Source: Polyangia bacterium (GTDB taxonomy: Bacteria; Myxococcota_A; Polyangia; Fen-1088). Taken from it: a stretch of DNA of 36,934 nt. Position numbers and translations under genes: made by a program. Of the stretch, positions 1 through 36,934 are shown one piece after another. The stretch covers positions 1 through 36,934 of the forward strand of contig DATLVT010000217.1 in NCBI GenBank assembly GCA_035577105.1, in the 5' to 3' direction. The notes under the pieces were generated by a model that worked only from the letters and a program-made list of their open reading frames with translations, was not told where the DNA came from and ran no database searches. How positions within the stretch are numbered: position 1 is the stretch's first letter; each line of letters starts with the position of its first letter.

Positions 1-834
1 GTCCCCAAGCGAACGCCGCCCGCCACCAAGGAGACCACCGCGGATGCCACGCCCGAGCGGGAGGCAGGCTCGGCGCCGGCGCCTGTACCCGTTCCGGTCG
101 ATGACCAGGTGATCGTGGCGGTGCCCGACCGGGTCTTCTCCTACGAAGGGCGGGAACGGGTCTTCTACAAGGTTCGCGACGGCGATTCGCTGGAGGAGAT
201 CGGCGAGGCGTTCGGGGTCAAGGCTGACGACCTGGTCGAGTGGAACAACCTGGACGCGGGGGCCAAGCTGCACCCGAACATGGTGGTGCAGATCTTCGTG
301 CGCAAGGATTTCGATCCGACGGGCGTGGTCATGCTGGACTCCGCCGCCGTTCGCGTGGTGACCCTGGGGTCAGACGAGTTTCTGGAGCTGGAGGCGGCCC
401 GGCGGGGAAAACGTCGCCTTTTCTATCAGTGCAAGGTGGGTGATTCGATGGCGAAGGTGGGGCGCCGGTATGGGTTGACGCCTGGAGACCTGGCCCGCAT
501 CAATCGCTTCTCGTACAACACGGAGCTGCACGATGGTCAGCGCATCGTCGTCTATTCGCCGGTGGGCGAGCCGCCCCGCGAGGTGACAATGGGGATGGCG
601 GCGGGCGCCAAGCGCGGTGCCAAGAACAGCCCACCGTCAAAGCCGGTGGCCGTCGTCGGCATCACCGGTTCGCACCCGCCGGGACATGGTCTGACCCCGG
701 TCGACGCCAGCGCGCACCGGTCAGTGGCTATCAAAGGGGAGAAGGCGCCGGTCGCCAAGGTGACGGCCGGCGGACCGGCGCGCGACGGCAAGACGGCGGC
801 GCCGGTCACCAAGACGATCGCCAAGAAGAAGTAG
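1..834 (+). CDS. LysM-domain peptidoglycan-binding protein, C-terminal part (5' end lies outside the window; possibly a lytic transglycosylase-type protein)
   Basis: Frame 1 is open from base 1 to the TAG at 832-834. Two LysM-like modules are present (YKVRDGDSLEEIGEAFGVKADDLVEWNNL and YQCKVGDSMAKVGRRYGLTPGDLARINRF). The tail is Ala/Pro/Lys-rich. Confidence 0.75.
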   Translation, partial: VPKRTPPATKETTADATPEREAGSAPAPVPVPVDDQVIVAVPDRVFSYEGRERVFYKVRDGDSLEEIGEAFGVKADDLVEWNNLDAGAKLHPNMVVQIFVRKDFDPTGVVMLDSAAVRVVTLGSDEFLELEAARRGKRRLFYQCKVGDSMAKVGRRYGLTPGDLARINRFSYNTELHDGQRIVVYSPVGEPPREVTMGMAAGAKRGAKNSPPSKPVAVVGITGSHPPGHGLTPVDASAHRSVAIKGEKAPVAKVTAGGPARDGKTAAPVTKTIAKKK

Positions 835-837
835 TCG

Positions 838-1806
838 TTGCCCCGGTTCCTTGTCGGTGCCTCGTCCGCCGGGCTGAGGCTGGACCATTTCTTGGCGCAG
901 GTCATGGGTGGTGTCAGCGTCCACGCCGCTCGCCGCCTGTTGACCGGCGGCAGCGTCCGCGTCGACGGAAAAGCGGCCCATCGCAAGGGCGAGCGCGTGG
1001 TGGTCGGTCAGACCGTCGAGGTGGAGACAGCGGCCGCGGCCATCCCTGCCGACGGCGAGGGTTGGGTGCTGCCGGACCCTTCGGTGATCCTTCCGGTGCT
1101 GTATCAAGACGGTGACCTGGTGGCCGTGAACAAGCCGGCGGGGGTGGCGGCCCATCCGCTTAGGCCCGACGAGCGCGGGACCGCCGCCAATGGCCTGGTC
1201 GCGCTGTTTCCCGAGTGCGCGACGGCCAGCGATGATCCGCGCGAGGCGGGGCTGGGGCACCGCCTGGATCGTGATACCAGCGGTGTGCTGCTGGCGGCGC
1301 GGCGCCGGCCGGTCTGGCCGCGGTTGCGGGCGGCGCTGGGCGATGCCGGCTGCGAGAAGACGTATGTGGCGCAGGTCTTTGGCCTGCCGCCGGAGCAAGG
1401 CCATTTCGACGGTGCCATCGGTCGCGTCGGGCGGCACGGCGCCCGCGTGTCGATCGACGCCGGTAGAAATCCGCTGCCGGCGCACACCGAGTGGCAGCGG
1501 CTGGATGAAGTTGAAGCTGACGTGGACGTGGACGGATCGACGGCGCTGGTGCGCGCCCGGCTGCATGCGGGGCGCGCCCACCAGGTGCGCGCGCATCTGG
1601 CGGCGGCGGGTTTCCCCATTGTCGGCGATCCTATCTACGGCAACGAGACCTCGCGGGCCTTCTCGGCGGGACACGGCATCACCGGGCTGCGCTTGCACGC
1701 CGAATCGATTCGCCTGCGCCACCCGATCACCGATCAGACCCTGGTGGTGTCGGCGCCGCCGCCTACCTGGTTTTTCTCTGCCGGTGGCCGCGCCCAAAGT
1801 GGATGA
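838..1806 (+). CDS. RluA-family 23S rRNA/tRNA pseudouridine synthase with S4-like N-terminus
   Basis: HRLDRDTSGVLLAAR catalytic-Asp motif and an RAHQVRAHL motif typical of RluA/RluD enzymes. TTG start lies 3 nt after the upstream stop. Confidence 0.85.
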   Translation: MPRFLVGASSAGLRLDHFLAQVMGGVSVHAARRLLTGGSVRVDGKAAHRKGERVVVGQTVEVETAAAAIPADGEGWVLPDPSVILPVLYQDGDLVAVNKPAGVAAHPLRPDERGTAANGLVALFPECATASDDPREAGLGHRLDRDTSGVLLAARRRPVWPRLRAALGDAGCEKTYVAQVFGLPPEQGHFDGAIGRVGRHGARVSIDAGRNPLPAHTEWQRLDEVEADVDVDGSTALVRARLHAGRAHQVRAHLAAAGFPIVGDPIYGNETSRAFSAGHGITGLRLHAESIRLRHPITDQTLVVSAPPPTWFFSAGGRAQSG

Positions 1807-1812
1807 TGGAGG

Positions 1813-2598
1813 ATGGGACTCGTGGAAACGTCGCCGATCAAGACCGCGGTTGTCTTGCAACACACGCCGACCGAAGGGCCGGGGCGGCTGGCCGATCTGC
1901 TGGCGGAGCGCGGGCTGACCGTCTCCTGCCGCCAGGTCTTCGCCGGCGAGCCGGTGCCCGGTGATATCGACGACGATGCGCTGCTGGTGGTGATGGGTGG
2001 GCCGATGGGCGTGGGCGACGTCGACGATCGCCGCTATGGATTTTTGCGCCGGGAGATTGATTTGCTGGGGCGCATGGTGGCGGACGATCGGCCCGTGCTG
2101 GGGATCTGCCTGGGTGCGCAGCTTCTGGCAGCGGGCGGCGGCGCGGCGGTCTATCCCAACCGACGCCGCGACCGCCATGGTCGCTGGTCGGTGGTGCGCG
2201 AGGTCGGTTGGGGGCCGGTCGATTTTCTGGGCGTCGAGAGCGAGGCCGCGCTGGCCGGCCTGCGGTCGCAAGAACAGATGCTGCACTGGCACGGCGACAC
2301 TTTCGATCTGCCGCCAGGCGCCGTGCATCTGGGTTCGACGCCTCGCTGTCCCCACCAGGCCTTTCGCCTGGGGACGCGTCAGTTCGGACTGCAGTTCCAC
2401 TGCGAGCTGGACGCCGACACCATCGGCCTGTGGGTGCGAGAGGACGCGGCGTTCGTGCGCCTGGCCAACGGCCCGGGCGGCGCCCGCCAGATCATGACCG
2501 ACACCGCTGTCATTTTTCCGCAGGCGCGGCCCGTCTGGGATCAACTTTTGCGCAACATCGTGGGCGTGCTCTTGCAATTGCCGGGCGGCCGACAATAG
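1813..2598 (+). CDS. Class I (type 1) glutamine amidotransferase, GuaA-N-like
   Basis: LGICLGAQLLA nucleophile-Cys elbow and an HWHGDTF His region. The gene is packed 6 nt after the previous one. Confidence 0.7.
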   Translation: MGLVETSPIKTAVVLQHTPTEGPGRLADLLAERGLTVSCRQVFAGEPVPGDIDDDALLVVMGGPMGVGDVDDRRYGFLRREIDLLGRMVADDRPVLGICLGAQLLAAGGGAAVYPNRRRDRHGRWSVVREVGWGPVDFLGVESEAALAGLRSQEQMLHWHGDTFDLPPGAVHLGSTPRCPHQAFRLGTRQFGLQFHCELDADTIGLWVREDAAFVRLANGPGGARQIMTDTAVIFPQARPVWDQLLRNIVGVLLQLPGGRQ

Positions 2599-2609
2599 TT
2601 ATCGCGTCC

Positions 2610-3518
2610 ATGCCATCCCCCACCAAATTCACGCTGGGCCTGGTGCAGATGCGCTGCGGGCCGTCGCCCGACGAAAATGTCGAGCGCGCGGTGGCGCACA
2701 TCCGCGCGGCGGCGGCGCGCGGTGCGCACGTGATCTGCCTGCCCGAGCTTTTCCGCACGCAGTACTTTTGCCAGACCGAGGACCACGTCAACTTCGATCT
2801 GGCCGAGGCGATCCCGGGCCCAACCACGGCGCTGCTGGGCAAGCTTGCCAGCGAGTTGAAGGTGGTGATCGTCGGGTCGCTGTTTGAACGGCGGGCGGCC
2901 GGCGTCTACCACAACACGGCGGTGATTCTGGACGCCGACGGCGCGCTGCGGGGCGTGTACCGCAAGATGCACATCCCCGACGACCCGCTTTACTACGAGA
3001 AGTTTTACTTCACGCCCGGCGACCTGGGCTTTCGGGCCTTCGACACCGCCTTTGGACGGCTGGGGACGCTGGTGTGCTGGGACCAGTGGTATCCGGAGGG
3101 GGCGCGTCTGACCGCGCTGAGCGGCGCCGACGTGCTGTTCTATCCGACGGCGATCGGCTGGCACCCGTCGGAGAAAGCGGAGTTCGGGGCCGCGCAGGCC
3201 AATGCCTGGCACACCATCCAGCGCAGTCACGCCATAGCCAACGGCGTCTACGTCGCCGCGGTCAACCGGGTGGGGCACGAGGTGCCGGCGGTGAAGACCG
3301 GGACGCCGGCCGACGCTGGGATCGAGTTCTGGGGCGGCAGCTTCGTCGCCGATCCTTTCGGCGTCGTTCTGCAAGAGGCCTCGCGCGATCGGGAAGAGAT
3401 CCTGATCGTTCCCTGCGATCGCGCTCATCAAGAATCGGTGCGGCGGCACTGGCCGTTCCTGCGCGATCGGCGCATCGACGCCTACGGGCCCATCACCCGC
3501 CGCTTGATCGACGAATGA
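2610..3518 (+). CDS. aguB: N-carbamoylputrescine amidase (carbon-nitrogen hydrolase family)
   Basis: Nitrilase-superfamily E-K-C triad contexts (VICLPELF, YRKMHIP, LVCWDQWYPE). ATG at 2610 follows the GATase stop. The long N-terminal extension of the 2208 ORF overlaps the upstream gene and is not used. Confidence 0.8.
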   Translation: MPSPTKFTLGLVQMRCGPSPDENVERAVAHIRAAAARGAHVICLPELFRTQYFCQTEDHVNFDLAEAIPGPTTALLGKLASELKVVIVGSLFERRAAGVYHNTAVILDADGALRGVYRKMHIPDDPLYYEKFYFTPGDLGFRAFDTAFGRLGTLVCWDQWYPEGARLTALSGADVLFYPTAIGWHPSEKAEFGAAQANAWHTIQRSHAIANGVYVAAVNRVGHEVPAVKTGTPADAGIEFWGGSFVADPFGVVLQEASRDREEILIVPCDRAHQESVRRHWPFLRDRRIDAYGPITRRLIDE

Positions 3519-4591
3519 CCGCCCGGACGCCGTCGGCGCGCGGCTATCGCATGCCGGCCGAGTGGGAACCGCATCTGGCCACCTGGCTGGCCTGGCCGCA
3601 CGAGCGCCGCGACTGGCCCGGCAAGCTGGCACCCATCCCGTGGGTCTATGGCGAGGTGGTCCGTCACCTGGCGCCGGGGGAGCGCGTTCGCATCCTGGTG
3701 AAGGACGCCGCGATGGAGCGCCGGGCGGGGGCCTTGCTGGCGCGCGTGGGTGTCGACCTTGGACAGATCGATTTCTTTCGCATCCCCACCGACCGGAGCT
3801 GGACGCGCGATTTTTGCCCGCTGTTCGTCAAAGGACCGGGCGGGCAGGTCGGGCTGACCAACTGGCGGTTCAACGGCTGGGCGAAATACGCCAACCACAA
3901 GAAAGACGACGCCGTGGGGGCGCGCCTGGCGCAGCGCCTGAAGCAGCCACACTGGACGCCCGAGGTCCCGGACGAAAAAGGGCGGGCTCAGCGCGTTGTC
4001 CTGGAAGGCGGCAGCATCGACGTCAACGGCCGCGGCACGTTGCTGACCACGGAAGAATGTCTGCTGAGCCCGGTGCAGGCGCGCAATCCAGGACTGTCCC
4101 GCGAGCAGCTGGAGGAAATTCTGGGCGCCTATCTGGGCGTGCGTAAAGTGCTGTGGCTGGGCGACGGCATCGCCGGCGACGACACGCACGGGCACGTCGA
4201 CGATCTGGCCCGTTTTGTCGATGAGCGGACGGTGGTGCTGGCTGAAGAGGCCGATCCCGATGACGCCAACTTTGCCCCGCTGCGCGAGAATCGCCGACGC
4301 CTCGAGTCCATGACCAACGCCGACGGCCAGGCGCTGCGGGTGGTGTCGCTGCCGATGCCGGCGCCGGTGCGCCTGGACGGCGTGCGGCTGCCCGCCAGCT
4401 ACGCCAACTTCTACATCGGCAACGCCGCTGTTCTGGTTCCCACGTTCAACGATCCGCAAGACCGGCGCGCGCTGGAGATCCTGGCGCAGCTTTTCCCGTC
4501 GCGGAAGGTGGTGGGCATTCACGCCGTCGATCTGGTGTGGGGGCTCGGCACACTTCACTGCATGACCCAGCAACAGCCTCTGGAACCCTGA
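3515..4591 (+). CDS. aguA: Agmatine deiminase
   Basis: N-terminal YRMPAEWEPHLATWLAWPH and C-terminal GTLHCMTQQQP catalytic-Cys motif. The ATG overlaps the aguB stop (ATGA at 3515-3518). Confidence 0.85.
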   Translation: MTARTPSARGYRMPAEWEPHLATWLAWPHERRDWPGKLAPIPWVYGEVVRHLAPGERVRILVKDAAMERRAGALLARVGVDLGQIDFFRIPTDRSWTRDFCPLFVKGPGGQVGLTNWRFNGWAKYANHKKDDAVGARLAQRLKQPHWTPEVPDEKGRAQRVVLEGGSIDVNGRGTLLTTEECLLSPVQARNPGLSREQLEEILGAYLGVRKVLWLGDGIAGDDTHGHVDDLARFVDERTVVLAEEADPDDANFAPLRENRRRLESMTNADGQALRVVSLPMPAPVRLDGVRLPASYANFYIGNAAVLVPTFNDPQDRRALEILAQLFPSRKVVGIHAVDLVWGLGTLHCMTQQQPLEP

Positions 4592-4730
4592 GAGGGTTCC
4601 AGACCTCCCGCGATGGAACTTCGGCGGCGAAGCCGCCTGCGTTCCACGCGCAACAGCCTCCGGAACCCTGAGAGGGTTCCGGACCTCCCGCGATGGAACT
4701 CCGGCGGCGAAGCCGCCTGCGTTCCACGCG
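4571..4730. repeat. Two tandem copies of an 80-bp structured element (4571-4650 and 4651-4730), each predicted to fold into two hairpins
   Basis: Direct comparison gives 77/80 identical positions; the differences are at 4581/4661, 4601/4681 and 4621/4701. Hairpin 1 is CTGGAACCC-tgaga-GGGTTCCAG. Hairpin 2 is CGCG-a-TGGAAC...GGCGGC-gaa-GCCGCC...GTTCCA-CGCG. The aguA stop TGA (4589-4591) sits in the loop of hairpin 1. Confidence 0.9.
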
Positions 4731-4888
4731 CAAGAGCCCCGGTAACTCTGGATTGCACCCGGGAACTTCCGGGGCCGCTCCCGTTTTTGGTTGAGTGAGC
4801 GTTTTCTTCCTAAAGCCGGGGCGCGTCAGCTCCGATGTTAGCCGCGATGTGCGGTACCCCCATCTTTTGATCAGTCGAGGACGACACT

Positions 4889-6457
4889 TTGGCTGACAGC
4901 GCCGCACAGATCGCCCCGCCGCTTCCCCGACCCCTGGTTCGGGGAGAGCAGTACGGCCGTTATCAGCTGCTGGAACGGATCGGCAAGGGCGGGATGGCCG
5001 AGATCTTCCGCGCCGTCTCGGGCGGGATCGAAGGCTGGAGCCGACTGTTCGTCATCAAGCGCATCCGGCCGGAAAAATCTCAGTCGCGCGAATTCATCCG
5101 CATGTTCTGCGAGGAGGCGCGCCTTTGCGCGATGTTGCACCACCCCAACATCGTGCAGGTCTATGACTTTGGGCAGATCGACGGCAGTTACTTCCTGGCC
5201 ATGGAGTACCTGCGCGGTAAAGATCTGTCGACGGTGATGCGCGCGCTGCGCGCGGAACACACGGCCATCGCGCCGGTCATCGCCGCGTTCATCGCCCAGC
5301 AGGCCGCGGTGGGCCTGCACCACGCTCACACGCTGGTCGACGGCAACCGGCAGCCGGTGCGGATCGTCCACCGTGACGTCACGCCGTCGAACATCATGCT
5401 GCTGCGCACGGGGGCGGTGAAGATCCTCGACTTCGGCATCGCCAAGGAGGTCGGCCACGGTGAGACTGAAATGGCCGAGACCGACGCCGGACAGGTCAAG
5501 GGGAAGCTGGCTTATCTGTCGCCCGAGCAGGTCCGCGCCCAGCCCCTGGATGGACGTTCGGATGTCTTCGCGCTGGGCGTGGTGCTGTGGGAGATGTTGA
5601 CCGGACAGCGACTGTTTTCGGCGGACAGCGAATTTCAGACCATGCGCAACGTCCTGATGATGGCGGTGCCGCCACCCTCTTCGGTGCGGGCGGGTATTCC
5701 CGCCGCCCTGGACGCAATCGTGGCCCGCGCCCTGGAACGCGATCGGGAGCGGCGGTACCCGGCGGCCGCGGTCATGGCCACCGACCTGGAGCAGGTGGTT
5801 CACACCGAGCGGTTCGTCGCGCAGGCCATCCCCGAGCTTCTGGAACGACTGTTCGGCGAAGAGCCGAGCACGGTCACCCCCGGACCGGGCGAGGCCTACC
5901 TGAACGCGGAGCCCAGCGACGCCGTCATCGCCAGGGCGCCGGTGCCGCGCTCGAAGAGCAGCAGCGACGGCAGTCGATCGTCTTCGAACGAGCGGTCGAG
6001 CGATCGGCGGATTCCGCAGGGACTTGGTCCGGCGGGACCCAGCGCCGAGGTGTCGCTGGAGATCGTCCCCGCCGAGGAGGTGCCGATCCTGGTCAAGGCC
6101 GGGACGCTCGGGCGCTGGTTGCGTGGGCGCCGGCAGCGAGCGACGGCGGCGGCGGCTGGCGCCGTGTTGATTCTGGCGCTGGCGGTTGGCGCCTGGCGCG
6201 GCTCGCGCGCTCCGGCGCCTGCGCTGGACCCGGTGGCGCCTGTGGCCGCCACGGCGGCAAGTGCTCTCCCGTCGGGGCCGGCCGTCTTCGCGCCGACCCC
6301 TGCGTCGGTCGATCCGCTGGTGCCGCCGCCGCAGTCACTGCGGACGCCCGCCAGCCGGCACGCCACATCGGCGGCCGCTCCGCCCGCGCGCTTGAAGACC
6401 GTGCGCCGCCGCCAGCGGCCGCTGGCAAATGATTTGACCATTGATCCGTTTCGCTAG
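4889..6457 (+). CDS. Hanks-type Ser/Thr protein kinase with one C-terminal TM segment and a Pro/Ala-rich tail
   Basis: GKGGMAEIF P-loop, VIKRI Lys, HRDVTPSNIM catalytic loop, DFGIAKE and LSPEQ. TM segment is AAAAGAVLILALAVGAW. TTG start, so the start position is uncertain. Confidence 0.85.
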   Translation: MADSAAQIAPPLPRPLVRGEQYGRYQLLERIGKGGMAEIFRAVSGGIEGWSRLFVIKRIRPEKSQSREFIRMFCEEARLCAMLHHPNIVQVYDFGQIDGSYFLAMEYLRGKDLSTVMRALRAEHTAIAPVIAAFIAQQAAVGLHHAHTLVDGNRQPVRIVHRDVTPSNIMLLRTGAVKILDFGIAKEVGHGETEMAETDAGQVKGKLAYLSPEQVRAQPLDGRSDVFALGVVLWEMLTGQRLFSADSEFQTMRNVLMMAVPPPSSVRAGIPAALDAIVARALERDRERRYPAAAVMATDLEQVVHTERFVAQAIPELLERLFGEEPSTVTPGPGEAYLNAEPSDAVIARAPVPRSKSSSDGSRSSSNERSSDRRIPQGLGPAGPSAEVSLEIVPAEEVPILVKAGTLGRWLRGRRQRATAAAAGAVLILALAVGAWRGSRAPAPALDPVAPVAATAASALPSGPAVFAPTPASVDPLVPPPQSLRTPASRHATSAAAPPARLKTVRRRQRPLANDLTIDPFR

Positions 6458-6495
6458 CGCGCCGTTTCGCTGGCGCGCGCCGTTTTCCTGTCTGT

Positions 6496-8589
6496 CTAGT
6501 CGAACTGCGCCAGATCGGTCTCGCCCAGAAGGTACAGCGCACGCAGGAACGTCAGCAGCTCCTCGGGCGCCGTGAAATGACCCATCCAGGCGCGCAGCGT
6601 CCGCTGCCCGTCCAGCATCTCCAGCACCTCGCCTGGTGTCGGCCCCAGCCGAAACGCTTCCGGGGGAATGCGCAGTCGCGCGGTGGCCGAGACGTGACAG
6701 TCGAGGAGGCTGGCGAACCGTCGCTCCAGCAACTCATACGGCAGGTTGAGGACGCCGGCGCCCAGGATCTCGAACGTGTCGAGGCCCAGCGGAAAGCTCT
6801 CCTGGGGGTTGGTGACGCCGCGGTAAAACGCGAACGTTCCCTCCGTCCAGGCGAAGACGTCGATGACCCGATCGCGGACCTGTTGCGACAGCAGGCGAAA
6901 GACGTCCAGCGGTTTCAAGATGCCCAGCCCGACCAGCGTGTCGCCCAGCTTGCCCGCGTACTGGGGCAGCGTCTCCAGCGCTTTTTCCAGCTGGCCCGCG
7001 CTGAGCACGCCCTTGCCGACCAGGTATTCGCCGAAGCGATCGTTGGGCAAATTCGAGTTGACCGACTCGGGGGCACCGCTCACCAGGTAGACCTCCTTGG
7101 CGTGGCCGGCCAGTTCGAAACGGAGCAATCCCGTCTCCTGCGCCACCGCGAGATCGGAGAACACCCGCATGGGCGTGATGATGCTGACGTCGCCCGCGCT
7201 GTCGGGCGGGCGGCCCGGGGCGCCGGAGACGAACCGGCCGACGTCGCTGCGCGTACTGGACGTTCGTCCGCGGCCGCTGGGCGCGCCCGCCGGCAGCGGC
7301 GTCCACCCGGTTCCGCGCACCGAAGAGCGCTCCGATTCATTGACCCACTGATCCAGATCGACGACCGCCAGCGGTTGCGCCAACGCCTGACCGAGCATGG
7401 TGCCGCCGGGCGCCTTCATCATGGCCTCGCCTTTCGCCGGCGGCGAGGAGGCGTTGGGCCGCGGGTGATCGATCTCGATCTGCAGATCGGCGGTCGCTTC
7501 GTCCGACACGCGTCTGGCGGGAAAGCCGACGGGGTTCGGCCCGCGGCCGGCCGCGGCGGCTGGGGCGGGCACCGGCTCGCGACGAGCAGGCTCGGGCGGC
7601 TCGGGCAGCTTGCGCCCTTGCTGGGACAGTCTCGCCGCCGCTTCGGGGCGGCTGTCGAACAGGTCGGTGATGAAATGGCGCAGGTCGGTCGTGCTGACCC
7701 GCTTTCCCGACGTGAAAAGATACTCGGCCAGATCGTCGCGAAACTCGGCCGCCGTCTGGTAGCGCTGCTCGGGATCTTTCTTCAGGGCGCGCCGCACGAT
7801 GCGATCCAGCGCCGGCGGAAGGTCGTTGCAAAAGCGATTCAACCGATCGAGGTGCGCGTCCCGCACCATCAGCAGGACGTCCAGATCGTTTGCGGCGGTG
7901 AACAGCCGGCGCCCCATGAACATCTCGGCCAGCACCACGCCGACGGCGAACAGATCGCTGCGCGCATCCATCGACGTCCCGACGACCTGCTCGGGCGACA
8001 TGTAGCCGTACTTGCCCTTCAGCGTGCCGGCCTGCGTTTTCGATTCGCGCTCCTCGGCGCGGGCGATTCCGAAGTCCCCCAGCTTCACGTCGCCGCCCTT
8101 GGACATGAAGATGTTCGACGGTGAGATGTCCCGATGAACGAGGTTCATCGGACTTCCGTCCATGTCCCTGGCGTTGTGCGCGTAGTCCAGCGCCTCCAGC
8201 ACCTCGACGGCGATGAAGCAGGCCAGCGGCAGAGGCAGGCGCATGCGTTTTTGCGCGCAGGTGCGCAGCAGCGCCAGGGCGTCGAATCCGTCGACGAACT
8301 CCAGGGCGATGAAGTACTTTCCGCCCACCTCGCCGAAGTCCAGGATCTGCACGATCTTCGGGTGCGTCAGCTGCGCGGTCAGCTTGGCCTCGTCGATGAA
8401 CATCGACATGAACGTCTTGTCCGACGCCAGGTGCGGAAGGATCCGCTTGATGACCAGGATCTTCTCGAAGCCGTGCGACGAAACGATCTTCGCGCGGAAG
8501 ACCTCGGCCATGCCTCCCAGGGCTAGCCGGGCCAGCAGGGTATAGCGACCGAATTGCGAGGGTAATATCGCAGGTCCCTCGGTCGCCAT
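6496..8589 (-). CDS. Hanks-type Ser/Thr protein kinase with a C-terminal DUF4388/PatA-N-like domain
   Basis: LGGMAEVFRAK, VIKRI, HRDISPSNIF, DFGIARA and MSPEQ kinase motifs. The C-terminal region (GLLRFELAGHAKEVYLVSG...GEYLVGKGVLSAGQLEKALE...LGDTLVGLGIL) resembles DUF4388 plus a T2SSE-N-like module. Confidence 0.85.
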   Translation of the reverse strand: MATEGPAILPSQFGRYTLLARLALGGMAEVFRAKIVSSHGFEKILVIKRILPHLASDKTFMSMFIDEAKLTAQLTHPKIVQILDFGEVGGKYFIALEFVDGFDALALLRTCAQKRMRLPLPLACFIAVEVLEALDYAHNARDMDGSPMNLVHRDISPSNIFMSKGGDVKLGDFGIARAEERESKTQAGTLKGKYGYMSPEQVVGTSMDARSDLFAVGVVLAEMFMGRRLFTAANDLDVLLMVRDAHLDRLNRFCNDLPPALDRIVRRALKKDPEQRYQTAAEFRDDLAEYLFTSGKRVSTTDLRHFITDLFDSRPEAAARLSQQGRKLPEPPEPARREPVPAPAAAAGRGPNPVGFPARRVSDEATADLQIEIDHPRPNASSPPAKGEAMMKAPGGTMLGQALAQPLAVVDLDQWVNESERSSVRGTGWTPLPAGAPSGRGRTSSTRSDVGRFVSGAPGRPPDSAGDVSIITPMRVFSDLAVAQETGLLRFELAGHAKEVYLVSGAPESVNSNLPNDRFGEYLVGKGVLSAGQLEKALETLPQYAGKLGDTLVGLGILKPLDVFRLLSQQVRDRVIDVFAWTEGTFAFYRGVTNPQESFPLGLDTFEILGAGVLNLPYELLERRFASLLDCHVSATARLRIPPEAFRLGPTPGEVLEMLDGQRTLRAWMGHFTAPEELLTFLRALYLLGETDLAQFD

Positions 8590-8642
8590 GTGTCAAGGAC
8601 TATAGCAGGTGTTGTCGACCTCACGGAGAAAGTGGCGACCGG

Positions 8643-9296
8643 TCAGCGACGCTTGAGCATCGCCCTGCGCAATTGCAGGGGATCCTGGGCCTCGCCCACC
8701 AGCTCCAGCGCCCGATACGCAGCGCGGCGCGCCCGGGCCTGGCTCTCCTCGTTGGTGGCCGAGAGCGCCAGGGCGCGCTTGCCCTCGTCGTAGTAACGCA
8801 GCTCGTCCGTCATAATCTGACCGCGATAGAGGTTCGCCGTATCGACGTCGCCTTTCTCCTCGCAGAAGTTGGCCAGCGCGGTGAAGCGGGCCATGGCCAT
8901 GGCCTTCAGCGTCAGGTGGCCGGCCGAAGAGCGCTCTTCATCTGTTTGCAGCGAGCGCAAGAAGGCGAACAACTTGGAATATCCACCGTCGCGCGGGTCG
9001 TAAGTGCTGAGATCAAAACCAAGGGCGGCCAGCCGCCCGGCGATCAGCCGATAGTGTTTGGCGCCGTCGCCGCATTGTTCGGCCAGCACCAGCTTGGCGC
9101 CCAGATCATCACAGTCGGTCACCCACAGGGCCGCCACCTCGGCGCCCTCGATGGCGGCCTTCAAGGTCAGTCGCAGGACGTCGGCGACCTCGAATCCCTC
9201 CTTGGCGACGCTGGCGGCCAGGGCGCCGACGAGACGTTCAATCGACGTTTGGTTCTTCGCGTCTAGCTCGGCAACGAAAGTCTCGGCGGCAGTCAT
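8643..9296 (-). CDS. Hypothetical helical protein (possibly a ferritin-like four-helix bundle); likely co-transcribed with the downstream kinase
   Basis: Clean 217-aa ORF with GC-rich third codon positions and no signal peptide. No motif I can name with confidence. Confidence 0.55.
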   Translation of the reverse strand: MTAAETFVAELDAKNQTSIERLVGALAASVAKEGFEVADVLRLTLKAAIEGAEVAALWVTDCDDLGAKLVLAEQCGDGAKHYRLIAGRLAALGFDLSTYDPRDGGYSKLFAFLRSLQTDEERSSAGHLTLKAMAMARFTALANFCEEKGDVDTANLYRGQIMTDELRYYDEGKRALALSATNEESQARARRAAYRALELVGEAQDPLQLRRAMLKRR

Positions 9297-9443
9297 GAAA
9301 GGTTGGCTCGGTCCTCAGTTTCAAGCTGGAAGCGGCGCGGCGTCAAGCTCGGGGGGCCGAGTGACGATGGCCAGAGGAAGACCCTGCCACAGGTCGAGAT
9401 TCATAGCCACCGGCTCGGCAAGCCGCACGGAGGGAACCAGGTC

Positions 9444-10664
9444 TTGTCAGTACCACGCATCATCTTTCGTTCGGTTCGCGCATTTCGCCCGGCACTGGGG
9501 ATCACTCTGATTTCGCTGTCGCTCTCTGCCTGCGGTGACGGATCGACACCGGGGATAGAACCGGGGATGACACCGCTGTCCAATCTGGAGACCACGGGCA
9601 GCGTCCTGGTGGACGTGCCCGTTCCTGATGATCCGACCGTGGACAACCTCAGCGGGGGCAACACCGCCGAACCGCGGGTGGTCTATCTGGCCTATGCCGA
9701 CGGCAAGGAGCTGCCGGCCACCGCCGTCAATGCCTGCACCGGCACCGCCCCCAAGTTTGTCTGCAACTTTGCCCCCACGCTGGAAGACTGCCAGCGCCAG
9801 ATTCAGACCTATCTGGACAAGTGGTACGCCGATCTCAACGTCGTCTTCACCCTGAAGCGTCCCACCAGCGGAAAGTTCTACACCGAGGTGATCTCGTCGG
9901 GCGGCGGCGCCTGGTGCGGCGTCGACGCGCGCGTGGCCGGCGTGGCGCCGTTCCTGTGCAAGGACATCTATGGCGGCGTCGCCTATACGTTCATGGGCGG
10001 CGACAGCGCCAAGCAGACCGCCACCATCATCGCGCAGGAGCAGGCGCACCTGGTTGGCCTGGAGCACACCACCAGCGACGACGATCTGATGTTGCCCACC
10101 ATCTGTCACAACTGCGACAGCTTTGAAGACGCCAACAACACGGTCAAGGACGACCGCTGTGCACGCCCGATTCAGAATTCCTATCAGATGATGAAGGAAC
10201 GCCTGGGGGCCTGGCCGGGCGGCGACAAGCCGGCCGTGTTCGGTTGCAAGTCGGATACACAGGCGCCCACGGTCACCATCACCGAGCCCGGCGACAACGC
10301 CATGGTTGGACACGACTTCTCGGTCCGGGTCGACGCGCGCGACGAGTGCAGCGTCGCCAACGTGACCGTCAACGTCTCGCCGCAAAAGCTGAGCGCGACG
10401 TCGATGGCGGCCCCTTTTCAGTGGGACCTGACCAACATCACCGGTCGGCAGACCATCACCGTCACCGCCGTCGACGGCGCCGGTCACCGGACATCGACCA
10501 GCATCACTGTCACCGCCGGCGTTTCGCAGGCGGTCGCGCTGCCCAGCGACGATCCCACCAAGTCACACGGTTGCGCGGTGGCGGGGACACCCGCTGGCTC
10601 GGGCCTGGCCGCGTTCGGGCTGGCGGCGCTGCTGGCGTTGCGTCGTCGTCGCAGTCGCCGTTGA
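9444..10664 (+). CDS. Lipoprotein with a metzincin-like (degenerate) zinc motif, an Ig-like domain and a MYXO-CTERM sorting tail
   Basis: Preferred TTG start at 9444, preceded by GGAGGG at 9430-9435. Lipobox LSLSAC. QEQAHLVGLEH motif. C-terminal HGCAVAG...GLAALLALRRRRSRR is MYXO-CTERM-like. Confidence 0.7.
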   Translation: MSVPRIIFRSVRAFRPALGITLISLSLSACGDGSTPGIEPGMTPLSNLETTGSVLVDVPVPDDPTVDNLSGGNTAEPRVVYLAYADGKELPATAVNACTGTAPKFVCNFAPTLEDCQRQIQTYLDKWYADLNVVFTLKRPTSGKFYTEVISSGGGAWCGVDARVAGVAPFLCKDIYGGVAYTFMGGDSAKQTATIIAQEQAHLVGLEHTTSDDDLMLPTICHNCDSFEDANNTVKDDRCARPIQNSYQMMKERLGAWPGGDKPAVFGCKSDTQAPTVTITEPGDNAMVGHDFSVRVDARDECSVANVTVNVSPQKLSATSMAAPFQWDLTNITGRQTITVTAVDGAGHRTSTSITVTAGVSQAVALPSDDPTKSHGCAVAGTPAGSGLAAFGLAALLALRRRRSRR

Positions 10665-10674
10665 GCGCGGCGTC

Positions 10675-11733
10675 TTACGGACTGTTCTTGTAGCGCACCA
10701 TCATCCAGGTTGGGTCCTTGCACAGACCGCACGTCGCCGCGGGATAGAAAAACGATCGGGCGTTCTGATCGTCCATCAAGCGGAAGCGGAACCAGGCCAG
10801 CGCCGGTCCGTGCATGGCCGGGTTCATGGCGTCTTCGTGGACGCCTTTGAACTCGGCGTTGACGAACTCGGTCTTGACGACGGCGATGGTCTGATCGGCG
10901 ACGCCCATCGAACGGGGGTCCATGGTGGCGCTGACGAGCAGCACCGGGGCGGTCTGCTTCATGAGGATGCTGGTGTCGCTCTCGAATGAGAGGATGGGCA
11001 TCAGCGGCAGGCTGGCCGTGATGCCGGTGGTGCCGGGTTTGTTGGCGGCGGCGGCCAGGGTGGCTCCTCCGCCCTGTGAATGACCCGAGGCGCCGATCCT
11101 GGTGACGTCCAGGGTGTCGTGGTACGGGCTGGCGGCGGTTGCGTTCTGGGCCACCAGCCAGTCGATGCCGGCCTTGTGCACGGCGCCGCCGTTCGTGGTG
11201 TTGGTGTGCGCGCCGATGACCACGAACCCGTAAGAGGCCCAGTGGTCGAGGAGCGGTTTGTACTGATCGAGGGAGTACATGGTTCCGTTGTTCCAGCTGA
11301 TGATCGGGTGCTTGCGGCCGCCGGCGGTCAAATCGTCGGGCCGGAAAACGTCATAAGCGCCGGCCGGGCCGGTGTTGACGTCGCGCTTGATGGCGAATGG
11401 TCCCACGGCGGCGTAATCGGTGACCGGCGGCCAACCGGATGAGACCGCGTCGCCCCCGGCGCTGACGTCGGCCGCGTCGGCGCTGCTGCCGCTGCTGTCG
11501 ATCGCCACCGGGCCGTCGCCCGGGCTGCCGGCGGCGCCGCTGCCGCCGCTTCCGCCGCTTCCGCCGGCCATTTGCCCGCCGGTGGCGCCGCTGCTGCCGC
11601 CGGTCGCACCGGCAAGGCCGCCGCTGCCCGGTCCGCCGGAACCACCTGGGCCGGAGCCGGGGGTGGTCGAGCCAGACGAGCAGGCTGCCGCCAGCAACGC
11701 CACACTGACGGTCAATGCCAGAGCCCGTATCAT
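10675..11733 (-). CDS. Secreted alpha/beta-hydrolase lipoprotein (cutinase/dienelactone-hydrolase-like)
   Basis: ATG at 11733 with GGAGG 7 nt upstream. Signal peptide/lipobox MIRALALTVSVALLAAAC. Gly/Ser linker. GASGHSQGGG nucleophile elbow (GxSxG). Confidence 0.75.
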   Translation of the reverse strand: MIRALALTVSVALLAAACSSGSTTPGSGPGGSGGPGSGGLAGATGGSSGATGGQMAGGSGGSGGSGAAGSPGDGPVAIDSSGSSADAADVSAGGDAVSSGWPPVTDYAAVGPFAIKRDVNTGPAGAYDVFRPDDLTAGGRKHPIISWNNGTMYSLDQYKPLLDHWASYGFVVIGAHTNTTNGGAVHKAGIDWLVAQNATAASPYHDTLDVTRIGASGHSQGGGATLAAAANKPGTTGITASLPLMPILSFESDTSILMKQTAPVLLVSATMDPRSMGVADQTIAVVKTEFVNAEFKGVHEDAMNPAMHGPALAWFRFRLMDDQNARSFFYPAATCGLCKDPTWMMVRYKNSP

Positions 11734-11949
11734 CGTGGAACCTCCGTCCTGGCTGGGTGCACGACGGGAAAGTCGTCGTGGGTGCAGCCTATCCCACATC
11801 ATTCAGACGTGAAACCGATCCGCTGCAGGCTGCCGTTCGTATCGTTGTCATGGGCGCCCCCGCGTTCTCCCGAACAGCTCCGCCTGTCTGCGGACACCCC
11901 ACCGTTCCGGTGGCGTTCGTGGGCGTCCCGGCTACAGAATAGGCGTGTC

Positions 11950-12615
11950 ATGGAGACTGTCGTTCCGCAGCACCACTTTTCGGACGAGGTCCTCCTGGAC
12001 TACTCGGCGGGCAACGCCACCGAGGCGCTGGGGCTGCCGGTCGGTTGCCACCTGGACCTTTGCACGGACTGCCGCCAGCGCGTGGCCGATCTGGAGATCG
12101 TGGCCGGCGCGTCGTTATTGACGTTCGGTTTTTCGCCGGCGCATGACGGTGTCCGTGCGCGACTGCTGGGCGGCCTGACACCCAAGAGCGAACCGCCACC
12201 GCAATCGCCGGCCCTGGATCCGACGCTGGAAGCGCTGGGGCTGCCCGCCACGCTGAACCGGTATCTGACCGCCGCCAGCAAGCCGCACTGGCGCTTGCTG
12301 GTGCCGGGGATTCGGGAGATCCGCGTGGGCCTGCGCGAGCCGGGCGCGGTGGCCCGCCTGGTTCAACTGCGGCCGGGCGTGGTCATCCCCCTGCACGACC
12401 ACGAGGGGCCCGAGTACACCGTGGTCTTTCGCGGTGGCCTCAACGAGGGCGACGCCCATTTTCAGCGTGGTGACGTCTGCGTCCGTGACCGCGGCATCGA
12501 TCACGAGCAGCAGGTGGAGAAGGGTGAAGACTGCATCGCCCTGGTGGTGAACCATGGCGGATTGGTCCCGCGCACGCTGAAGGGTCGTCTGTTCAAGTTG
12601 ATCGCCGGCGCCTGA
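11950..12615 (+). CDS. ChrR-type anti-sigma factor (zinc-binding ASD plus C-terminal cupin)
   Basis: HLDLCTDC matches the HxxxCxxC zinc anti-sigma motif. C-terminal cupin region is HDHEGPEYTVVFRGG. ATG at 11950. No sigma factor gene is adjacent. Confidence 0.7.
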   Translation: METVVPQHHFSDEVLLDYSAGNATEALGLPVGCHLDLCTDCRQRVADLEIVAGASLLTFGFSPAHDGVRARLLGGLTPKSEPPPQSPALDPTLEALGLPATLNRYLTAASKPHWRLLVPGIREIRVGLREPGAVARLVQLRPGVVIPLHDHEGPEYTVVFRGGLNEGDAHFQRGDVCVRDRGIDHEQQVEKGEDCIALVVNHGGLVPRTLKGRLFKLIAGA

Positions 12616-12616
12616 G

Positions 12617-12651
12617 CGACGCCGGCACCTGGCTTCGTCGGGGCGGCGTCG
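12617..12651. terminator. GC-rich hairpin between the convergent chrR-like and VWA genes (possible bidirectional terminator)
   Basis: CGACGCCG (12617-12624) pairs with CGGCGTCG (12644-12651). The loop is 19 nt and there is no clear U-tract. Confidence 0.3.
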
Positions 12652-13836
12652 TCAGGGCACGAAGATGGGGACGCAGGGGAAGACCGCTTCGATGTCGGTG
12701 ATCGTGCCGGCCATGACCTGGTCGCAATAGGACCCTTTGAGAACGATCGACGTCATGGTGGCGTCGCCATAGTCCCAACCGGCGGTGGCGTCTTTCGGGA
12801 TGACCGTGCCGCTGCTCTTGACCATCACCTTTTCCGCCATCGCGGGCGCCTTCTCCAGCTTGAATTCGCAGGAGGCGATCTTGCGCTGGATGGTCTTCAG
12901 CGTCGCGACGAGCTGATCGCTATTGGTCACCAGATAGTAGGCGGGTAACCCCGTCGCCATTTGCGGCCGGCCACCCGCGTTTGCCATGCTGGTGAGGGTG
13001 GCGTCCGCGCCGGTGTTGGTGGCGATGCCGACCACGAACACCGGGATGCCCTTGCCGGCGCTGTCCATGACGGCTGCGATGGAAGCAACCTCGTCGGCTT
13101 TTGACTGGTCGGGCACGGCGCCGGCGCAGTTGGGCAGACCGTCGGTGGCCAGAAGGATGTACTTGGGATTCGTGTCTGGCAGCGCGGTCAGATAGGCGGC
13201 AGCGCTGCTGACCGCGACAGCCGTGGGCGTGGCGGCGCCGTTCAGCGGTGGGACTGAATTGGTCATGGCCACGCCGATGGCGCCGGCGTTCTTGTCGCCG
13301 ATGGCGACCTTCGGCGCTGCGGCCGCGCCGCAAGCGCCGGTGTCCGGGAAGACCTTCAGGCCCCAGCGAATCGTGCTCTCGGTCTGGGTGACGACCTGAT
13401 TGATCGCCGAGGTGACCTGGGTCCATTTTTGCGACTGGACGCAGGCCGGAGTGGGCGTGGTGCCCGGGCAGGCCTGTCCGTTGGGCTGCTCCAGCATCGA
13501 TCCCGAGCGATCCAGGACCACCAGCAGGTCGGGCGGCGTTGATTCGAGTTTGAAGGTCTGCATTCCACAGGTGGGAACGTCGGTCGAGCCCCCATCGTCG
13601 CCGCCGCCGACGACGCCGCCGGTGCCGCTCGTGTCGGCGTCGACACCGCTGCCACCGGTGCCGATCACACCCCCGCTGCCTGGCAGGTCGCTGCCGCCGC
13701 TGCCGGAGCCAATCGCACCGCCGCCGCCGGTGTCACCGCCCGAGCCGGTGTCGCTGCCTTTGTTACCGCTCCAGCTGCATCCTCCCAGGACGAACACGAT
13801 CACAGAAGCCAGGACCCGTGCGTGCAAACGCTGCAT
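12652..13836 (-). CDS. Secreted von Willebrand factor A (VWA) domain lipoprotein
   Basis: Lipobox VLGGC, a Gly-rich linker, and the MIDAS motif LVVLDRSGSM (DxSxS). Confidence 0.8.
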   Translation of the reverse strand: MQRLHARVLASVIVFVLGGCSWSGNKGSDTGSGGDTGGGGAIGSGSGGSDLPGSGGVIGTGGSGVDADTSGTGGVVGGGDDGGSTDVPTCGMQTFKLESTPPDLLVVLDRSGSMLEQPNGQACPGTTPTPACVQSQKWTQVTSAINQVVTQTESTIRWGLKVFPDTGACGAAAAPKVAIGDKNAGAIGVAMTNSVPPLNGAATPTAVAVSSAAAYLTALPDTNPKYILLATDGLPNCAGAVPDQSKADEVASIAAVMDSAGKGIPVFVVGIATNTGADATLTSMANAGGRPQMATGLPAYYLVTNSDQLVATLKTIQRKIASCEFKLEKAPAMAEKVMVKSSGTVIPKDATAGWDYGDATMTSIVLKGSYCDQVMAGTITDIEAVFPCVPIFVP

Positions 13837-13998
13837 CGTCTCTCCGTCTCCAAAACAGGTGGTCTATGTTCTTAGTAACCGCCACCGAGACGAATCGCCA
13901 TGAAAATGCGGCGAATGGCACTTGCGCGGCCGGCAAGTGTGGTTATGCCGCGGCCATGTATGTGGGCGTGCGCGCGGGCGCGAACGTGCGGCGCGGGG

Positions 13999-14451
13999 CT
14001 AGCGAGGGCCGTCGGGATCGAGCAGGCGGCCGCGCACCGGAGCGGACGCCGCACCGACGGCGCGATCGCGATCGGGCTCGTCGCCCACCTCGATCTCGCA
14101 GTCGCCGAACTGCGCGCCGAACACGTCGCCGGTTCCCGGCGCGACCGCCAGGCCGCGCGCGCGGATCACCGTGTGATCCAGGACGCGGCCCGCGAGCTCG
14201 ATCTCATCGGCCTCCAGCAGTCCGCCCAGCGCTCCGCGCGACCGCAGGACGCCCGCTTTGATCTTGCCGGTCAGGGCGCCGGTCTCGGTCACCTCCACGG
14301 TGGGGCTGACCACGTCGCCCTCCAGTCGGCCTCTCACCAGGACGTGTCCGCTCGAGGCCAGCGTGCCCGAGAGCGCGCTGCCTTCCTCGACGATCGTATC
14401 CTTAGGCGGAGCGGCTGGCCCGGGGCTGACGGCGTTTGGGTCGTCTATCAT
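13999..14451 (-). CDS. Bactofilin (DUF583 polymer-forming cytoskeletal protein), copy 2
   Basis: TIVEEGSALSGTLASSGHVLVRGRLEGDVVSPTVEVTETGALTGKIKAGVL... shows the bactofilin beta-helix periodicity. The only start codon (ATG 14451) overlaps the upstream gene by 50 nt. Confidence 0.8.
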   Translation of the reverse strand: MIDDPNAVSPGPAAPPKDTIVEEGSALSGTLASSGHVLVRGRLEGDVVSPTVEVTETGALTGKIKAGVLRSRGALGGLLEADEIELAGRVLDHTVIRARGLAVAPGTGDVFGAQFGDCEIEVGDEPDRDRAVGAASAPVRGRLLDPDGPR

Positions 14452-15718
14452 CGGCGTCCTTCTCCTTGTCCTTGTCCCGGATGGCGCTGGCGCGGGCGAT
14501 GCGCAGGCGCAGGCGGCTCCCTTTTTCGAAGGCGAACCGCGTATCGCGCTCGTTCTGTTCCACGCTGGCCACCATTGCGCCCTGGCTGGTCACGCGCAGC
14601 GTACGGACGCCGATGATGCCGGGGCTGCGGCGCTGAAAGAAATGGCCGTGCACCGTGACGTCGCCGCCGCCGGTGATCTGGCAGCCGGCCAGAACCCCGG
14701 CCCGACCGATCACCAGCTCGGTGCCGGGCCCCAGGTTGATGACACAGTTCTCGAACAGGCTGTCGATCTCGACGCGCGCGCCGCCGTCGAAGGCCAGCGT
14801 GGCGTCGCGCAAAGTATCGCCACGCCCGAAGTAGCGCCGGTTGGCGCCGCCGCCGCCGATCTCGCCGGCCACGAAACCGCTGAGCAGGAAGGGGATCTCC
14901 GAATCGGTGAGGCGCGCGGCCCCGTCGCCCTCCGGGCTGGGATCAAGAAACGCCGCCTGCAGATCGGCGTCCAGGGCGGCGCCGGTGCCGATGAGACCCG
15001 CCACCTTGGCCCCGGTCAGGCAAGCCGCGCGCAGCGTGGCGCCGGTCAGCCGGGCGCGCCGCAGATCGGCCAGGCTGAAGTCGGTCTCTGACAGATCGGC
15101 GCGGCTGAGATCGGCCTTGACCAGCGATGCACCGCCCAGCTTGGCCCCGCGCGCCCGCACCTGGGTCAGCGAGGCGTCGTGAAACAATGCGCGGGTGAAG
15201 TCGCCTTGCACCATCGATGCGCCGCGCAGGCTGGCGTTGTTGAACTCGGCGCTGGCCGCCTTCACCCGATCCAGAGATGCGCCGGACAGGTCGGCGTGCA
15301 TGAGAGCGGCGTCGCGCAGATCGGCGCCCGTCAGGTTGGCACCCGCCAGCTGCGAGCGGCGAAGACGTGCGCCGGCCAGGTTCGCCCCGCTGAGGTTGGC
15401 CCCCTCCAGGTTGGCGCGGGTGAGGTCGGCGCCGATCAGCACCGCGCCCTCCAGGTTGGCCTTTTCCAGATCAGCGCTCTCCAGCCGGGCCTCACGCAGG
15501 TTGGCGCCGCTGAGGTTGGCTTCGCGCAGGCTGGCGTTCTTCAGGCTGGCGCCGCTGAGATCGGCGCCCCGCAGGTCGGCGCCGTCCAGATCGGCGCGCC
15601 CCAGCTCCGCGCCGGCCAGCGCGGCATTGCTGAGGTTGATGCCGCGCAGATCGGCGCGGTCCAGCTTTTCGCCACGCGCGAATCGCCGAAGGACGTCGGC
15701 GGGCGAAAGTTCTGCCAT
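14402..15718 (-). CDS. Pentapeptide-repeat protein (438 aa) with a distinct C-terminal beta-helix-like domain, copy 2
   Basis: About 250 aa of A(D/N)LxG-type pentapeptide repeats (ADLRGINLSNAALAGAELGRADLDGADLRGADL...). The ATG at 15718 overlaps the upstream bactofilin stop (TGATG). Collinear paralog of 16253-17569 with identical length. Confidence 0.85.
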   Translation of the reverse strand: MAELSPADVLRRFARGEKLDRADLRGINLSNAALAGAELGRADLDGADLRGADLSGASLKNASLREANLSGANLREARLESADLEKANLEGAVLIGADLTRANLEGANLSGANLAGARLRRSQLAGANLTGADLRDAALMHADLSGASLDRVKAASAEFNNASLRGASMVQGDFTRALFHDASLTQVRARGAKLGGASLVKADLSRADLSETDFSLADLRRARLTGATLRAACLTGAKVAGLIGTGAALDADLQAAFLDPSPEGDGAARLTDSEIPFLLSGFVAGEIGGGGANRRYFGRGDTLRDATLAFDGGARVEIDSLFENCVINLGPGTELVIGRAGVLAGCQITGGGDVTVHGHFFQRRSPGIIGVRTLRVTSQGAMVASVEQNERDTRFAFEKGSRLRLRIARASAIRDKDKEKDADDRRPKRRQPRASRSA

Positions 15719-16260
15719 CAGGTCGGCGTGCTGGAGTTGGCCGGCGCGGGACGCTCGGCCCCGGCGACCGGAGCGGCGGCGGCGACGAGAGCGGCGCTGT
15801 TCTCCTTGATAGCCGTTCCGGTGTGCCCGGCGCCCGAGGCCAGCGCTTCGCGCAGGGCCGCCTCCTTGGCCGGCACCTCGCCGATTTGCAGCTCGCAGTC
15901 GAAGAGCTCGACGGCCAGCGCCCCGGTCCCAGTTCCGGTCCCAGTTCCGGTCTTGGGCGGAACAACCTCCAACGTCTTGGCGATGATCACCGTCTCGTCG
16001 CGGACGCGACCGCACAGGATCACGTCGTCGGCCTCGAAGGTCCCGGTCAAGTCACCCTTCGAGCGCAGCTCGGTGACCTTGACCTGACCGTCGACGGTGC
16101 CGCTCTCGGCGACGTCCAGCGACGGCCCGGTGATCTCGCCCTCGACCTGGCCGCGCACCAACACGGCGCAGTTCGCCGACAGCGTCCCTTTGAAGGCGGT
16201 GCCCTCTTCGATGACGGTCTTCTTTTCTGGCGCCGGGCGCGCGTTGCCTCTGTCAGCCAT
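15718..16260 (-). CDS. Bactofilin (DUF583), copy 1, with a (Thr-Gly)5 insert and an Ala-rich tail
   Basis: TVIEEGTAFKGTLSANCAVLVRGQVEGEITGPSLDVAESGTVDGQVKVTEL... is a bactofilin repeat pattern. The start overlaps the upstream pentapeptide gene by 8 nt (ATGGCTGA). Confidence 0.85.
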   Translation of the reverse strand: MADRGNARPAPEKKTVIEEGTAFKGTLSANCAVLVRGQVEGEITGPSLDVAESGTVDGQVKVTELRSKGDLTGTFEADDVILCGRVRDETVIIAKTLEVVPPKTGTGTGTGTGALAVELFDCELQIGEVPAKEAALREALASGAGHTGTAIKENSAALVAAAAPVAGAERPAPANSSTPT

Positions 16261-17569
16261 GGGTTAACCGCCCTTCCTGTCTTTCTTTTGCTTTTGCTTT
16301 TGCCTTGGCTTCGGCTTCCGCTTCACTGCTGCTGGCCTTCATGACCTTGAGACGCAGGCGGCAGCCCCGTTCGAAGGCGAACCGGGTGGGCGTGGCCGCC
16401 TGTTGCACCGACGCGTCCAGCGCGCCGCGCCCGGTGACCACCAGGGCGCGTGGTCCGACGATCCCGGGGCGTTCGCGCTCGAAAAATTGTCCGTGCACGG
16501 TGATGTCGCCGGCGCCCGAGATCTGACAGTCGGCCAGCACGCCCGACTGACCGACCACGACGGCCGCCCCCTCGCCCAGGACGATCGAGCAGTTTTCAAA
16601 GACGCTGTCGATCTCCACCTTGGCGCCGGCGGTGAACTCCAGCGTGGCGTTGCGCAGGATGTCTCCGCGCCCGAAATAACGTCGGTCGCCGGCCGGCCTG
16701 TCGCGGGTGCCGGCTCCTGGCGCGCGGGCGCCGCCTAGCAGGGCCGGGATCTCGCCGTCGGTGACGCGGGCGGAGCCGTTTCCTTCCGGGCTGGCGTCGA
16801 CCCAGGTGACCTGCAGATCGCCGACGTTGGCGCTGCCGCCCATCACGCCGGCAACCTTGGCGCCGGTCAGCGTGGCGCCTTGAAAGACCGTGCCGGCCAG
16901 GTGCGCCTGCCGAAGATCGGCGTTGGCCAGGTCAGCCTTGGAGAGATCGGTGCGCGTCAGGTCGGCCTTGCGCAACACCGCGCCGCCCATCTTGGCGCCG
17001 GTGGCCCGTGCCTCGACCAGCTGCGCGTCCAGGAATTGCGCGCGCGTGAAATCACCGCCGGTCAGCGTGGCGGCGCGCAGGTTGGCCCCGGTGAAGTCCG
17101 CGGCGGTCGCCTTGACGTTGCCGAGGTGCGCCTCCGCCAGCTCGGCGTGCACCAGGATCGCTTCCCGCAGGTCGGCGCCGGTCAGGTTCGCCGTCCCCAG
17201 CTGGGCGAATCCCAGGCGCGCGCCGGTCAGCGTGGCCCCGGTCAGGTTGGCCCCCTCCAGGTTGGCGCGCAGCAGGTTGGCGCCGGCCAGGTTGGCGCGC
17301 TCCAGGTTCGCCTCTTCAAGGTCGGCGCATTCAAGATTGCACTCGCGCAGGTCGGCGCCGATCAGGTGGGCCTCGCGCAGGTTGGCGTTCTTCAGCACGG
17401 CGCCGCGCAGGTTGGCGCCCTCCAGGTTGGCCCCTTCCAGATCAGCCCGGGCCAGCGCCGCCGACGGCAGGGGCGCCTTCGCCAGATCGATCCCGCGCAG
17501 GTCGGCGCGCTCCAGTTTCTCGGCGCGCCGGAACCTCTCCAAAACCTGATCACGGGTCAGCTCGGCCAT
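16253..17569 (-). CDS. Pentapeptide-repeat protein (438 aa) with a distinct C-terminal beta-helix-like domain, copy 1
   Basis: ADLRGIDLAKAPL...ADLEGANLEGANLRGAVLKNANLREAHL... repeats. GGAGA lies 7 nt upstream of the ATG at 17569. C-terminal (EA)3(KA)4 tail. Confidence 0.85.
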   Translation of the reverse strand: MAELTRDQVLERFRRAEKLERADLRGIDLAKAPLPSAALARADLEGANLEGANLRGAVLKNANLREAHLIGADLRECNLECADLEEANLERANLAGANLLRANLEGANLTGATLTGARLGFAQLGTANLTGADLREAILVHAELAEAHLGNVKATAADFTGANLRAATLTGGDFTRAQFLDAQLVEARATGAKMGGAVLRKADLTRTDLSKADLANADLRQAHLAGTVFQGATLTGAKVAGVMGGSANVGDLQVTWVDASPEGNGSARVTDGEIPALLGGARAPGAGTRDRPAGDRRYFGRGDILRNATLEFTAGAKVEIDSVFENCSIVLGEGAAVVVGQSGVLADCQISGAGDITVHGQFFERERPGIVGPRALVVTGRGALDASVQQAATPTRFAFERGCRLRLKVMKASSSEAEAEAKAKAKAKERQEGRLTHG

Positions 17570-17584
17570 CGGTGTTTCTCCATC

Positions 17585-19000
17585 CTAGGAAGCGCGCGCC
17601 AAACCGCCCGCTTGTTGCAGGTATTGCTCCAGCTCGTCGATCCGTCGTGCGAAAGAATAGGTCTGCAGCCGCAAGGCGAAATCGACGTCGCCCAGGCGGG
17701 CCATGGCCCCTTTGATCTTGAGAAAGGTCAGCTCGCGATCGCGGCGATGGCGGCGCTTGGCGGTCAGATTGTCCGCGGACCAGCCCTGCGCGGCGCGCGT
17801 GTATTCCTGCTGCTGGATCTTCAGCGTGGCCACCAGCGGCTCCAGCACGCGTCTGGCGTCGGTGATCTCGGGCGGCCCGCCGCCCCCGGCCGTCCGGCGC
17901 AGCTCCTGCGCCTTGGCCACCAGCGCGGCGGCGGTGGGTCCGGGCAGATCGGCGACCACGGCCACCTCTTCGGCGGTGGCGCGCAGCAAGGAGTCCAGGC
18001 GACCGAGGCCGACGGCAAACAGGCGCTGCACCATGAGCGGCTCCAGGCCTGGCACCTGACCCAGCACCGACTGAACCAGCAGCGGCTCGCGCCGATCGCG
18101 GTCGCCTTCCAGCTCGAACGCGCCGGGCAGGGCGCTGACCAGGTCGGCATACGTGGCGGTCAGCTGTCGCCCCAGCTCTTCGGTGATGAATTCGTTGACC
18201 ACGGCGTGATCCAGCGGAATCAAGAAGGCGCTGATGGCTTGATTCAACGCCTCCATCTCGATCTGCTCGGCCATGCGCCGCAGGGAGCTGAGCGCGCCCC
18301 GCGCCGCCACGGTCCAGGCGACGGCCGCGCCACCCCATTGCAGCTCCAGCATCAAGCTGCGCACGGGGCGCACGTGCTCGGCGGCCAGATCGGACAGCGT
18401 GGCGCGCGCAGCCGCCCGATCGGCGTCGCTGAGGACGGCCGCCGCAGGCGTGGTGGTTGTGGGGCCGGGGGGGCCGCCGGAATTTTCCAGCGACGGGAGC
18501 GGCACTGTGAGCAAAGTCTTCATCGCGGCCTGTCCGATTGACTGTGCGGATTCCGTCGCCGTCACCGCCGTGGGATCCGAGTCTTCGGTGGGAAAGACTT
18601 TGCGGAGCGCTTCGTCGATCGATGTGGCTACGTCGGGAGGCGGCGCTGGTTTCGCCGATGACGCGGAAGTTTCGAGGGCGGCGGTGGTCGGCGCCGTGGT
18701 ATCGACGGCCTTCTCGCGGCGGCCGGGCGCAGCGCCCCTGCGGGTGGCGTTGTTGCCGGCGGACGGTTGAACCGGCGGCGCGGCCCGGCCCGGCGCCCCG
18801 GGACCTTCCTTGGGGTCCTTCGATCGCTTCACCGTCGAGGGGGTGGTCGGTCTTGGGGGCGGTAACCGGGTGCCGGACGGCGGCGCCGCTGGCGGGGCCG
18901 TCGGGACAGCGGGCGCGGATTCTGGCGCGGGGGCTGGCGCTGGGTCGCCGGCGGGGGCCCCGGCGTCGTGTTTGGGGAAAAGTCGCGACAGGATGCTCAT
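17585..19000 (-). CDS. Pro/Ala-rich protein with a helical C-terminal half containing helix-hairpin-helix-like motifs; first gene of the bactofilin operon
   Basis: 471-aa ORF with GC-rich third codon positions. About 170 aa of low-complexity P/A-rich sequence, then LGQVPGLEPLMVQRLFAVGLGRLDSLLRATAEEVAVVADLPGPTAAALVAKA (HhH-like pattern). Ends 15 nt before the next gene. Confidence 0.6.
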   Translation of the reverse strand: MSILSRLFPKHDAGAPAGDPAPAPAPESAPAVPTAPPAAPPSGTRLPPPRPTTPSTVKRSKDPKEGPGAPGRAAPPVQPSAGNNATRRGAAPGRREKAVDTTAPTTAALETSASSAKPAPPPDVATSIDEALRKVFPTEDSDPTAVTATESAQSIGQAAMKTLLTVPLPSLENSGGPPGPTTTTPAAAVLSDADRAAARATLSDLAAEHVRPVRSLMLELQWGGAAVAWTVAARGALSSLRRMAEQIEMEALNQAISAFLIPLDHAVVNEFITEELGRQLTATYADLVSALPGAFELEGDRDRREPLLVQSVLGQVPGLEPLMVQRLFAVGLGRLDSLLRATAEEVAVVADLPGPTAAALVAKAQELRRTAGGGGPPEITDARRVLEPLVATLKIQQQEYTRAAQGWSADNLTAKRRHRRDRELTFLKIKGAMARLGDVDFALRLQTYSFARRIDELEQYLQQAGGLARAS

Positions 19001-19083
19001 GAGATCTTTGCCCGGCAGGACGAAGGGAAGCGCCCGGAGGTTAGCAACAGCGACGGTGACGATGGCAAGAGTTTTCTGTGTGA

Positions 19084-19105
19084 CAGTCGGGAGTTGTCCC
19101 GACTG
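19084..19105. promoter_or_regulatory. Perfect 9-bp stem / 4-nt loop hairpin in the leader/promoter region of the bactofilin operon
   Basis: CAGTCGGGA-gttg-TCCCGACTG. It is followed by an 11-bp palindrome TGACAgTGTCA at 19108-19118. Confidence 0.35.
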
Positions 19106-19450
19106 AATGACAGTGTCAGATCAGCCAATACAATTTTGTTTTGAGTGTTCCATTGTGGAATGTGGAATTCACTCAAAGTGGTGGCAGTCCCGACACGCCG
19201 TCGAAAAAGGCATGCAACGATTGTCTAAAATGCTCAACGCTGGCCAGCGGGGTTGGTTTCGGCGAAATCAGCAGCGATATCGGGAAATCCATGGCGCCGG
19301 CAAACCAAACTTCCCCGCGAACTATGCATTCCTGCACTGATTTTCGATCGATTTTGTATGCGGGCGGACAACACACCGCGCGGTGATTTTTCTGCGACAA
19401 CAAACGCGTCGTGACGAAAACGTACAGCCAAGATACGATCGTACTGGCCT

Positions 19451-20152
19451 ATGAAATCCCTGATGCTGGCCTCATGGGGTAAGGCAGGGCCGCCGCAGCC
19501 GTCGCGGGCGCTGGTCGGTTCCTTGATGGTTATCCTCGGTTGCTCCGGGGCCGAACCATTCAGCGGTCACCTTGCTTCAGACGGCGCCCCCCTCAGCCAA
19601 CCGGACGGTGCGGGGGGCACGATGGACGGCACGGGCGGCGCCAGCGCCGAAGGCAGCGGCGGCGCACCGGAGAGCGGCAGCGGCGGGAGCAGCGGCAGTG
19701 GTGGGGAATCCGGCAGCGGGGGCGGAGGGGGAGGCGGAAGCGGAGGGACGACCGGCGCCGGTGGTTCCGGCGGTTCCGACGGTTCCACCTTGGGCAGCGG
19801 CGGCGGCAACGGTGTCGACGGAGCCGCGGACATGTCCGCCGACGTTCCTGGCAGCGGCGGCGCCGGCGGTAAAGGCGGCGCCGCGGGCACCGGCGGGGCG
19901 TCGGGCAGCGGTGGCGCCGGCGGCGGGCTGTCCTGCGCGGGCGTCGCCGAATGGTCGGCGGCCGCGACGGCCAGCTACCTACCGGGCCTCAACGGCCAGC
20001 CGGGCACCACGATCAAGCACGGCAACCCCTCACACCTTTTTCGCTGCAAGCCCAGTCCGGCCGGCTTCTGGTGCCAGCAGCCCGCTTACGAACCGCTGGC
20101 GCCGTCCGGGTACTGGCGCGACGCCTGGGACGATCTGGGCGCTTGTAACTGA
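19451..20152 (+). CDS. Gly/Ser-rich secreted lipoprotein with a Cys-containing C-terminal module (CBM5/12-like carbohydrate-binding domain?)
   Basis: Lipobox VILGC and a long GSGG low-complexity region. C-terminal CAGVAEWSAAATASYLPG...FRCKPSPAGFWCQQPAYEP...YWRDAWDDLGAC has an aromatic/Cys pattern. The domain call is tentative. Confidence 0.6.
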   Translation: MKSLMLASWGKAGPPQPSRALVGSLMVILGCSGAEPFSGHLASDGAPLSQPDGAGGTMDGTGGASAEGSGGAPESGSGGSSGSGGESGSGGGGGGGSGGTTGAGGSGGSDGSTLGSGGGNGVDGAADMSADVPGSGGAGGKGGAAGTGGASGSGGAGGGLSCAGVAEWSAAATASYLPGLNGQPGTTIKHGNPSHLFRCKPSPAGFWCQQPAYEPLAPSGYWRDAWDDLGACN

Positions 20153-20208
20153 ACTGAACCAACGGGGACGATCTCAGCGCGCCGCCCGTCGTGTATCGTG
20201 GCGCGCGG

Positions 20209-20949
20209 ATGCCGCCGTTGGCTGTTTGGCAGTGGATCTTGGGCGCGGTGTGCGGCCTGTTCGTCGGGATCGCCAAGAGCGGCGTGCCGGGATTCGGGAT
20301 CGCCGTGGTGCCGCTGATGGTGATGGTGGTCGGCAACGCGCGCGCCTCTGCCGGCTGGCTGTTGCCGATGCTGTGCACGGCCGATCTGTTCGCCATCGCC
20401 TATTACCGCCGCCACGCCCAGGCGCGACGGCTGTTCGACCTGGCGCCCTGGGTGCTGGTGGGCATGGGGGCGGGGACGGTGGCGCTGGGGTGGGGTGAAT
20501 CGGTCCTGCGTCCCATCATCGCGGCCGTGGTGCTGACCATGATCGGCGCGCACCTCTGGCGAAAATGGCGCCAGCAGGTCGGGGTGCCAACCGGGTGGTC
20601 GCACAGCGCGCGCTATGGCGTGCTGGCTGGATTCGCCACCACGGTGGCCAACGCCGCCGGGCCGGTGATGAACGTCTACCTTCTGTCCAAACGCCTGCCC
20701 AAGGAAGAGTTCGTGGCGGCCGGCGCCTGGTTTTTTTTCCTGATCAACCTCAGCAAGCTGCCCATCTATCGCTGGCGCGGGATGATCACGGCGCGGTCGC
20801 TGCTGTTCGATCTCTTGATGCTGCCGGCGGTGGCCCTGGGGGCGATGGTGGGCCGCAAGGTGGTCCGGCGTCTGGCCCAGACCACGTTCGAGGTGGCGGT
20901 GCTGGCCCTGACCGCCGGCGCGACGCTGCTGTTGTTCTTACCCCGCTGA
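20209..20949 (+). CDS. TauE/SafE (DUF81) family anion-exporter membrane protein
   Basis: Multi-TM protein with GLFVGIAKSGVPGFGIAVVPLMV, typical of the family. ATG at 20209 is preferred over GTG at 20191. Confidence 0.75.
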   Translation: MPPLAVWQWILGAVCGLFVGIAKSGVPGFGIAVVPLMVMVVGNARASAGWLLPMLCTADLFAIAYYRRHAQARRLFDLAPWVLVGMGAGTVALGWGESVLRPIIAAVVLTMIGAHLWRKWRQQVGVPTGWSHSARYGVLAGFATTVANAAGPVMNVYLLSKRLPKEEFVAAGAWFFFLINLSKLPIYRWRGMITARSLLFDLLMLPAVALGAMVGRKVVRRLAQTTFEVAVLALTAGATLLLFLPR

Positions 20950-20970
20950 ACGGCGCGGCCGAGGCCGCGG

Positions 20971-22653
20971 CTACGAAGCCGGCGGTGGGGGCGGGCCTGG
21001 CGTACTGGGTGGTGACGGCGTGGCGGTGGCTGGCAGACCTCGACGGGCCATCACCTGTTCAAAGCTGGCGCGCAGACCGGGGACGTTGGCGGCCAGCAGA
21101 CCGAACTCGCGCTTGGGGATGCTGAGCACGGTCATCGCGTCCAGGCACCGAACCGTGGCGTTGCGGGGCGCGCTGCCGAGGAGGGCCATCTCGCCGAAGC
21201 ATTCGCCGGGGCCCAGCGTGGTCAGCACCTGCTCGCCGCCGCGCTCGCCTTTGCTGTTGTCGCCCGGGACGGCGAGGTGTCTGCGCACCACCTCGGCCTT
21301 GCCGGACAGGAGGATGTAGACGCGATCGCCCAGCTCGCCTTCGTTGAACACCGTCTGACCCGGTTCGAAATGTTCGTGCGTGGCGCCGCCGCTGGCGCCC
21401 AGGCGCAGCTGGATCAGCTCCGTCGGCAGGATCAGGTCCAGCGTCCACGAGCTGGCCACCTTGAGCCGCCGGCCCCAGCCGGGGAGCTTTGACAGATAGA
21501 TCGTCCGCCACAAGAACCAGGCCAGAAAGCCGGAGATCCCGATGCCGAAGATCTCGGCCACGGCGTTGCGTCGCCCCAGCGAGCCCATCTTGCCCAGCCC
21601 CTTGAAGTCAAAGGCGCGCAGCCCGCCGCCGTTGATGGTGGCGACGATGTTGTCGGCGACCAGGTGGGCCTGGCGGGTGGCGTGCTGGGCCGTGGGCGGG
21701 CAGGGCGTGCCGTCGGCGGTGGGCACCGACGCGCAGTCGCCCACCGCCCAGACGTCTGGCCGGCCTTGCACCCGCAGGTTGGCGTCGACGATGAGGCGGC
21801 CATTCTTCGTCTTCGGCAACGGCAGCGTGTCGACCAGCGGGTGCGGCGACGACGGGATGGTCGAGACCAGCGTGCGCGTCGGGATGGCGCTGCCATCCGA
21901 CAGGATGGCTGCTTCGGCGGTGGCCGCCTTCAGGCGCTGGTTCAGCACCAGCTCGACGCCGCGCCGGCGCAAGATCTTGGCGGCGAAGGCGCGCAGCTTG
22001 GGGGCTACCTCGGGGAGGATTTCGCCTTGTCCGTGCACCAGCACCACACGAATGTCCGCGGGGTTGATGCGGCGATAGAGGCGGGCGATGCCGCGCACGA
22101 AATCGTTCAGCTCGGCCACCACCTCGACGCCGGAGAAACCACCGCCTGCCACGACGAAGGTCAGGAGCTGCTTGCGCAGGACCGGGTCGTCGTCCTCGAT
22201 GTCGGCCTCCTCCAGGGCGCGGATGGCGCGGGCGCGCAGCTCCAGGGCGTCGGACAGGTTCTTGAACGGAAGGGCGTGCTCGGGCAATCCTGGCAGACCC
22301 CGAAAATCGGTGACGGTGCCAGGCGCCAGCACCAGGTGATCGTAATGTTCGACGTGGGCGTGCGGGCGGAAGCCGGGGGCGGCGCTGATGGTCTGGTTGG
22401 CGATGTCGATCGACTCGACGTCCCGGACCACCACGTGCGTGCGGCGCAGCAGCCGGCGCAGCGGGCTGACCACATCGGTGAGCCCGATGGTTCCGGAGAT
22501 CACCTCGGGCAGCATCGGCTGAAACACAAAGTAGTTGTCGCGGCTGAAAAGAAGGATCTCCCAGTCGTCGCGCCGGCCCAGCTTGCGCTCCAGCGCCTGC
22601 GCGGCGTAGACGCCGGCGAATCCGCCTCCCACCACCACGATGCGCTTTCTCAT
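20971..22653 (-). CDS. Type II NADH dehydrogenase (NDH-2, FAD/NAD(P) oxidoreductase) fused to a C-terminal cyclic-nucleotide-binding domain
   Basis: Two Rossmann motifs (IVVVGGGFAGVY and VVAGGGFSGVE). After a membrane-proximal segment, a CNB domain follows: FNEGELGDRVYILLSGKAEV...GECFGEMALLGSAPRNATVRCLD. Confidence 0.85.
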   Translation of the reverse strand: MRKRIVVVGGGFAGVYAAQALERKLGRRDDWEILLFSRDNYFVFQPMLPEVISGTIGLTDVVSPLRRLLRRTHVVVRDVESIDIANQTISAAPGFRPHAHVEHYDHLVLAPGTVTDFRGLPGLPEHALPFKNLSDALELRARAIRALEEADIEDDDPVLRKQLLTFVVAGGGFSGVEVVAELNDFVRGIARLYRRINPADIRVVLVHGQGEILPEVAPKLRAFAAKILRRRGVELVLNQRLKAATAEAAILSDGSAIPTRTLVSTIPSSPHPLVDTLPLPKTKNGRLIVDANLRVQGRPDVWAVGDCASVPTADGTPCPPTAQHATRQAHLVADNIVATINGGGLRAFDFKGLGKMGSLGRRNAVAEIFGIGISGFLAWFLWRTIYLSKLPGWGRRLKVASSWTLDLILPTELIQLRLGASGGATHEHFEPGQTVFNEGELGDRVYILLSGKAEVVRRHLAVPGDNSKGERGGEQVLTTLGPGECFGEMALLGSAPRNATVRCLDAMTVLSIPKREFGLLAANVPGLRASFEQVMARRGLPATATPSPPSTPGPPPPPAS

Positions 22654-22698
22654 CTGCCGCGTGCCCTTTCTCGCCCGTCGGGATCTTCGTGCGCCACA

Positions 22699-22725
22699 GT
22701 TACGTCCGCCGACGCGCGCGGTTAC
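22699..22725 (-). promoter_or_regulatory. Candidate ECF (SigF-type) promoter of the NDH-2/cNMP gene: GTAACC-N15-CGTAAC
   Basis: On the minus strand the -35 GTAACC is at 22725-22720, the spacer is 15 nt, and the -10 CGTAAC is at 22704-22699. The -10 ends 45 nt before the ATG at 22653. Same architecture as the three other sites in the window. Confidence 0.55.
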
Positions 22726-22743
22726 GGGGATAACCGACGGTGC

Positions 22744-24831
22744 TCATTTCGATGCGGCCACCCAGGTGCCATCCCAGTCGGCCGGTGGCGGCTCCTGTTT
22801 CCAGTGCCGGCATCGATCGGCCAGGACGGCGCCCGCCGCATCATCGGTCAGCGGCGCCAGAAGGTCGAGCGCCTCCTGGAATTCGCGGCGGTGGGCGGCA
22901 GCCAGCGCATCTTCATATGGCTTCAGCCTGGCCAGGCGCCGGGTGGCCAGGGGATCGCCGGCGACGCCCAGCAGTTCGAAGATGAAGATCGATTGGTTGC
23001 GTCCCTTGACGGCCACCCGATCCAGGCGGCGAAACAGAAACTGCTCACCGACGCGGTCGCGGATCTCCTCGCTGACCAGGATGGTGGTGCCGTAGACCTT
23101 GTTGAGGCCTTCCAGGCGGGCGGCCAGGTTCACGCCGTCGCCCATCGCGGTGTAACTGAGCCGGTCGGGGGCGCCGAAATGCCCGACCATCACCTGGGCG
23201 GCGTGCAGGCCAAAGCGGGTGCGCCACGGCGCGAGACCGGCCTTCTGCCACCACGGCGATCGCCCCAGCTCGTCGGTGGCGGCGTCGCAGGTCAGGGCGG
23301 CCCGGCAGGCGGCCACCGCGTGGTCCGCGACGGGATCGGGCGCGTTCCAGATCACCATCAGCGCGTCGCCGATGTACTTGTCGACGGTGCCGCCCAGCCC
23401 CTCGACGGCGGCGGTGGCCGCCTGCAGATACCGGCCGAGAGCGTCGGCCAGCAGGGGCGGGGGCAGCTTTTCGGCGTGGCTGGTGAAATCGGCGATGTCG
23501 GTGAACATCAGCGACACATCCAGAAGGTCGGCGCCCAGCACGGGGTCGCGTCCGCTTTCGTAAAGGCGCCTGACCAGGCCGACCGGGACGTATTTCACCA
23601 TCGCCCGCAAGGCGGTCTTGGCGCGTTCCACGCTGCCCAGCGCGCCCCGCACCTCGCCGAAGGGCGACTGCACGGGCGCGGCGTCGAAGGTGAAGCGCCG
23701 CATTCCCTCGGTGGCCGTCACCAGGGCGCGCATGCCCCGACCGACGGTGCGCGCGCCGCCCAGCCCGACGGCCGCGATGACCAGCACGACCAGCACCATC
23801 AGGCCCAGCAGGCGATCGCGCGCGTGGGCGATGGCGCCGACATAGGCGCTGGCGGGGACGACGATCCCGACCAGCCACTGCTGGGCCCGCCCCTGGGCGA
23901 CCGGGACCAGGGTGACGAAGTAGGGTTCACCGTCGACGTCGAGGCGCGCGCCGCCCACCGCTCCGCCGCGCGCCAGAGCCAGCGCGGCCTGGACCGGCGG
24001 CGGGATCGTGGCGGGGACCACGCGCAGATCGCCGTCGGGATCGGGGCGGCCGTCCTCGTCGACGGCGGTGTACAGATCGGCCTTTTGCAGGCGGGTGACC
24101 AGCCGTCCCCCGGCGTCGCAGATGAAGAGGCGATGGGGATCGTCGCCGCTCTTCATCGACGCAAAGCGGTCCAGCGTGTCGCTGGTGATCCCGGCGCGCA
24201 AGACGCCCACGAATTTGCCCTGGGGATCAAAGATGGCCTTCTGAACCGTCATCACCTTGCGGCGCAAGCCGGCGGTCAGCGCGGCATCGCCCTCGCGATA
24301 GGAGAGGTCGCTCCACAGACTGCGCCCCCGCCACTCCTGATGAGCGGCGGCGCGAAAGGTGTCGTGACGGGTCGGATCGGCCGCGCTGTCGGCGGCCACG
24401 TCGGTCAGCAGGCGCCCGCCGATCTGGCCGTCATGCTCGCGAAAGACGGCGATCTGTCGGCGGCCCTGGGCCCACAAGACCATGGTCCCGTCGTCCTCGT
24501 AACGTTTGAAGAGCCCGCTGGTCAGGGTCAGGTCGGTCAGACCGCGCAGGGCAATCAACTCGGCGGTCAGATAGCGACGGACGGCGAGCGGATCTCCGAC
24601 GACCACGGCCCCCACGGTCAGCGCCTGCTCGAAATCAGCGACCGCCCTTTCGGCGGTGCCCAGATCGGATTCCAGCGCGGCGGCGATGCGGGTGGCGGTG
24701 TCGTGGCGCGCGCTCTCGCCGACCTTGATCACCGCCTGGTTGGCGGTGCGCACGGCCACCAGCAGCACGGCGCCCGCCAGCAGGGCCAGCGCCACCACGA
24801 CGAACGCGAAGAAGCGCGGCAGCGTCAGCAC
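22744..24831 (-). CDS. Membrane sensor class III adenylate/guanylate cyclase (TM - periplasmic Cache-like region - TM - HAMP - cyclase)
   Basis: Two TM segments flank about 300 aa, followed by a HAMP-like linker. Cyclase motifs are VSLMFTDIADFTSHAE, VDKYIGDALMVIWNAP and GDGVNLAARLEG. GTG start lies 16 nt after the anti-sigma stop. Confidence 0.85.
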   Translation of the reverse strand: MLTLPRFFAFVVVALALLAGAVLLVAVRTANQAVIKVGESARHDTATRIAAALESDLGTAERAVADFEQALTVGAVVVGDPLAVRRYLTAELIALRGLTDLTLTSGLFKRYEDDGTMVLWAQGRRQIAVFREHDGQIGGRLLTDVAADSAADPTRHDTFRAAAHQEWRGRSLWSDLSYREGDAALTAGLRRKVMTVQKAIFDPQGKFVGVLRAGITSDTLDRFASMKSGDDPHRLFICDAGGRLVTRLQKADLYTAVDEDGRPDPDGDLRVVPATIPPPVQAALALARGGAVGGARLDVDGEPYFVTLVPVAQGRAQQWLVGIVVPASAYVGAIAHARDRLLGLMVLVVLVIAAVGLGGARTVGRGMRALVTATEGMRRFTFDAAPVQSPFGEVRGALGSVERAKTALRAMVKYVPVGLVRRLYESGRDPVLGADLLDVSLMFTDIADFTSHAEKLPPPLLADALGRYLQAATAAVEGLGGTVDKYIGDALMVIWNAPDPVADHAVAACRAALTCDAATDELGRSPWWQKAGLAPWRTRFGLHAAQVMVGHFGAPDRLSYTAMGDGVNLAARLEGLNKVYGTTILVSEEIRDRVGEQFLFRRLDRVAVKGRNQSIFIFELLGVAGDPLATRRLARLKPYEDALAAAHRREFQEALDLLAPLTDDAAGAVLADRCRHWKQEPPPADWDGTWVAASK

Positions 24832-24847
24832 GACGCGCCTGACTTCA

Positions 24848-25561
24848 TCAGCGCTCGAGCAGGCTGGGCAGCAGCGCGGCGCCGGCCGCCGCCGCCAGGA
24901 TCATCCCGCCCACGTGGGCCAGCACCACGTGATCGGTGCCGGCGAACGGGCAGATGAAATGCAACGTCAGCCCGCCCAGCGCGCCGCCCGCCGCGCCCAG
25001 GCCCATGCCCAGCCAGCGGGCCCCCACCGGCATCAGCCGCCGCAGGACCAGAAAACTGACCAGCAGCAAAACGCCGGAGACGCGAAAGACGTAGCTGATG
25101 CAGTGCAGGCACGAATCAAACAGCGTCCACCCGCGATCGGCGGGGACCATGCTGACGCCCGGGACCTGGACGGTGAAGAACAGCCCGAAGAAGAACACCA
25201 CCAGGATGGCCAGAAAGCTGATGCGCGAGGCGCGGCTGGCGCCGGGTAGAACGTCCCCGCGCCGCGGGATCAGCGCCGCCGCCAGCGACAGCACGAAGGC
25301 GGCGCCCCACAGCACCGCGCCCACGACCACCCAGATGCGAGGAAGCACCGCCAGGTCGGGACGCATGGGCCGCAGCAGCATGGTCAGCGTCGGCCAGATC
25401 AGGCCCGCCACCAGGACCACGGTGAAGGCGCCGAACCGGGAACGCATGCGCACGGGCCGCATGCCCTCGACGGCCTTGATCAGCATGGGCGCCGGTGGGG
25501 GGGGCGGGGTTCCGTCGAACCCCGAGCCCACGCCGCGGCCATTTGCGTCGTGCACGCTCAT
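24848..25561 (-). CDS. NrsF/DUF1109-family membrane anti-sigma factor
   Basis: Six-TM-like protein with Cys/His-containing segments (DSCLHCISYV and LHFICPFAGTDHVVLAHVGG). The ATG overlaps the sigma gene stop (ATGA at 25558-25561). Confidence 0.7.
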   Translation of the reverse strand: MSVHDANGRGVGSGFDGTPPPPPAPMLIKAVEGMRPVRMRSRFGAFTVVLVAGLIWPTLTMLLRPMRPDLAVLPRIWVVVGAVLWGAAFVLSLAAALIPRRGDVLPGASRASRISFLAILVVFFFGLFFTVQVPGVSMVPADRGWTLFDSCLHCISYVFRVSGVLLLVSFLVLRRLMPVGARWLGMGLGAAGGALGGLTLHFICPFAGTDHVVLAHVGGMILAAAAGAALLPSLLER

Positions 25562-26154
25562 GCGAGATCGATGTCCTCTTCGCCTTCGCCGCTCTTGCCC
25601 AGCAGCACCCGAAGCGTGACGTAGGCGCGGTGCGCGCGCAGCTTGATCGCGCCCGGCGTGCTGCCGGCGATCTGGGCCGCCTCGGCGTGGGACCGGCCGT
25701 GCACCTTGGTCAGGATCAGCGCCTGCCGCTGTTTCTCGGGCAAGTGTTGCAGAGCGGCCATGGCGGCGGCCGCGCGCGCAGACTCTGGCTGCGCCTGGGC
25801 CTCCTCTGCGGTGCCGCTGAGGTCGGCGCGCGGCGGCGACGGCAGCTGTCCGTCGACGGTCAGGCGAACGCGGCTGCGCTTGCGCTTGCGCAGCTCGTCC
25901 AGGCAGGTGCGGTGGGCAATCGTGTAGATCCACGGGATGGGATTGGCGCCGCGCACGTACGCGCCGCGGGCTTCGTGCACCTTGAGGAACGTGTGCTGCA
26001 ACAGATCCTCGGCCGCCGCCCGATCACCGATCAGGCCGCGCAGGTAGGCGAGGATCCGCGGCGCCAGCATGGCGTACAGGCGATGGAACGCAGCCACCTC
26101 GCCCGCGCAATAGCGCTCCATGACCTGGCTGGCTTCGAGGGACTCGGGATCCAT
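25558..26154 (-). CDS. ECF-type RNA polymerase sigma-70 family factor (SigF/ECF16-like by its anti-sigma partner)
   Basis: Region 2 (DLLQHTFLKVHEARGAY...WIYTIAHRTCLDELRKR) and region 4 (LPEKQRQALILTKVHGRSHAEAAQIAGSTPGAIKLRAHRA). ATG at 26154; an alternative start is at 26121. Confidence 0.85.
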   Translation of the reverse strand: MDPESLEASQVMERYCAGEVAAFHRLYAMLAPRILAYLRGLIGDRAAAEDLLQHTFLKVHEARGAYVRGANPIPWIYTIAHRTCLDELRKRKRSRVRLTVDGQLPSPPRADLSGTAEEAQAQPESARAAAAMAALQHLPEKQRQALILTKVHGRSHAEAAQIAGSTPGAIKLRAHRAYVTLRVLLGKSGEGEEDIDLA

Positions 26155-26380
26155 GGATCGCAGTCGATACCTGGTTGCTCCGCCAATTTCGGGTGATTCG
26201 CCGCTCCGGTTCGCTGTCGTGTGGCCGGTCTGGTTGGCGTGTCTGATAGGTCCGTTCTGTCCGTTGTGCCAGATCCACCAGGCCGGCCAGCACAGCGTGC
26301 CACCCTGTCTCAGCAGAGGAGGATGGAAGAGTGCCGCTGCGATCACAAGAAATTCCTGCTGGCGACGACGCTGGGCCTCG

Positions 26381-26878
26381 TCAGGTTCCGGGACGCAGGG
26401 CTGGGCTGGGCAGCGCCGCCTGGGCGCCTCTCTTGCCGCGCACCCGGGAGATCAGCGCATCCAGCGACAGCGGTCCTGCGCCGGCTACAGCCAACCACAC
26501 GAACAGGACCAGATAGCTCCACTCCTCGAACCCGAACAGCGAAGTGAAATCATTGATGTCATCTCGCTTGGCGGTGATGATGGCGATGACCATGGTGAAA
26601 GCCAAGGGCAGGGCGACCAGCCGCGTGCCGAGGCCCAGGAGGATCAAGATGCCGCCGAAGAACTCCGTGCAGGCGGTGAGGCGCGCGTTGAAACCGGGCA
26701 TGGGGATCCCGAGATCAGTGAAGAACTGGGTGACCTTGTCCAGGCTGTGCAGCTTGCCCCAGCCGGTACCGATGAAGACGATGCCCACGGTCAGGCGGGC
26801 CAGCGTCGGACCCAGGAAAGATAACTTGTCGCCGATGGCGCGCAGACGTCCGAGCAGATTCGTGATCAGATTGGGCAT
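26381..26878 (-). CDS. DoxX-family membrane protein
   Basis: LARLTVGIVFIGTGWGKL...FFTDLGIPMPGFNARLTACTEFFGGILILLGLGTRL is a classic DoxX pattern. ATG at 26878 with GGAGGG 8 nt upstream. Confidence 0.85.
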   Translation of the reverse strand: MPNLITNLLGRLRAIGDKLSFLGPTLARLTVGIVFIGTGWGKLHSLDKVTQFFTDLGIPMPGFNARLTACTEFFGGILILLGLGTRLVALPLAFTMVIAIITAKRDDINDFTSLFGFEEWSYLVLFVWLAVAGAGPLSLDALISRVRGKRGAQAALPSPALRPGT

Positions 26879-26900
26879 CAATCGTCCCTCCAGTGGGTGT

Positions 26901-26927
26901 TCTACGGCGCCACTTGCCTGAGGTTAC
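26901..26927 (-). promoter_or_regulatory. Candidate ECF (SigF-type) promoter of the doxX-sigma-antisigma(-cyclase) operon: GTAACC-N15-CGTAGA
   Basis: On the minus strand the -35 GTAACC is at 26927-26922, the spacer is 15 nt, and the -10 CGTAGA is at 26906-26901. The -10 ends 22 nt before the ATG at 26878, with an SD in between. Confidence 0.6.
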
Positions 26928-26944
26928 GGAAAAAGAAAGCCAGC

Positions 26945-26971
26945 GTAACCCGTGGGAAGGCGCGGCGTAGA
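26945..26971 (+). promoter_or_regulatory. Candidate ECF (SigF-type) promoter of the GH63 / debranching-enzyme / DUF1223 operon: GTAACC-N15-CGTAGA
   Basis: On the plus strand the -35 GTAACC is at 26945-26950, the spacer is 15 nt, and the -10 CGTAGA is at 26966-26971. The first possible start codon (ATG 26979) follows only 7 nt later. Confidence 0.6.
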
Positions 26972-26978
26972 GCCCACA

Positions 26979-29821
<2,843 letters not shown>

Positions 29822-29825
<4 letters not shown>

Positions 29826-31858
29826 GCCGCGCCGAGCAGGAGTGGCTGGAGACCGACGGGCTGGGGGGATTTGCCTCGGGCCCGGTGACCGGCCCGCGCC
29901 GCCGCCGCTATCACGGCCTGCTGGTGGCGGCCACGGCGCCGCCCACCGGCCGCATGATGCTGGTCAGCGGGTTCGAGGCAACGGTCGACACGCCGGGGGG
30001 ACGGTTCCTGCTGTCGGCGCAGCGCTATGCGCCGGACGTCGTCACCGGCGACGGCGAGCGCAACATCGAATCGTTCACCAGCGATCCGTGGCCGTCGTGG
30101 GTCTTTCGGCTGCCCGACGGCACCCGCATCGCCCACGAGCTGTTCATGCGTGCCGGCGCGCCGCAGATCTATCTGTCGTGGCGGCTGCTGGCCGGCTCGC
30201 GCGCCCCGTCGCCGGCGCCCGAGCTGGTCTGGGCGCGGCTGCGCGTGCGTCCTTTGCTGGCCGGCCGAGATTTTCACGCCTTGATGCACGAGAACCCGGC
30301 CTTCTGCTTCGATCCCGAGATCAAAGGCGGCCAGTTTCGCTATCGTCCCTACGCCGGAGGGACGTCTGTCGTCGTCGCGGCCAGCGGCAACTACCAGCAT
30401 CAGCCGTACTGGTTTCGAAACTTCGTCTACGACGAGGAGCGGCGCCGCGGGCTGGATTTCACCGAGGATCTGGCGTCGCCAGGCGAATGGGAGTTCGAGC
30501 TGGGCGAGGGCGAAGCGAGCATGATCTTTGGCGCCGAAACGCCCGGACGCGCGCCCGCCTTGGTCGCCGCCCCGGCGCGCGAGGCGCTGGAGGCGGCGCG
30601 TACGGCCGAGCGGGCGCGCCGCGCGGGATTCCCCACGCGCCTGGAGAGATCGGCCGATCAGTACCTGGTGGCGCGGCGGAGCGGGCGCACCATCATCGCC
30701 GGGTATCCGTGGTTCGGTGACTGGGGGCGCGACACGTTCATCGCCATGCGCGGTCTGTGTCTGGCCACCGGACGCGTGACGGAGGCGGTTGACGTGCTGG
30801 CGGCGTGGGCGCCCACCGTCTCGCAAGGGATGCTGCCCAACTACTTCGCCGACGCCGGCGGCGCGCCCGAGTACAACACCGTGGACGCGTCGCTGTGGTA
30901 CGCCGTGGTGGTCGCCGAGACGATTGCCGCGGCGGGTGCCACGCTGGGCGCCGAGGTCGCGCGCCAGCTGCGTGAGGCCGTCGAGGCGATCCTCGCCGGG
31001 TACGCCGCCGGCACCCGTTACGGCATCCGCGCCACCGACGACGGTCTGCTGGCGGCCGGCGTGGCCGGTCAGCAGTTGACCTGGATGGACGCCCGCGTCG
31101 ACGGCCGCGAGATCACCCCCCGCATCGGCAAGCCGGTCGAGGTGCAGGCGTTGTGGCTGAACGCGCTGGCGGCCGGCGCCGTCTTGCAGACGCCGTCGGG
31201 CGCGCGCTGGACGGAGCTGCTGGCCCGCGGCCGGCGCAGCTTCGAGCGGCGCTTCTGGAACGAAGCGCGCGGGTGTCTGTACGATGTGGTCGACGTCGAT
31301 CATCAGCCGGGGGCCGTCGACGCCCGCTTGCGCCCCAATCAGATCCTGGCCGTCGGGGGATTGCCGCTGGCGCTGCTGTCAGGCGATCGCGCTCGCCGTG
31401 TCGTCGAGGTGGTGGCCGCGTCGCTGCTGACGCCGCTGGGGCTGCGGTCGCTGGCGCCGGGGGAGAACGACTATTGCCCGCGCTATGAAGGCGGCGTGGT
31501 CCAGCGCGACGGCGCCTATCATCAAGGGACGGTCTGGCCCTGGCTGATCGGGCCTTTTGTCGAGGCGTACCTGCGGGTGTACGGCGGCGGGGCCGCCGAC
31601 AGGCGTGCCGCGCGCGAACGGTTCGTCCAGCCGATCCTGCGCCACCTGGACGAGGCCGGCCTGGGTCATGTCTCCGAGATCGCCGACGCCGAGCTGCCCC
31701 ACACGCCGCGCGGCTGTCCGTTTCAGGCCTGGTCGCTGGGAGAGCTGCTGCGTCTGGAACGAACGGTTCTCGCCGACGGGCGCGTGGCCCGCGGCGGTGA
31801 CCTCACCCGCGACGTGGCGTCGACCGCGGCGGTGGAATCGCCGACGGAGGGGCCATGA
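29822..31858 (+). CDS. Glycogen-debranching-enzyme-type amylo-alpha-1,6-glucosidase (GDE_N + GDE_C)
   Basis: [30 protein letters not shown]-terminal signature, plus [14 protein letters not shown] and [13 protein letters not shown] (alpha/alpha)6 motifs. The GTG start overlaps the upstream stop (GTGA at 29822-29825). Confidence 0.85.
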
Positions 31859-32718
31859 AGGACGTGAGAACGACGACCACGATGATGCGGGCGGTGGGGT
31901 TGCTGGGCGCCTTCGCCTGCGCCGTCGCCTGCGTAGGGTGCGTCCCCAGGGCCAGCGGCGCGGCGCCGGGCGGCGGCGGCGACCGGTCCGCCGCGGGCCG
32001 GACCGTCCTGGTCGAGCTCTTCACCTCGCAAGGGTGCAGCTCGTGCCCGGCGGCCGACGCCTTCGTGCGGGATTTTCCCCGCCTCGGCCTCGGTCGCGAT
32101 CGAGTCGTGCCACTGACCTTTCACGTCGACTACTGGGACGATCTCGGCTGGAAGGACCCCTTCGCCTCGAAGGCGTTCACCGATCGACAGCGCCACTATG
32201 CGGACCTTGGTCGCCTGCGCAGCCCGGAGGGCGAGGATGGCTTACAAGGTATTTACACACCGCAGATGGTCGTCGACGGGGCGGTTCATTTTTCGGGGCG
32301 GCGGCGCGACGTCGCCCTCAAGGAGATCCGCAAGGCGGCGGCCGCGCCCGGGTTGGTCGACCTGGACGGCCAGGCGATGCTGCACGGCGACCAGGCCCAG
32401 GTGGCGGTCCGCCTGACCGCCCGCACCGCGGAAGCCTTCGCCCAACCCTGGCGGCTGTTCGTGGTGGTGGCGGCGCGGTCGGCCCGCACCCACGTCACCC
32501 ACGGAGAGAACAGCGGCGACACGCTGGAGGAAGCGGCCGTCGTCCGGTCGCTCTCCGAACCGGTGCGGATCGCTTCGGCCCCGGCCGAACCGATCACCAT
32601 CACCGTGACCAAGCCGGCGGACCTCCCCTGGTCAGCGCTGGAGCTTGACGCTGTCCTGGCTTCGGAATCGAGTTGGCAGGTGGGCGCCGTGCGCGCGATC
32701 GGATTGCCCACGCTGTGA
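31855..32718 (+). CDS. DUF1223 thioredoxin-fold secreted (lipo)protein
   Basis: VLVELFTSQGCSSCPAAD CxxC context and FHVDYWDDLGWKDPF, typical of DUF1223. Lipobox-like VACVGC. ATGA overlap with the upstream stop. Confidence 0.8.
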   Translation: MKDVRTTTTMMRAVGLLGAFACAVACVGCVPRASGAAPGGGGDRSAAGRTVLVELFTSQGCSSCPAADAFVRDFPRLGLGRDRVVPLTFHVDYWDDLGWKDPFASKAFTDRQRHYADLGRLRSPEGEDGLQGIYTPQMVVDGAVHFSGRRRDVALKEIRKAAAAPGLVDLDGQAMLHGDQAQVAVRLTARTAEAFAQPWRLFVVVAARSARTHVTHGENSGDTLEEAAVVRSLSEPVRIASAPAEPITITVTKPADLPWSALELDAVLASESSWQVGAVRAIGLPTL

Positions 32719-32754
32719 CCCTGGTTGATCGCAAGGATGTGAGGAGGCGCCGTG

Positions 32755-33615
32755 ATGAAAGACTATTACCCTGAGCAAGGATTGCCCGAGCCGGTCGAGC
32801 CGACCTGTCCCATCGTCAAGAGCCTGCCCGGCCAGACGGCCATCGTCACCGGGGCCAACTCTGGAATCGGGCGGGGCATCGCCATCGCCCTGGGTCACGC
32901 CGGCGCGAACGTGGTGGTCAATTACGTCACCCGCGAAGAGGAAGCCGCCAAGGTCGTCGACGAGATCGGCCGCTGCGGCGCGCGGGCCATCGCCGTGCGC
33001 GCCGACGTCAGCAACGAGTCCGAGGTGATCGCCATGTTCGCCCGCGCCGTCGAGGCCTTCGGCGCCGTCGACATCCTGGTCAACAACGCCGGCCTGCAGA
33101 AGGACGCCCCGTTCCACGAGCTGACCGTGGCCGCCTGGGAGCTGGTCATGAACGTCAACCTCAAGGGGCAGTTTCTGTGCGCGCGCGAAGCGGTGCGCGC
33201 CTTTCGCAAGCAAGGCCTGCGACCCGCCGTCTCGTGCGCGGCCGGCAAGATCATCTGCATCAGCTCGGTGCACGACATCATCCCCTGGGCCGGCCACGTC
33301 AACTACGCGGCGTCGAAGGGCGGCGTGATGATGATGATGAAATCGATCGCGCAGGAGGTGGCGCCCTATCGGATCCGCGTCAACAGCATCTCGCCGGGCG
33401 CCATCCGCACGCCCATCAACCACGACGCCTGGAGCACGCGCGACGCCTACAATTCGTTGATGACGCTGATTCCTTACAAGCGCATCGGCGAGCCAGCCGA
33501 GATCGGACGGGCCGCCGTCTGGCTGTCCTCGGACGATTCGGATTACATCACCGGCGCCACCATCTACGTCGATGGCGGCATGACTCTCTACCCCGGCTTC
33601 GAAGGCGGAGGGTAA
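32755..33615 (+). CDS. Short-chain dehydrogenase/reductase (glucose-1-dehydrogenase-like SDR)
   Basis: TGANSGIGRGIA cofactor motif, NNAG, and a YAASKGG catalytic Tyr-x3-Lys. GAGGAGG lies 7 nt upstream of the ATG at 32755. Confidence 0.85.
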   Translation: MKDYYPEQGLPEPVEPTCPIVKSLPGQTAIVTGANSGIGRGIAIALGHAGANVVVNYVTREEEAAKVVDEIGRCGARAIAVRADVSNESEVIAMFARAVEAFGAVDILVNNAGLQKDAPFHELTVAAWELVMNVNLKGQFLCAREAVRAFRKQGLRPAVSCAAGKIICISSVHDIIPWAGHVNYAASKGGVMMMMKSIAQEVAPYRIRVNSISPGAIRTPINHDAWSTRDAYNSLMTLIPYKRIGEPAEIGRAAVWLSSDDSDYITGATIYVDGGMTLYPGFEGGG

Positions 33616-33789
33616 ATCGCACGGCGGGGCTCTCGACCGACGGCCGACGATCCGGGCCGCTGGCTATGCCGAGGCTGCGCTTTCGCTCCTCCCGTATGAC
33701 AGATACGCTCCGGTGCGGTTCTCGCCTCGGCTACGCCAGCGACCAGGCAGTCCGATCGGAAGTTTCTAATTAGAGGGGTAGATACAAGA

Positions 33790-33826
33790 ACGTCCTCGCC
33801 ACCAGGCGTGCTGGCGACGAGGACGT
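33790..33826. terminator. Imperfect GC-rich hairpin downstream of the 6-Cys peptide gene, between convergent genes (candidate terminator)
   Basis: ACGTCCTCG...CGAGGACGT forms a 9-bp outer stem with an inner CCAG/CTGG stem. On the minus strand it is followed by GTTCTTGTATCT. The surrounding intergenic region is AT-richer than the rest of the window. Confidence 0.4.
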
Positions 33827-33844
33827 CATCGATGAACGGAAAGA

Positions 33845-34105
33845 CTATTTCTTTTCTTCGCCGGCGGCGCCGACGGTGCCGCCCTTGGCCTTGCACTGCT
33901 TCTCGGACATCTCCGTCCAGCCTTTGCCCTTGCAGCCGTTCTGGCCCTTGCACGCGTTGTCGGCGCCCTTGCAGCCGCCCTTGCCCTTGCACGCGTTGAC
34001 GCCTTCACAGTGAACCTTGCCGGCCGTCTTGGCGGAGACCACGGCCGGAGCCGCGGCCAGGAAACCGGCGGCCATCGCTGCGATCAGTGCACCCTTCGTC
34101 GTCAT
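33845..34105 (-). CDS. Secreted 6-Cys Lys/Gly-rich small protein, bufferin-like (BufA2 / 6-Cys class RiPP-precursor-like)
   Basis: Sec signal peptide MTTKGALIAAMAAGFLAAAPAVVSA. Core is VHCEGVNACKGKGGCKGADNACKGQNGCKGKGWTEMSEKQCKAKGG, with 6 Cys in repeated CKGxxxC spacing. AAGGAG lies 7 nt upstream of the second ATG (34105). Confidence 0.7.
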   Translation of the reverse strand: MTTKGALIAAMAAGFLAAAPAVVSAKTAGKVHCEGVNACKGKGGCKGADNACKGQNGCKGKGWTEMSEKQCKAKGGTVGAAGEEKK

Positions 34106-34179
34106 GCTCATTCTCCTTTTTGACCAGTCCCCCTGTTTGGGAACATCCCGTTCAGGTTTGGGTACCGAATAGTACTCGT

Positions 34180-34206
34180 CCTACGCCGTCCCCGGCAGAT
34201 GGTTAC
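34180..34206 (-). promoter_or_regulatory. Candidate ECF (SigF-type) promoter of the 6-Cys peptide gene: GTAACC-N15-CGTAGG
   Basis: On the minus strand the -35 GTAACC is at 34206-34201, the spacer is 15 nt, and the -10 CGTAGG is at 34185-34180. The -10 ends 74 nt before the ATG at 34105. Confidence 0.55.
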
Positions 34207-34254
34207 GGTCCCGATCAGTTTTCGGCGAGATCGCGGCGCGGACGCGCCGGCGCG

Positions 34255-34593
34255 TCAGGTGCCGAGAACGCGGTCGAGCTGGAAAAGCTTGAGCATGGCC
34301 AGCGGCTGCTGCTCTGCCCCCGAGACCGACAGGTCGCACCCGTCCTTGCGCAGCTGCTCGTAGAGCTGGGCGATCACGCGGACGCCGTGTCCGTCGATGA
34401 TGCGCAGGCGCGACAGATCGACGACCACGCTGGGGGGCTTTCCAGCCAGCAGGATCTCCAGGGCGGAGCGAACCTGGGGGACCGTCAGCGCGTCCAGGAC
34501 ACCTTCGATCCAGACGCGCGTCACCGTTCCGTCTATCGAAACAGAAACGTTGCCGCTCTTTTTAGTCTCTACTGCGTTCTGAGTCGTTACCAT
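34255..34593 (-). CDS. STAS-domain protein (SpoIIAA-like anti-sigma-factor antagonist)
   Basis: 112 aa. IEGVLDALTVPQVRSALEILLAGKPPSVVVDLSRLRIIDGHGVRVIAQL shows the typical STAS layout. Confidence 0.8.
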   Translation of the reverse strand: MVTTQNAVETKKSGNVSVSIDGTVTRVWIEGVLDALTVPQVRSALEILLAGKPPSVVVDLSRLRIIDGHGVRVIAQLYEQLRKDGCDLSVSGAEQQPLAMLKLFQLDRVLGT

Positions 34594-34640
34594 TCGAAAC
34601 CTATTTCACCATTATCCGCGGCGGCGAATGAGAATACCAG

Positions 34641-35480
34641 TTACATCGGTGCAACGTCTTTTCCTCTTTGCAAACGCCTGATGATGACCAGCAGCCCGAA
34701 GGCGACCACGACCAGGATGACGGACAGCGCCTGAGCGGTTCGCAGGTCGCTCTCCAGCGCCGAATAGATCGCCAGCGGTAAAGTTTGCGTCCGGCCGACC
34801 ATGTTGCCGGCGAACATCAGGGTGGCCCCGAACTCGCCCAGGGCCCGTGCCCAGCTCATCGCGGCGCCGGCCACCAGGCCGGGACGTGCCAGCGGCAGCC
34901 CGACCCGGAAGAACACCCGCGCTGGCGACGCACCCAGGCTGCGCGCCACCGCCAGCATGTTGACGTCCAACCGGGCGAAGGCGGCCGTCGCCGCCTGGAG
35001 ATAAAACGGCGCGGCCACGAACACTTGCGCCATCACCACGGCCGTCGCCGTGAAGGCGACGCCCATTCCGGCCCGATTCAATCCGGCTCCCACCAGGCCC
35101 CGCCTTCCGAACGTCAGCAGAAGGGCGATGCCCGCCACTGCGGGTGGGATAACCGCTGGTAACTGCAGCGCGGTTTCGATCCAGCGGGCGGTTCGCGAAC
35201 GCGTCCGGCCAAGCCACCAGGCAAGCGGGGTTCCGCAAACGACCACGACCAGCAGCGCGATGCCCGAGGTCAGCAAGCTCAGGGCCAGGGCCGGCGCCAC
35301 CAGCTGCTGTGACAGGCCGGCTCTCAACCCGCCGGGGGTGGTGCTGGCGATCAACGCGATGGTGGGCAGCACCAGAAAGACGGTCAATGTTGCCGACAAG
35401 ACAACAGCGGCCGGCAGCACCGCAGGCCAGCGGCCGATGCGACGGGCGACCGGGCCGCCGGATAGCGGCGGCTCGGTCAC
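34641..35480 (-). CDS. modB: Molybdate ABC transporter permease
   Basis: MetI-like permease with LQLPAVIPPAVAGIALLLTFGRRG and ARSLGASPARVFFRVGLPLARPG (EAA-type loop). The GTG start overlaps the modA stop (GTGA at 35477-35480). Confidence 0.8.
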   Translation of the reverse strand: MTEPPLSGGPVARRIGRWPAVLPAAVVLSATLTVFLVLPTIALIASTTPGGLRAGLSQQLVAPALALSLLTSGIALLVVVVCGTPLAWWLGRTRSRTARWIETALQLPAVIPPAVAGIALLLTFGRRGLVGAGLNRAGMGVAFTATAVVMAQVFVAAPFYLQAATAAFARLDVNMLAVARSLGASPARVFFRVGLPLARPGLVAGAAMSWARALGEFGATLMFAGNMVGRTQTLPLAIYSALESDLRTAQALSVILVVVAFGLLVIIRRLQRGKDVAPM

Positions 35481-36340
35481 GGTTTGCGCTCGCCGGCCCG
35501 GAATCCGTACTGTCCCAGGACCGCTTGCCCGTCGGCGGACTGGACGAAATCGCACCAGTCGTTGGCCAGGCCCAGGGACTGGGCCGGCCCCGGCTGCCCG
35601 GTCGCCTTGACAACGGCCAGCGCGTACTCGGCGACGACATTGATCGCGGCGGGGATCTCGATCGCTTCCACCGATCCGTGGGCGGCCGCGGCGTCGGTGC
35701 GGTAGACGATGCCGGCATCGGCCTCGCCCAGCGCCACCTTGGCCAGCACCTGACGGACGTTCAACTCGCGCGAGGCGACATGCTGTTCCAGCGTGCGGGT
35801 GAAGGCGTTCCCGTACATGGGGGCGGAACGGTCGAAGATGGCCAGCGTGTAGCGGCCGATGGGAACCTCCGGCGCGCCGATCACCAGCCGTCGCGCCCTG
35901 GTCAGATCAGCGAAGGACCTGAGGCCGCCAGGATTTCCGCGCGGGACGATCACCACCGGCAGGTTGCGAGCGAAGATGCGCGGGCCATCGACCAGCCCCT
36001 GCTGCGCCAGCGCCGTGGCCGACGCCAGATCGGCGCTGGCGAAGACATCGGCTCTGGCGCCCTGCTGGATCTGAAAGCGCAGCTCCTGGCTGCCGGCCAG
36101 ATTGAACCGGACGCGCAGGTTCGCGTGCCGCGCTTCGAAGGTGCGCGCCAGCGCTTCGAAGCTCTCGCGCAAGGACGCCGCCGCAAAGACCACCAACTCG
36201 CGCGGGGGGGGCGCCTTGGGTTCGGCGGGGGCGCTGCCCGATGTTCCCGACACGACGGCGAGGGCGACCAGCCAGCCGATCGTGGCCAGCAACCGACGGT
36301 GGCGTGTCCGTCTGCTCTGGCGTTGCTGGGTGGTGGCCAT
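35477..36340 (-). CDS. modA: Molybdate ABC transporter periplasmic substrate-binding protein
   Basis: LVVFAAASLRESFEALARTFEARH...NLAGSQELRFQIQQGARADVFASAD is a ModA signature. Arg-rich signal peptide from ATG 36340 (SRRTRHRRLLATIGWLVALAVV). The upstream ATG at 36433 is less likely. Confidence 0.8.
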   Translation of the reverse strand: MATTQQRQSRRTRHRRLLATIGWLVALAVVSGTSGSAPAEPKAPPPRELVVFAAASLRESFEALARTFEARHANLRVRFNLAGSQELRFQIQQGARADVFASADLASATALAQQGLVDGPRIFARNLPVVIVPRGNPGGLRSFADLTRARRLVIGAPEVPIGRYTLAIFDRSAPMYGNAFTRTLEQHVASRELNVRQVLAKVALGEADAGIVYRTDAAAAHGSVEAIEIPAAINVVAEYALAVVKATGQPGPAQSLGLANDWCDFVQSADGQAVLGQYGFRAGERKP

Positions 36341-36508
36341 CGGCGACGGCGTCGAATCTACGCAGCGCCACCAGGCAGCGCAACTTGCTGGCGGTCGGCC
36401 CCGCAGGGCAGGAGGGAGACGCGCCGTGGCCAATACGGTGAGCGTCTCTCGTGCACCGCTCTCGGTGCACTAGCCGGCCGTCGGCGACAGAGGTAGGAAT
36501 ACCCGAAC

Positions 36509-36934
36509 GTGCCGAGCAGCCGACCGAGCCGAATCGTGCGCAGCGCCGGCCTGATCCTGGCGGCGCTGCTGGCCGTGGGGCTGGCCGCCGCCGCGCTGCT
36601 GCCGACCGTGATGCGGGGGCCGCGTTTCGCGTGGATGGTGAACGGGCTGCTTCCGCGCACCATCGGTCAGCTCAGTGTGGGCGGCGGTCGTCTGGAATCG
36701 GGCGCCCTGCTGTCGTTGCTGGTGGGCCACGCGGTGGCCGTCGAGATCGACGATCTGCGGGTGGTCGATCCCGAAGGCACCGTGGTGCTGTCGGCGGTCC
36801 ACCTGACGGCGCGGGTCGAGATCCACCGCAATCCCACGGAGATCATCATCCGCGACCTGCGGCCGGGGCCATCGACGTGGCGGCTGGGGCGCATGAAGCA
36901 CCATCGCGGCCTTGGTTTCCTGGCGGCGTTCCAG
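36509..36934 (+). CDS. 5' fragment of a large membrane-anchored protein (TamB/AsmA-like?), continuing beyond the window
   Basis: My own translation of frame 2 is open from GTG 36509 to the window end (142 codons, no stop, GC-rich third positions). It has an N-terminal TM anchor (SAGLILAALLAVGLAAAALL) followed by beta-rich sequence. It is absent from the ORF track, presumably because no stop is reached. The family call is tentative. Confidence 0.45.
   Translation, partial: MPSSRPSRIVRSAGLILAALLAVGLAAAALLPTVMRGPRFAWMVNGLLPRTIGQLSVGGGRLESGALLSLLVGHAVAVEIDDLRVVDPEGTVVLSAVHLTARVEIHRNPTEIIIRDLRPGPSTWRLGRMKHHRGLGFLAAFQ

Follow-up and report, generated by a model that had tools for sequence, protein, structure and literature searches.

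The 36,934-nucleotide stretch of a Polyangia genome analysed here (the window) carries five packed minus-strand open reading frames in the order G1, PRP1, Bac1, PRP2 and Bac2, with a 15-nt gap followed by overlaps of 8, 1 and 50 nt at the successive junctions (Table 1). The ORF calls bear out the originally predicted five-gene arrangement, in coordinates as well as junctions. GC3 lies between 0.80 and 0.87 across all five frames, which fits expectation in a genome of 69% GC, and we therefore regard them as real genes. At the 50-nt PRP2/Bac2 overlap, the Bac2 ATG is the sole in-frame start 5′ of the conserved bactofilin core and is preceded, within PRP2, by a Shine-Dalgarno-like AAGGAG; the overlap is identical in the relatives L004 and L005. 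Upstream of G1, the GC content falls to 0.648 over positions 19001 to 20000, and 19001..19450 contains no high-GC3 ORF. Since a sigma-70 consensus scan gave no match on the minus strand and an Rfam search none at all, the assignment of this region as promoter and leader is by position only.

Table 1. Features of the cassette locus (window positions).
Feature	Position	Strand	Description
Upstream intergenic region	19001..19450	-	candidate operon promoter and 5′ leader
G1	17585..19000	-	471 aa; cassette gene 1; ORF calls; upstream of the PRP gene in relatives
G1 N-terminal peptide	18971..19000	-	MSILSRLFPK; candidate membrane-targeting peptide
G1 linker	18428..18970	-	aa 11-191; disordered, Pro/Ala/Thr-rich, low complexity
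G1 helical domain	17588..18427	-	aa 192-471; four-helix bundle, (HhH)2-like module, long helical hairpin
G1 (HhH)2-like module	17906..18064	-	aa 313-365; LGQVPGLEP...LPGPTAAALV
PRP1	16253..17569	-	438 aa; pentapeptide-repeat protein with family-specific C-terminal domain; PF00805 E=4.6e-58
PRP1 pentapeptide beta-helix	16805..17527	-	aa 15-255; about 48 repeats
PRP1 C-terminal domain	16340..16684	-	aa 296-410; starts RRYFGRGD; all-beta
Bac1	15718..16260	-	180 aa; divergent bactofilin; PF04519 48.2 bits
Bac1 Pfam core	15964-16218	-	aa 15-99; PF04519
Bac1 post-core motif	15871..15909	-	ELFDCELQIGEVP; conserved after core
PRP2	14402..15718	-	438 aa, starting at the ATG of TGATG; PRP1 paralogue; PF00805 E=6.8e-59
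PRP2 helix	14954-15676	-	pentapeptide repeats; PRP1 paralogue
PRP2 C-terminal domain	14498-14842	-	PRP1 paralogue
Bac2	13999..14451	-	150 aa; Bac1 paralogue; PF04519 38.9 bits
Bac2 Pfam core	14134-14397	-	PF04519
Bac2 motif	14074-14112	-	QFGDCEIEVGDEP; counterpart of Bac1 motif

The genes had been predicted to be co-functional, with synteny outside this genome as the proposed check, and the comparison with other genomes agrees. GTDB species genomes yielded 186 confirmed stretches, of which the best 80 loci, from 80 species-level Polyangia genomes, were retained; these carry a cassette of G1, a pentapeptide-repeat protein (PRP) and a bactofilin. Within this set, the bactofilin gene directly follows the PRP gene in all 79 loci in which the contig continues, and G1 lies upstream of PRP in 76 of 77 testable loci; no G1 was detected beside the PRP gene at locus L048. 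The genes are closely coupled, with a median gap of 2 nt between PRP stop and bactofilin start (a 4-nt overlap in 29/79 loci) and of 19 nt between G1 stop and PRP start. This order is kept despite unrelated flanks: beyond G1, PRP and bactofilin the loci have no gene family in common. The most frequent flank gene is found in 7 of them, and the neighbours vary from genome to genome and are of mixed function. The distribution is limited to Polyangia-type genomes, and all homologues found derive from metagenomes or MAGs.

Variable flanks are also seen in mobile islands, and it might be supposed that the genes are mere neighbours, or part of a mobile or defence island, with no common structure. We consider this extremely improbable, and the synteny and natural fusions already contradict it. 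The three-gene order is maintained across Polyangia families with one copy per locus, there are no PADLOC matches and no integrase or transposase among the annotated neighbouring or recurrent flank genes, and the proteins occur joined in independent fusions.

What is conserved is the three-gene cassette. The original prediction of a duplicated PRP-bactofilin module is correct in that the duplication is real, but the unit that is conserved includes G1. A second PRP-bactofilin pair was seen in the window and three close relatives (L004-L006). These form two parallel clades in the PRP tree and likewise in the bactofilin tree, nested with L023 and L061, and the PRP2 orthologues of L004-L006 make up a clade of their own. 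Judged from sequence, the second pair is a recent lineage-specific tandem duplication, so that the polymer probably contains both bactofilin paralogues, and each of these has a PRP of its own. PRP1 and PRP2 are, as predicted, collinear and of equal length, with identity at 255/438 positions; between Bac1 and Bac2, 67 residues are identical.

The AF2 model of PRP1 (pLDDT 90.9) has a strand every 5 residues in the helix region, where the autocorrelation of hydropathy is highest at 5-residue multiples and the DNA has a 15-nt tandem periodicity. In our model the PRP is a rigid beta-helical rod of approximately 48 repeats. Foldseek returned HetL, Np275/276 and MfpA as best matches to the PRP1 model. 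For the repeat region, HetL and Np275-Np276 are the best matches in structure and sequence (3du1, E=2.3e-14; 2j8k, TM 0.80, target-normalised). These cyanobacterial PRPs are protein-interaction scaffolds rather than enzymes. Unlike the cassette PRPs, they have neither the C-terminal domain (CTD) nor a bactofilin linkage, and the window PRPs score 131-133 bits against the NCBIfam HetL cut-off of 260. The CTD has rungs of approximately 20 residues, as indicated by a Gly periodicity of 20 and by the strand pattern in the AF2 model, and two invariant Cys on successive rungs in the family alignment columns. It matched no Pfam family, has no sequence relative in the PDB, and yielded 151 matches in 1.84 billion cluster representatives. 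We describe the CTD as a rare family-specific beta-solenoid domain.

The original prediction invoked PRPs of the Qnr/MfpA type, which mimic DNA, and speculated on a filament-anchored DNA- or nucleoid-related function. In a DNA-mimic model on these lines, the PRPs would act on gyrase or some other DNA enzyme, with the bactofilin serving just to localise them. The PRP fold does match MfpA, QnrB1 and AlbG structurally, as a right-handed quadrilateral beta-helix of pentapeptide repeats, and the PRP domain is mildly acidic family-wide (median net charge -4.1, minimum -19.3). However, the NCBIfam scores of the window PRPs are far below the cut-offs for Qnr (66-87 bits versus 240) and MfpA (61-65 versus 360), and membership was rejected. 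Their helix is longer than in Qnr, MfpA and AlbG, with approximately 48 unbroken repeats, and is followed by a solenoid domain that these proteins lack. Structurally, HetL, Np275/276 and designed solenoids are closer to them than Qnr, PRP2 is near neutral (-0.3), and no topoisomerase, gyrase or mfpB-like genes are linked to the cassette. DNA mimicry is therefore a very unlikely role for these proteins.

Both cassette bactofilins exceed the PF04519 cut-off of 27.9 bits (Table 1). The cassette bactofilin is highly divergent, with a pairwise E of only 0.57 versus BacA (2n3d). The N-terminus of Bac1, MADRGNARPAPEKK, is polar, the protein has a pI of 4.75, and an N-terminal membrane-targeting peptide is lacking in Bac1 and in cassette bactofilins generally, so that the protein would polymerise without the canonical peptide. 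A shared bactofilin motif had been predicted, and its DCE-[IL]-x-[IV]-G-[DE]-x-P portion is present in both window proteins, but the preceding Phe is offset by one position (LFDCE in Bac1, FGDCE in Bac2); the family-wide consensus is F-G-x-C-E-L-x-V-G-D-x-P. In Bac1 the motif is probably the last rung, following an inserted (TG)n loop whose DNA is a perfect 12-nt x 2.5 repeat (15923-15952). A basic KRRR patch is found in many of the C-terminal tails of these bactofilins.

Natural fusion proteins connect all three families. In P0097, P0120, P0126 and P0145, PRP, CTD and bactofilin form a single chain, while P0109 is a fusion of G1 (with HHH_5), PRP and CTD, followed by a separate bactofilin gene with a 4-nt overlap. 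P0145 was recovered with identical sequence from two assemblies that are independent of each other, and a G1-like gene lies upstream of it. P0126 starts with MSLISRLF and a Pro-rich linker joined directly to PRP-CTD-bactofilin, and has no G1 gene upstream; in all, G1 was not found beside two of the fusion genes, P0126 included. Three of the five fusions are known from one contig only and may be assembly or frameshift artefacts. The order is (peptide-linker)-PRP-CTD-bactofilin, with the CTD adjoining the bactofilin N-terminus and G1 adjoining the PRP N-terminus. Because the fusions join PRP to bactofilin, G1 to PRP, and the G1 peptide to PRP-bactofilin, it is very likely that the three proteins form a physical complex. 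The stoichiometric PRP-bactofilin partnership that had been proposed from the tight coupling is strengthened by these fusions and by the conserved start/stop coupling.

We propose that the PRP binds each bactofilin subunit one-to-one via its C-terminal solenoid domain; as a one-to-one partner, it would therefore decorate the filament with PRP rods, an arrangement that we consider somewhat more probable than capping. In a capping arrangement, the CTD would stack end-on on a terminal rung of the bactofilin and block one polymerisation interface, yielding rods of short, finite length (PRP-CTD:Bac-Bac:CTD-PRP) or filaments of limited length. In favour of this, the CTD is a beta-solenoid and its rung 2 (F-E-N-C-x-I-x-L-G-E-G) resembles the bactofilin last rung (F-G-x-C-E-L-x-V-G-D), the only region aligned by hhalign. 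However, that alignment lacks significance (E=0.085, probability 0.7%), with no detectable homology between CTD and bactofilin by this method, and the rung periods are unlike (approximately 20 residues in the CTD, approximately 17 in the bactofilin core). A substoichiometric cap would also be unusual in showing one-to-one coupling and covalent fusion, though both are compatible with finite dimers, and overall we think a cap or regulator improbable.

G1 has no match in Pfam or NCBIfam at E<=0.01, and every one of its 47 homologues is annotated as hypothetical. Its N-terminal peptide follows a family motif, M-[SG]-I-F-S-R-L-F-[KQ]-[RK], found by strict pattern in 46/69 loci; in part of the Polyangiaceae a zinc ribbon replaces or joins it. 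The peptide resembles the consensus of bactofilin membrane-targeting sequences (MTSs), MFSKKKK/MFSRKTE (PMC12448750), and its hydrophobic moment is ordinary compared to shuffled sequences. Behind it, the linker is not alignable family-wide, G1 length varies from 426 to 747 aa, and pLDDT drops to 54-63 where the AF2 model enters the linker. The MSIFSRLF-type peptide, at the tip of this long disordered linker, might anchor the assembly to the membrane, a role we put forward tentatively.

The helical domain is modelled with confidence (mean pLDDT 91.2) as all-helical and has no global Foldseek match; locally it matches a CheA-P1-like four-helix bundle as well as RadA, DisA and the C-terminal half of UvrC, all of which contain helix-hairpin-helix elements. 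The original description of G1 as HhH-like finds weak to moderate support. The G1 family profile matches the UvrC C-terminal half in the PDB (2nrt, E=0.026, RDRREP lead-in included), the (HhH)2-like module superposes on RadA chains with an rmsd of 1.8-2.0 Å over 50-52 columns, and 17/31 relatives match Pfam HHH_5 at E<1, with P0109 above the cut-off at 31.4 bits. Against this, the window G1 reaches 14.8 bits, under the cut-off of 27, and its hairpins are degenerate (PGLEP and PGPTA, not GIG). The module shares with the (HhH)2 of UvrC, the RadA N-terminal domain and DisA both the local fold and the lead-in R-x-RRE ... VPG-h-x-P, but the helical protein around it carries neither a nuclease nor a recombinase or cyclase domain. 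It may contribute a nucleic-acid contact, although binding of DNA by G1 is doubtful.

Such binding would be central to a nucleoid scaffold, whose main task would be to organise or anchor DNA and in which G1 links DNA via its (HhH)2 to the bactofilin/PRP assembly as a functional analogue of BacNOP-PadC-ParB of Myxococcus xanthus. Besides the UvrC, RadA and P0109 matches, this reading can draw on the Myxococcota precedent for bactofilins in chromosome organisation (PMC5703909; bioRxiv 10.1101/2020.06.17.156356) and on the basic KRRR tails. We nevertheless judge it unlikely: in addition to the degenerate hairpin glycines and low HHH_5 score, the flanks contain no recurrent ParA, ParB, SMC or other chromosome genes, and G1 has no ParB-like domain in Pfam. 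Moreover, since two PRP-bactofilin fusions have no adjacent G1, the core does not depend on the HhH domain.

Taken together, the region may encode a self-contained cytoplasmic three-component cytoskeletal module conserved in soil-dwelling Polyangia. As best model we favour a polymer of bactofilin that carries PRP rods in a 1:1 ratio and has G1 as its tether; this model in its entirety has about an even chance of being correct. No paper linking bactofilins with pentapeptide-repeat proteins was found in the literature searched, in line with the original prediction that such a partner had not been described. A PRP paired with a bactofilin, together with a putative tether, is a type of bactofilin partner not found in that literature.

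Like canonical MTS bactofilins such as Caulobacter crescentus BacA (MFSKQAKS; consensus MFSKKKK), the cassette has a PF04519 core and a short hydrophobic-Ser-basic N-terminal peptide (PMC12448750). Here, however, it is G1, or the N-terminus of the P0126 fusion, that bears the peptide instead of the bactofilin, and the bactofilin itself differs by its inserted loop and Cys-containing last rung. Bactofilin-M23 pairs (BacA-LmdC of Hyphomonas and Rhodospirillum; CcmA-Csd of Helicobacter) likewise have a specific neighbour gene co-conserved across many species, and LmdC was identified by bactofilin-partner gene co-conservation in 226 species (PMC10945521). In contrast to those pairs, the cassette partner is predicted to be cytoplasmic and gave no match to a peptidase or transmembrane domain; the cassette is not linked to peptidoglycan genes and is confined to Polyangia-type genomes. 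In M. xanthus BacNOP-PadC, bactofilins and an operon-encoded adaptor position ParB-parS and ParA (PMC5703909). Both systems occur in Myxococcota and combine several bactofilin paralogues with a non-bactofilin adaptor gene in one operon. The BacNOP-PadC scaffold recruits other factors, and a nucleic-acid link is possible for the cassette too. Unlike BacNOP-PadC, neither G1 nor PRP matches a ParB-like or ParA-binding family in Pfam or NCBIfam, and the bactofilin is partnered by a pentapeptide-repeat rod bearing a novel CTD; stoichiometric coupling and natural fusions are further features of the cassette.

The five minus-strand ORFs at 13999-19000 are present exactly as originally predicted, and so are their junctions: a 15-nt gap between G1, the first gene, and PRP1, the first of two genes for pentapeptide-repeat proteins (PRPs); an 8-nt overlap of PRP1 with the bactofilin gene Bac1; a 1-nt overlap of Bac1 with PRP2; and a 50-nt overlap of PRP2 with the second bactofilin gene, Bac2. 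The start of Bac2, 50 nt within PRP2, is preceded by AAGGAG and is the sole in-frame candidate 5' of the conserved core; the same overlap is also present in the related loci L004 and L005. GC content is approximately 69% for the window, with GC3 values of 0.80-0.87 in all five ORFs. Rfam and tRNA scans gave no match. Since a consensus scan of the operon and its surroundings found no minus-strand promoter or terminator, we infer co-transcription of the five genes from their spacing only. Two short repeats within the operon encode potentially length-variable low-complexity inserts in Bac1 and PRP1.

Features of the window and of related loci, and proteins in which cassette components are fused
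Feature	Location	Strand	Size	Description
G1	window 17585-19000	minus	471 aa	ORF
PRP1	window 16253-17569	minus	438 aa	ORF
Bac1	window 15718-16260	minus	180 aa	ORF
PRP2	window 14402-15718	minus	438 aa	ORF; start is the ATG of TGATG
Bac2	window 13999-14451	minus	150 aa	ORF
Repeat in PRP1	window 16285-16311		6-nt unit	encodes (Lys-Ala)n tail
Repeat in Bac1	window 15923-15952		12 nt x 2.5	perfect tandem repeat; encodes (Thr-Gly)n loop
VWA gene	window 12652-13836	minus		VWA-domain protein
NDH-2-type fusion gene	window 20971-22653	minus		pyridine-nucleotide-disulfide oxidoreductase with C-terminal cyclic-nucleotide-binding domain
Cyclase gene	window 22744-24900	minus		dCache + adenylate/guanylate cyclase
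Kinase gene	window 6496-8592	minus		Ser/Thr protein kinase with DUF4388/PatA_N domain
Kinase gene	L049:5452-7101			as above
Kinase gene	L014:7202-9397			as above
P0097			594 aa	PRP + CTD + bactofilin in one polypeptide
P0120			740 aa	PRP + CTD + bactofilin in one polypeptide
P0126			605 aa	PRP + CTD + bactofilin in one polypeptide, with N-terminal G1 peptide
P0145			597 aa	PRP + CTD + bactofilin in one polypeptide
P0109			838 aa	G1-like + PRP + CTD; HHH_5 31.4 bits, above cut-off

Patterns derived from the family-specific C-terminal domain (CTD) of the PRPs were scanned against one genome per GTDB species, yielding 186 confirmed stretches. We retained the best 80 loci, almost all of which bear the label Polyangia, Polyangiaceae, Kofleriaceae, Haliangiales, Labilithrix, or generic Myxococcales or deltaproteobacteria. 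The contigs L057, L068 and L069, from bins labelled Blastocatellia or Clostridia, are probably mis-binned or mislabelled Myxococcota; they carry the full gene set at 64-65% GC, and their G1 begins MSFLSRFF or MSFLSRLF, close to the N-terminal peptide of the G1 family. Absence of synteny outside this genome had been named beforehand as the outcome that would speak against a PRP-bactofilin partnership, and synteny is clearly present: among the best 80 of the 186, a bactofilin gene directly follows PRP on the same strand wherever the contig continues (79/79 loci), and a G1 homologue precedes PRP in 76 of the 77 loci with enough upstream sequence, the exception being L048. The distance from PRP stop to bactofilin start has a median of 2 nt, with a 4-nt overlap in 29 of 79 loci, and that from G1 stop to PRP start a median of 19 nt, where start sites in the related loci are a heuristic, homology-guided choice. 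All-against-all ORF clustering found only G1, PRP and bactofilin to be common to the loci; the most frequent flank gene after these is present in 7. Together, G1, PRP and bactofilin form the conserved unit, a three-gene cassette.

Genes that recur in the flanks encode kinases, an AAA ATPase, a sigma-70 factor, a histidine kinase, TPR/PEGA and DUF4388 proteins and DAGK; they have no consistent functional theme, and no linked gene indicates a cellular process. One gene of the window combines a Ser/Thr kinase with a DUF4388 domain, and proteins of both kinds turn up again around some related cassette loci. The co-directional VWA-domain protein gene 162 nt beyond the end of Bac2 was considered as a sixth cassette member and rejected, since L004 and L005, the nearest relatives, are the only related loci to retain it. 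Elsewhere in the window, the cyclase gene lies directly upstream of the NDH-2-type fusion gene, and the two may form a cNMP-regulated respiratory enzyme pair. The best matches listed in protein searches and the 80 kept loci are all MAG- or metagenome-derived, with no cultured or characterised homologue among them; those listed are annotated only as "hypothetical" or "pentapeptide repeat-containing protein".

The duplicated module of PRP and bactofilin in the original prediction is real in the window, but the conserved unit elsewhere is a single module plus G1. Among the kept loci, a second pair occurs only in the window and in its three closest relatives (L004-L006), whose G1 helical domain, PRP1 CTD and Bac1 have 73-95% identity to the window proteins. 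PRP1 and PRP2 are identical at 255 of 438 residues. The two sets of paralogues branch as parallel clades in neighbour-joining trees of both PRP and bactofilin, indicating a recent, local duplication of the two-gene module in tandem within the window lineage; together with L023 and L061 these clades make up one small clade of 10 leaves.

A HMMER search with the CTD alone (E<=1e-3) found only 151 proteins among 1.84 billion cluster representatives, and in full-length matches the domain is nearly always at the extreme C-terminus of proteins of approximately 410-430 aa. Five proteins are fusions of cassette components (see table), three of them known from single contigs. P0145, with a G1-like gene immediately upstream, is encoded identically by two contigs that were assembled independently and come from different samples, and is therefore not an assembly artefact. 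In P0126 the N-terminus (MSLISRLFPNPP...) is the conserved G1 peptide plus a Pro-rich linker, running straight into PRP, CTD and bactofilin, and no G1 gene was found upstream at its locus. Downstream of the P0109 gene is a bactofilin gene that overlaps it by 4 nt. The P0126 gene (L086:4404-7752) adjoins genes for a RecQ-family helicase and RadC, a DNA-metabolism neighbourhood seen at this one locus. Apparent stand-alone CTD proteins (P0015, P0018 and P0028) were rejected as a separate architecture: they are gene-calling artefacts, because the PRP genes of L001-L003 are split into fragments. Many neighbouring genes on these long contigs (ENA ERZ250395xx) are very short, which suggests frameshift-rich long-read assemblies.

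Because the fusions come on top of an invariant gene order and translational coupling, it is very likely that G1, PRP and bactofilin form a physical complex. Taken together, the same three lines of evidence would also order the contacts: the N-terminus of PRP would meet G1, and that of bactofilin would lie beside the CTD. That the genes are unrelated neighbours or part of a defence island is hardly credible, being contradicted by the synteny, by the restriction of shared families to three, by the fusions and by PADLOC, which gave no match for the five proteins or the downstream VWA protein.

Both PRPs have the tandem A(D/N)LXX repeats and the right-handed quadrilateral beta-helix of pentapeptide-repeat proteins, as judged by sequence match (PF00805, E of 5e-58 for PRP1 and 7e-59 for PRP2) and AF2 model. 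In the PRP1 model (pLDDT 90.9, exceeding 94 for aa 15-240, where a strand recurs every 5 residues), a short helix at the N-terminus leads into the pentapeptide beta-helix, which runs without interruption over aa 15-255. A linker, disordered at aa 284-293, connects it to the all-beta CTD (aa 296-410), and the chain ends in a charged helix. Each coil of a PRP beta-helix generally rises by approximately 4.8 Å, so the twelve coils of PRP1 would form a rod of approximately 6 nm. With the full model, Foldseek retrieved mainly PRPs (HetL, Np275/276 and MfpA) and long right-handed beta-helices (Ag43 and PL6 lyases). The PRPs do not belong to the Qnr/MfpA type mentioned in the original prediction: their scores are 66.1 and 86.6 bits for Qnr and 60.8 and 64.5 bits for MfpA, far below the NCBIfam equivalog cut-offs of 240 and 360. 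With membership in these families lacking, a Qnr/MfpA-like DNA mimic that is localised by the filament is very improbable. No gyrase gene linkage was found in the window or related flanks. The Alr5209-family model NF052603 reaches totals of 135.7 and 206 (cut-off 125) by summing 3-5 partial matches; as a short, 113-position repeat model is here matched several times over on 438-aa proteins with an extra domain, this score is repeat-driven and no evidence of equivalence.

From approximately aa 256 onwards, the C-terminal half of the PRPs is without a Pfam match. It is strongly conserved, with 18 residues invariant; these include RRYFGRGD and two Cys found at equivalent places in consecutive rungs of the CTD. 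The rungs are approximately 20 residues long, with a Gly autocorrelation peak at lag 20. Comparison of the CTD with Pfam and PDB sequences gave nothing significant, the top match being the left-handed beta-helix protein YrdA (E=1.5). The CTD is best described as a predicted beta-solenoid.

Bac1 and Bac2 have the bactofilin core (PF04519/DUF583, 48.2 and 38.9 bits, cut-off 27.9), and a hydropathy period of approximately 17 residues fits bactofilin windings. Bactofilins as a family are characterised by nucleotide-independent assembly into non-polar filaments. The cassette bactofilins are divergent (pairwise E of 0.57 versus BacA, 2n3d) and acidic (pI 4.6-4.8), with a variable loop ahead of a Cys-containing last rung and, in many, a C-terminal tail that bears a basic patch. 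The "post-helix" motif first noticed in Bac1 and Bac2 proved to be real and family-wide, as F-G-x-C-E-L-x-V-G-D-x-P, but its Phe is shifted by one residue between the two. Canonical bactofilins attach to the membrane via an N-terminal membrane-targeting peptide (MTS) with the consensus MFSKKKK, for example MFSKQAKS in BacA and MFSRKTE in the short form of Proteus mirabilis CcmA (PMC12448750). In contrast, the N-termini of Bac1, Bac2 and their family are polar (e.g., MSETKKTLIEEGT; 32 of 80 inspected) and lack an MTS, whereas a similar hydrophobic-Phe-Ser-basic peptide sits at the tip of G1, or of P0126.

The peptide of the G1 family, M-[SG]-I-F-S-R-L-F-[KQ]-[RK], is found by strict pattern in 46 of 69 loci and is followed by a disordered linker of very variable length and a conserved domain of approximately 280 aa, modelled as all-helical (AlphaFold pLDDT 91.2). 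Considered as an amphipathic helix, the peptide has a hydrophobic moment of 0.5-0.8, not exceptional versus shuffles. MGIFSRLF may resemble the PspA N-terminus; neither the PDB, queried with 25 residues, nor a text search gave a match for this likeness. In a Polyangiaceae subgroup (L029, L038, L042, L043, L050, L054, L058, L059, L062, L063 and L078) G1 starts with a zinc ribbon (CPxCG...FCxxCG) in place of the MSIFSRLF peptide, L043 having both. G1 has no Pfam family match, and a global structural relative was sought with Foldseek and not found (best E 0.31). Local matches are the CheA P1 four-helix bundle, the UvrC C-terminal half and DisA, and a putative two-fold helix-hairpin-helix module, (HhH)2, in the helical domain (aa 192-471) superposes on RadA chains with 1.8-2.0 Å rmsd over 50-52 columns. 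Searched with the G1 family profile, the UvrC C-terminal half gives E=0.026, in a match that takes in the R-x-RRE lead-in. HHH_5 (PF14520) scores 14.8 bits on the window G1 against a cut-off of 27, and matches 17 of 31 G1 relatives at E<1 (best 9.4e-5).

Bactofilins polymerise via their end rungs (PMC10945521). Because the cassette bactofilin has no MTS while G1 (or P0126) bears a similar peptide, we propose a membrane-tethered, decorated polymer. The bactofilin would have lost its MTS, a similar peptide being carried by the tip of the G1 tether or of the fused P0126 chain; each subunit of the polymer would bear one PRP rod through the CTD, and the G1 peptide and flexible linker would tether the polymer to the membrane. 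In the genome of the window, the duplicated module would give a heteropolymer with two cognate PRPs. We lean slightly towards PRP decorating the filament rather than capping it. A cap or finite rod would accord with a weak likeness of CTD rung 2 to the last bactofilin rung, but hhalign gives the CTD a probability of only 0.7% versus the cassette bactofilins, with no detectable homology, and rung periods differ; the CTD was thus rejected as a hidden bactofilin domain, and we regard capping as quite improbable. For the decorated polymer, membrane tethering by the G1 peptide is plausible, if somewhat short of an even chance. A further contact, with nucleic acid, may come from the putative (HhH)2 module; for DNA this is doubtful. 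A nucleoid scaffold analogous to BacNOP-PadC seems unlikely: the BacNOP-PadC-ParABS adaptor has a ParB-like domain that recruits ParA/ParB-parS, whereas G1 and the PRPs have no such Pfam or NCBIfam match, and no par genes recur near the cassette in the window or related flanks.

Tentatively, Polyangia may possess a so far unrecognised composite cytoskeletal element, a "split, elaborated bactofilin" in which MTS, long flexible tether, (HhH)2, rigid PRP rod and new CTD adaptor are spread over two partners, bound one-to-one on the polymer and sometimes fused. If true, this would be the first cytoskeletal role for pentapeptide-repeat proteins, and the rod could act as a spacer or arm, keeping DNA or other cargo at a set distance from a filament tethered to the membrane.

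In line with the original prediction, no described bactofilin-PRP partnership came to light: the literature searched links the two families nowhere, and the one paper naming both concerns a PilQ-associated PRP and mentions bactofilin solely in a cited reference. A literature search for bactofilin gene-neighbourhood studies added nothing. Bactofilins are widespread scaffolds and have few known partner classes (peptidoglycan enzymes, M23 peptidases, PadC/ParABS and SpmX), and PRPs are very numerous, with roles that are mostly obscure outside the gyrase-protecting Qnr/MfpA group and a handful of cyanobacterial examples. For one PRP family, the conserved pairing with a bactofilin, which is translationally coupled and in some cases fused, provides a concrete, testable function, and all cassette components are small and soluble-looking, making the predictions testable without culturing the source organisms. 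The position of the targeting peptide suggests, from sequence, that a bactofilin MTS can be supplied by a partner protein. As with PadC and LmdC, the cassette pairs a bactofilin scaffold with an operon-encoded partner; new to this known kind of scaffold are PRPs as a class of partner, a targeting peptide in a relocated position, and two protein families, one being G1 and the other the RRYFGRGD C-terminal solenoid domain.

Follow-up and report, generated by a model that had tools for sequence, protein, structure and literature searches.

The mycobacterial protein lysine acetyltransferase Pat (Rv0998/MSMEG_5458) is a direct, non-transcriptional cAMP receptor that carries a cyclic-nucleotide-binding (CNB) domain N-terminal to its catalytic domain and is activated by cAMP through an autoinhibition mechanism. 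In the mitochondria of plants and fungi, a second-messenger sensor built into an NDH-2 is known from the external NAD(P)H dehydrogenases that are regulated by Ca2+; some of these accept NADPH and do not have the acidic residue that enforces NADH. The sensor of these eukaryotic enzymes is an EF-hand, which interrupts the sequence between the GD motif and helix alpha-7 (PMC5299459). The large NDH-2 survey explicitly left out sequences that carry a fused domain at either terminus (PMC5299459), so the fused clade described here was not covered by it. In Caulobacter, the sigma-F promoter has been experimentally defined as GTAACC-N16-CGAA (PMC3511200), and the sigma-F regulon, which responds to Cu, Cr and Cd, includes NrsF and DoxX and the DUF2282-DUF692-DUF2063-DoxX bufferin operons (PMC3511200; PMC11626156).

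The window analyzed here, a stretch of 36,934 nucleotides from a soil myxobacterium of the Polyangia, contains on its (-) strand, in this order, genes for a DoxX-family membrane protein (26381..26881; PF07681, 9.4e-24), an ECF sigma factor (25558..26154, with an alternative start at 26121; Sigma70_r2, Sigma70_r4_2 and NCBIfam ECF models), an NrsF-type (DUF1109) membrane anti-sigma factor (24848..25561; PF06532, 51.4 bits against a cut-off of 26.8), a 695-aa class III adenylate cyclase (22744..24831) and a 560-aa NDH-2 fused to a CNB domain (20971..22653). As in the Caulobacter sigma-F/NrsF pair, the anti-sigma gene is translationally coupled to the sigma gene, its ATG overlapping the sigma stop codon (ATGA), and DoxX is part of the regulon. 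Like Pat, the fusion is a bacterial enzyme with a CNB domain, and NCBIfam returned a weak, CNB-level match to the Pat model; however, the catalytic domains are unrelated and the CNB domain is C-terminal in the window enzyme, so that the Pat mechanism offers a mere analogy. Whereas the plant and fungal enzymes have an inserted EF-hand and respond to Ca2+, the window enzyme has a CNB domain appended after the membrane anchor and a putative cAMP ligand. We give about an even chance to the reading that these genes form a sigma-F/NrsF island of the ECF, metal/thiol stress type, holding a two-gene cAMP signal-and-effector module in which the fused NDH-2 is under cAMP control.

The fused enzyme and its electron donor

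Pfam, PDB and AF2 comparisons place the fusion protein in the NDH-2 family of NAD(P)H:quinone oxidoreductases. Residues 4-404 (21442..22644, - strand), which comprise the catalytic core followed by the amphipathic membrane-anchor region, match Pyr_redox_2 (residues 4-329; 5.7e-37) and NDH2_C (residues 354-404; 29.6 bits against a cut-off of 27.7); NDH-2s rank best among the PDB sequence matches (9mqy at 1e-46, 4nwz and 5na1), and the AF2 model aligns with NDH-2 structures at a TM of ~0.8 (Foldseek). The enzyme has the same fold as NDH-2, both GxGxxG motifs (G9xG11xxG14 and G170xG172xxG175xE177, the latter with the catalytic Glu177 of GxGxxGxE), the GD pair (G305-D306) and the amphipathic anchor domain, and its quinone motif, AQHATR, is of the AQxAxR variant present in 15% of NDH-2s (PMC5299459). 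It differs in having a C-terminal CNB domain, which is found in no solved NDH-2, and in two motifs associated with NADH, which are considered below.

The presence of a full CNB domain at the C-terminus, proposed earlier from the sequence alone, was borne out. This domain (residues 427-538; 21040..21375, - strand), attached ~20 residues past the amphipathic membrane-anchor helices, matches cNMP_binding PF00027 over residues 427-518 (2e-22; 79.4 bits against a cut-off of 27.5), and its PDB sequence matches are the CNB domains of PKG, PKA-R and CRP. Motif and family alignment locate its phosphate-binding cassette (PBC; 21145-21198, - strand), with FGEMALLGSAPRNATV at residues 486-501 and a family consensus of FGEmAlL....R.AtvRC; the ligand-contacting residues are kept almost throughout, E488 in 80/81 and R497 in 79/81 members. 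In CNB folds that bind other ligands, the Glu and Arg contacting the ribose and cyclic phosphate are usually not retained. Judged by its sequence, this part of the protein is a genuine CNB domain and a candidate cyclic-nucleotide receiver. The Asn following the PBC Arg, at first taken to be unusual, proved to be the commonest residue at this position (N in 33 of the 81 members, S in 24, G in 15, T in 4, M in 2 and W in 1). The AF2 model (pTM 0.64) is of low confidence at residues 354-377 (anchor), 408-422 (linker) and 489-497 (PBC); its interdomain contacts cannot be trusted, so the allosteric route is purely one that we infer.

The fusion represents a large family that is common across bacterial phyla: we compared 80 related loci in genomes that span at least 8 phyla, and all 80 keep the CNB domain. 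In every member (81/81), the site of the NADH-specifying Glu/Asp is occupied by His (H207 in the window enzyme), the counterpart of E198 in C. thermarum, which keeps NADPH out. Similarly, the WxxG motif, which adjoins the NADH adenine and is conserved in 99-100% of NDH-2s (PMC5299459), is replaced in the fused clade by S-T-[VI]-P (S264-T-I-P267 in the window enzyme). Because an invariant His replaces Glu/Asp and WxxG is absent, the enzyme may take its electrons from NADPH, or from both nucleotides, instead of depending on NADH. The sequence-only reading had described an NADH-dependent entry point for respiratory electrons; its assignment to the NDH-2 family holds, but its wording on both NADH and respiratory entry is doubtful.

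The same substitutions are compatible with a different purpose, in which the fusion would belong to the stress regulon as a reductase that uses NADPH to reduce quinones, or that detoxifies metals or quinones, with a CNB domain that still binds cAMP; its role would then be redox defence, for example by keeping the quinone pool reduced or by the reduction of Cu(II)/Cr(VI), and not energy-conserving electron entry. We regard this as possible, although tentative. An Arg four residues past the His in 61/81 members points in this direction, as do the canonical NDH-2 paralogue that is encoded 4 kb from the fusion gene at one locus (L018) and has both the Glu and a WGAG motif, the metal response of the Caulobacter counterpart regulon, and the glyoxalase, GMC oxidoreductase and DoxX neighbours of the fusion at another locus (L081). 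On the other hand, the window protein has Glu, not Arg, at 211, the His by itself is no proof that NADPH is used, the quinone motif, catalytic Glu177 and membrane anchor are all NDH-2-like, and the family also occurs in phyla with no visible sigma-F link.

The adenylate cyclase and its adjacency to the fusion gene

The cyclase comprises a first transmembrane helix, a periplasmic Cache-like sensor, a second transmembrane helix, a helical linker, a class IIIb catalytic domain and a conserved helical C-terminal extension of ~70 aa that ends in PPPxDWDGTWVAxSK. Alignment of the catalytic domain (residues 438-614; 22990..23520, - strand; Guanylate_cyc PF00211, 6e-14) to CyaB of P. aeruginosa (3r5g) and CyaC of Spirulina (1wc1) shows the full set of six class III catalytic residues, namely Asp (FTDIADFT), Lys and Asp (DKYIGDA), Thr (YTAMGDGVN), Asn and Arg, and the domain matches the CyaC and CyaB structures at a TM of 0.86-0.89 (Foldseek). 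Since the Lys/Thr pair is of the adenylate type, as in CyaB and CyaC, the likely product is cAMP. The window cyclase differs from these two enzymes in the Cache-like sensor between two transmembrane helices and in the C-terminal extension. The predicted sensor region (residues ~28-340; 23812..24750, - strand), a stretch of ~310 aa between the two predicted helices, has a sub-threshold match to dCache_1 (27.1 bits; cut-off 45); some cyclase homologues are annotated with PF02743, and in the AF2 model the region begins with a long helix, after which come two alpha/beta modules.

The juxtamembrane linker (residues 363-432; 23536..23745, - strand) had been called a HAMP linker, a label that we dropped, as every profile test was negative: the linker has no Pfam match at E<=1, PF00672 is absent from all cyclase homologues checked, the linker family profile has no PDB match at E<=10, and hhalign against the Af1503 HAMP gave a probability of 0.25%. 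Only the AF2 topology is HAMP-like, with a HAMP-sized helix, 13-residue connector and helix at residues 363-412 (pLDDT 62-70).

The gene arrangement in the window is as first described, with the cyclase beginning at a GTG 16 nt past the stop codon of the nrsF gene and ending 90 bp before the ATG of the fusion gene, in a gap where no terminator-like site was found. Across genomes, this adjacency recurs in a minority of loci: a cyclase domain lies within ~1.1 kb upstream of the fusion in 10/81, against 0.91 expected from the remaining flanks, a ten-fold enrichment (Poisson 4.5e-8; p=0.002 when each architecture is counted once). These cyclases represent at least five non-orthologous architectures, mostly on the same strand, in Myxococcota, Acidobacteriota and Rokubacteria. 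One of them, in a gene cut by the contig end (L076), carries Glu in place of the Lys, which makes cGMP possible at some loci.

The proposed producer-receiver pairing is thereby supported by recurrence in three phyla, but is not a general rule, because 71/81 loci, including several close Polyangia relatives, have no adjoining cyclase. It could be argued that the adjacency is coincidental, with the cyclase signaling elsewhere and the CNB domain answering the cell-wide cAMP pool or another ligand, or serving as a dimerization or structural module. cAMP is diffusible and hence does not require a dedicated producer, accidental adjacency is likelier in Myxococcota because this phylum encodes many cyclases, and the fusion is kept in sigma-F islands that have no cyclase, either directly downstream of sigma-nrsF (L008) or inside an operon ending with sigma-nrsF (L081). 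We nevertheless consider coincidence unlikely in view of the enrichment immediately upstream, the five unrelated architectures at the same position and the almost invariant Glu and Arg for ribose and cyclic phosphate; moreover, at one locus with no sigma gene nearby (L010), the cyclase and fusion genes stand alone as a pair, each with its own sigma-F type promoter.

Sigma-F type promoters and a proposed cAMP module

The suggestion that cyclase and fusion are wired to one ECF sigma factor gained support from the motif GTAACC-N15-CGTA, which resembles the Caulobacter sigma-F consensus but has N15-CGTA in place of N16-CGAA. It occurs at four sites in the window, against 0.12 expected, with identical spacing and 10-76 nt before start codons. 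The promoter proposed earlier for the fusion gene, GTAACC-N15-CGTAAC, is present at 22699..22725 (- strand), ending 45 nt before the start codon, and did not occur in 100 shuffles. Another site precedes doxX (26903..26927, - strand) and implies that the operon, whose last gene is the cyclase, is autoregulated. The other two lie outside the cAMP module: a divergent site before GH63-like hydrolase and glycogen-debranching genes (26945..26969, + strand) and one before a Cys-rich secreted 85-aa peptide (34182..34206, - strand). On the basis of this motif, these genes belong to the same putative regulon as the cAMP module. Compared with Caulobacter sigma-F, the cyclase in the sigma operon, the NDH-2/CNB fusion and the GH63-like/glycogen-debranching genes are new; no DUF692 or DUF2063 gene was seen in the window, and the 85-aa peptide has no match to DUF2282.

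The motif also lies upstream of the fusion orthologue at five Myxococcota loci (L001, L003, L008, L010 and L061), and the divergent pair beside doxX is retained in L001 and L004-L006. Among the fusion loci, it was not found outside Myxococcota, which suggests that the stress wiring is lineage-specific. That restriction, and the lack of strong sigma-F autoregulation in metal-stressed Caulobacter (PMC3511200), might indicate unused sites and genes that are constitutive or driven by other promoters, but this is improbable given the number, spacing and placement of the sites, their retention at orthologous positions in other genomes and the failure to find any sigma-70-like promoter in 20700-27100.

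Overall, the sequence-only interpretation is partly supported, with a favorable outcome for each of its parts that computation could address, and we favor a cAMP module that would operate as follows. Under stress, the membrane-bound anti-sigma NrsF would release the sigma factor, which would then transcribe its own doxX-sigma-nrsF-cyclase operon as well as the NDH-2/CNB gene, the latter from a promoter of this type that is distinct from that of the operon. The cyclase, a predicted class IIIb homodimer, would turn an extracytoplasmic signal received by its periplasmic Cache-like domain into cAMP, which would bind the CNB domain of the flavoenzyme and alter the rate of electron transfer from NAD(P)H to quinone. 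By analogy with other CNB-enzyme fusions, the effect would most likely be activation through relief of autoinhibition, via membrane docking, quinone access or dimerization. Our literature search found no study of the NDH-2/CNB fusion and, in agreement with the earlier reading, no characterized cNMP-regulated NDH-2. This widespread yet apparently unstudied family is represented in the window by what is most likely a stress-induced, cAMP-controlled NAD(P)H:quinone oxidoreductase.

The flavoenzyme and its nucleotide pocket

The fused protein of the window (560 aa; 20971-22653, minus strand) is resolved by Pfam into Pyr_redox_2 (residues 4-329), NDH2_C (354-404) and cNMP_binding (427-518) domains. 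Its closest solved relatives by sequence are NDH-2s, namely mycobacterial 9mqy (1e-46), C. thermarum 4nwz and S. aureus 5na1, and when its AF2 model (pLDDT 77 overall, >90 in the core) was compared with the PDB by Foldseek, the top 27 matches were all NDH-2s (target TM 0.64-0.84, E down to 9e-30). The Pfam domains, sequence matches and fold search thus agree on the NDH-2 identity proposed in the sequence-only reading; no solved NDH-2 in the PDB fold search carries a cyclic-nucleotide-binding (CNB) domain.

Judged against the conserved elements listed for 1762 NDH-2s (PMC5299459), the fusion has the same fold and most of the signature motifs of canonical NDH-2. The first GxGxxG (G9/G11/G14) is kept in all N-terminally complete family sequences, with Ala at G14 as the single exception, and the second (G170/G172/G175), which continues into the catalytic E177 as GxGxxGxE, is invariant in all 81 family members, that is, the window and 80 loci of other genomes. 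The G305-D306 pair is likewise invariant, a YD pair is also found in the fusion, and the quinone motif, A322-Q-H-A-T-R327, is the AQxAxR variant present in 15% of NDH-2s (PMC5299459). The C-terminal membrane-interacting domain matches PF22366 NDH2_C (29.6 bits against a cut-off of 27.7) at residues 354-404, which align to the mycobacterial NDH-2 C-terminus; the amphipathic anchor is modelled by AF2 as helices at 375-387 and 393-408, with low pLDDT.

Two near-universal features of the NADH pocket are replaced. The WxxG of the NADH domain, which lies beside the NADH adenine and is 99-100% conserved across the 1762 NDH-2s (PMC5299459), is absent from the fusion, which has S264-T265-I266-P267 opposite VVWTGG in 4nwz and VWSAG in 9mqy; this S-T-x-P is itself a family trait (Ser in 78 of 81 members, Thr and Pro in all 81). 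The Glu or Asp that ends the second beta-strand of the NADH domain, E198 in C. thermarum, excludes NADPH (PMC5220320); H207 of the fusion aligns with E198 of 4nwz and the corresponding Asp of 9mqy, and the position is His in 81/81. Four residues past this His stands Arg in 61/81 and Glu in the window fusion. In a Blastocatellia genome (L018), a canonical NDH-2 paralogue without a CNB domain (13607-14905, plus strand; 433 aa, 42% identity) is encoded 4 kb downstream of the fusion. It retains Glu and WGAG at the positions taken by His and S-T-V-P in the fused clade, and so offers an internal control for the pocket changes that set this clade apart. With His and S-T-x-P shared across it, the fused family is therefore best regarded as a separate, divergent clade of the NDH-2 family whose adenosine pocket has been remodelled, and NADPH or dual nucleotide specificity is a reasonable, though tentative, expectation from these alignments.

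The suggestion that the enzyme carries out NADH:quinone oxidoreduction accordingly stands for the NDH-2 fold and the quinone motif, but is doubtful as to the nucleotide, as both the NADH-specifying Glu/Asp and WxxG are replaced. The same pocket raises the alternative that the enzyme is an NADPH-dependent stress reductase and not a respiratory entry point; we consider this somewhat unlikely, and it would largely refine the idea of a cAMP-switched quinone reductase.

The CNB domain and the adjoining cyclases

The C-terminal part of the fusion matches PF00027 far above its cut-off (79.4 bits against 27.5, E 2e-22) and, in the PDB, the CNB domains of PKG, PKA-R, CRP and Epac, so that the predicted CNB domain is borne out. 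The phosphate-binding cassette FGEMALLGSAPRNATV is present exactly as first read (F486-G-E488...R497-N-A-T500; family consensus FGEmAlL....R.AtvRC), and its Gly, Glu (E488) and Arg (R497) are conserved in 80, 80 and 79 of the 81 members, respectively. The Gly-Glu and the Arg of such cassettes contact the ribose 2'-OH and the cyclic phosphate; that both ligand-contacting residues are kept argues for cyclic-nucleotide binding by this domain over a degenerate or re-purposed fold. The Asn past the Arg, which had been singled out as unusual, occupies a position that varies freely across the 81 members (N, S, G, T, M or W) and is ruled out as a specificity clue. In the AF2 model, the anchor, linker and cassette are all below 50 pLDDT (pTM 0.64), and the interdomain geometry is uninformative.

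Two observations on the domain stand apart. A Cys two residues past the cassette (C503 in ATVRC; 21145-21147, minus strand) is kept in 74/81, at a position where typical CNB domains have Ala, and a redox-sensitive role beside the ligand site is conceivable. Additionally, in two Terriglobales loci (L072 8001-8267 and L080 1-252), a second CNB-like segment precedes the NDH-2/CNB coding region by about 500 bp; it could belong to the protein as an extra N-terminal CNB domain or be a small CNB gene in its own right.

The fusion is widespread. In a search of 5.8 billion proteins, at least 120 clusters were retrieved at 64-95% identity; every one combines PF07992 with PF00027, and the proteins bear only the database names 'NADH dehydrogenase' or 'FAD-dependent oxidoreductase'. 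A query made of the junction and the CNB domain gave 65 matches at E<=1e-30 among 50%-identity representatives, and about 100 of the best 150 junction matches span the whole junction, at positions near 345-540; the family amounts to dozens of 50%-identity clusters. Some representatives are long (P0121, 806 aa; P0124, 794 aa; P0213, 1465 aa; P0252, 911 aa), with the junction far from the N-terminus or extra sequence after it, and further fused domains therefore exist in the family. In species-representative genomes, 486 confirmed stretches encode a relative, and the CNB domain is present in all 80 loci retained from these. The loci fall into at least eight phyla, including Myxococcota, Acidobacteriota, Ignavibacteria/Bacteroidota, Planctomycetota (among them the anammox genus Kuenenia), Lindowbacteria, Rokubacteria and Binatota; the one cultured organism among them is Labilithrix luteola DSM 27648, in which cyclase and fusion genes are paired (L051; fusion orthologue at about 7,100,200-7,101,723 of NZ_CP012333.1).

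The cyclase of the window (695 aa; 22744-24831, minus strand) matches Guanylate_cyc at residues 438-614 (PF00211, 52.5 bits against a cut-off of 21.9). Alignment to the class IIIb enzymes CyaB and CyaC places all six canonical residues in one chain: the metal-binding Asp pair (FTDIADFT and DKYIGDA), the substrate-specifying Lys (DKYIGDA) and Thr (YTAMGDGVN), and the transition-state Asn and Arg; D445, K485, D489, N568 and R572 are invariant among cyclase orthologues. From this complete set a homodimeric adenylate cyclase is expected, and the Lys/Thr pair points to cAMP as its product and likely the messenger of this module. In the AF2 model (pLDDT 86), TM1 continues as a long helix and is followed by two alpha/beta modules (98-326), by TM2, which reaches residue 378, and, past a connector of 13 residues, by two more helices and the catalytic domain. 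Last comes a conserved helical extension of about 70 aa (residues 627-695; 22744-22950, minus strand), which ends in a near-invariant PPPxDWDGTWVAxSK among orthologues and matched no Pfam family. A Cache assignment of the sensor region is compatible with a dCache_1 match of 27.1 bits (below the 45-bit cut-off), with PF02743 annotations in a minority of homologues and with the AF2 topology, which would fit a double Cache; Foldseek matches of the cyclase model were dominated by the catalytic domain. The HAMP linker attributed to this protein found support in none of four sequence tests (a Pfam scan at E<=1, the Pfam domains annotated in 120 homologues, a search of PDB sequences with a family profile, and an hhalign comparison with the Af1503 HAMP), and we have dropped the label; only the topology fits, the modelled helix, 13-aa connector and helix having HAMP dimensions at moderate confidence.

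When an HMM built from cyclase domains was run on 911 kb of flanks, 16 cyclase domains were found; 10 of these stop no farther than about 1.1 kb upstream of the fusion gene, where 0.91 would be expected (Poisson 4.5e-8). The adjoining cyclases have at least five unrelated architectures, and the enrichment persists when each is counted once (p=0.002): a TM-Cache-TM-IIIb type (the window, L001, L010 and L051), a multi-TM IIIa type with a Lys/Asp pair (L012, in divergent orientation, L014 and L022), a multi-TM IIIb type (L036), a soluble type with a Cys-rich N-terminus (L011) and a Rokubacteria type with a C-terminal extension (L076). Every adjoining cyclase has the adenylate-type Lys save the last, a reading frame cut by the contig end directly upstream of its fusion (L076 3-791, plus strand), in which INEFIGDA has Glu for Lys and the extension measures about 100 aa; judging from that substitution, the partner in this lineage may produce cGMP.

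Conservation of the adjacency was thus recovered in part: 10 loci have it where 0.91 were expected, but most loci are without a cyclase neighbour. The pairing therefore recurs, and not at random, without being obligatory. That the adjacency is coincidental, or that the CNB domain is non-signalling, would accommodate the unpaired majority; set against the upstream enrichment and the retained ligand-contacting residues, we regard this explanation as improbable.

Clustering of flank ORFs yielded no phylum-spanning neighbour other than the cyclase; seven Pyrinomonadaceae-type loci shared an MFS-like transporter, and DoxX and GH63/GDE genes recurred mainly in Myxococcota. The transporter-like gene (12 TM) ends 15-300 bp upstream of the fusion on the same strand (L027, L030, L031, L033, L041, L025 and L022) and is a lineage-specific operon partner in these loci. 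With the DoxX protein of the window as query, tblastn found matches in 10/80 loci, and a DoxX-like ORF in L014 was added by eye; DoxX-family genes also recur beside the fusion outside Myxococcota (L014 7028-7477, minus strand; L028 9692-10102; L044 3111-3503), which hints at a functional tie between DoxX and the quinone reductase that is independent of sigma-F.

Promoters of the sigma-F type

In the window, doxX, sigma, nrsF, cyclase and fusion genes all lie on the minus strand, 5' to 3' in that order, with the coordinates and spacings exactly reproduced from the first inspection: a DoxX-family membrane protein (26881-26381; PF07681, 9.4e-24), an ECF sigma factor (26154-25558; Sigma70_r2 and Sigma70_r4_2), directly after it a multi-pass NrsF/DUF1109 anti-sigma factor (25561-24848; PF06532, 51.4 bits against a cut-off of 26.8) whose ATG overlaps the sigma stop codon (ATGA), the cyclase (24831-22744), which starts 16 nt past nrsF, and the fusion (22653-20971), 90 nt past the cyclase. 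A convergent TauE-family gene closes the cluster. The remaining window genes encode Ser/Thr kinases, pentapeptide-repeat proteins, VWA and solute-binding proteins, and neither a phosphodiesterase nor a CRP-type regulator was seen elsewhere in the window. Two Ser/Thr protein kinases (one with DUF4388) and two adjoining pentapeptide-repeat proteins, at 4889-8589 and 14405-17569, are ordinary for Myxococcota and without evident tie to the cyclase or the fusion.

Four matches to the motif GTAACC-N14-18-CGWA lie in the window, where 0.12 would be expected; each stands before a gene and has a spacer of exactly 15 and CGTA at -10. One site (22701-22725, minus strand) precedes the fusion gene and is part of the GTAACC-N15-CGTAAC sequence noticed at 22725-22699, which we confirmed; the others precede the doxX-sigma-nrsF-cyclase operon (26903-26927, minus strand), a GH63-like hydrolase followed by a glycogen-debranching enzyme (26945-26969, plus strand) and a secreted Cys-rich 85-aa peptide (34182-34206, minus strand). 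No terminator-like site was found between cyclase and fusion in the window. The motif also stands upstream of the fusion orthologue in L001, L003, L008, L010 and L061; in L010, where the sigma gene is absent nearby, cyclase and fusion each have their own copy, and Labilithrix (L051) has the near-match GTAACC-N15-CGCA. In L008, sigma-nrsF lies directly upstream of the fusion, and in L081, the fusion shares an operon with genes for HbpS/cupin, SGL, glyoxalase and GMC-oxidoreductase proteins, sigma-nrsF coming last.

In Caulobacter, where NrsF is the anti-sigma factor and DoxX a member of the sigma-F regulon, the experimentally mapped sigma-F site is GTAACC-N16-CGAA (PMC3511200), and the regulon is the core copper-stress response (PMC11626156). 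Compared with that system, the window sites have a spacer 1 nt shorter and CGTA instead of CGAA at -10, and DoxX stands alone whereas the Caulobacter regulon has DUF2282-DUF692-DUF2063(-DoxX) operons. Induction of the Caulobacter type proceeds by Cu, Cr or Cd through conserved periplasmic NrsF Cys residues (C131, C181); the window NrsF has Cys151, Cys154 and Cys204. The four sites against 0.12 expected and the motifs at orthologues back the shared wiring of cyclase and fusion to one ECF sigma factor, and we regard it as very improbable that the sigma-F-type promoter motifs are unused. Beside fusion genes outside Myxococcota the motif was not found, and the wiring is accordingly read as specific to Myxococcota.

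Two of the sites form back-to-back promoters within one 100-nt intergenic region (26903-26969). The plus-strand promoter ends 10 nt before the ATG of the GH63/MGH1-like glycoside hydrolase (26979-29825, plus strand), so that the hydrolase mRNA would be nearly leaderless; downstream, with a plus-strand gene at 29900-31858, lie genes for a glycogen-debranching enzyme and a DUF1223 protein. This arrangement would place a glycan or compatible-solute hydrolase inside a metal-stress regulon; the sigma island of L081 is flanked by the same GH63-like and DoxX pair. The Cys-rich peptide (33848-34105, minus strand) has a signal sequence and repeated C-x-G-x-N-x-C-K-G units, and its composition resembles the bufferin-type metallophore precursors of the Caulobacter sigma-F regulon. 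Its assignment as a DUF2282 bufferin precursor is without Pfam support, as only a weak DUF7640 match (E 0.028) was obtained, and no DUF692/MNIO or DUF2063 gene was found beside it.

Proposed mechanism and significance

Taken as a whole, the sequence-only interpretation of a second-messenger gate on this enzyme is partly supported. We tentatively propose, as a reading somewhat less likely than not, that the NDH-2/CNB proteins are widespread quinone reductases of the respiratory-chain type with an NADPH-accepting pocket, switched directly by cAMP without a transcription factor or kinase; that bacteria of several phyla have repeatedly given them a sensor adenylate cyclase of their own, the two making up a self-contained route from a signal through cAMP to the redox state of the quinone pool; and that in Polyangia this module was recruited to a sigma-F metal-stress regulon. 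In the mechanism that we consider most likely, stress would free the sigma factor from NrsF, and the sigma operon, including the cyclase, and the fusion gene would both be induced; the cyclase would then convert a periplasmic signal into cAMP, which would bind the CNB domain, located about 20 residues past the last amphipathic anchor helix, and alter NAD(P)H:quinone turnover. By analogy with other CNB-enzyme fusions, we favour activation through relief of autoinhibition, which might act on membrane docking, quinone access or dimerisation.

Among messenger-sensing NDH-2s, the nearest precedents are the external NAD(P)H dehydrogenases of plants and fungi that carry an EF-hand and are regulated by Ca2+ (PMC5299459), and the closest bacterial CNB-enzyme fusion is mycobacterial Pat. 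The main NDH-2 survey left out proteins with fused terminal domains (PMC5299459), and the CNB clade was therefore never analysed there; no description of an NDH-2/CNB protein was found in the open-access full texts searched. Databases already hold sequences of this uncharacterised family, and the hypothesis on its regulation is specific and open to test: the fusion is one flavoenzyme that should be expressible in soluble form and can be assayed by simple spectrophotometry. NDH-2 has been proposed as a replacement for complex I and is a drug target, and a naturally ligand-switchable NDH-2 could double as a tool. To our knowledge, effects of cAMP on respiration have so far been known mainly through transcription (CRP) or, in mitochondria, PKA; if our proposal is true, a dehydrogenase that reduces quinones would be under the direct allosteric control of cAMP, a new kind of link between second messengers and electron transport in bacteria.

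Follow-up and report, generated by a model that had tools for sequence, protein, structure and literature searches.

A probable SigF/NrsF-type sigma factor system with an extended predicted regulon in an uncultured Polyangia bacterium

Four copies of the two-part motif GTAACC-N15-CGTA were found in the 36,934-nt stretch of DNA analyzed here (the window), and very probably each is a promoter for the ECF sigma factor encoded at 25558-26154, with GTAACC as its -35 and CGTA as its -10 element. This sigma factor, from an uncultured soil Polyangia bacterium, is most likely of the SigF/NrsF type (ECF16-like, a predicted class). Judging from the genes behind the four sites, it appears to act as one predicted switch over a peptide that binds copper, enzymes of sugar breakdown and an alternative respiratory enzyme, that is, as a known type of system with an extended predicted regulon (Table 1).

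Table 1. Positions of the predicted regulatory elements and genes in the window
Feature	Coordinates	Strand	Details
Type II NADH:quinone oxidoreductase (NDH-2) with C-terminal cyclic-nucleotide-binding domain	20971..22653	-	Pfam Pyr_redox_2, NDH2_C, cNMP_binding
Predicted promoter of NDH-2-cNMP gene	22701..22725	-	GTAACC-gcgcgcgtcggcgga-CGTA, 47 nt before ATG 22653
Membrane class III nucleotidyl cyclase	22744..24831	-	Pfam Guanylate_cyc, E = 6e-14; begins 16 nt after nrsF stop
NrsF/DUF1109 anti-sigma, 237 aa	24848..25561	-	Pfam NrsF PF06532, 53.7 bits vs cut-off 26.8
ECF sigma factor, 198 aa	25558..26154	-	ATG 26154; Pfam Sigma70_r2 + Sigma70_r4_2
Conserved TTGTGA-N17-CATCCT element	26320..26348	-	In 226-nt doxX-sigma gap; kept in L002, L012, L107
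DoxX-family membrane protein, first gene of sigma unit	26381..26881	-	Pfam DoxX, E = 9e-24
Predicted ECF16-type promoter of doxX-sigma-nrsF-cyclase unit	26903..26927	-	GTAACC-tcaggcaagtggcgc-CGTA, 21 nt before doxX ATG 26881
Predicted promoter of GH63-GDE-DUF1223-SDR	26945..26969	+	GTAACC-cgtgggaaggcgcgg-CGTA, 9 nt before ATG 26979
GH63 / MGH1-like glycoside hydrolase, 948 aa	26979..29825	+	Pfam MGH1-like_GH, Glyco_hydro_63
Amylo-alpha-1,6-glucosidase-type enzyme (GDE_N + GDE_C)	29822..31858	+	GTG start overlaps GH63 stop (GTGA)
DUF1223 protein	31855..32718	+	Pfam DUF1223, E = 5e-49; start overlaps GDE stop
Short-chain dehydrogenase (SDR), glucose-1-dehydrogenase-like	32752..33615	+	Final gene of plus-strand unit
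Intrinsic terminator after bufA2	33789..33827	-	17-bp stem
BufA2 bufferin precursor, 88 aa	33845..34111	-	NCBIfam NF050166, 84.7 bits vs cut-off 60
Predicted promoter of bufA2	34182..34206	-	GTAACC-atctgccggggacgg-CGTA, 70 nt before ATG 34111

The initial annotation had counted seven GTAACC hexamers in the window, four of them followed by CGTA after 15 nt. A recount on both strands returned the same seven (12945+, 13875+, 18862+, 22720-, 26922-, 26945+ and 34201-) and exactly four bipartite sites, with spacers identical to those quoted. The expected number of bipartite sites, computed with the window's own hexamer and tetramer counts, is 0.009, and none of the dinucleotide shuffles reached four (mean 0.01). 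As annotated, all four sites are intergenic and directed toward the start codon of the adjacent gene; the range of 7-74 nt given for their distance was approximately right, with 9 (GH63), 21 (doxX), 47 (NDH-2) and 70 nt (bufA2) measured from CGTA. The other three hexamers were also described correctly as lacking both a -10 half and a gene downstream on their strand: 12945 and 18862 are within minus-strand genes, and 13875, between two minus-strand genes, points away from both. A scan of the window allowing one mismatch added a single site, the intragenic GAAACC at 18653(-).

Neighbourhoods of ~20 kb from 19 related Polyangia/Myxococcales loci (293 kb) were scanned for comparison. The strict pattern GTAACC-N15-16-CGTA occurred 29 times against 0.18 expected, with CGTA at this spacing behind 29 of the 52 GTAACC hexamers, and the sites were located upstream of the sigma operon, bufA2, GH63/GDE, NDH-2-cNMP, or a secreted MsrB-MsrA gene beside sigma. 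Across these loci the boxes are invariant and the spacers unconserved. Sigma, or else the gene that begins its operon (doxX or an additional nrsF paralogue), has the motif immediately before it in L001-L004, L006-L014, L021, L024, L025 and L107. Msr genes lie beside sigma in L021-L023; in L022 and L023 the site precedes msrBA, with 86 nt between the end of msrBA and sigma. Locus L005 is cut off upstream of sigma and is thus uninformative for the motif. The proposal of a local regulon is strongly supported by the presence of the motif at the sigma operon in every informative related locus, at sigma identities of 53-89%; several genomes also have it at orthologues of the remaining three units. 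In the alphaproteobacterial outgroup L016, GTAACC-N16-CGAA precedes a sigma gene that overlaps the next gene as ATGA; the product of that next gene is a membrane protein with multiple passes, which can be aligned with NrsF at 25% identity and retains both Cys. The L016 sigma is only 33% identical to the one studied here, and nearly the same identity (32%) is reached by the sigmas of L015 and L017, which lack the motif.

The translational coupling of the sigma to a DUF1109/NrsF anti-sigma, noted at the outset, is evident from the overlap of the sigma stop TGA (25560-25558) with the anti-sigma ATG (25561-25559) as ATGA, and from Pfam domains in both proteins. Homologues of the sigma numbered 977 at E <= 1e-10; the best 120 of these are 68-97% identical, and one among these 120 is named Polyangia bacterium. 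The anti-sigma contains Cys151, Cys154 and Cys204, of which C154 and C204, 50 residues apart, are invariant in alignment A1, the alphaproteobacterial ECF16 partner included. In its hydropathy profile four hydrophobic segments are clear and two further peaks overlap at 155-181; any sixth helix would need to come from a Gly-rich stretch around 185-205, which stays below the hydropathy threshold. The NCBIfam model nearest to the doxX product is HvfX, a Cu-binding RiPP maturation protein (74.5 bits, below the cut-off of 80). The predicted doxX promoter is found in L002, L012 and L107 with invariant boxes and a variable spacer (alignment A2).

The predicted GH63 and doxX promoters are back-to-back, with their -35 boxes 17 nt apart. 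Since CGTA is so close to the GH63 ATG, a leaderless or near-leaderless mRNA is predicted, and a site with CGTA-N8/N9-ATG also occurs before GH63 in L002, L027, L035 and L107 and before GDE in L012. The N-terminal ~465 aa of the GH63 protein had no Pfam match, and searching the protein against PDB gave no match at sequence level. The DUF1223 protein has a CSSC motif and a hydrophobic N-terminal segment, by eye an export signal; elsewhere its gene adjoins sigma (L021) or follows GDE (L012, L107). An SDR orthologue in L029 has a motif of its own, and in a more distant lineage a GH63-GDE-MIP-NDH2cNMP operon lies behind GTAAC(G/A)-N15-CGTA.

The cyclase has two TM segments on either side of residues 28-340, and a weak dCache_1 match (27.1 bits vs a cut-off of 45) suggests a periplasmic Cache-like region. 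In L027 and L031 the cyclase gene is preceded by a motif of its own. The predicted NDH-2-cNMP promoter is located in the 90-nt gap downstream of the cyclase gene, and a site is present at the same position in L002, L006, L027, L031, L032, L033, L108 and L109 (ATAACC-N15-CGTA in L107). Residues 2-413 of the enzyme match NDH-2 structures in PDB (9mqy, 1e-46, and 4nwz) and residues 425-525 match PKG/PKA CNB domains.

The fourth target had been annotated as a 6-Cys peptide; the six Cys (35, 41, 47, 54, 60, 73) are there, and its identity could be refined to a BufA2 bufferin precursor, whose hydrophobic N-terminal segment is consistent with a signal peptide. The bufA2 site recurs in 12 loci (L004, L012, L014, L022, L024, L025, L027, L031, L033, L034, L035, L037). 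Tblastn with the MNIO and BufC of L014 found neither gene in the window, and the function of BufA2 here is uncertain because the window lacks these modifying-enzyme genes. The bufA2, MNIO and DUF2063/HvfC genes adjoin in L004, L014, L022-L025, L027, L031, L033-L035 and L037, and in L033-L035 MNIO is behind its own predicted leaderless SigF-type promoter, whereas in L012, as in the window, neither an MNIO nor a BufC gene adjoins that of the precursor. The peptide otherwise agrees with known buf2 bufferin clusters in passing the BufA2 model, in its six Cys and in a predicted SigF-type promoter as in Caulobacter.

The closest relative among characterized systems is the ECF group 16 prototype, SigF-NrsF of Caulobacter crescentus/vibrioides, whose promoter, GTAACC-N16-CGAA, had been given correctly in the initial annotation (PMC3511200). 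In both bacteria the sigma accompanies a DUF1109 anti-sigma with two Cys 50 apart (C131/C181 in Caulobacter, C129/C179 in Brucella; PMC3511200, PMC8315932), co-transcribed with it in Caulobacter. The -35 is identical, the Caulobacter promoter is autoregulated, and that regulon includes DoxX and Cys-rich signal-peptide peptides (BufA1/BufA2 bufferins) as well as one target with a very short leader (CC2907, start at -7) (PMC3511200, PMC11626156). Bufferin operons and DoxX are among the known ECF16 targets (PMC11626156), as are Msr genes (PMC8315932), and such targets recur here, the Msr genes in L021-L023. In contrast to Caulobacter, the host here is a Polyangia myxobacterium, the -10 is CGTA rather than CGAA with a spacer of 15 (sometimes 16) rather than 16, bufA2 stands without MNIO or BufC, doxX heads the sigma operon instead of ending buf1, and no YedY/MsrP gene was found in the window; GH63-GDE-DUF1223-SDR, the Cache-domain cyclase and the NDH-2 with cNMP domain are additional. 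The combination had been put forward as one without a known description. For bufferin, DoxX and SigF/NrsF this does not hold, as it is already described in Caulobacter (PMC3511200, PMC11626156), so that only the GH63/GDE and cyclase/NDH-2-cNMP arms, conserved in relatives and for which no description was found in the literature, look undescribed.

The predicted CGTA promoter with its 15-nt spacer is inside the published ECF16 range. The closest description is that of EcfF-OsrA of Bradyrhizobium japonicum, GTAAC(g,a)-N14-15-(c,t)CG(t,a) with a start 6 bp after the -10, which permits T in the -10 and a shorter spacer and includes one target whose -10 is just 8 bp before the annotated start (PMC3420878). 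Many of the EcfF targets encode oxidoreductases and Met-sulfoxide reductases (PMC3420878), but the system belongs to an alphaproteobacterium, responds to H2O2 and singlet oxygen, and has no bufferin, glycoside hydrolases or NDH-2 reported in its regulon. The Brucella promoter is (T/C)GTAAC-N17-CGAA, with target and sigma promoters divergent (PMC8315932). Brucella BcrS-AbcS and Azospira SigF-NrsF, which mediate reactive-chlorine responses, share the back-to-back arrangement seen for doxX/GH63, a core output made up of Msr enzymes and a small periplasmic peptide with a sacrificial or protective role, and a suspected second sigma that would keep the sigma gene expressed at a basal level (PMC8315932, PMC4436054); their peptide (MrpX/BcrX), however, is Met-rich, not Cys-rich, the -10 is CGAA, and a metabolic arm is not reported. 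Myxococcus xanthus CarQ-CarR shares the phylum; its ECF sigma is paired with a DUF1109-class anti-sigma of six TM segments, and it responds to copper, light and singlet oxygen (PMC8156234). CarQRS differs in containing the antirepressor CarS and governing carotenogenesis, and CarR, CarS and homologues are reported only in Cystobacterineae, with CarR far diverged from other DUF1109 proteins (PMC9304148), whereas here a cyclase follows nrsF, carotenoid genes are absent and the anti-sigma clearly scores on Pfam NrsF.

The motif could be a true ECF-type promoter whose main or additional reader is a different ECF sigma of the genome, through paralogy or cross-talk, the neighbouring sigma being just a target. 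Myxobacterial genomes encode ~45 to 118 ECF sigmas (PMC9304148), so a paralogue could share the motif; a second ECF sigma lies 2.5 kb upstream in L024 and L025, and CGTA-type -10 boxes are found in further ECF groups (Table 4, PMC13492112). We consider this improbable, as the motif tracks this sigma gene throughout the informative loci despite sequence divergence and fits the promoter class experimentally established for sigmas with DUF1109 anti-sigmas, among which autoregulation is the rule (PMC3511200, PMC3420878, PMC8315932). Less likely still, the motif would be the operator of a DNA-binding repressor or activator, as any conserved upstream motif may be in principle, with nothing specific in its favor. 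The motif has a strict direction and no symmetry, the constant spacing of 15-16 nt between its two short boxes is typical of -35/-10 geometry, and in genes of five kinds just 8-9 nt separate CGTA from the start codon, which leaves no space for a separate downstream promoter; no sigma-70-type promoter was found in the motif-bearing upstream regions. Chance, or copies of a repeated or mobile element, is effectively refuted: although GTAACC alone is not significantly enriched (7 vs 3.4 expected; 6 of 100 shuffles reach 7), the shuffles and the enrichment in related loci speak against it, the sites are kept at orthologous positions in other genomes (alignment A2), and their flanks and spacers share no similarity, as repeat copies would.

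With the adjacent sigma as the reader of the motif, we infer the following mechanism. By analogy with Caulobacter, Bradyrhizobium and Brucella, the multi-pass NrsF would retain the sigma at the membrane until a periplasmic signal acts on NrsF, probably via Cys154 and Cys204, and releases it. Candidate signals are copper, other thiophilic metals, and oxidants, for example HOCl and singlet oxygen. RNA polymerase with the sigma would then start ~6 nt after CGTA at the four units: GH63-GDE-DUF1223-SDR as a leaderless mRNA, the cNMP-domain NDH-2 as its own transcription unit, bufA2 as a monocistronic, terminator-ended message, and doxX-sigma-nrsF-cyclase, whose transcription would provide positive autoregulation with built-in negative feedback. 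The protective output in the periplasm may comprise the bufferin copper chelator, DoxX and the CxxC protein DUF1223, and the metabolic output glucan/glucoside breakdown, sugar oxidation and an Fe-S-free NADH:quinone oxidoreductase, probably gated further by a cyclic nucleotide from the co-expressed Cache-domain cyclase.

The second conserved element before sigma (26320-26348) suggests inputs besides autoregulation, and an analogous TTGT(G/C)N-N17-TAnnAn is present 25-30 nt before sigma in L001, L003-L006, L008 and L014. One possible reading of the element is a second promoter that gives basal expression of sigma; another is the start of an N-terminal extension of the sigma (GTG 26346, in frame), the GC3 of which is 0.67 compared to 0.87 for the sigma itself.

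Scanning both strands of the window recovered the seven GTAACC hexamers counted in the initial annotation, and exactly four of them are followed after 15 nt by CGTA, with spacers identical to those it had quoted. The hexamer, a putative -35 box, is not significantly enriched by itself (7 against 3.4 expected), and the signal is therefore the bipartite arrangement with the putative -10 box CGTA. Four strict sites (GTAACC-N15-CGTA) were observed against a mean of 0.01 in dinucleotide-preserving shuffles, with 0 of 100 shuffles reaching four, and the expectation from the window's own hexamer and tetramer frequencies was 0.009. As had been claimed, all four are intergenic and face the next start codon; two of the other three hexamers lie within opposite-strand genes, and the third lies between two minus-strand genes, facing away from both. 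An intragenic GAAACC site at 18653 (-), the sole addition under a one-mismatch scan, was treated as chance. A sigma-70 consensus scan of window 20800-34700 gave zero matches, and no Rfam family scored above threshold across the entire window, which leaves the leaders without a known riboswitch or sRNA.

Predicted promoter sites and genes of the putative regulon (distances run from CGTA to the start codon)
Feature	Position	Strand	Remarks
NDH2cNMP	22653-20971	-	past a 90-nt gap containing one of the four sites
Strict site before NDH-2	22701-22725	-	GTAACC-N15-CGTA; 47 bases
Membrane class III cyclase	24831-22744	-	695 aa; weak dCache match; 16 nt past nrsF
NrsF/DUF1109 anti-sigma	25561-24848	-	PF06532 53.7 bits (cut-off 26.8); ATG overlaps sigma stop (ATGA)
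ECF sigma	26154-25558	-	~198 aa; Sigma70_r2 6e-16, Sigma70_r4_2 3e-12 (Pfam)
TTGTGA-N17-CATCCT	26320-26348	-	inside doxX-sigma gap 26155-26380
doxX	26881-26381	-	226-nt gap separates it from sigma
Strict site before doxX	26903-26927	-	GTAACC-N15-CGTA; 21 bases
Strict site before GH63	26945-26969	+	GTAACC-N15-CGTA; 9 bases
GH63/MGH1-like hydrolase	26979-29825	+	divergent from doxX
Amylo-alpha-1,6-glucosidase-type enzyme (GDE)	29822-31858	+	GTG start overlaps GH63 stop (GTGA)
DUF1223 protein	31855-32718	+	overlaps GDE stop; N-terminal hydrophobic segment; CSSC motif
SDR, glucose-1-dehydrogenase-like	32752-33615	+	Pfam/NCBIfam naming
BufA2 precursor	34111-33845	-	88 aa; converges on GH63 unit; 17-bp-stem terminator behind
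Strict site before bufA2	34182-34206	-	GTAACC-N15-CGTA; 70 bases

Genes were called by GC3 and named via Pfam and NCBIfam. The sigma protein scored 69 bits against the general ECF superfamily model TIGR02937 (sigma70-ECF; cut-off 42.9), and all other NCBIfam sigma models were below their cut-offs. The proposed translational coupling of this gene to a DUF1109/NrsF anti-sigma was borne out by the ATGA stop/start overlap and the PF06532 match. Crude hydropathy of NrsF gave four clear hydrophobic segments and two overlapping peaks at 155-181. Two of its cysteines, C154 and C204, are 50 residues apart and invariant in an alignment of NrsF proteins (A1) that takes in two myxobacterial homologues and an alphaproteobacterial partner from L016, one of the loci fetched from other genomes and metagenomes for their sigma or NDH-2 homologues (L001-L109). 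With no predicted terminator in the doxX-sigma gap, the doxX promoter should drive sigma, nrsF and the cyclase gene as well, an arrangement that should provide positive autoregulation with negative feedback. A candidate internal sigma promoter at the doxX 3' end (GGAACC-N16-CGTC, 26389..) was rejected, since L002 and L012 do not share it.

The dehydrogenase encoded next to the cyclase is a type II NADH:quinone oxidoreductase fused to a C-terminal cNMP-binding domain (NDH2cNMP), with Pfam matches to Pyr_redox_2 (6e-37), NDH2_C (29.6 bits, cut-off 27.7) and cNMP_binding (2e-22). It is a two-Rossmann-fold flavoprotein carrying the NDH-2 C-terminal membrane-anchoring domain and is nearest to solved NDH-2 enzymes, the best PDB matches of residues 2-413 being 9mqy (1e-46), 4nwz, 5na1 and yeast Ndi1. 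Residues 425-525 match the cyclic-nucleotide-binding domains of PKG/PKA in the PDB, a domain missing from those solved NDH-2s. The GH63 protein had no sequence-level match in the PDB.

The regulatory system is most likely of a known kind, the ECF16 SigF/NrsF type. Caulobacter sigma-F binds GTAACC-N16-CGAA, the promoter that the initial annotation had given correctly, and controls sigF-nrsF, yedY and two operons encoding DUF2282/BufA-type peptides, DUF692, DUF2063 and a DoxX protein (PMC3511200); these operons are the copper-induced, SigF-controlled bufferin clusters buf1 and buf2 (PMC11626156). The consensus quoted for the ECF16 group is (T/C)GTAAC-N17-CGAA, and in Brucella the ECF16 promoters of bcrS and of the target operon lie back-to-back, with Msr genes as shared ECF16 targets (PMC8315932). 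The Bradyrhizobium EcfF promoters read GTAAC(g,a)-N14-15-(c,t)CG(t,a); transcription starts 6 bp after the -10 box, and one -10 box lies just 8 bp before the start codon of a Met-sulfoxide reductase gene (PMC3420878). The CGTA box of the window, with its N15 spacer, thus has the Bradyrhizobium form and not the Caulobacter form, and all four sites, including that of the sigma's own operon, conform to the ECF16 promoter pattern GTAAC(C)-N14-17-CG(A/T)(A). A CGTA-N8/9-ATG layout without a Shine-Dalgarno sequence recurs at GH63, GDE, msrBA and the MNIO gene (window 26966-26981; L002, L012, L021-L023, L027, L035, L107), from which leaderless mRNAs are predicted for part of the regulon. Given the published ECF16 promoters, both the CGTA/N15 form and this layout fall within the known behaviour of the group.

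Additionally, the counterparts of NrsF C154 and C204 are C131/C181 in Caulobacter and C129/C179 in Brucella. The alphaproteobacterial locus L016 served as a canonical outgroup: GTAACC-N16-CGAA lies there in front of a sigma gene with ATGA coupling to the gene for a multi-pass membrane protein, which can be aligned with NrsF; the window sigma is 33% identical to this canonical-looking sigma. In the Myxococcus CarQ-CarR-CarS system carS is translationally coupled downstream of carR and the targets are carotenogenic, whereas the window instead has the 695-aa dCache/cyclase gene after nrsF, and family searches covering all but a few short stretches of the window identified no carotenoid genes. One published table (PMC13492112, Table 4) lists an ECF16 'consensus' with -35 AATTCG and -10 GGTTAC, and the same paper detected no such motif ahead of rpoQ or of the gig (bufferin) operon. 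Read on the opposite strand, the two listed boxes give the published -10 CGAA(TT) and -35 GTAACC, which might explain the missing motif at rpoQ and the gig operon.

The conservation of the sites was followed in related loci. Sigma homologues numbered 977 in metagenomes at E <= 1e-10; the best 120 of the 977 were 68-97% identical, one of them named Polyangia bacterium, and the nearest relatives of the window are Polyangia/Myxococcales MAGs. Motif scans covered neighbourhoods of ~20 kb in 19 loci (293 kb), comprising 14 Polyangia/Myxococcales/Kofleriaceae loci from a sigma scan of species-representative genomes (L001-L014) and the look-ups of four further sigma homologues (L021-L025). These loci contain 29 strict sites with N15/16 against 0.18 expected from their own hexamer and tetramer frequencies, the -10 half being present at 29 of 52 GTAACC hexamers. 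Every informative locus (all but L005, which is truncated upstream) has a site directly ahead of sigma or of the leading gene in its operon. This leading gene is doxX in L002 and L012, as it is in L107, a locus outside the 19, whereas L006 has a second nrsF paralogue there. In L022 and L023 the gene behind the site encodes a secreted MsrB-MsrA, and its end lies 86 nt before sigma. All other sites in the 19 loci precede bufA2, GH63/GDE, NDH2cNMP or the secreted MsrB-MsrA beside sigma. The boxes are invariant and the spacers share no common sequence, with an extended consensus of (C/G)C-GTAACC-G-N12-GG-CGTA and then G, A or T; the same invariant boxes and variable spacers were seen in an alignment of the doxX/GH63 divergent intergenic region (A2).

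A scan of metagenomes with the NDH2cNMP protein provided 80 more loci. Its close relatives at 72-81% identity (L027, L029, L031-L035, L037) form motif-dense "islands", where sites precede not only GH63, the cyclase gene, bufA2, MNIO (its own site), NDH2cNMP and doxX but also genes for an SDR, a secreted HbpS-like/cupin protein, a GMC oxidoreductase and a MIP channel. In L107 (GCA_036268875.1), a fully syntenic locus, the sites of doxX and GH63 are retained and ATAACC-N15-CGTA stands ahead of NDH-2; the NDH-2 site is kept in L108 and L109, where NDH-2 is 95% identical. Through these sites at orthologous genes, each of the window's four units is supported in several other genomes.

A second NrsF-like paralogue was observed upstream of sigma, at the position of doxX in the window, in L006 (9275-9990) and L005 (5-598), such that two anti-sigma-like proteins flank one sigma. 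The L006 copy has the motif as its predicted promoter.

All loci contain a second conserved element, placed between sigma and the ECF-type site. In the window it reads TTGTGA-N17-CATCCT, and loci without doxX have an analogous TTGT(G/C)N-N17-TA(G/A/T)nA(G/A) 25-30 nt ahead of sigma. This element may be a basal, sigma-70-like promoter, of the kind postulated for the sigma gene in the Caulobacter and Brucella studies (PMC3511200, PMC8315932). It coincides with a GTG at 26346 that is in frame with sigma, the frame being open in four genomes; the extension from this GTG has a GC3 of 0.66-0.70 (0.67 in the window) against 0.87 in sigma, and its middle part is not conserved. Gene callers sometimes annotate sigma as a protein of ~237 aa.

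The "6-Cys peptide" of the initial annotation is indeed Cys-rich, and its identity can be refined to the precursor of a bufferin-type metallophore, BufA2 (NF050166, 84.7 bits, cut-off 60), with an N-terminal hydrophobic segment at 7-25 (putative signal peptide) and cysteines at 35, 41, 47, 54, 60 and 73. Its gene stands alone in the window and in L012 (6027-6287), where tblastn with L014 queries found no MNIO (DUF692) or BufC (DUF2063/HvfC) gene in either the 36.9 kb of the window or the L012 locus. The bufA2-MNIO-BufC genes are adjacent in the relatives L004, L014, L022-L025, L027, L031, L033-L035 and L037. The product of the orphan bufA2 either is modified in trans by MNIO and BufC encoded at another genomic site or stays unmodified; a literature search for orphan bufferin precursors found nothing. 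In the buf2 cluster of L033 (270-294), L034 (490-514) and L035 (2671-2695, all on the minus strand) the MNIO gene was seen to have its own GTAACC-N15-CGTA, merely 8 nt ahead of the ATG, and precursor and enzyme would therefore have separate promoters of one type.

Ahead of more distant NDH2cNMP homologues (52-69% identity, GC 67-71%) the strict GTAACC motif was absent. These loci have a conserved co-directional GH63-GDE-MIP-NDH2cNMP cluster (L049, L050, L056, L062, L063, L065, L070-L072, L075-L077, L080, L081, L083-L085, L090, L091), with variants that have DoxX, cyclase and MNIO/BufC nearby. A relaxed scan revealed GTAAC(G/A)-N15-CGTA ~14 nt ahead of the GH63 ATG in L056, L062, L065 and L071, where the 5' end is present and intergenic, and nine distant loci have GTAACG-N15/16-CGTA or CGAC upstream of a GMC oxidoreductase gene. 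The odd gene combination first noticed in the window therefore recurs as a neighbourhood, and probably as a regulon too. Among the distant loci read in detail, the MIP protein has a Cys-rich tail (GCAKLDH..CIFC) in L056, L065 and L090 and lacks it in L063.

The NDH-2-cNMP fusion abounds in soil metagenomes, where at least 7966 clusters match it at E <= 1e-60 under generic names only, and a literature search turned up no publication that names NDH-2 together with a cyclic-nucleotide-binding domain. The cyclase gene adjoins NDH2cNMP in the window, L002, L032, L103, L105, L107 and L108, and this adjacency suggests, by inference only, that cyclic nucleotide from the Cache-sensor cyclase gates NDH-2. 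Separate tblastn matches to the cNMP domain only, which look like small stand-alone ORFs, adjoin NDH2cNMP in L030, L043, L046, L069, L072, L077, L080, L085, L095, L098, L099, L102 and L104, and tandem NDH2cNMP paralogues occur in L072, L077 and L080.

By analogy with known systems, NrsF would sequester sigma at the membrane until a periplasmic metal or oxidant signal acts on it, probably via the conserved cysteines, and sigma is released; the holoenzyme would then initiate ~6 nt past CGTA at the four promoters, which would set the GH63 start at the ATG or 1-3 nt ahead of it. The output would combine periplasmic protection (bufferin, DoxX and the CxxC protein DUF1223, with MsrBA in relatives), carbohydrate breakdown, sugar oxidation and an Fe-S-free NADH dehydrogenase. 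On sequence grounds, a regulon at the four predicted promoters is a well-supported prediction. The combination of targets had been thought undescribed, which does not hold for the bufferin and DoxX targets and stands for the metabolic ones. These metabolic targets appear to be new, as do the occurrence of the system and its regulon in Polyangia and the orphan bufA2 of the window and L012.

We also considered a module of GH63, GDE, MIP channel, NDH2cNMP, DoxX, cyclase, GMC/SDR sugar oxidoreductase and bufferin. In the Polyangia clade of the window each piece has its own SigF-type site, and in the distant lineage a GH63-GDE-MIP-NDH2cNMP operon and a GMC oxidoreductase gene lie behind GTAAC(G/A)-N15-CGTA. 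That the four units are one conserved module kept by several soil lineages, not an arbitrary gene set, is a tentative proposal that we consider rather unlikely. If it is true, an envelope metal/oxidant alarm would induce a copper chelator, set off the mobilisation of glucans or compatible solutes, and hand NADH oxidation over to an Fe-S-free dehydrogenase. That enzyme would depend on a further input, the cyclic nucleotide made by the Cache-sensor cyclase, so that alarm and cyclic nucleotide would form an AND gate.

For an uncultured lineage of Polyangia, the analysis yields a clear-cut regulon prediction that can be tested, and it would extend the ECF16 paradigm, studied mainly in Alpha- and Betaproteobacteria, to myxobacteria beyond the atypical CarQ/CarR pair. 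Regulation of the bufferin copper chelators is known from Caulobacter alone; here they would belong to a wider stress programme. Nominated as new, conserved ECF16 targets are the GH63/GDE operon, the secreted CxxC DUF1223 protein and the sugar oxidoreductases, together with the abundant, unstudied NDH-2-cNMP fusion and its likely cognate cyclase. Being short and highly specific, the promoter could also serve to predict regulons from metagenome-assembled genomes, or be employed as an orthogonal part for expression.

The rest of the window, at 68% GC, has a myxobacterial look, with Ser/Thr kinases, DUF4388, bactofilins and pentapeptide-repeat proteins, and its base composition gave no sign of foreign origin. 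An unrelated cluster at 13999-19000 (-) holds two bactofilin genes, two long pentapeptide-repeat proteins and a 471-aa protein without a Pfam match. At 2600-4600 (+), two adjacent ORFs missed by the strict GC3 filter resemble, by eye, a carbon-nitrogen hydrolase and an agmatine deiminase-like protein, which would make a polyamine pathway pair unrelated to the motif.

Follow-up and report, generated by a model that had tools for sequence, protein, structure and literature searches.

A stand-alone BufA2-type bufferin precursor gene with a putative SigF-type promoter in a Polyangia bacterium

Introduction

The locus described here raises the question of what becomes of a bufferin precursor whose gene lies apart from the genes for the enzymes expected to modify it: is the peptide matured in trans, or does it remain unmodified? 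Bufferins, which are copper-buffering RiPPs, were described only recently and form a very large family. For bufferin 2 of Caulobacter vibrioides (CCNA_03001, BufB2/BufC2), the BufA2 precursor is encoded in one operon with an MNIO and a DUF2063 protein; a disulfide joins Cys-I to Cys-VI and each of the four central cysteines loses 4 Da, giving a total of -18 Da; the evidence for thiooxazoles in that study comes from Buf1 (PMC11626156). BufB/BufC recognise the core of their substrate and not its signal peptide, and SigF/NrsF controls both the buf1 and the buf2 operons of Caulobacter (PMC11626156). Antoine et al., 2025 reported that "sizeable proportions" of Buf1 and Buf2 precursors have no association with an MNIO gene, and the question of whether stand-alone Buf2 precursors are modified in trans or unmodified was raised there (PMC12452194). 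The same survey found that MNIO subgroups track precursor families and that, of 864 complete genomes with Buf2 genes, none lacks an MNIO gene (PMC12452194).

Here we analyse a stretch of 36,934 nt (36.9 kb; hereafter the window) from a Polyangia bacterium, a member, unlike Caulobacter, of the Myxococcota, in which a bufA2-type gene stands alone. A first-pass annotation, made from the sequence letters, had described this gene as an orphan bufferin-like precursor gene under an ECF-type promoter, to be served by a maturase from elsewhere or else to encode an unmodified metal buffer.

Results

The precursor gene and its product

The open reading frame at 33845-34111 on the minus strand encodes 88 aa from an ATG at 34111, and a second ATG lies at 34105 (Table 1). 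We chose the second start because AAGGAG stands 7 nt before it and because the first ATG is not conserved: in an alignment of the upstream regions the first reads ACG in the orthologue L013, whereas the second is invariant, as is the AAGGAG across the five orthologous sequences. The 86-aa product is therefore the likely one. It reads MTTKGALIAAMAAGFLAAAPAVVSA for the predicted signal peptide, followed by KTAGKVHCEGVNACKGKGGCKGADNACKGQNGCKGKGWTEMSEKQCKAKGGTVGAAGEEKK for the core. By inspection, the predicted signal peptide has a Lys in its n-region and a 19-residue hydrophobic stretch with a GRAVY of 2.05, and it aligns with the signal peptides of BufA2 homologues. The core contains 6 Cys (C35, C41, C47, C54, C60 and C73 in the 88-aa numbering), 13 Lys and 14 Gly, with a pI of 9.3 and a computed mass of 6096.9 Da unmodified or ~6078.8 Da (-18 Da) with four thiooxazoles and one disulfide. 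The earlier description of an 86-aa product with a Sec signal peptide and a Lys/Gly-rich, six-Cys core thus agrees with the reading frame, the position of the ribosome-binding site, the conservation of the start and the sequence on inspection.

Table 1. Features of the bufA2 locus and of the promoter set in the window.
Feature	Position	Strand	Remarks
bufA2-type precursor gene	33845-34105	-	86 aa and stop; NF050166 match, RBS spacing, start conservation
Sec signal peptide, predicted	34031-34105	-	25 aa; MTTK, hydrophobic stretch, VSA before K
Core peptide	33848-34030	-	61 aa; six Cys, invariant in 92 homologues
RBS AAGGAG	34113-34118	-	7 nt before ATG 34105; 1 nt before ATG 34111
Promoter-like GTAACC-N15-CGTAGG	34180-34206	-	ahead of bufA2; 95 nt before the 88-aa start
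Terminator-like hairpin, 17-bp stem	33789-33827	-	18 nt past the bufA2 stop; between convergent bufA2 and SDR
GTAACC-N15-CGTAGA	26945-26971	+	ahead of GH63-like, GDE, DUF1223 and SDR genes; conserved in L009
GTAACC-N15-CGTAGA	26901-26927	-	ahead of DoxX-sigma-NrsF; conserved in L009 and L013
DoxX/HvfX-like gene	26381-26878	-	Pfam DoxX; NF050144 HvfX 74.5 bits, just below cut-off of 80
ECF sigma factor gene	25558 to about 26160	-	Pfam Sigma70_r2/r4
NrsF anti-sigma gene	24848 to about 25486	-	PF06532, 51.4 bits, cut-off 26.8
GTAACC-N15-CGTAAC	22699-22725	-	ahead of NDH-2-like flavoprotein with cNMP-binding domain

The peptide belongs to the BufA2 (Buf_6/12Cys) bufferin precursor family. The bufferin-class assignment, which the first-pass annotation had made and proposed to check against family models, is borne out by the NCBIfam equivalog NF050166 (Cu_RiPP_BufA2, "BufA2 family periplasmic bufferin-type metallophore"), which the peptide matches with 84.7 bits against a cut-off of 60 over profile positions 4-78 of 79. 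Pfam gave nothing significant for the peptide, its sole match, to DUF7640, lying below threshold; some homologues have precomputed matches to PF10048 (DUF2282). A search of 5.8 billion proteins found 1433 relatives, and the six cysteines and their flanking Gly/Asn residues are invariant in alignments of 20 and of 92 homologues. An AF2 model, with a mean pLDDT of only 58, places a strand at residues 33-36 (with C35), a second strand at 65-68 and a helix at 70-75 (with C73). The fold described for BufA1 and BufA2 has Cys-I on strand 1, a second strand, and Cys-VI on a short helix (PMC11626156). Searching the PDB with the peptide sequence returned chance matches only and no solved relative.

The gap downstream of bufA2 is only 229 nt and contains the terminator-like hairpin; such hairpins are not rare (1.2 expected in shuffled sequence), and it is the position that counts. 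An Rfam scan of the whole window gave no match, and thus no known riboswitch or leader in the 5' UTR of ~70 nt. Judged from these sequence elements, with a promoter motif, a ribosome-binding site and a putative terminator, bufA2 appears to be a complete single-gene unit.

The genomic neighbourhood

Candidate genes were called by codon-position GC, and ~40 open reading frames on both strands were scanned against Pfam. Neither PF05114 (MNIO, DUF692, BufB) nor PF09836 (DUF2063, BufC) was found among these ~40 reading frames of the window. Using BufB and BufC queries from four related Polyangia loci, tblastn against all six frames of the window gave no match at E<=1e-5 and, at E<=10, only short matches of at most 30 bits. 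The absence of DUF692 and DUF2063 genes from the 37 kb, as first reported, therefore stands. We also considered relics of bufB or bufC flanking bufA2 and rejected them: the tblastn matches are noise, and the downstream gap is occupied by the hairpin.

As first described, bufA2 lies alone between a STAS gene upstream and a convergent SDR gene downstream. On the same strand upstream are genes for a ModA-like binding protein, an ABC permease and the STAS protein; downstream, the SDR gene is preceded on its own strand by genes for a DUF1223 protein, a GDE-type debranching enzyme and a GH63/MGH1-like hydrolase. At 34255-36433, the ModA-like and permease genes are followed by the STAS-domain gene in place of an ATPase gene, and this order directly upstream of bufA2 is kept in relatives (L003 7711-9873). 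The DUF1223 gene (31855-32718), whose product is a secreted protein with a CxxC motif, is conserved beside stand-alone bufA2. A DUF1223 gene also adjoins a sigma-bufA2-bufB-bufC-DoxX cluster in an unrelated MAG (L032 2159-2701), which hints that the protein has a thiol/disulfide function in the periplasm connected with bufferins. Elsewhere in the window, a bactofilin gene lies between the genes for two long pentapeptide-repeat proteins (14402-17584) and Ser/Thr kinases are encoded at 4871-8592, a gene content that is consistent with a Myxococcota origin.

The promoter motif and the sigma/NrsF regulator

The window contains four copies of the motif GTAACC-N15-CGTA, where 0.03 would be expected; 0 of 100 shuffles reached four, and allowing one mismatch adds a single, doubtful site. 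Every exact copy lies just upstream of a gene start. The first-pass annotation had given the shared promoter as GTAACC-N15-CGTAGG; the motif is real, but its CGTAGG ending is found only at bufA2, the other three copies ending in CGTAGA, CGTAGA and CGTAAC. The sigma-F site of Caulobacter is GTAACC-N16-CGAA (PMC3511200). Its -35 element is identical to that of the window motif, whereas the spacing (N15 in the window) and the -10 element (CGTA in the window) differ. From this match we infer a putative SigF/ECF-type promoter, and hence sigma dependence, for bufA2.

The ECF sigma gene and then nrsF lie on adjacent minus-strand reading frames ~7 kb from bufA2; together with the DoxX gene, which had been placed there from the start and which the Pfam matches (DoxX, Sigma70_r2/r4, NrsF) bear out, they form a unit (24848-26878) that we presume to be the regulator of the promoter set. 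The GH63-like, GDE, DUF1223 and SDR genes behind the plus-strand promoter extend up to bufA2. The promoter that precedes the SDR gene of L003 has no counterpart at the equivalent position of the window. With its four sites, the region 20971-34206 looks like a SigF-type regulon island. To our knowledge, neither the GH63-like operon nor the NDH-2-like flavoprotein has a counterpart among the SigF targets of Caulobacter.

Two further observations concern this region. In the GH63-operon promoter, 7 nt separate the end of the -10 element from an in-frame ATG at 26979 (26966-26981), and the mRNA of this operon may be leaderless. In addition, a dCache adenylate/guanylate cyclase gene starts 16 nt past the nrsF stop on the same strand (22744-24850) and is followed by the motif-bearing gene for the flavoprotein with a cNMP-binding domain, which suggests a cyclic-nucleotide branch of the ECF response.

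Orthologues and selection

A scan of one genome per GTDB species yielded 352 BufA2-encoding stretches, 80 of which we examined as loci. The closest genome found is the MAG Myxococcales bacterium BP_637 (L009), with 99% peptide identity and ~90% DNA identity over 7 kb; its gene order from STAS to DoxX is that of the window, and all three promoters within the contig are conserved. An identical peptide occurs only on two short JGI contigs, whose DNA is ~89.5% identical to the window. The stand-alone arrangement is kept in L003 (MAG SMAG_U5423; 89% peptide identity) and in L013 (SMAG_U14507), a locus that lacks the SDR and GH63 genes and has bufA2 only ~3 kb away from DoxX-sigma. Synteny, promoter and ribosome-binding site are preserved in the orthologues of four related Polyangia assemblies.

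The upstream regions of these orthologues differ in the spacer and flanks but not in the -35 element, the -10 element or the ribosome-binding site. The reading frame is intact in all five versions of the gene, and dN/dS is 0.07-0.17, with flanks 75-90% identical. Such low ratios, together with the invariant promoter elements and ribosome-binding site, show that bufA2 is maintained by selection. The synonymous sites are themselves unusually conserved between the window and L001 (1229-1489): the two coding sequences have only 3 synonymous differences (dS 0.05), with flanks ~89.5% identical.

Canonical operons in related genomes

BP_637 has a second bufA2 on another contig (L024), whose product is 66% identical to the stand-alone peptide and matches NF050166 with 77.6 bits. 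This gene is directly followed by BufB (NF050167, 376.8 bits, cut-off 310) and then BufC, and the operon is preceded at -69 by GTAACG-N15-CGTA. The same pairing is found in SMAG_U5423, which carries the stand-alone L003 and the canonical L006; the latter encodes P0092 (68% identical) and then an MNIO (PF05114) and a DUF2063 protein (PF09836), with GTAACG-N15-CGTAGC upstream. Both canonical operons are thus preceded by GTAAC-N16-CGTA. The first-pass annotation had envisaged that a canonical operon elsewhere, with its own precursor and no genetic link to the stand-alone gene, would tell against its reading; operons with their own precursor do exist in these two relatives, and the shared promoter motif is the link. 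Between the stand-alone and the canonical precursor of one genome, the Cys domains are 78-82% identical. A further five MAGs among the 80 loci hold both a locus with no BufB/BufC nearby and a canonical locus, the flank of L027 being too short for certainty. A metagenome scan with the L024 BufB gave no contig from the samples holding L001 or L002. The host organism of the window presumably encodes a maturase too, judging from these relatives at ~90% and 77% nucleotide identity.

Subclades and frequency of stand-alone loci

A neighbour-joining tree of the core domains, built from a short alignment and of low resolution, places the stand-alone clade among peptides whose central motif is CKGADNACKGQNGC ('type I') and the canonical copies of the same genomes in a separate CHSASNACxGKNGC clade. 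We considered whether the type-I subclade is generally stand-alone and rejected this, since most type-I loci in other genomes are canonical (L010, L011, L012, L014, L016 and L017). In L012, bufA2-bufB-bufC and the sigma and DoxX genes are divergently arranged. The stand-alone gene may plausibly stem from a type-I cluster next to the sigma operon in which the precursor survived the loss of bufB and bufC.

We counted the BufA2 loci flanked by 3 kb or more on each side: 25 have no BufB/BufC in their flanks and 43 do, with 9 undecidable; approximately one third of the BufA2 loci surveyed are thus stand-alone. One clade of 81-87-aa BufA2 peptides (MTN[KR]G...; central CSTA(T/S)xGC(S/A)GQN-type) is always found with no MNIO/DUF2063 gene in its flanks, three of which are short (L025, L027, L029, L031, L043, L055, L058, L060, L061, L063-L065, L075, L078 and L089-L092). 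For two of these loci, L043 and L027, the same MAG contains a canonical cluster as well, and in L055, L060, L063, L064 and L065 a conserved GGAAC-N15-CGTC lies 207-250 nt upstream of the gene. Another stand-alone bufA2 (around P0031) sits between ECF sigma, OsmC and thioredoxin genes. Several Buf2-type clusters of Polyangia adjoin an ECF sigma gene (L012, L017, L022, L023, L030 and L032), which is followed by weak NrsF-like matches in L017 and L023.

Discussion

Based on these observations, we propose that the window gene encodes a second, stand-alone BufA2 precursor that is under SigF-type control and, after maturation in trans, is exported to serve as a copper buffer in the periplasm, and we consider this account probable. 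First, metal stress would cause NrsF to release the sigma factor, which would switch on both the stand-alone bufA2 and the canonical bufA2-bufB-bufC operon elsewhere in the genome. Subsequently, BufB (MNIO) and BufC (DUF2063) of the canonical operon would convert the four central cysteines to 5-thiooxazoles in the cytoplasm. The modified stand-alone precursor would then be exported by Sec, with signal peptidase cutting after VSA, and Cys-I and Cys-VI of the exported peptide would form a disulfide. The cell would thereby have a second bufferin isoform that chelates copper in the periplasm. In this scheme, maturation in trans, export, copper binding and sigma dependence are what we infer, whereas family membership, the anatomy of the gene, the lack of maturase genes nearby, the promoter motif set, purifying selection and the canonical operons of the nearest genomes, with their matching motif, are shown by the sequences.

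We favour co-induction and maturation in trans because no complete genome with a Buf2 gene lacks an MNIO gene, because BufB/BufC recognise the core, because the Cys domains of the two precursors of one genome are so alike, and because the relatives possess canonical operons. The comparative data thus favour a maturase acting in trans over an unmodified peptide. The weakest link is cross-recognition between BufA2 subclades, which is not guaranteed, since the two precursors belong to different subclades and MNIO subgroups track precursor families (PMC12452194). In the literature that we searched, we found no experimental modification in trans for any stand-alone bufferin precursor.

The peptide might instead be exported and never modified by an MNIO, acting under the same ECF control as a small thiol- or disulfide-rich periplasmic protein that binds metal or buffers redox state. 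No maturase gene lies within 37 kb, the subclade of the peptide is not that of the canonical precursor of its genome, MNIO subgroups correlate with precursor type, and the literature leaves 'not modified' open (PMC12452194); moreover, the stand-alone BufA2 gene beside OsmC and thioredoxin shows the family in a redox/ECF context with no MNIO, and the CxxC protein DUF1223 is a conserved neighbour in the present case. We nevertheless regard this account as unlikely, if deserving of serious attention, given that the residues around the four central cysteines are as strictly conserved as in canonical precursors and that an MNIO gene is present in every complete genome with a Buf2 gene (PMC12452194). 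Furthermore, the canonical operon of the relatives has a promoter motif matching that of the stand-alone gene, and therefore enzyme and peptide should be made together. A related and, in our view, doubtful idea is that of a functional bufferin-fold protein which lacks the MNIO modification, serves as a thiol/disulfide metal or redox buffer and is co-induced with a modified bufferin. If this were true, the stand-alone third or so of BufA2 genes would constitute a second, non-RiPP functional class within a family that is now annotated wholesale as RiPP metallophores.

It is improbable that the peptide is modified by something other than the canonical BufB/BufC, be it a precursor-less MNIO/DUF2063 pair elsewhere or a different enzyme encoded nearby. 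Type-I precursors elsewhere do pair with a BufB only ~66% identical to the type-II-linked BufB, and our genome scan, being seeded on BufA2, was blind to precursor-less bufBC; nothing points to such a pair, however, and the conserved neighbours STAS, SDR and DUF1223 are not known RiPP maturases, the SDR gene being absent in L013 in any case. That bufA2 is a decaying, non-functional remnant of a type-I bufA2BC cluster after loss of bufB and bufC is very improbable: its nearest relatives outside the lineage are indeed mostly canonical and L012 offers a plausible ancestral layout, but the frame is intact in five of five versions under purifying selection, promoter, ribosome-binding site and synteny are kept across genomes down to ~75% nucleotide identity, and the window holds no bufB or bufC relics.

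Scattered precursor genes served by one shared enzyme have a precedent in the prochlorosins and ProcM. As there, precursors from several distant loci would share a single maturase; the prochlorosins differ in their chemistry and enzyme family, in having leader peptides that are not Sec signals, and in having no shared ECF regulon.

The closest characterised relative is bufferin 2 of Caulobacter (PMC11626156), which falls in the same HMM family as the window peptide. The two have in common a Sec signal peptide (predicted here), and a 61-aa, six-Cys core, and the low-confidence model of the window peptide suggests the strand-strand-helix order predicted for the Caulobacter peptide; in both systems there is an ECF sigma/NrsF regulator, and the -35 element reads GTAACC. 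In contrast to the Caulobacter operon with its MNIO and DUF2063 genes, the window gene is monocistronic and has no maturase gene within 37 kb. Its situation is the one recorded by Antoine et al., 2025 (Fig. 3, Table 3; PMC12452194), that of a single-gene bufferin precursor apart from the MNIO, in a lineage whose genomes carry MNIO/DUF2063 elsewhere. The first-pass annotation, in presenting the orphan state as unusual, overstated the case: stand-alone Buf2 genes have been published (PMC12452194), they account for the sizeable share of loci given above, and the window gene is a fairly ordinary example of an arrangement already described for the family.

Where that survey gives frequencies only, the present analysis adds promoter, selection and subclade detail in one lineage. 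What is new here is, first, the promoter motif common to the stand-alone gene, the canonical operon and the sigma operon; second, the purifying selection on the stand-alone copy and the subclade mismatch between the two copies; and third, the Buf2 clusters of Polyangia that adjoin sigma and NrsF genes, which Antoine et al., 2025 reported in Buf1 and not in Buf2 clusters (PMC12452194).

The window gene leaves the current picture of the bufferin family unchanged. Its lineage does provide a clean test case for the modification in trans of maturase-less precursors, a point flagged in the 2025 survey (PMC12452194): a stand-alone precursor and a canonical operon of different subclades carry the same ECF-type motif, and the expected masses are defined. 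Such a test case bears on the substrate tolerance of BufB/BufC and on the practice of calling every BufA2 match a RiPP metallophore.
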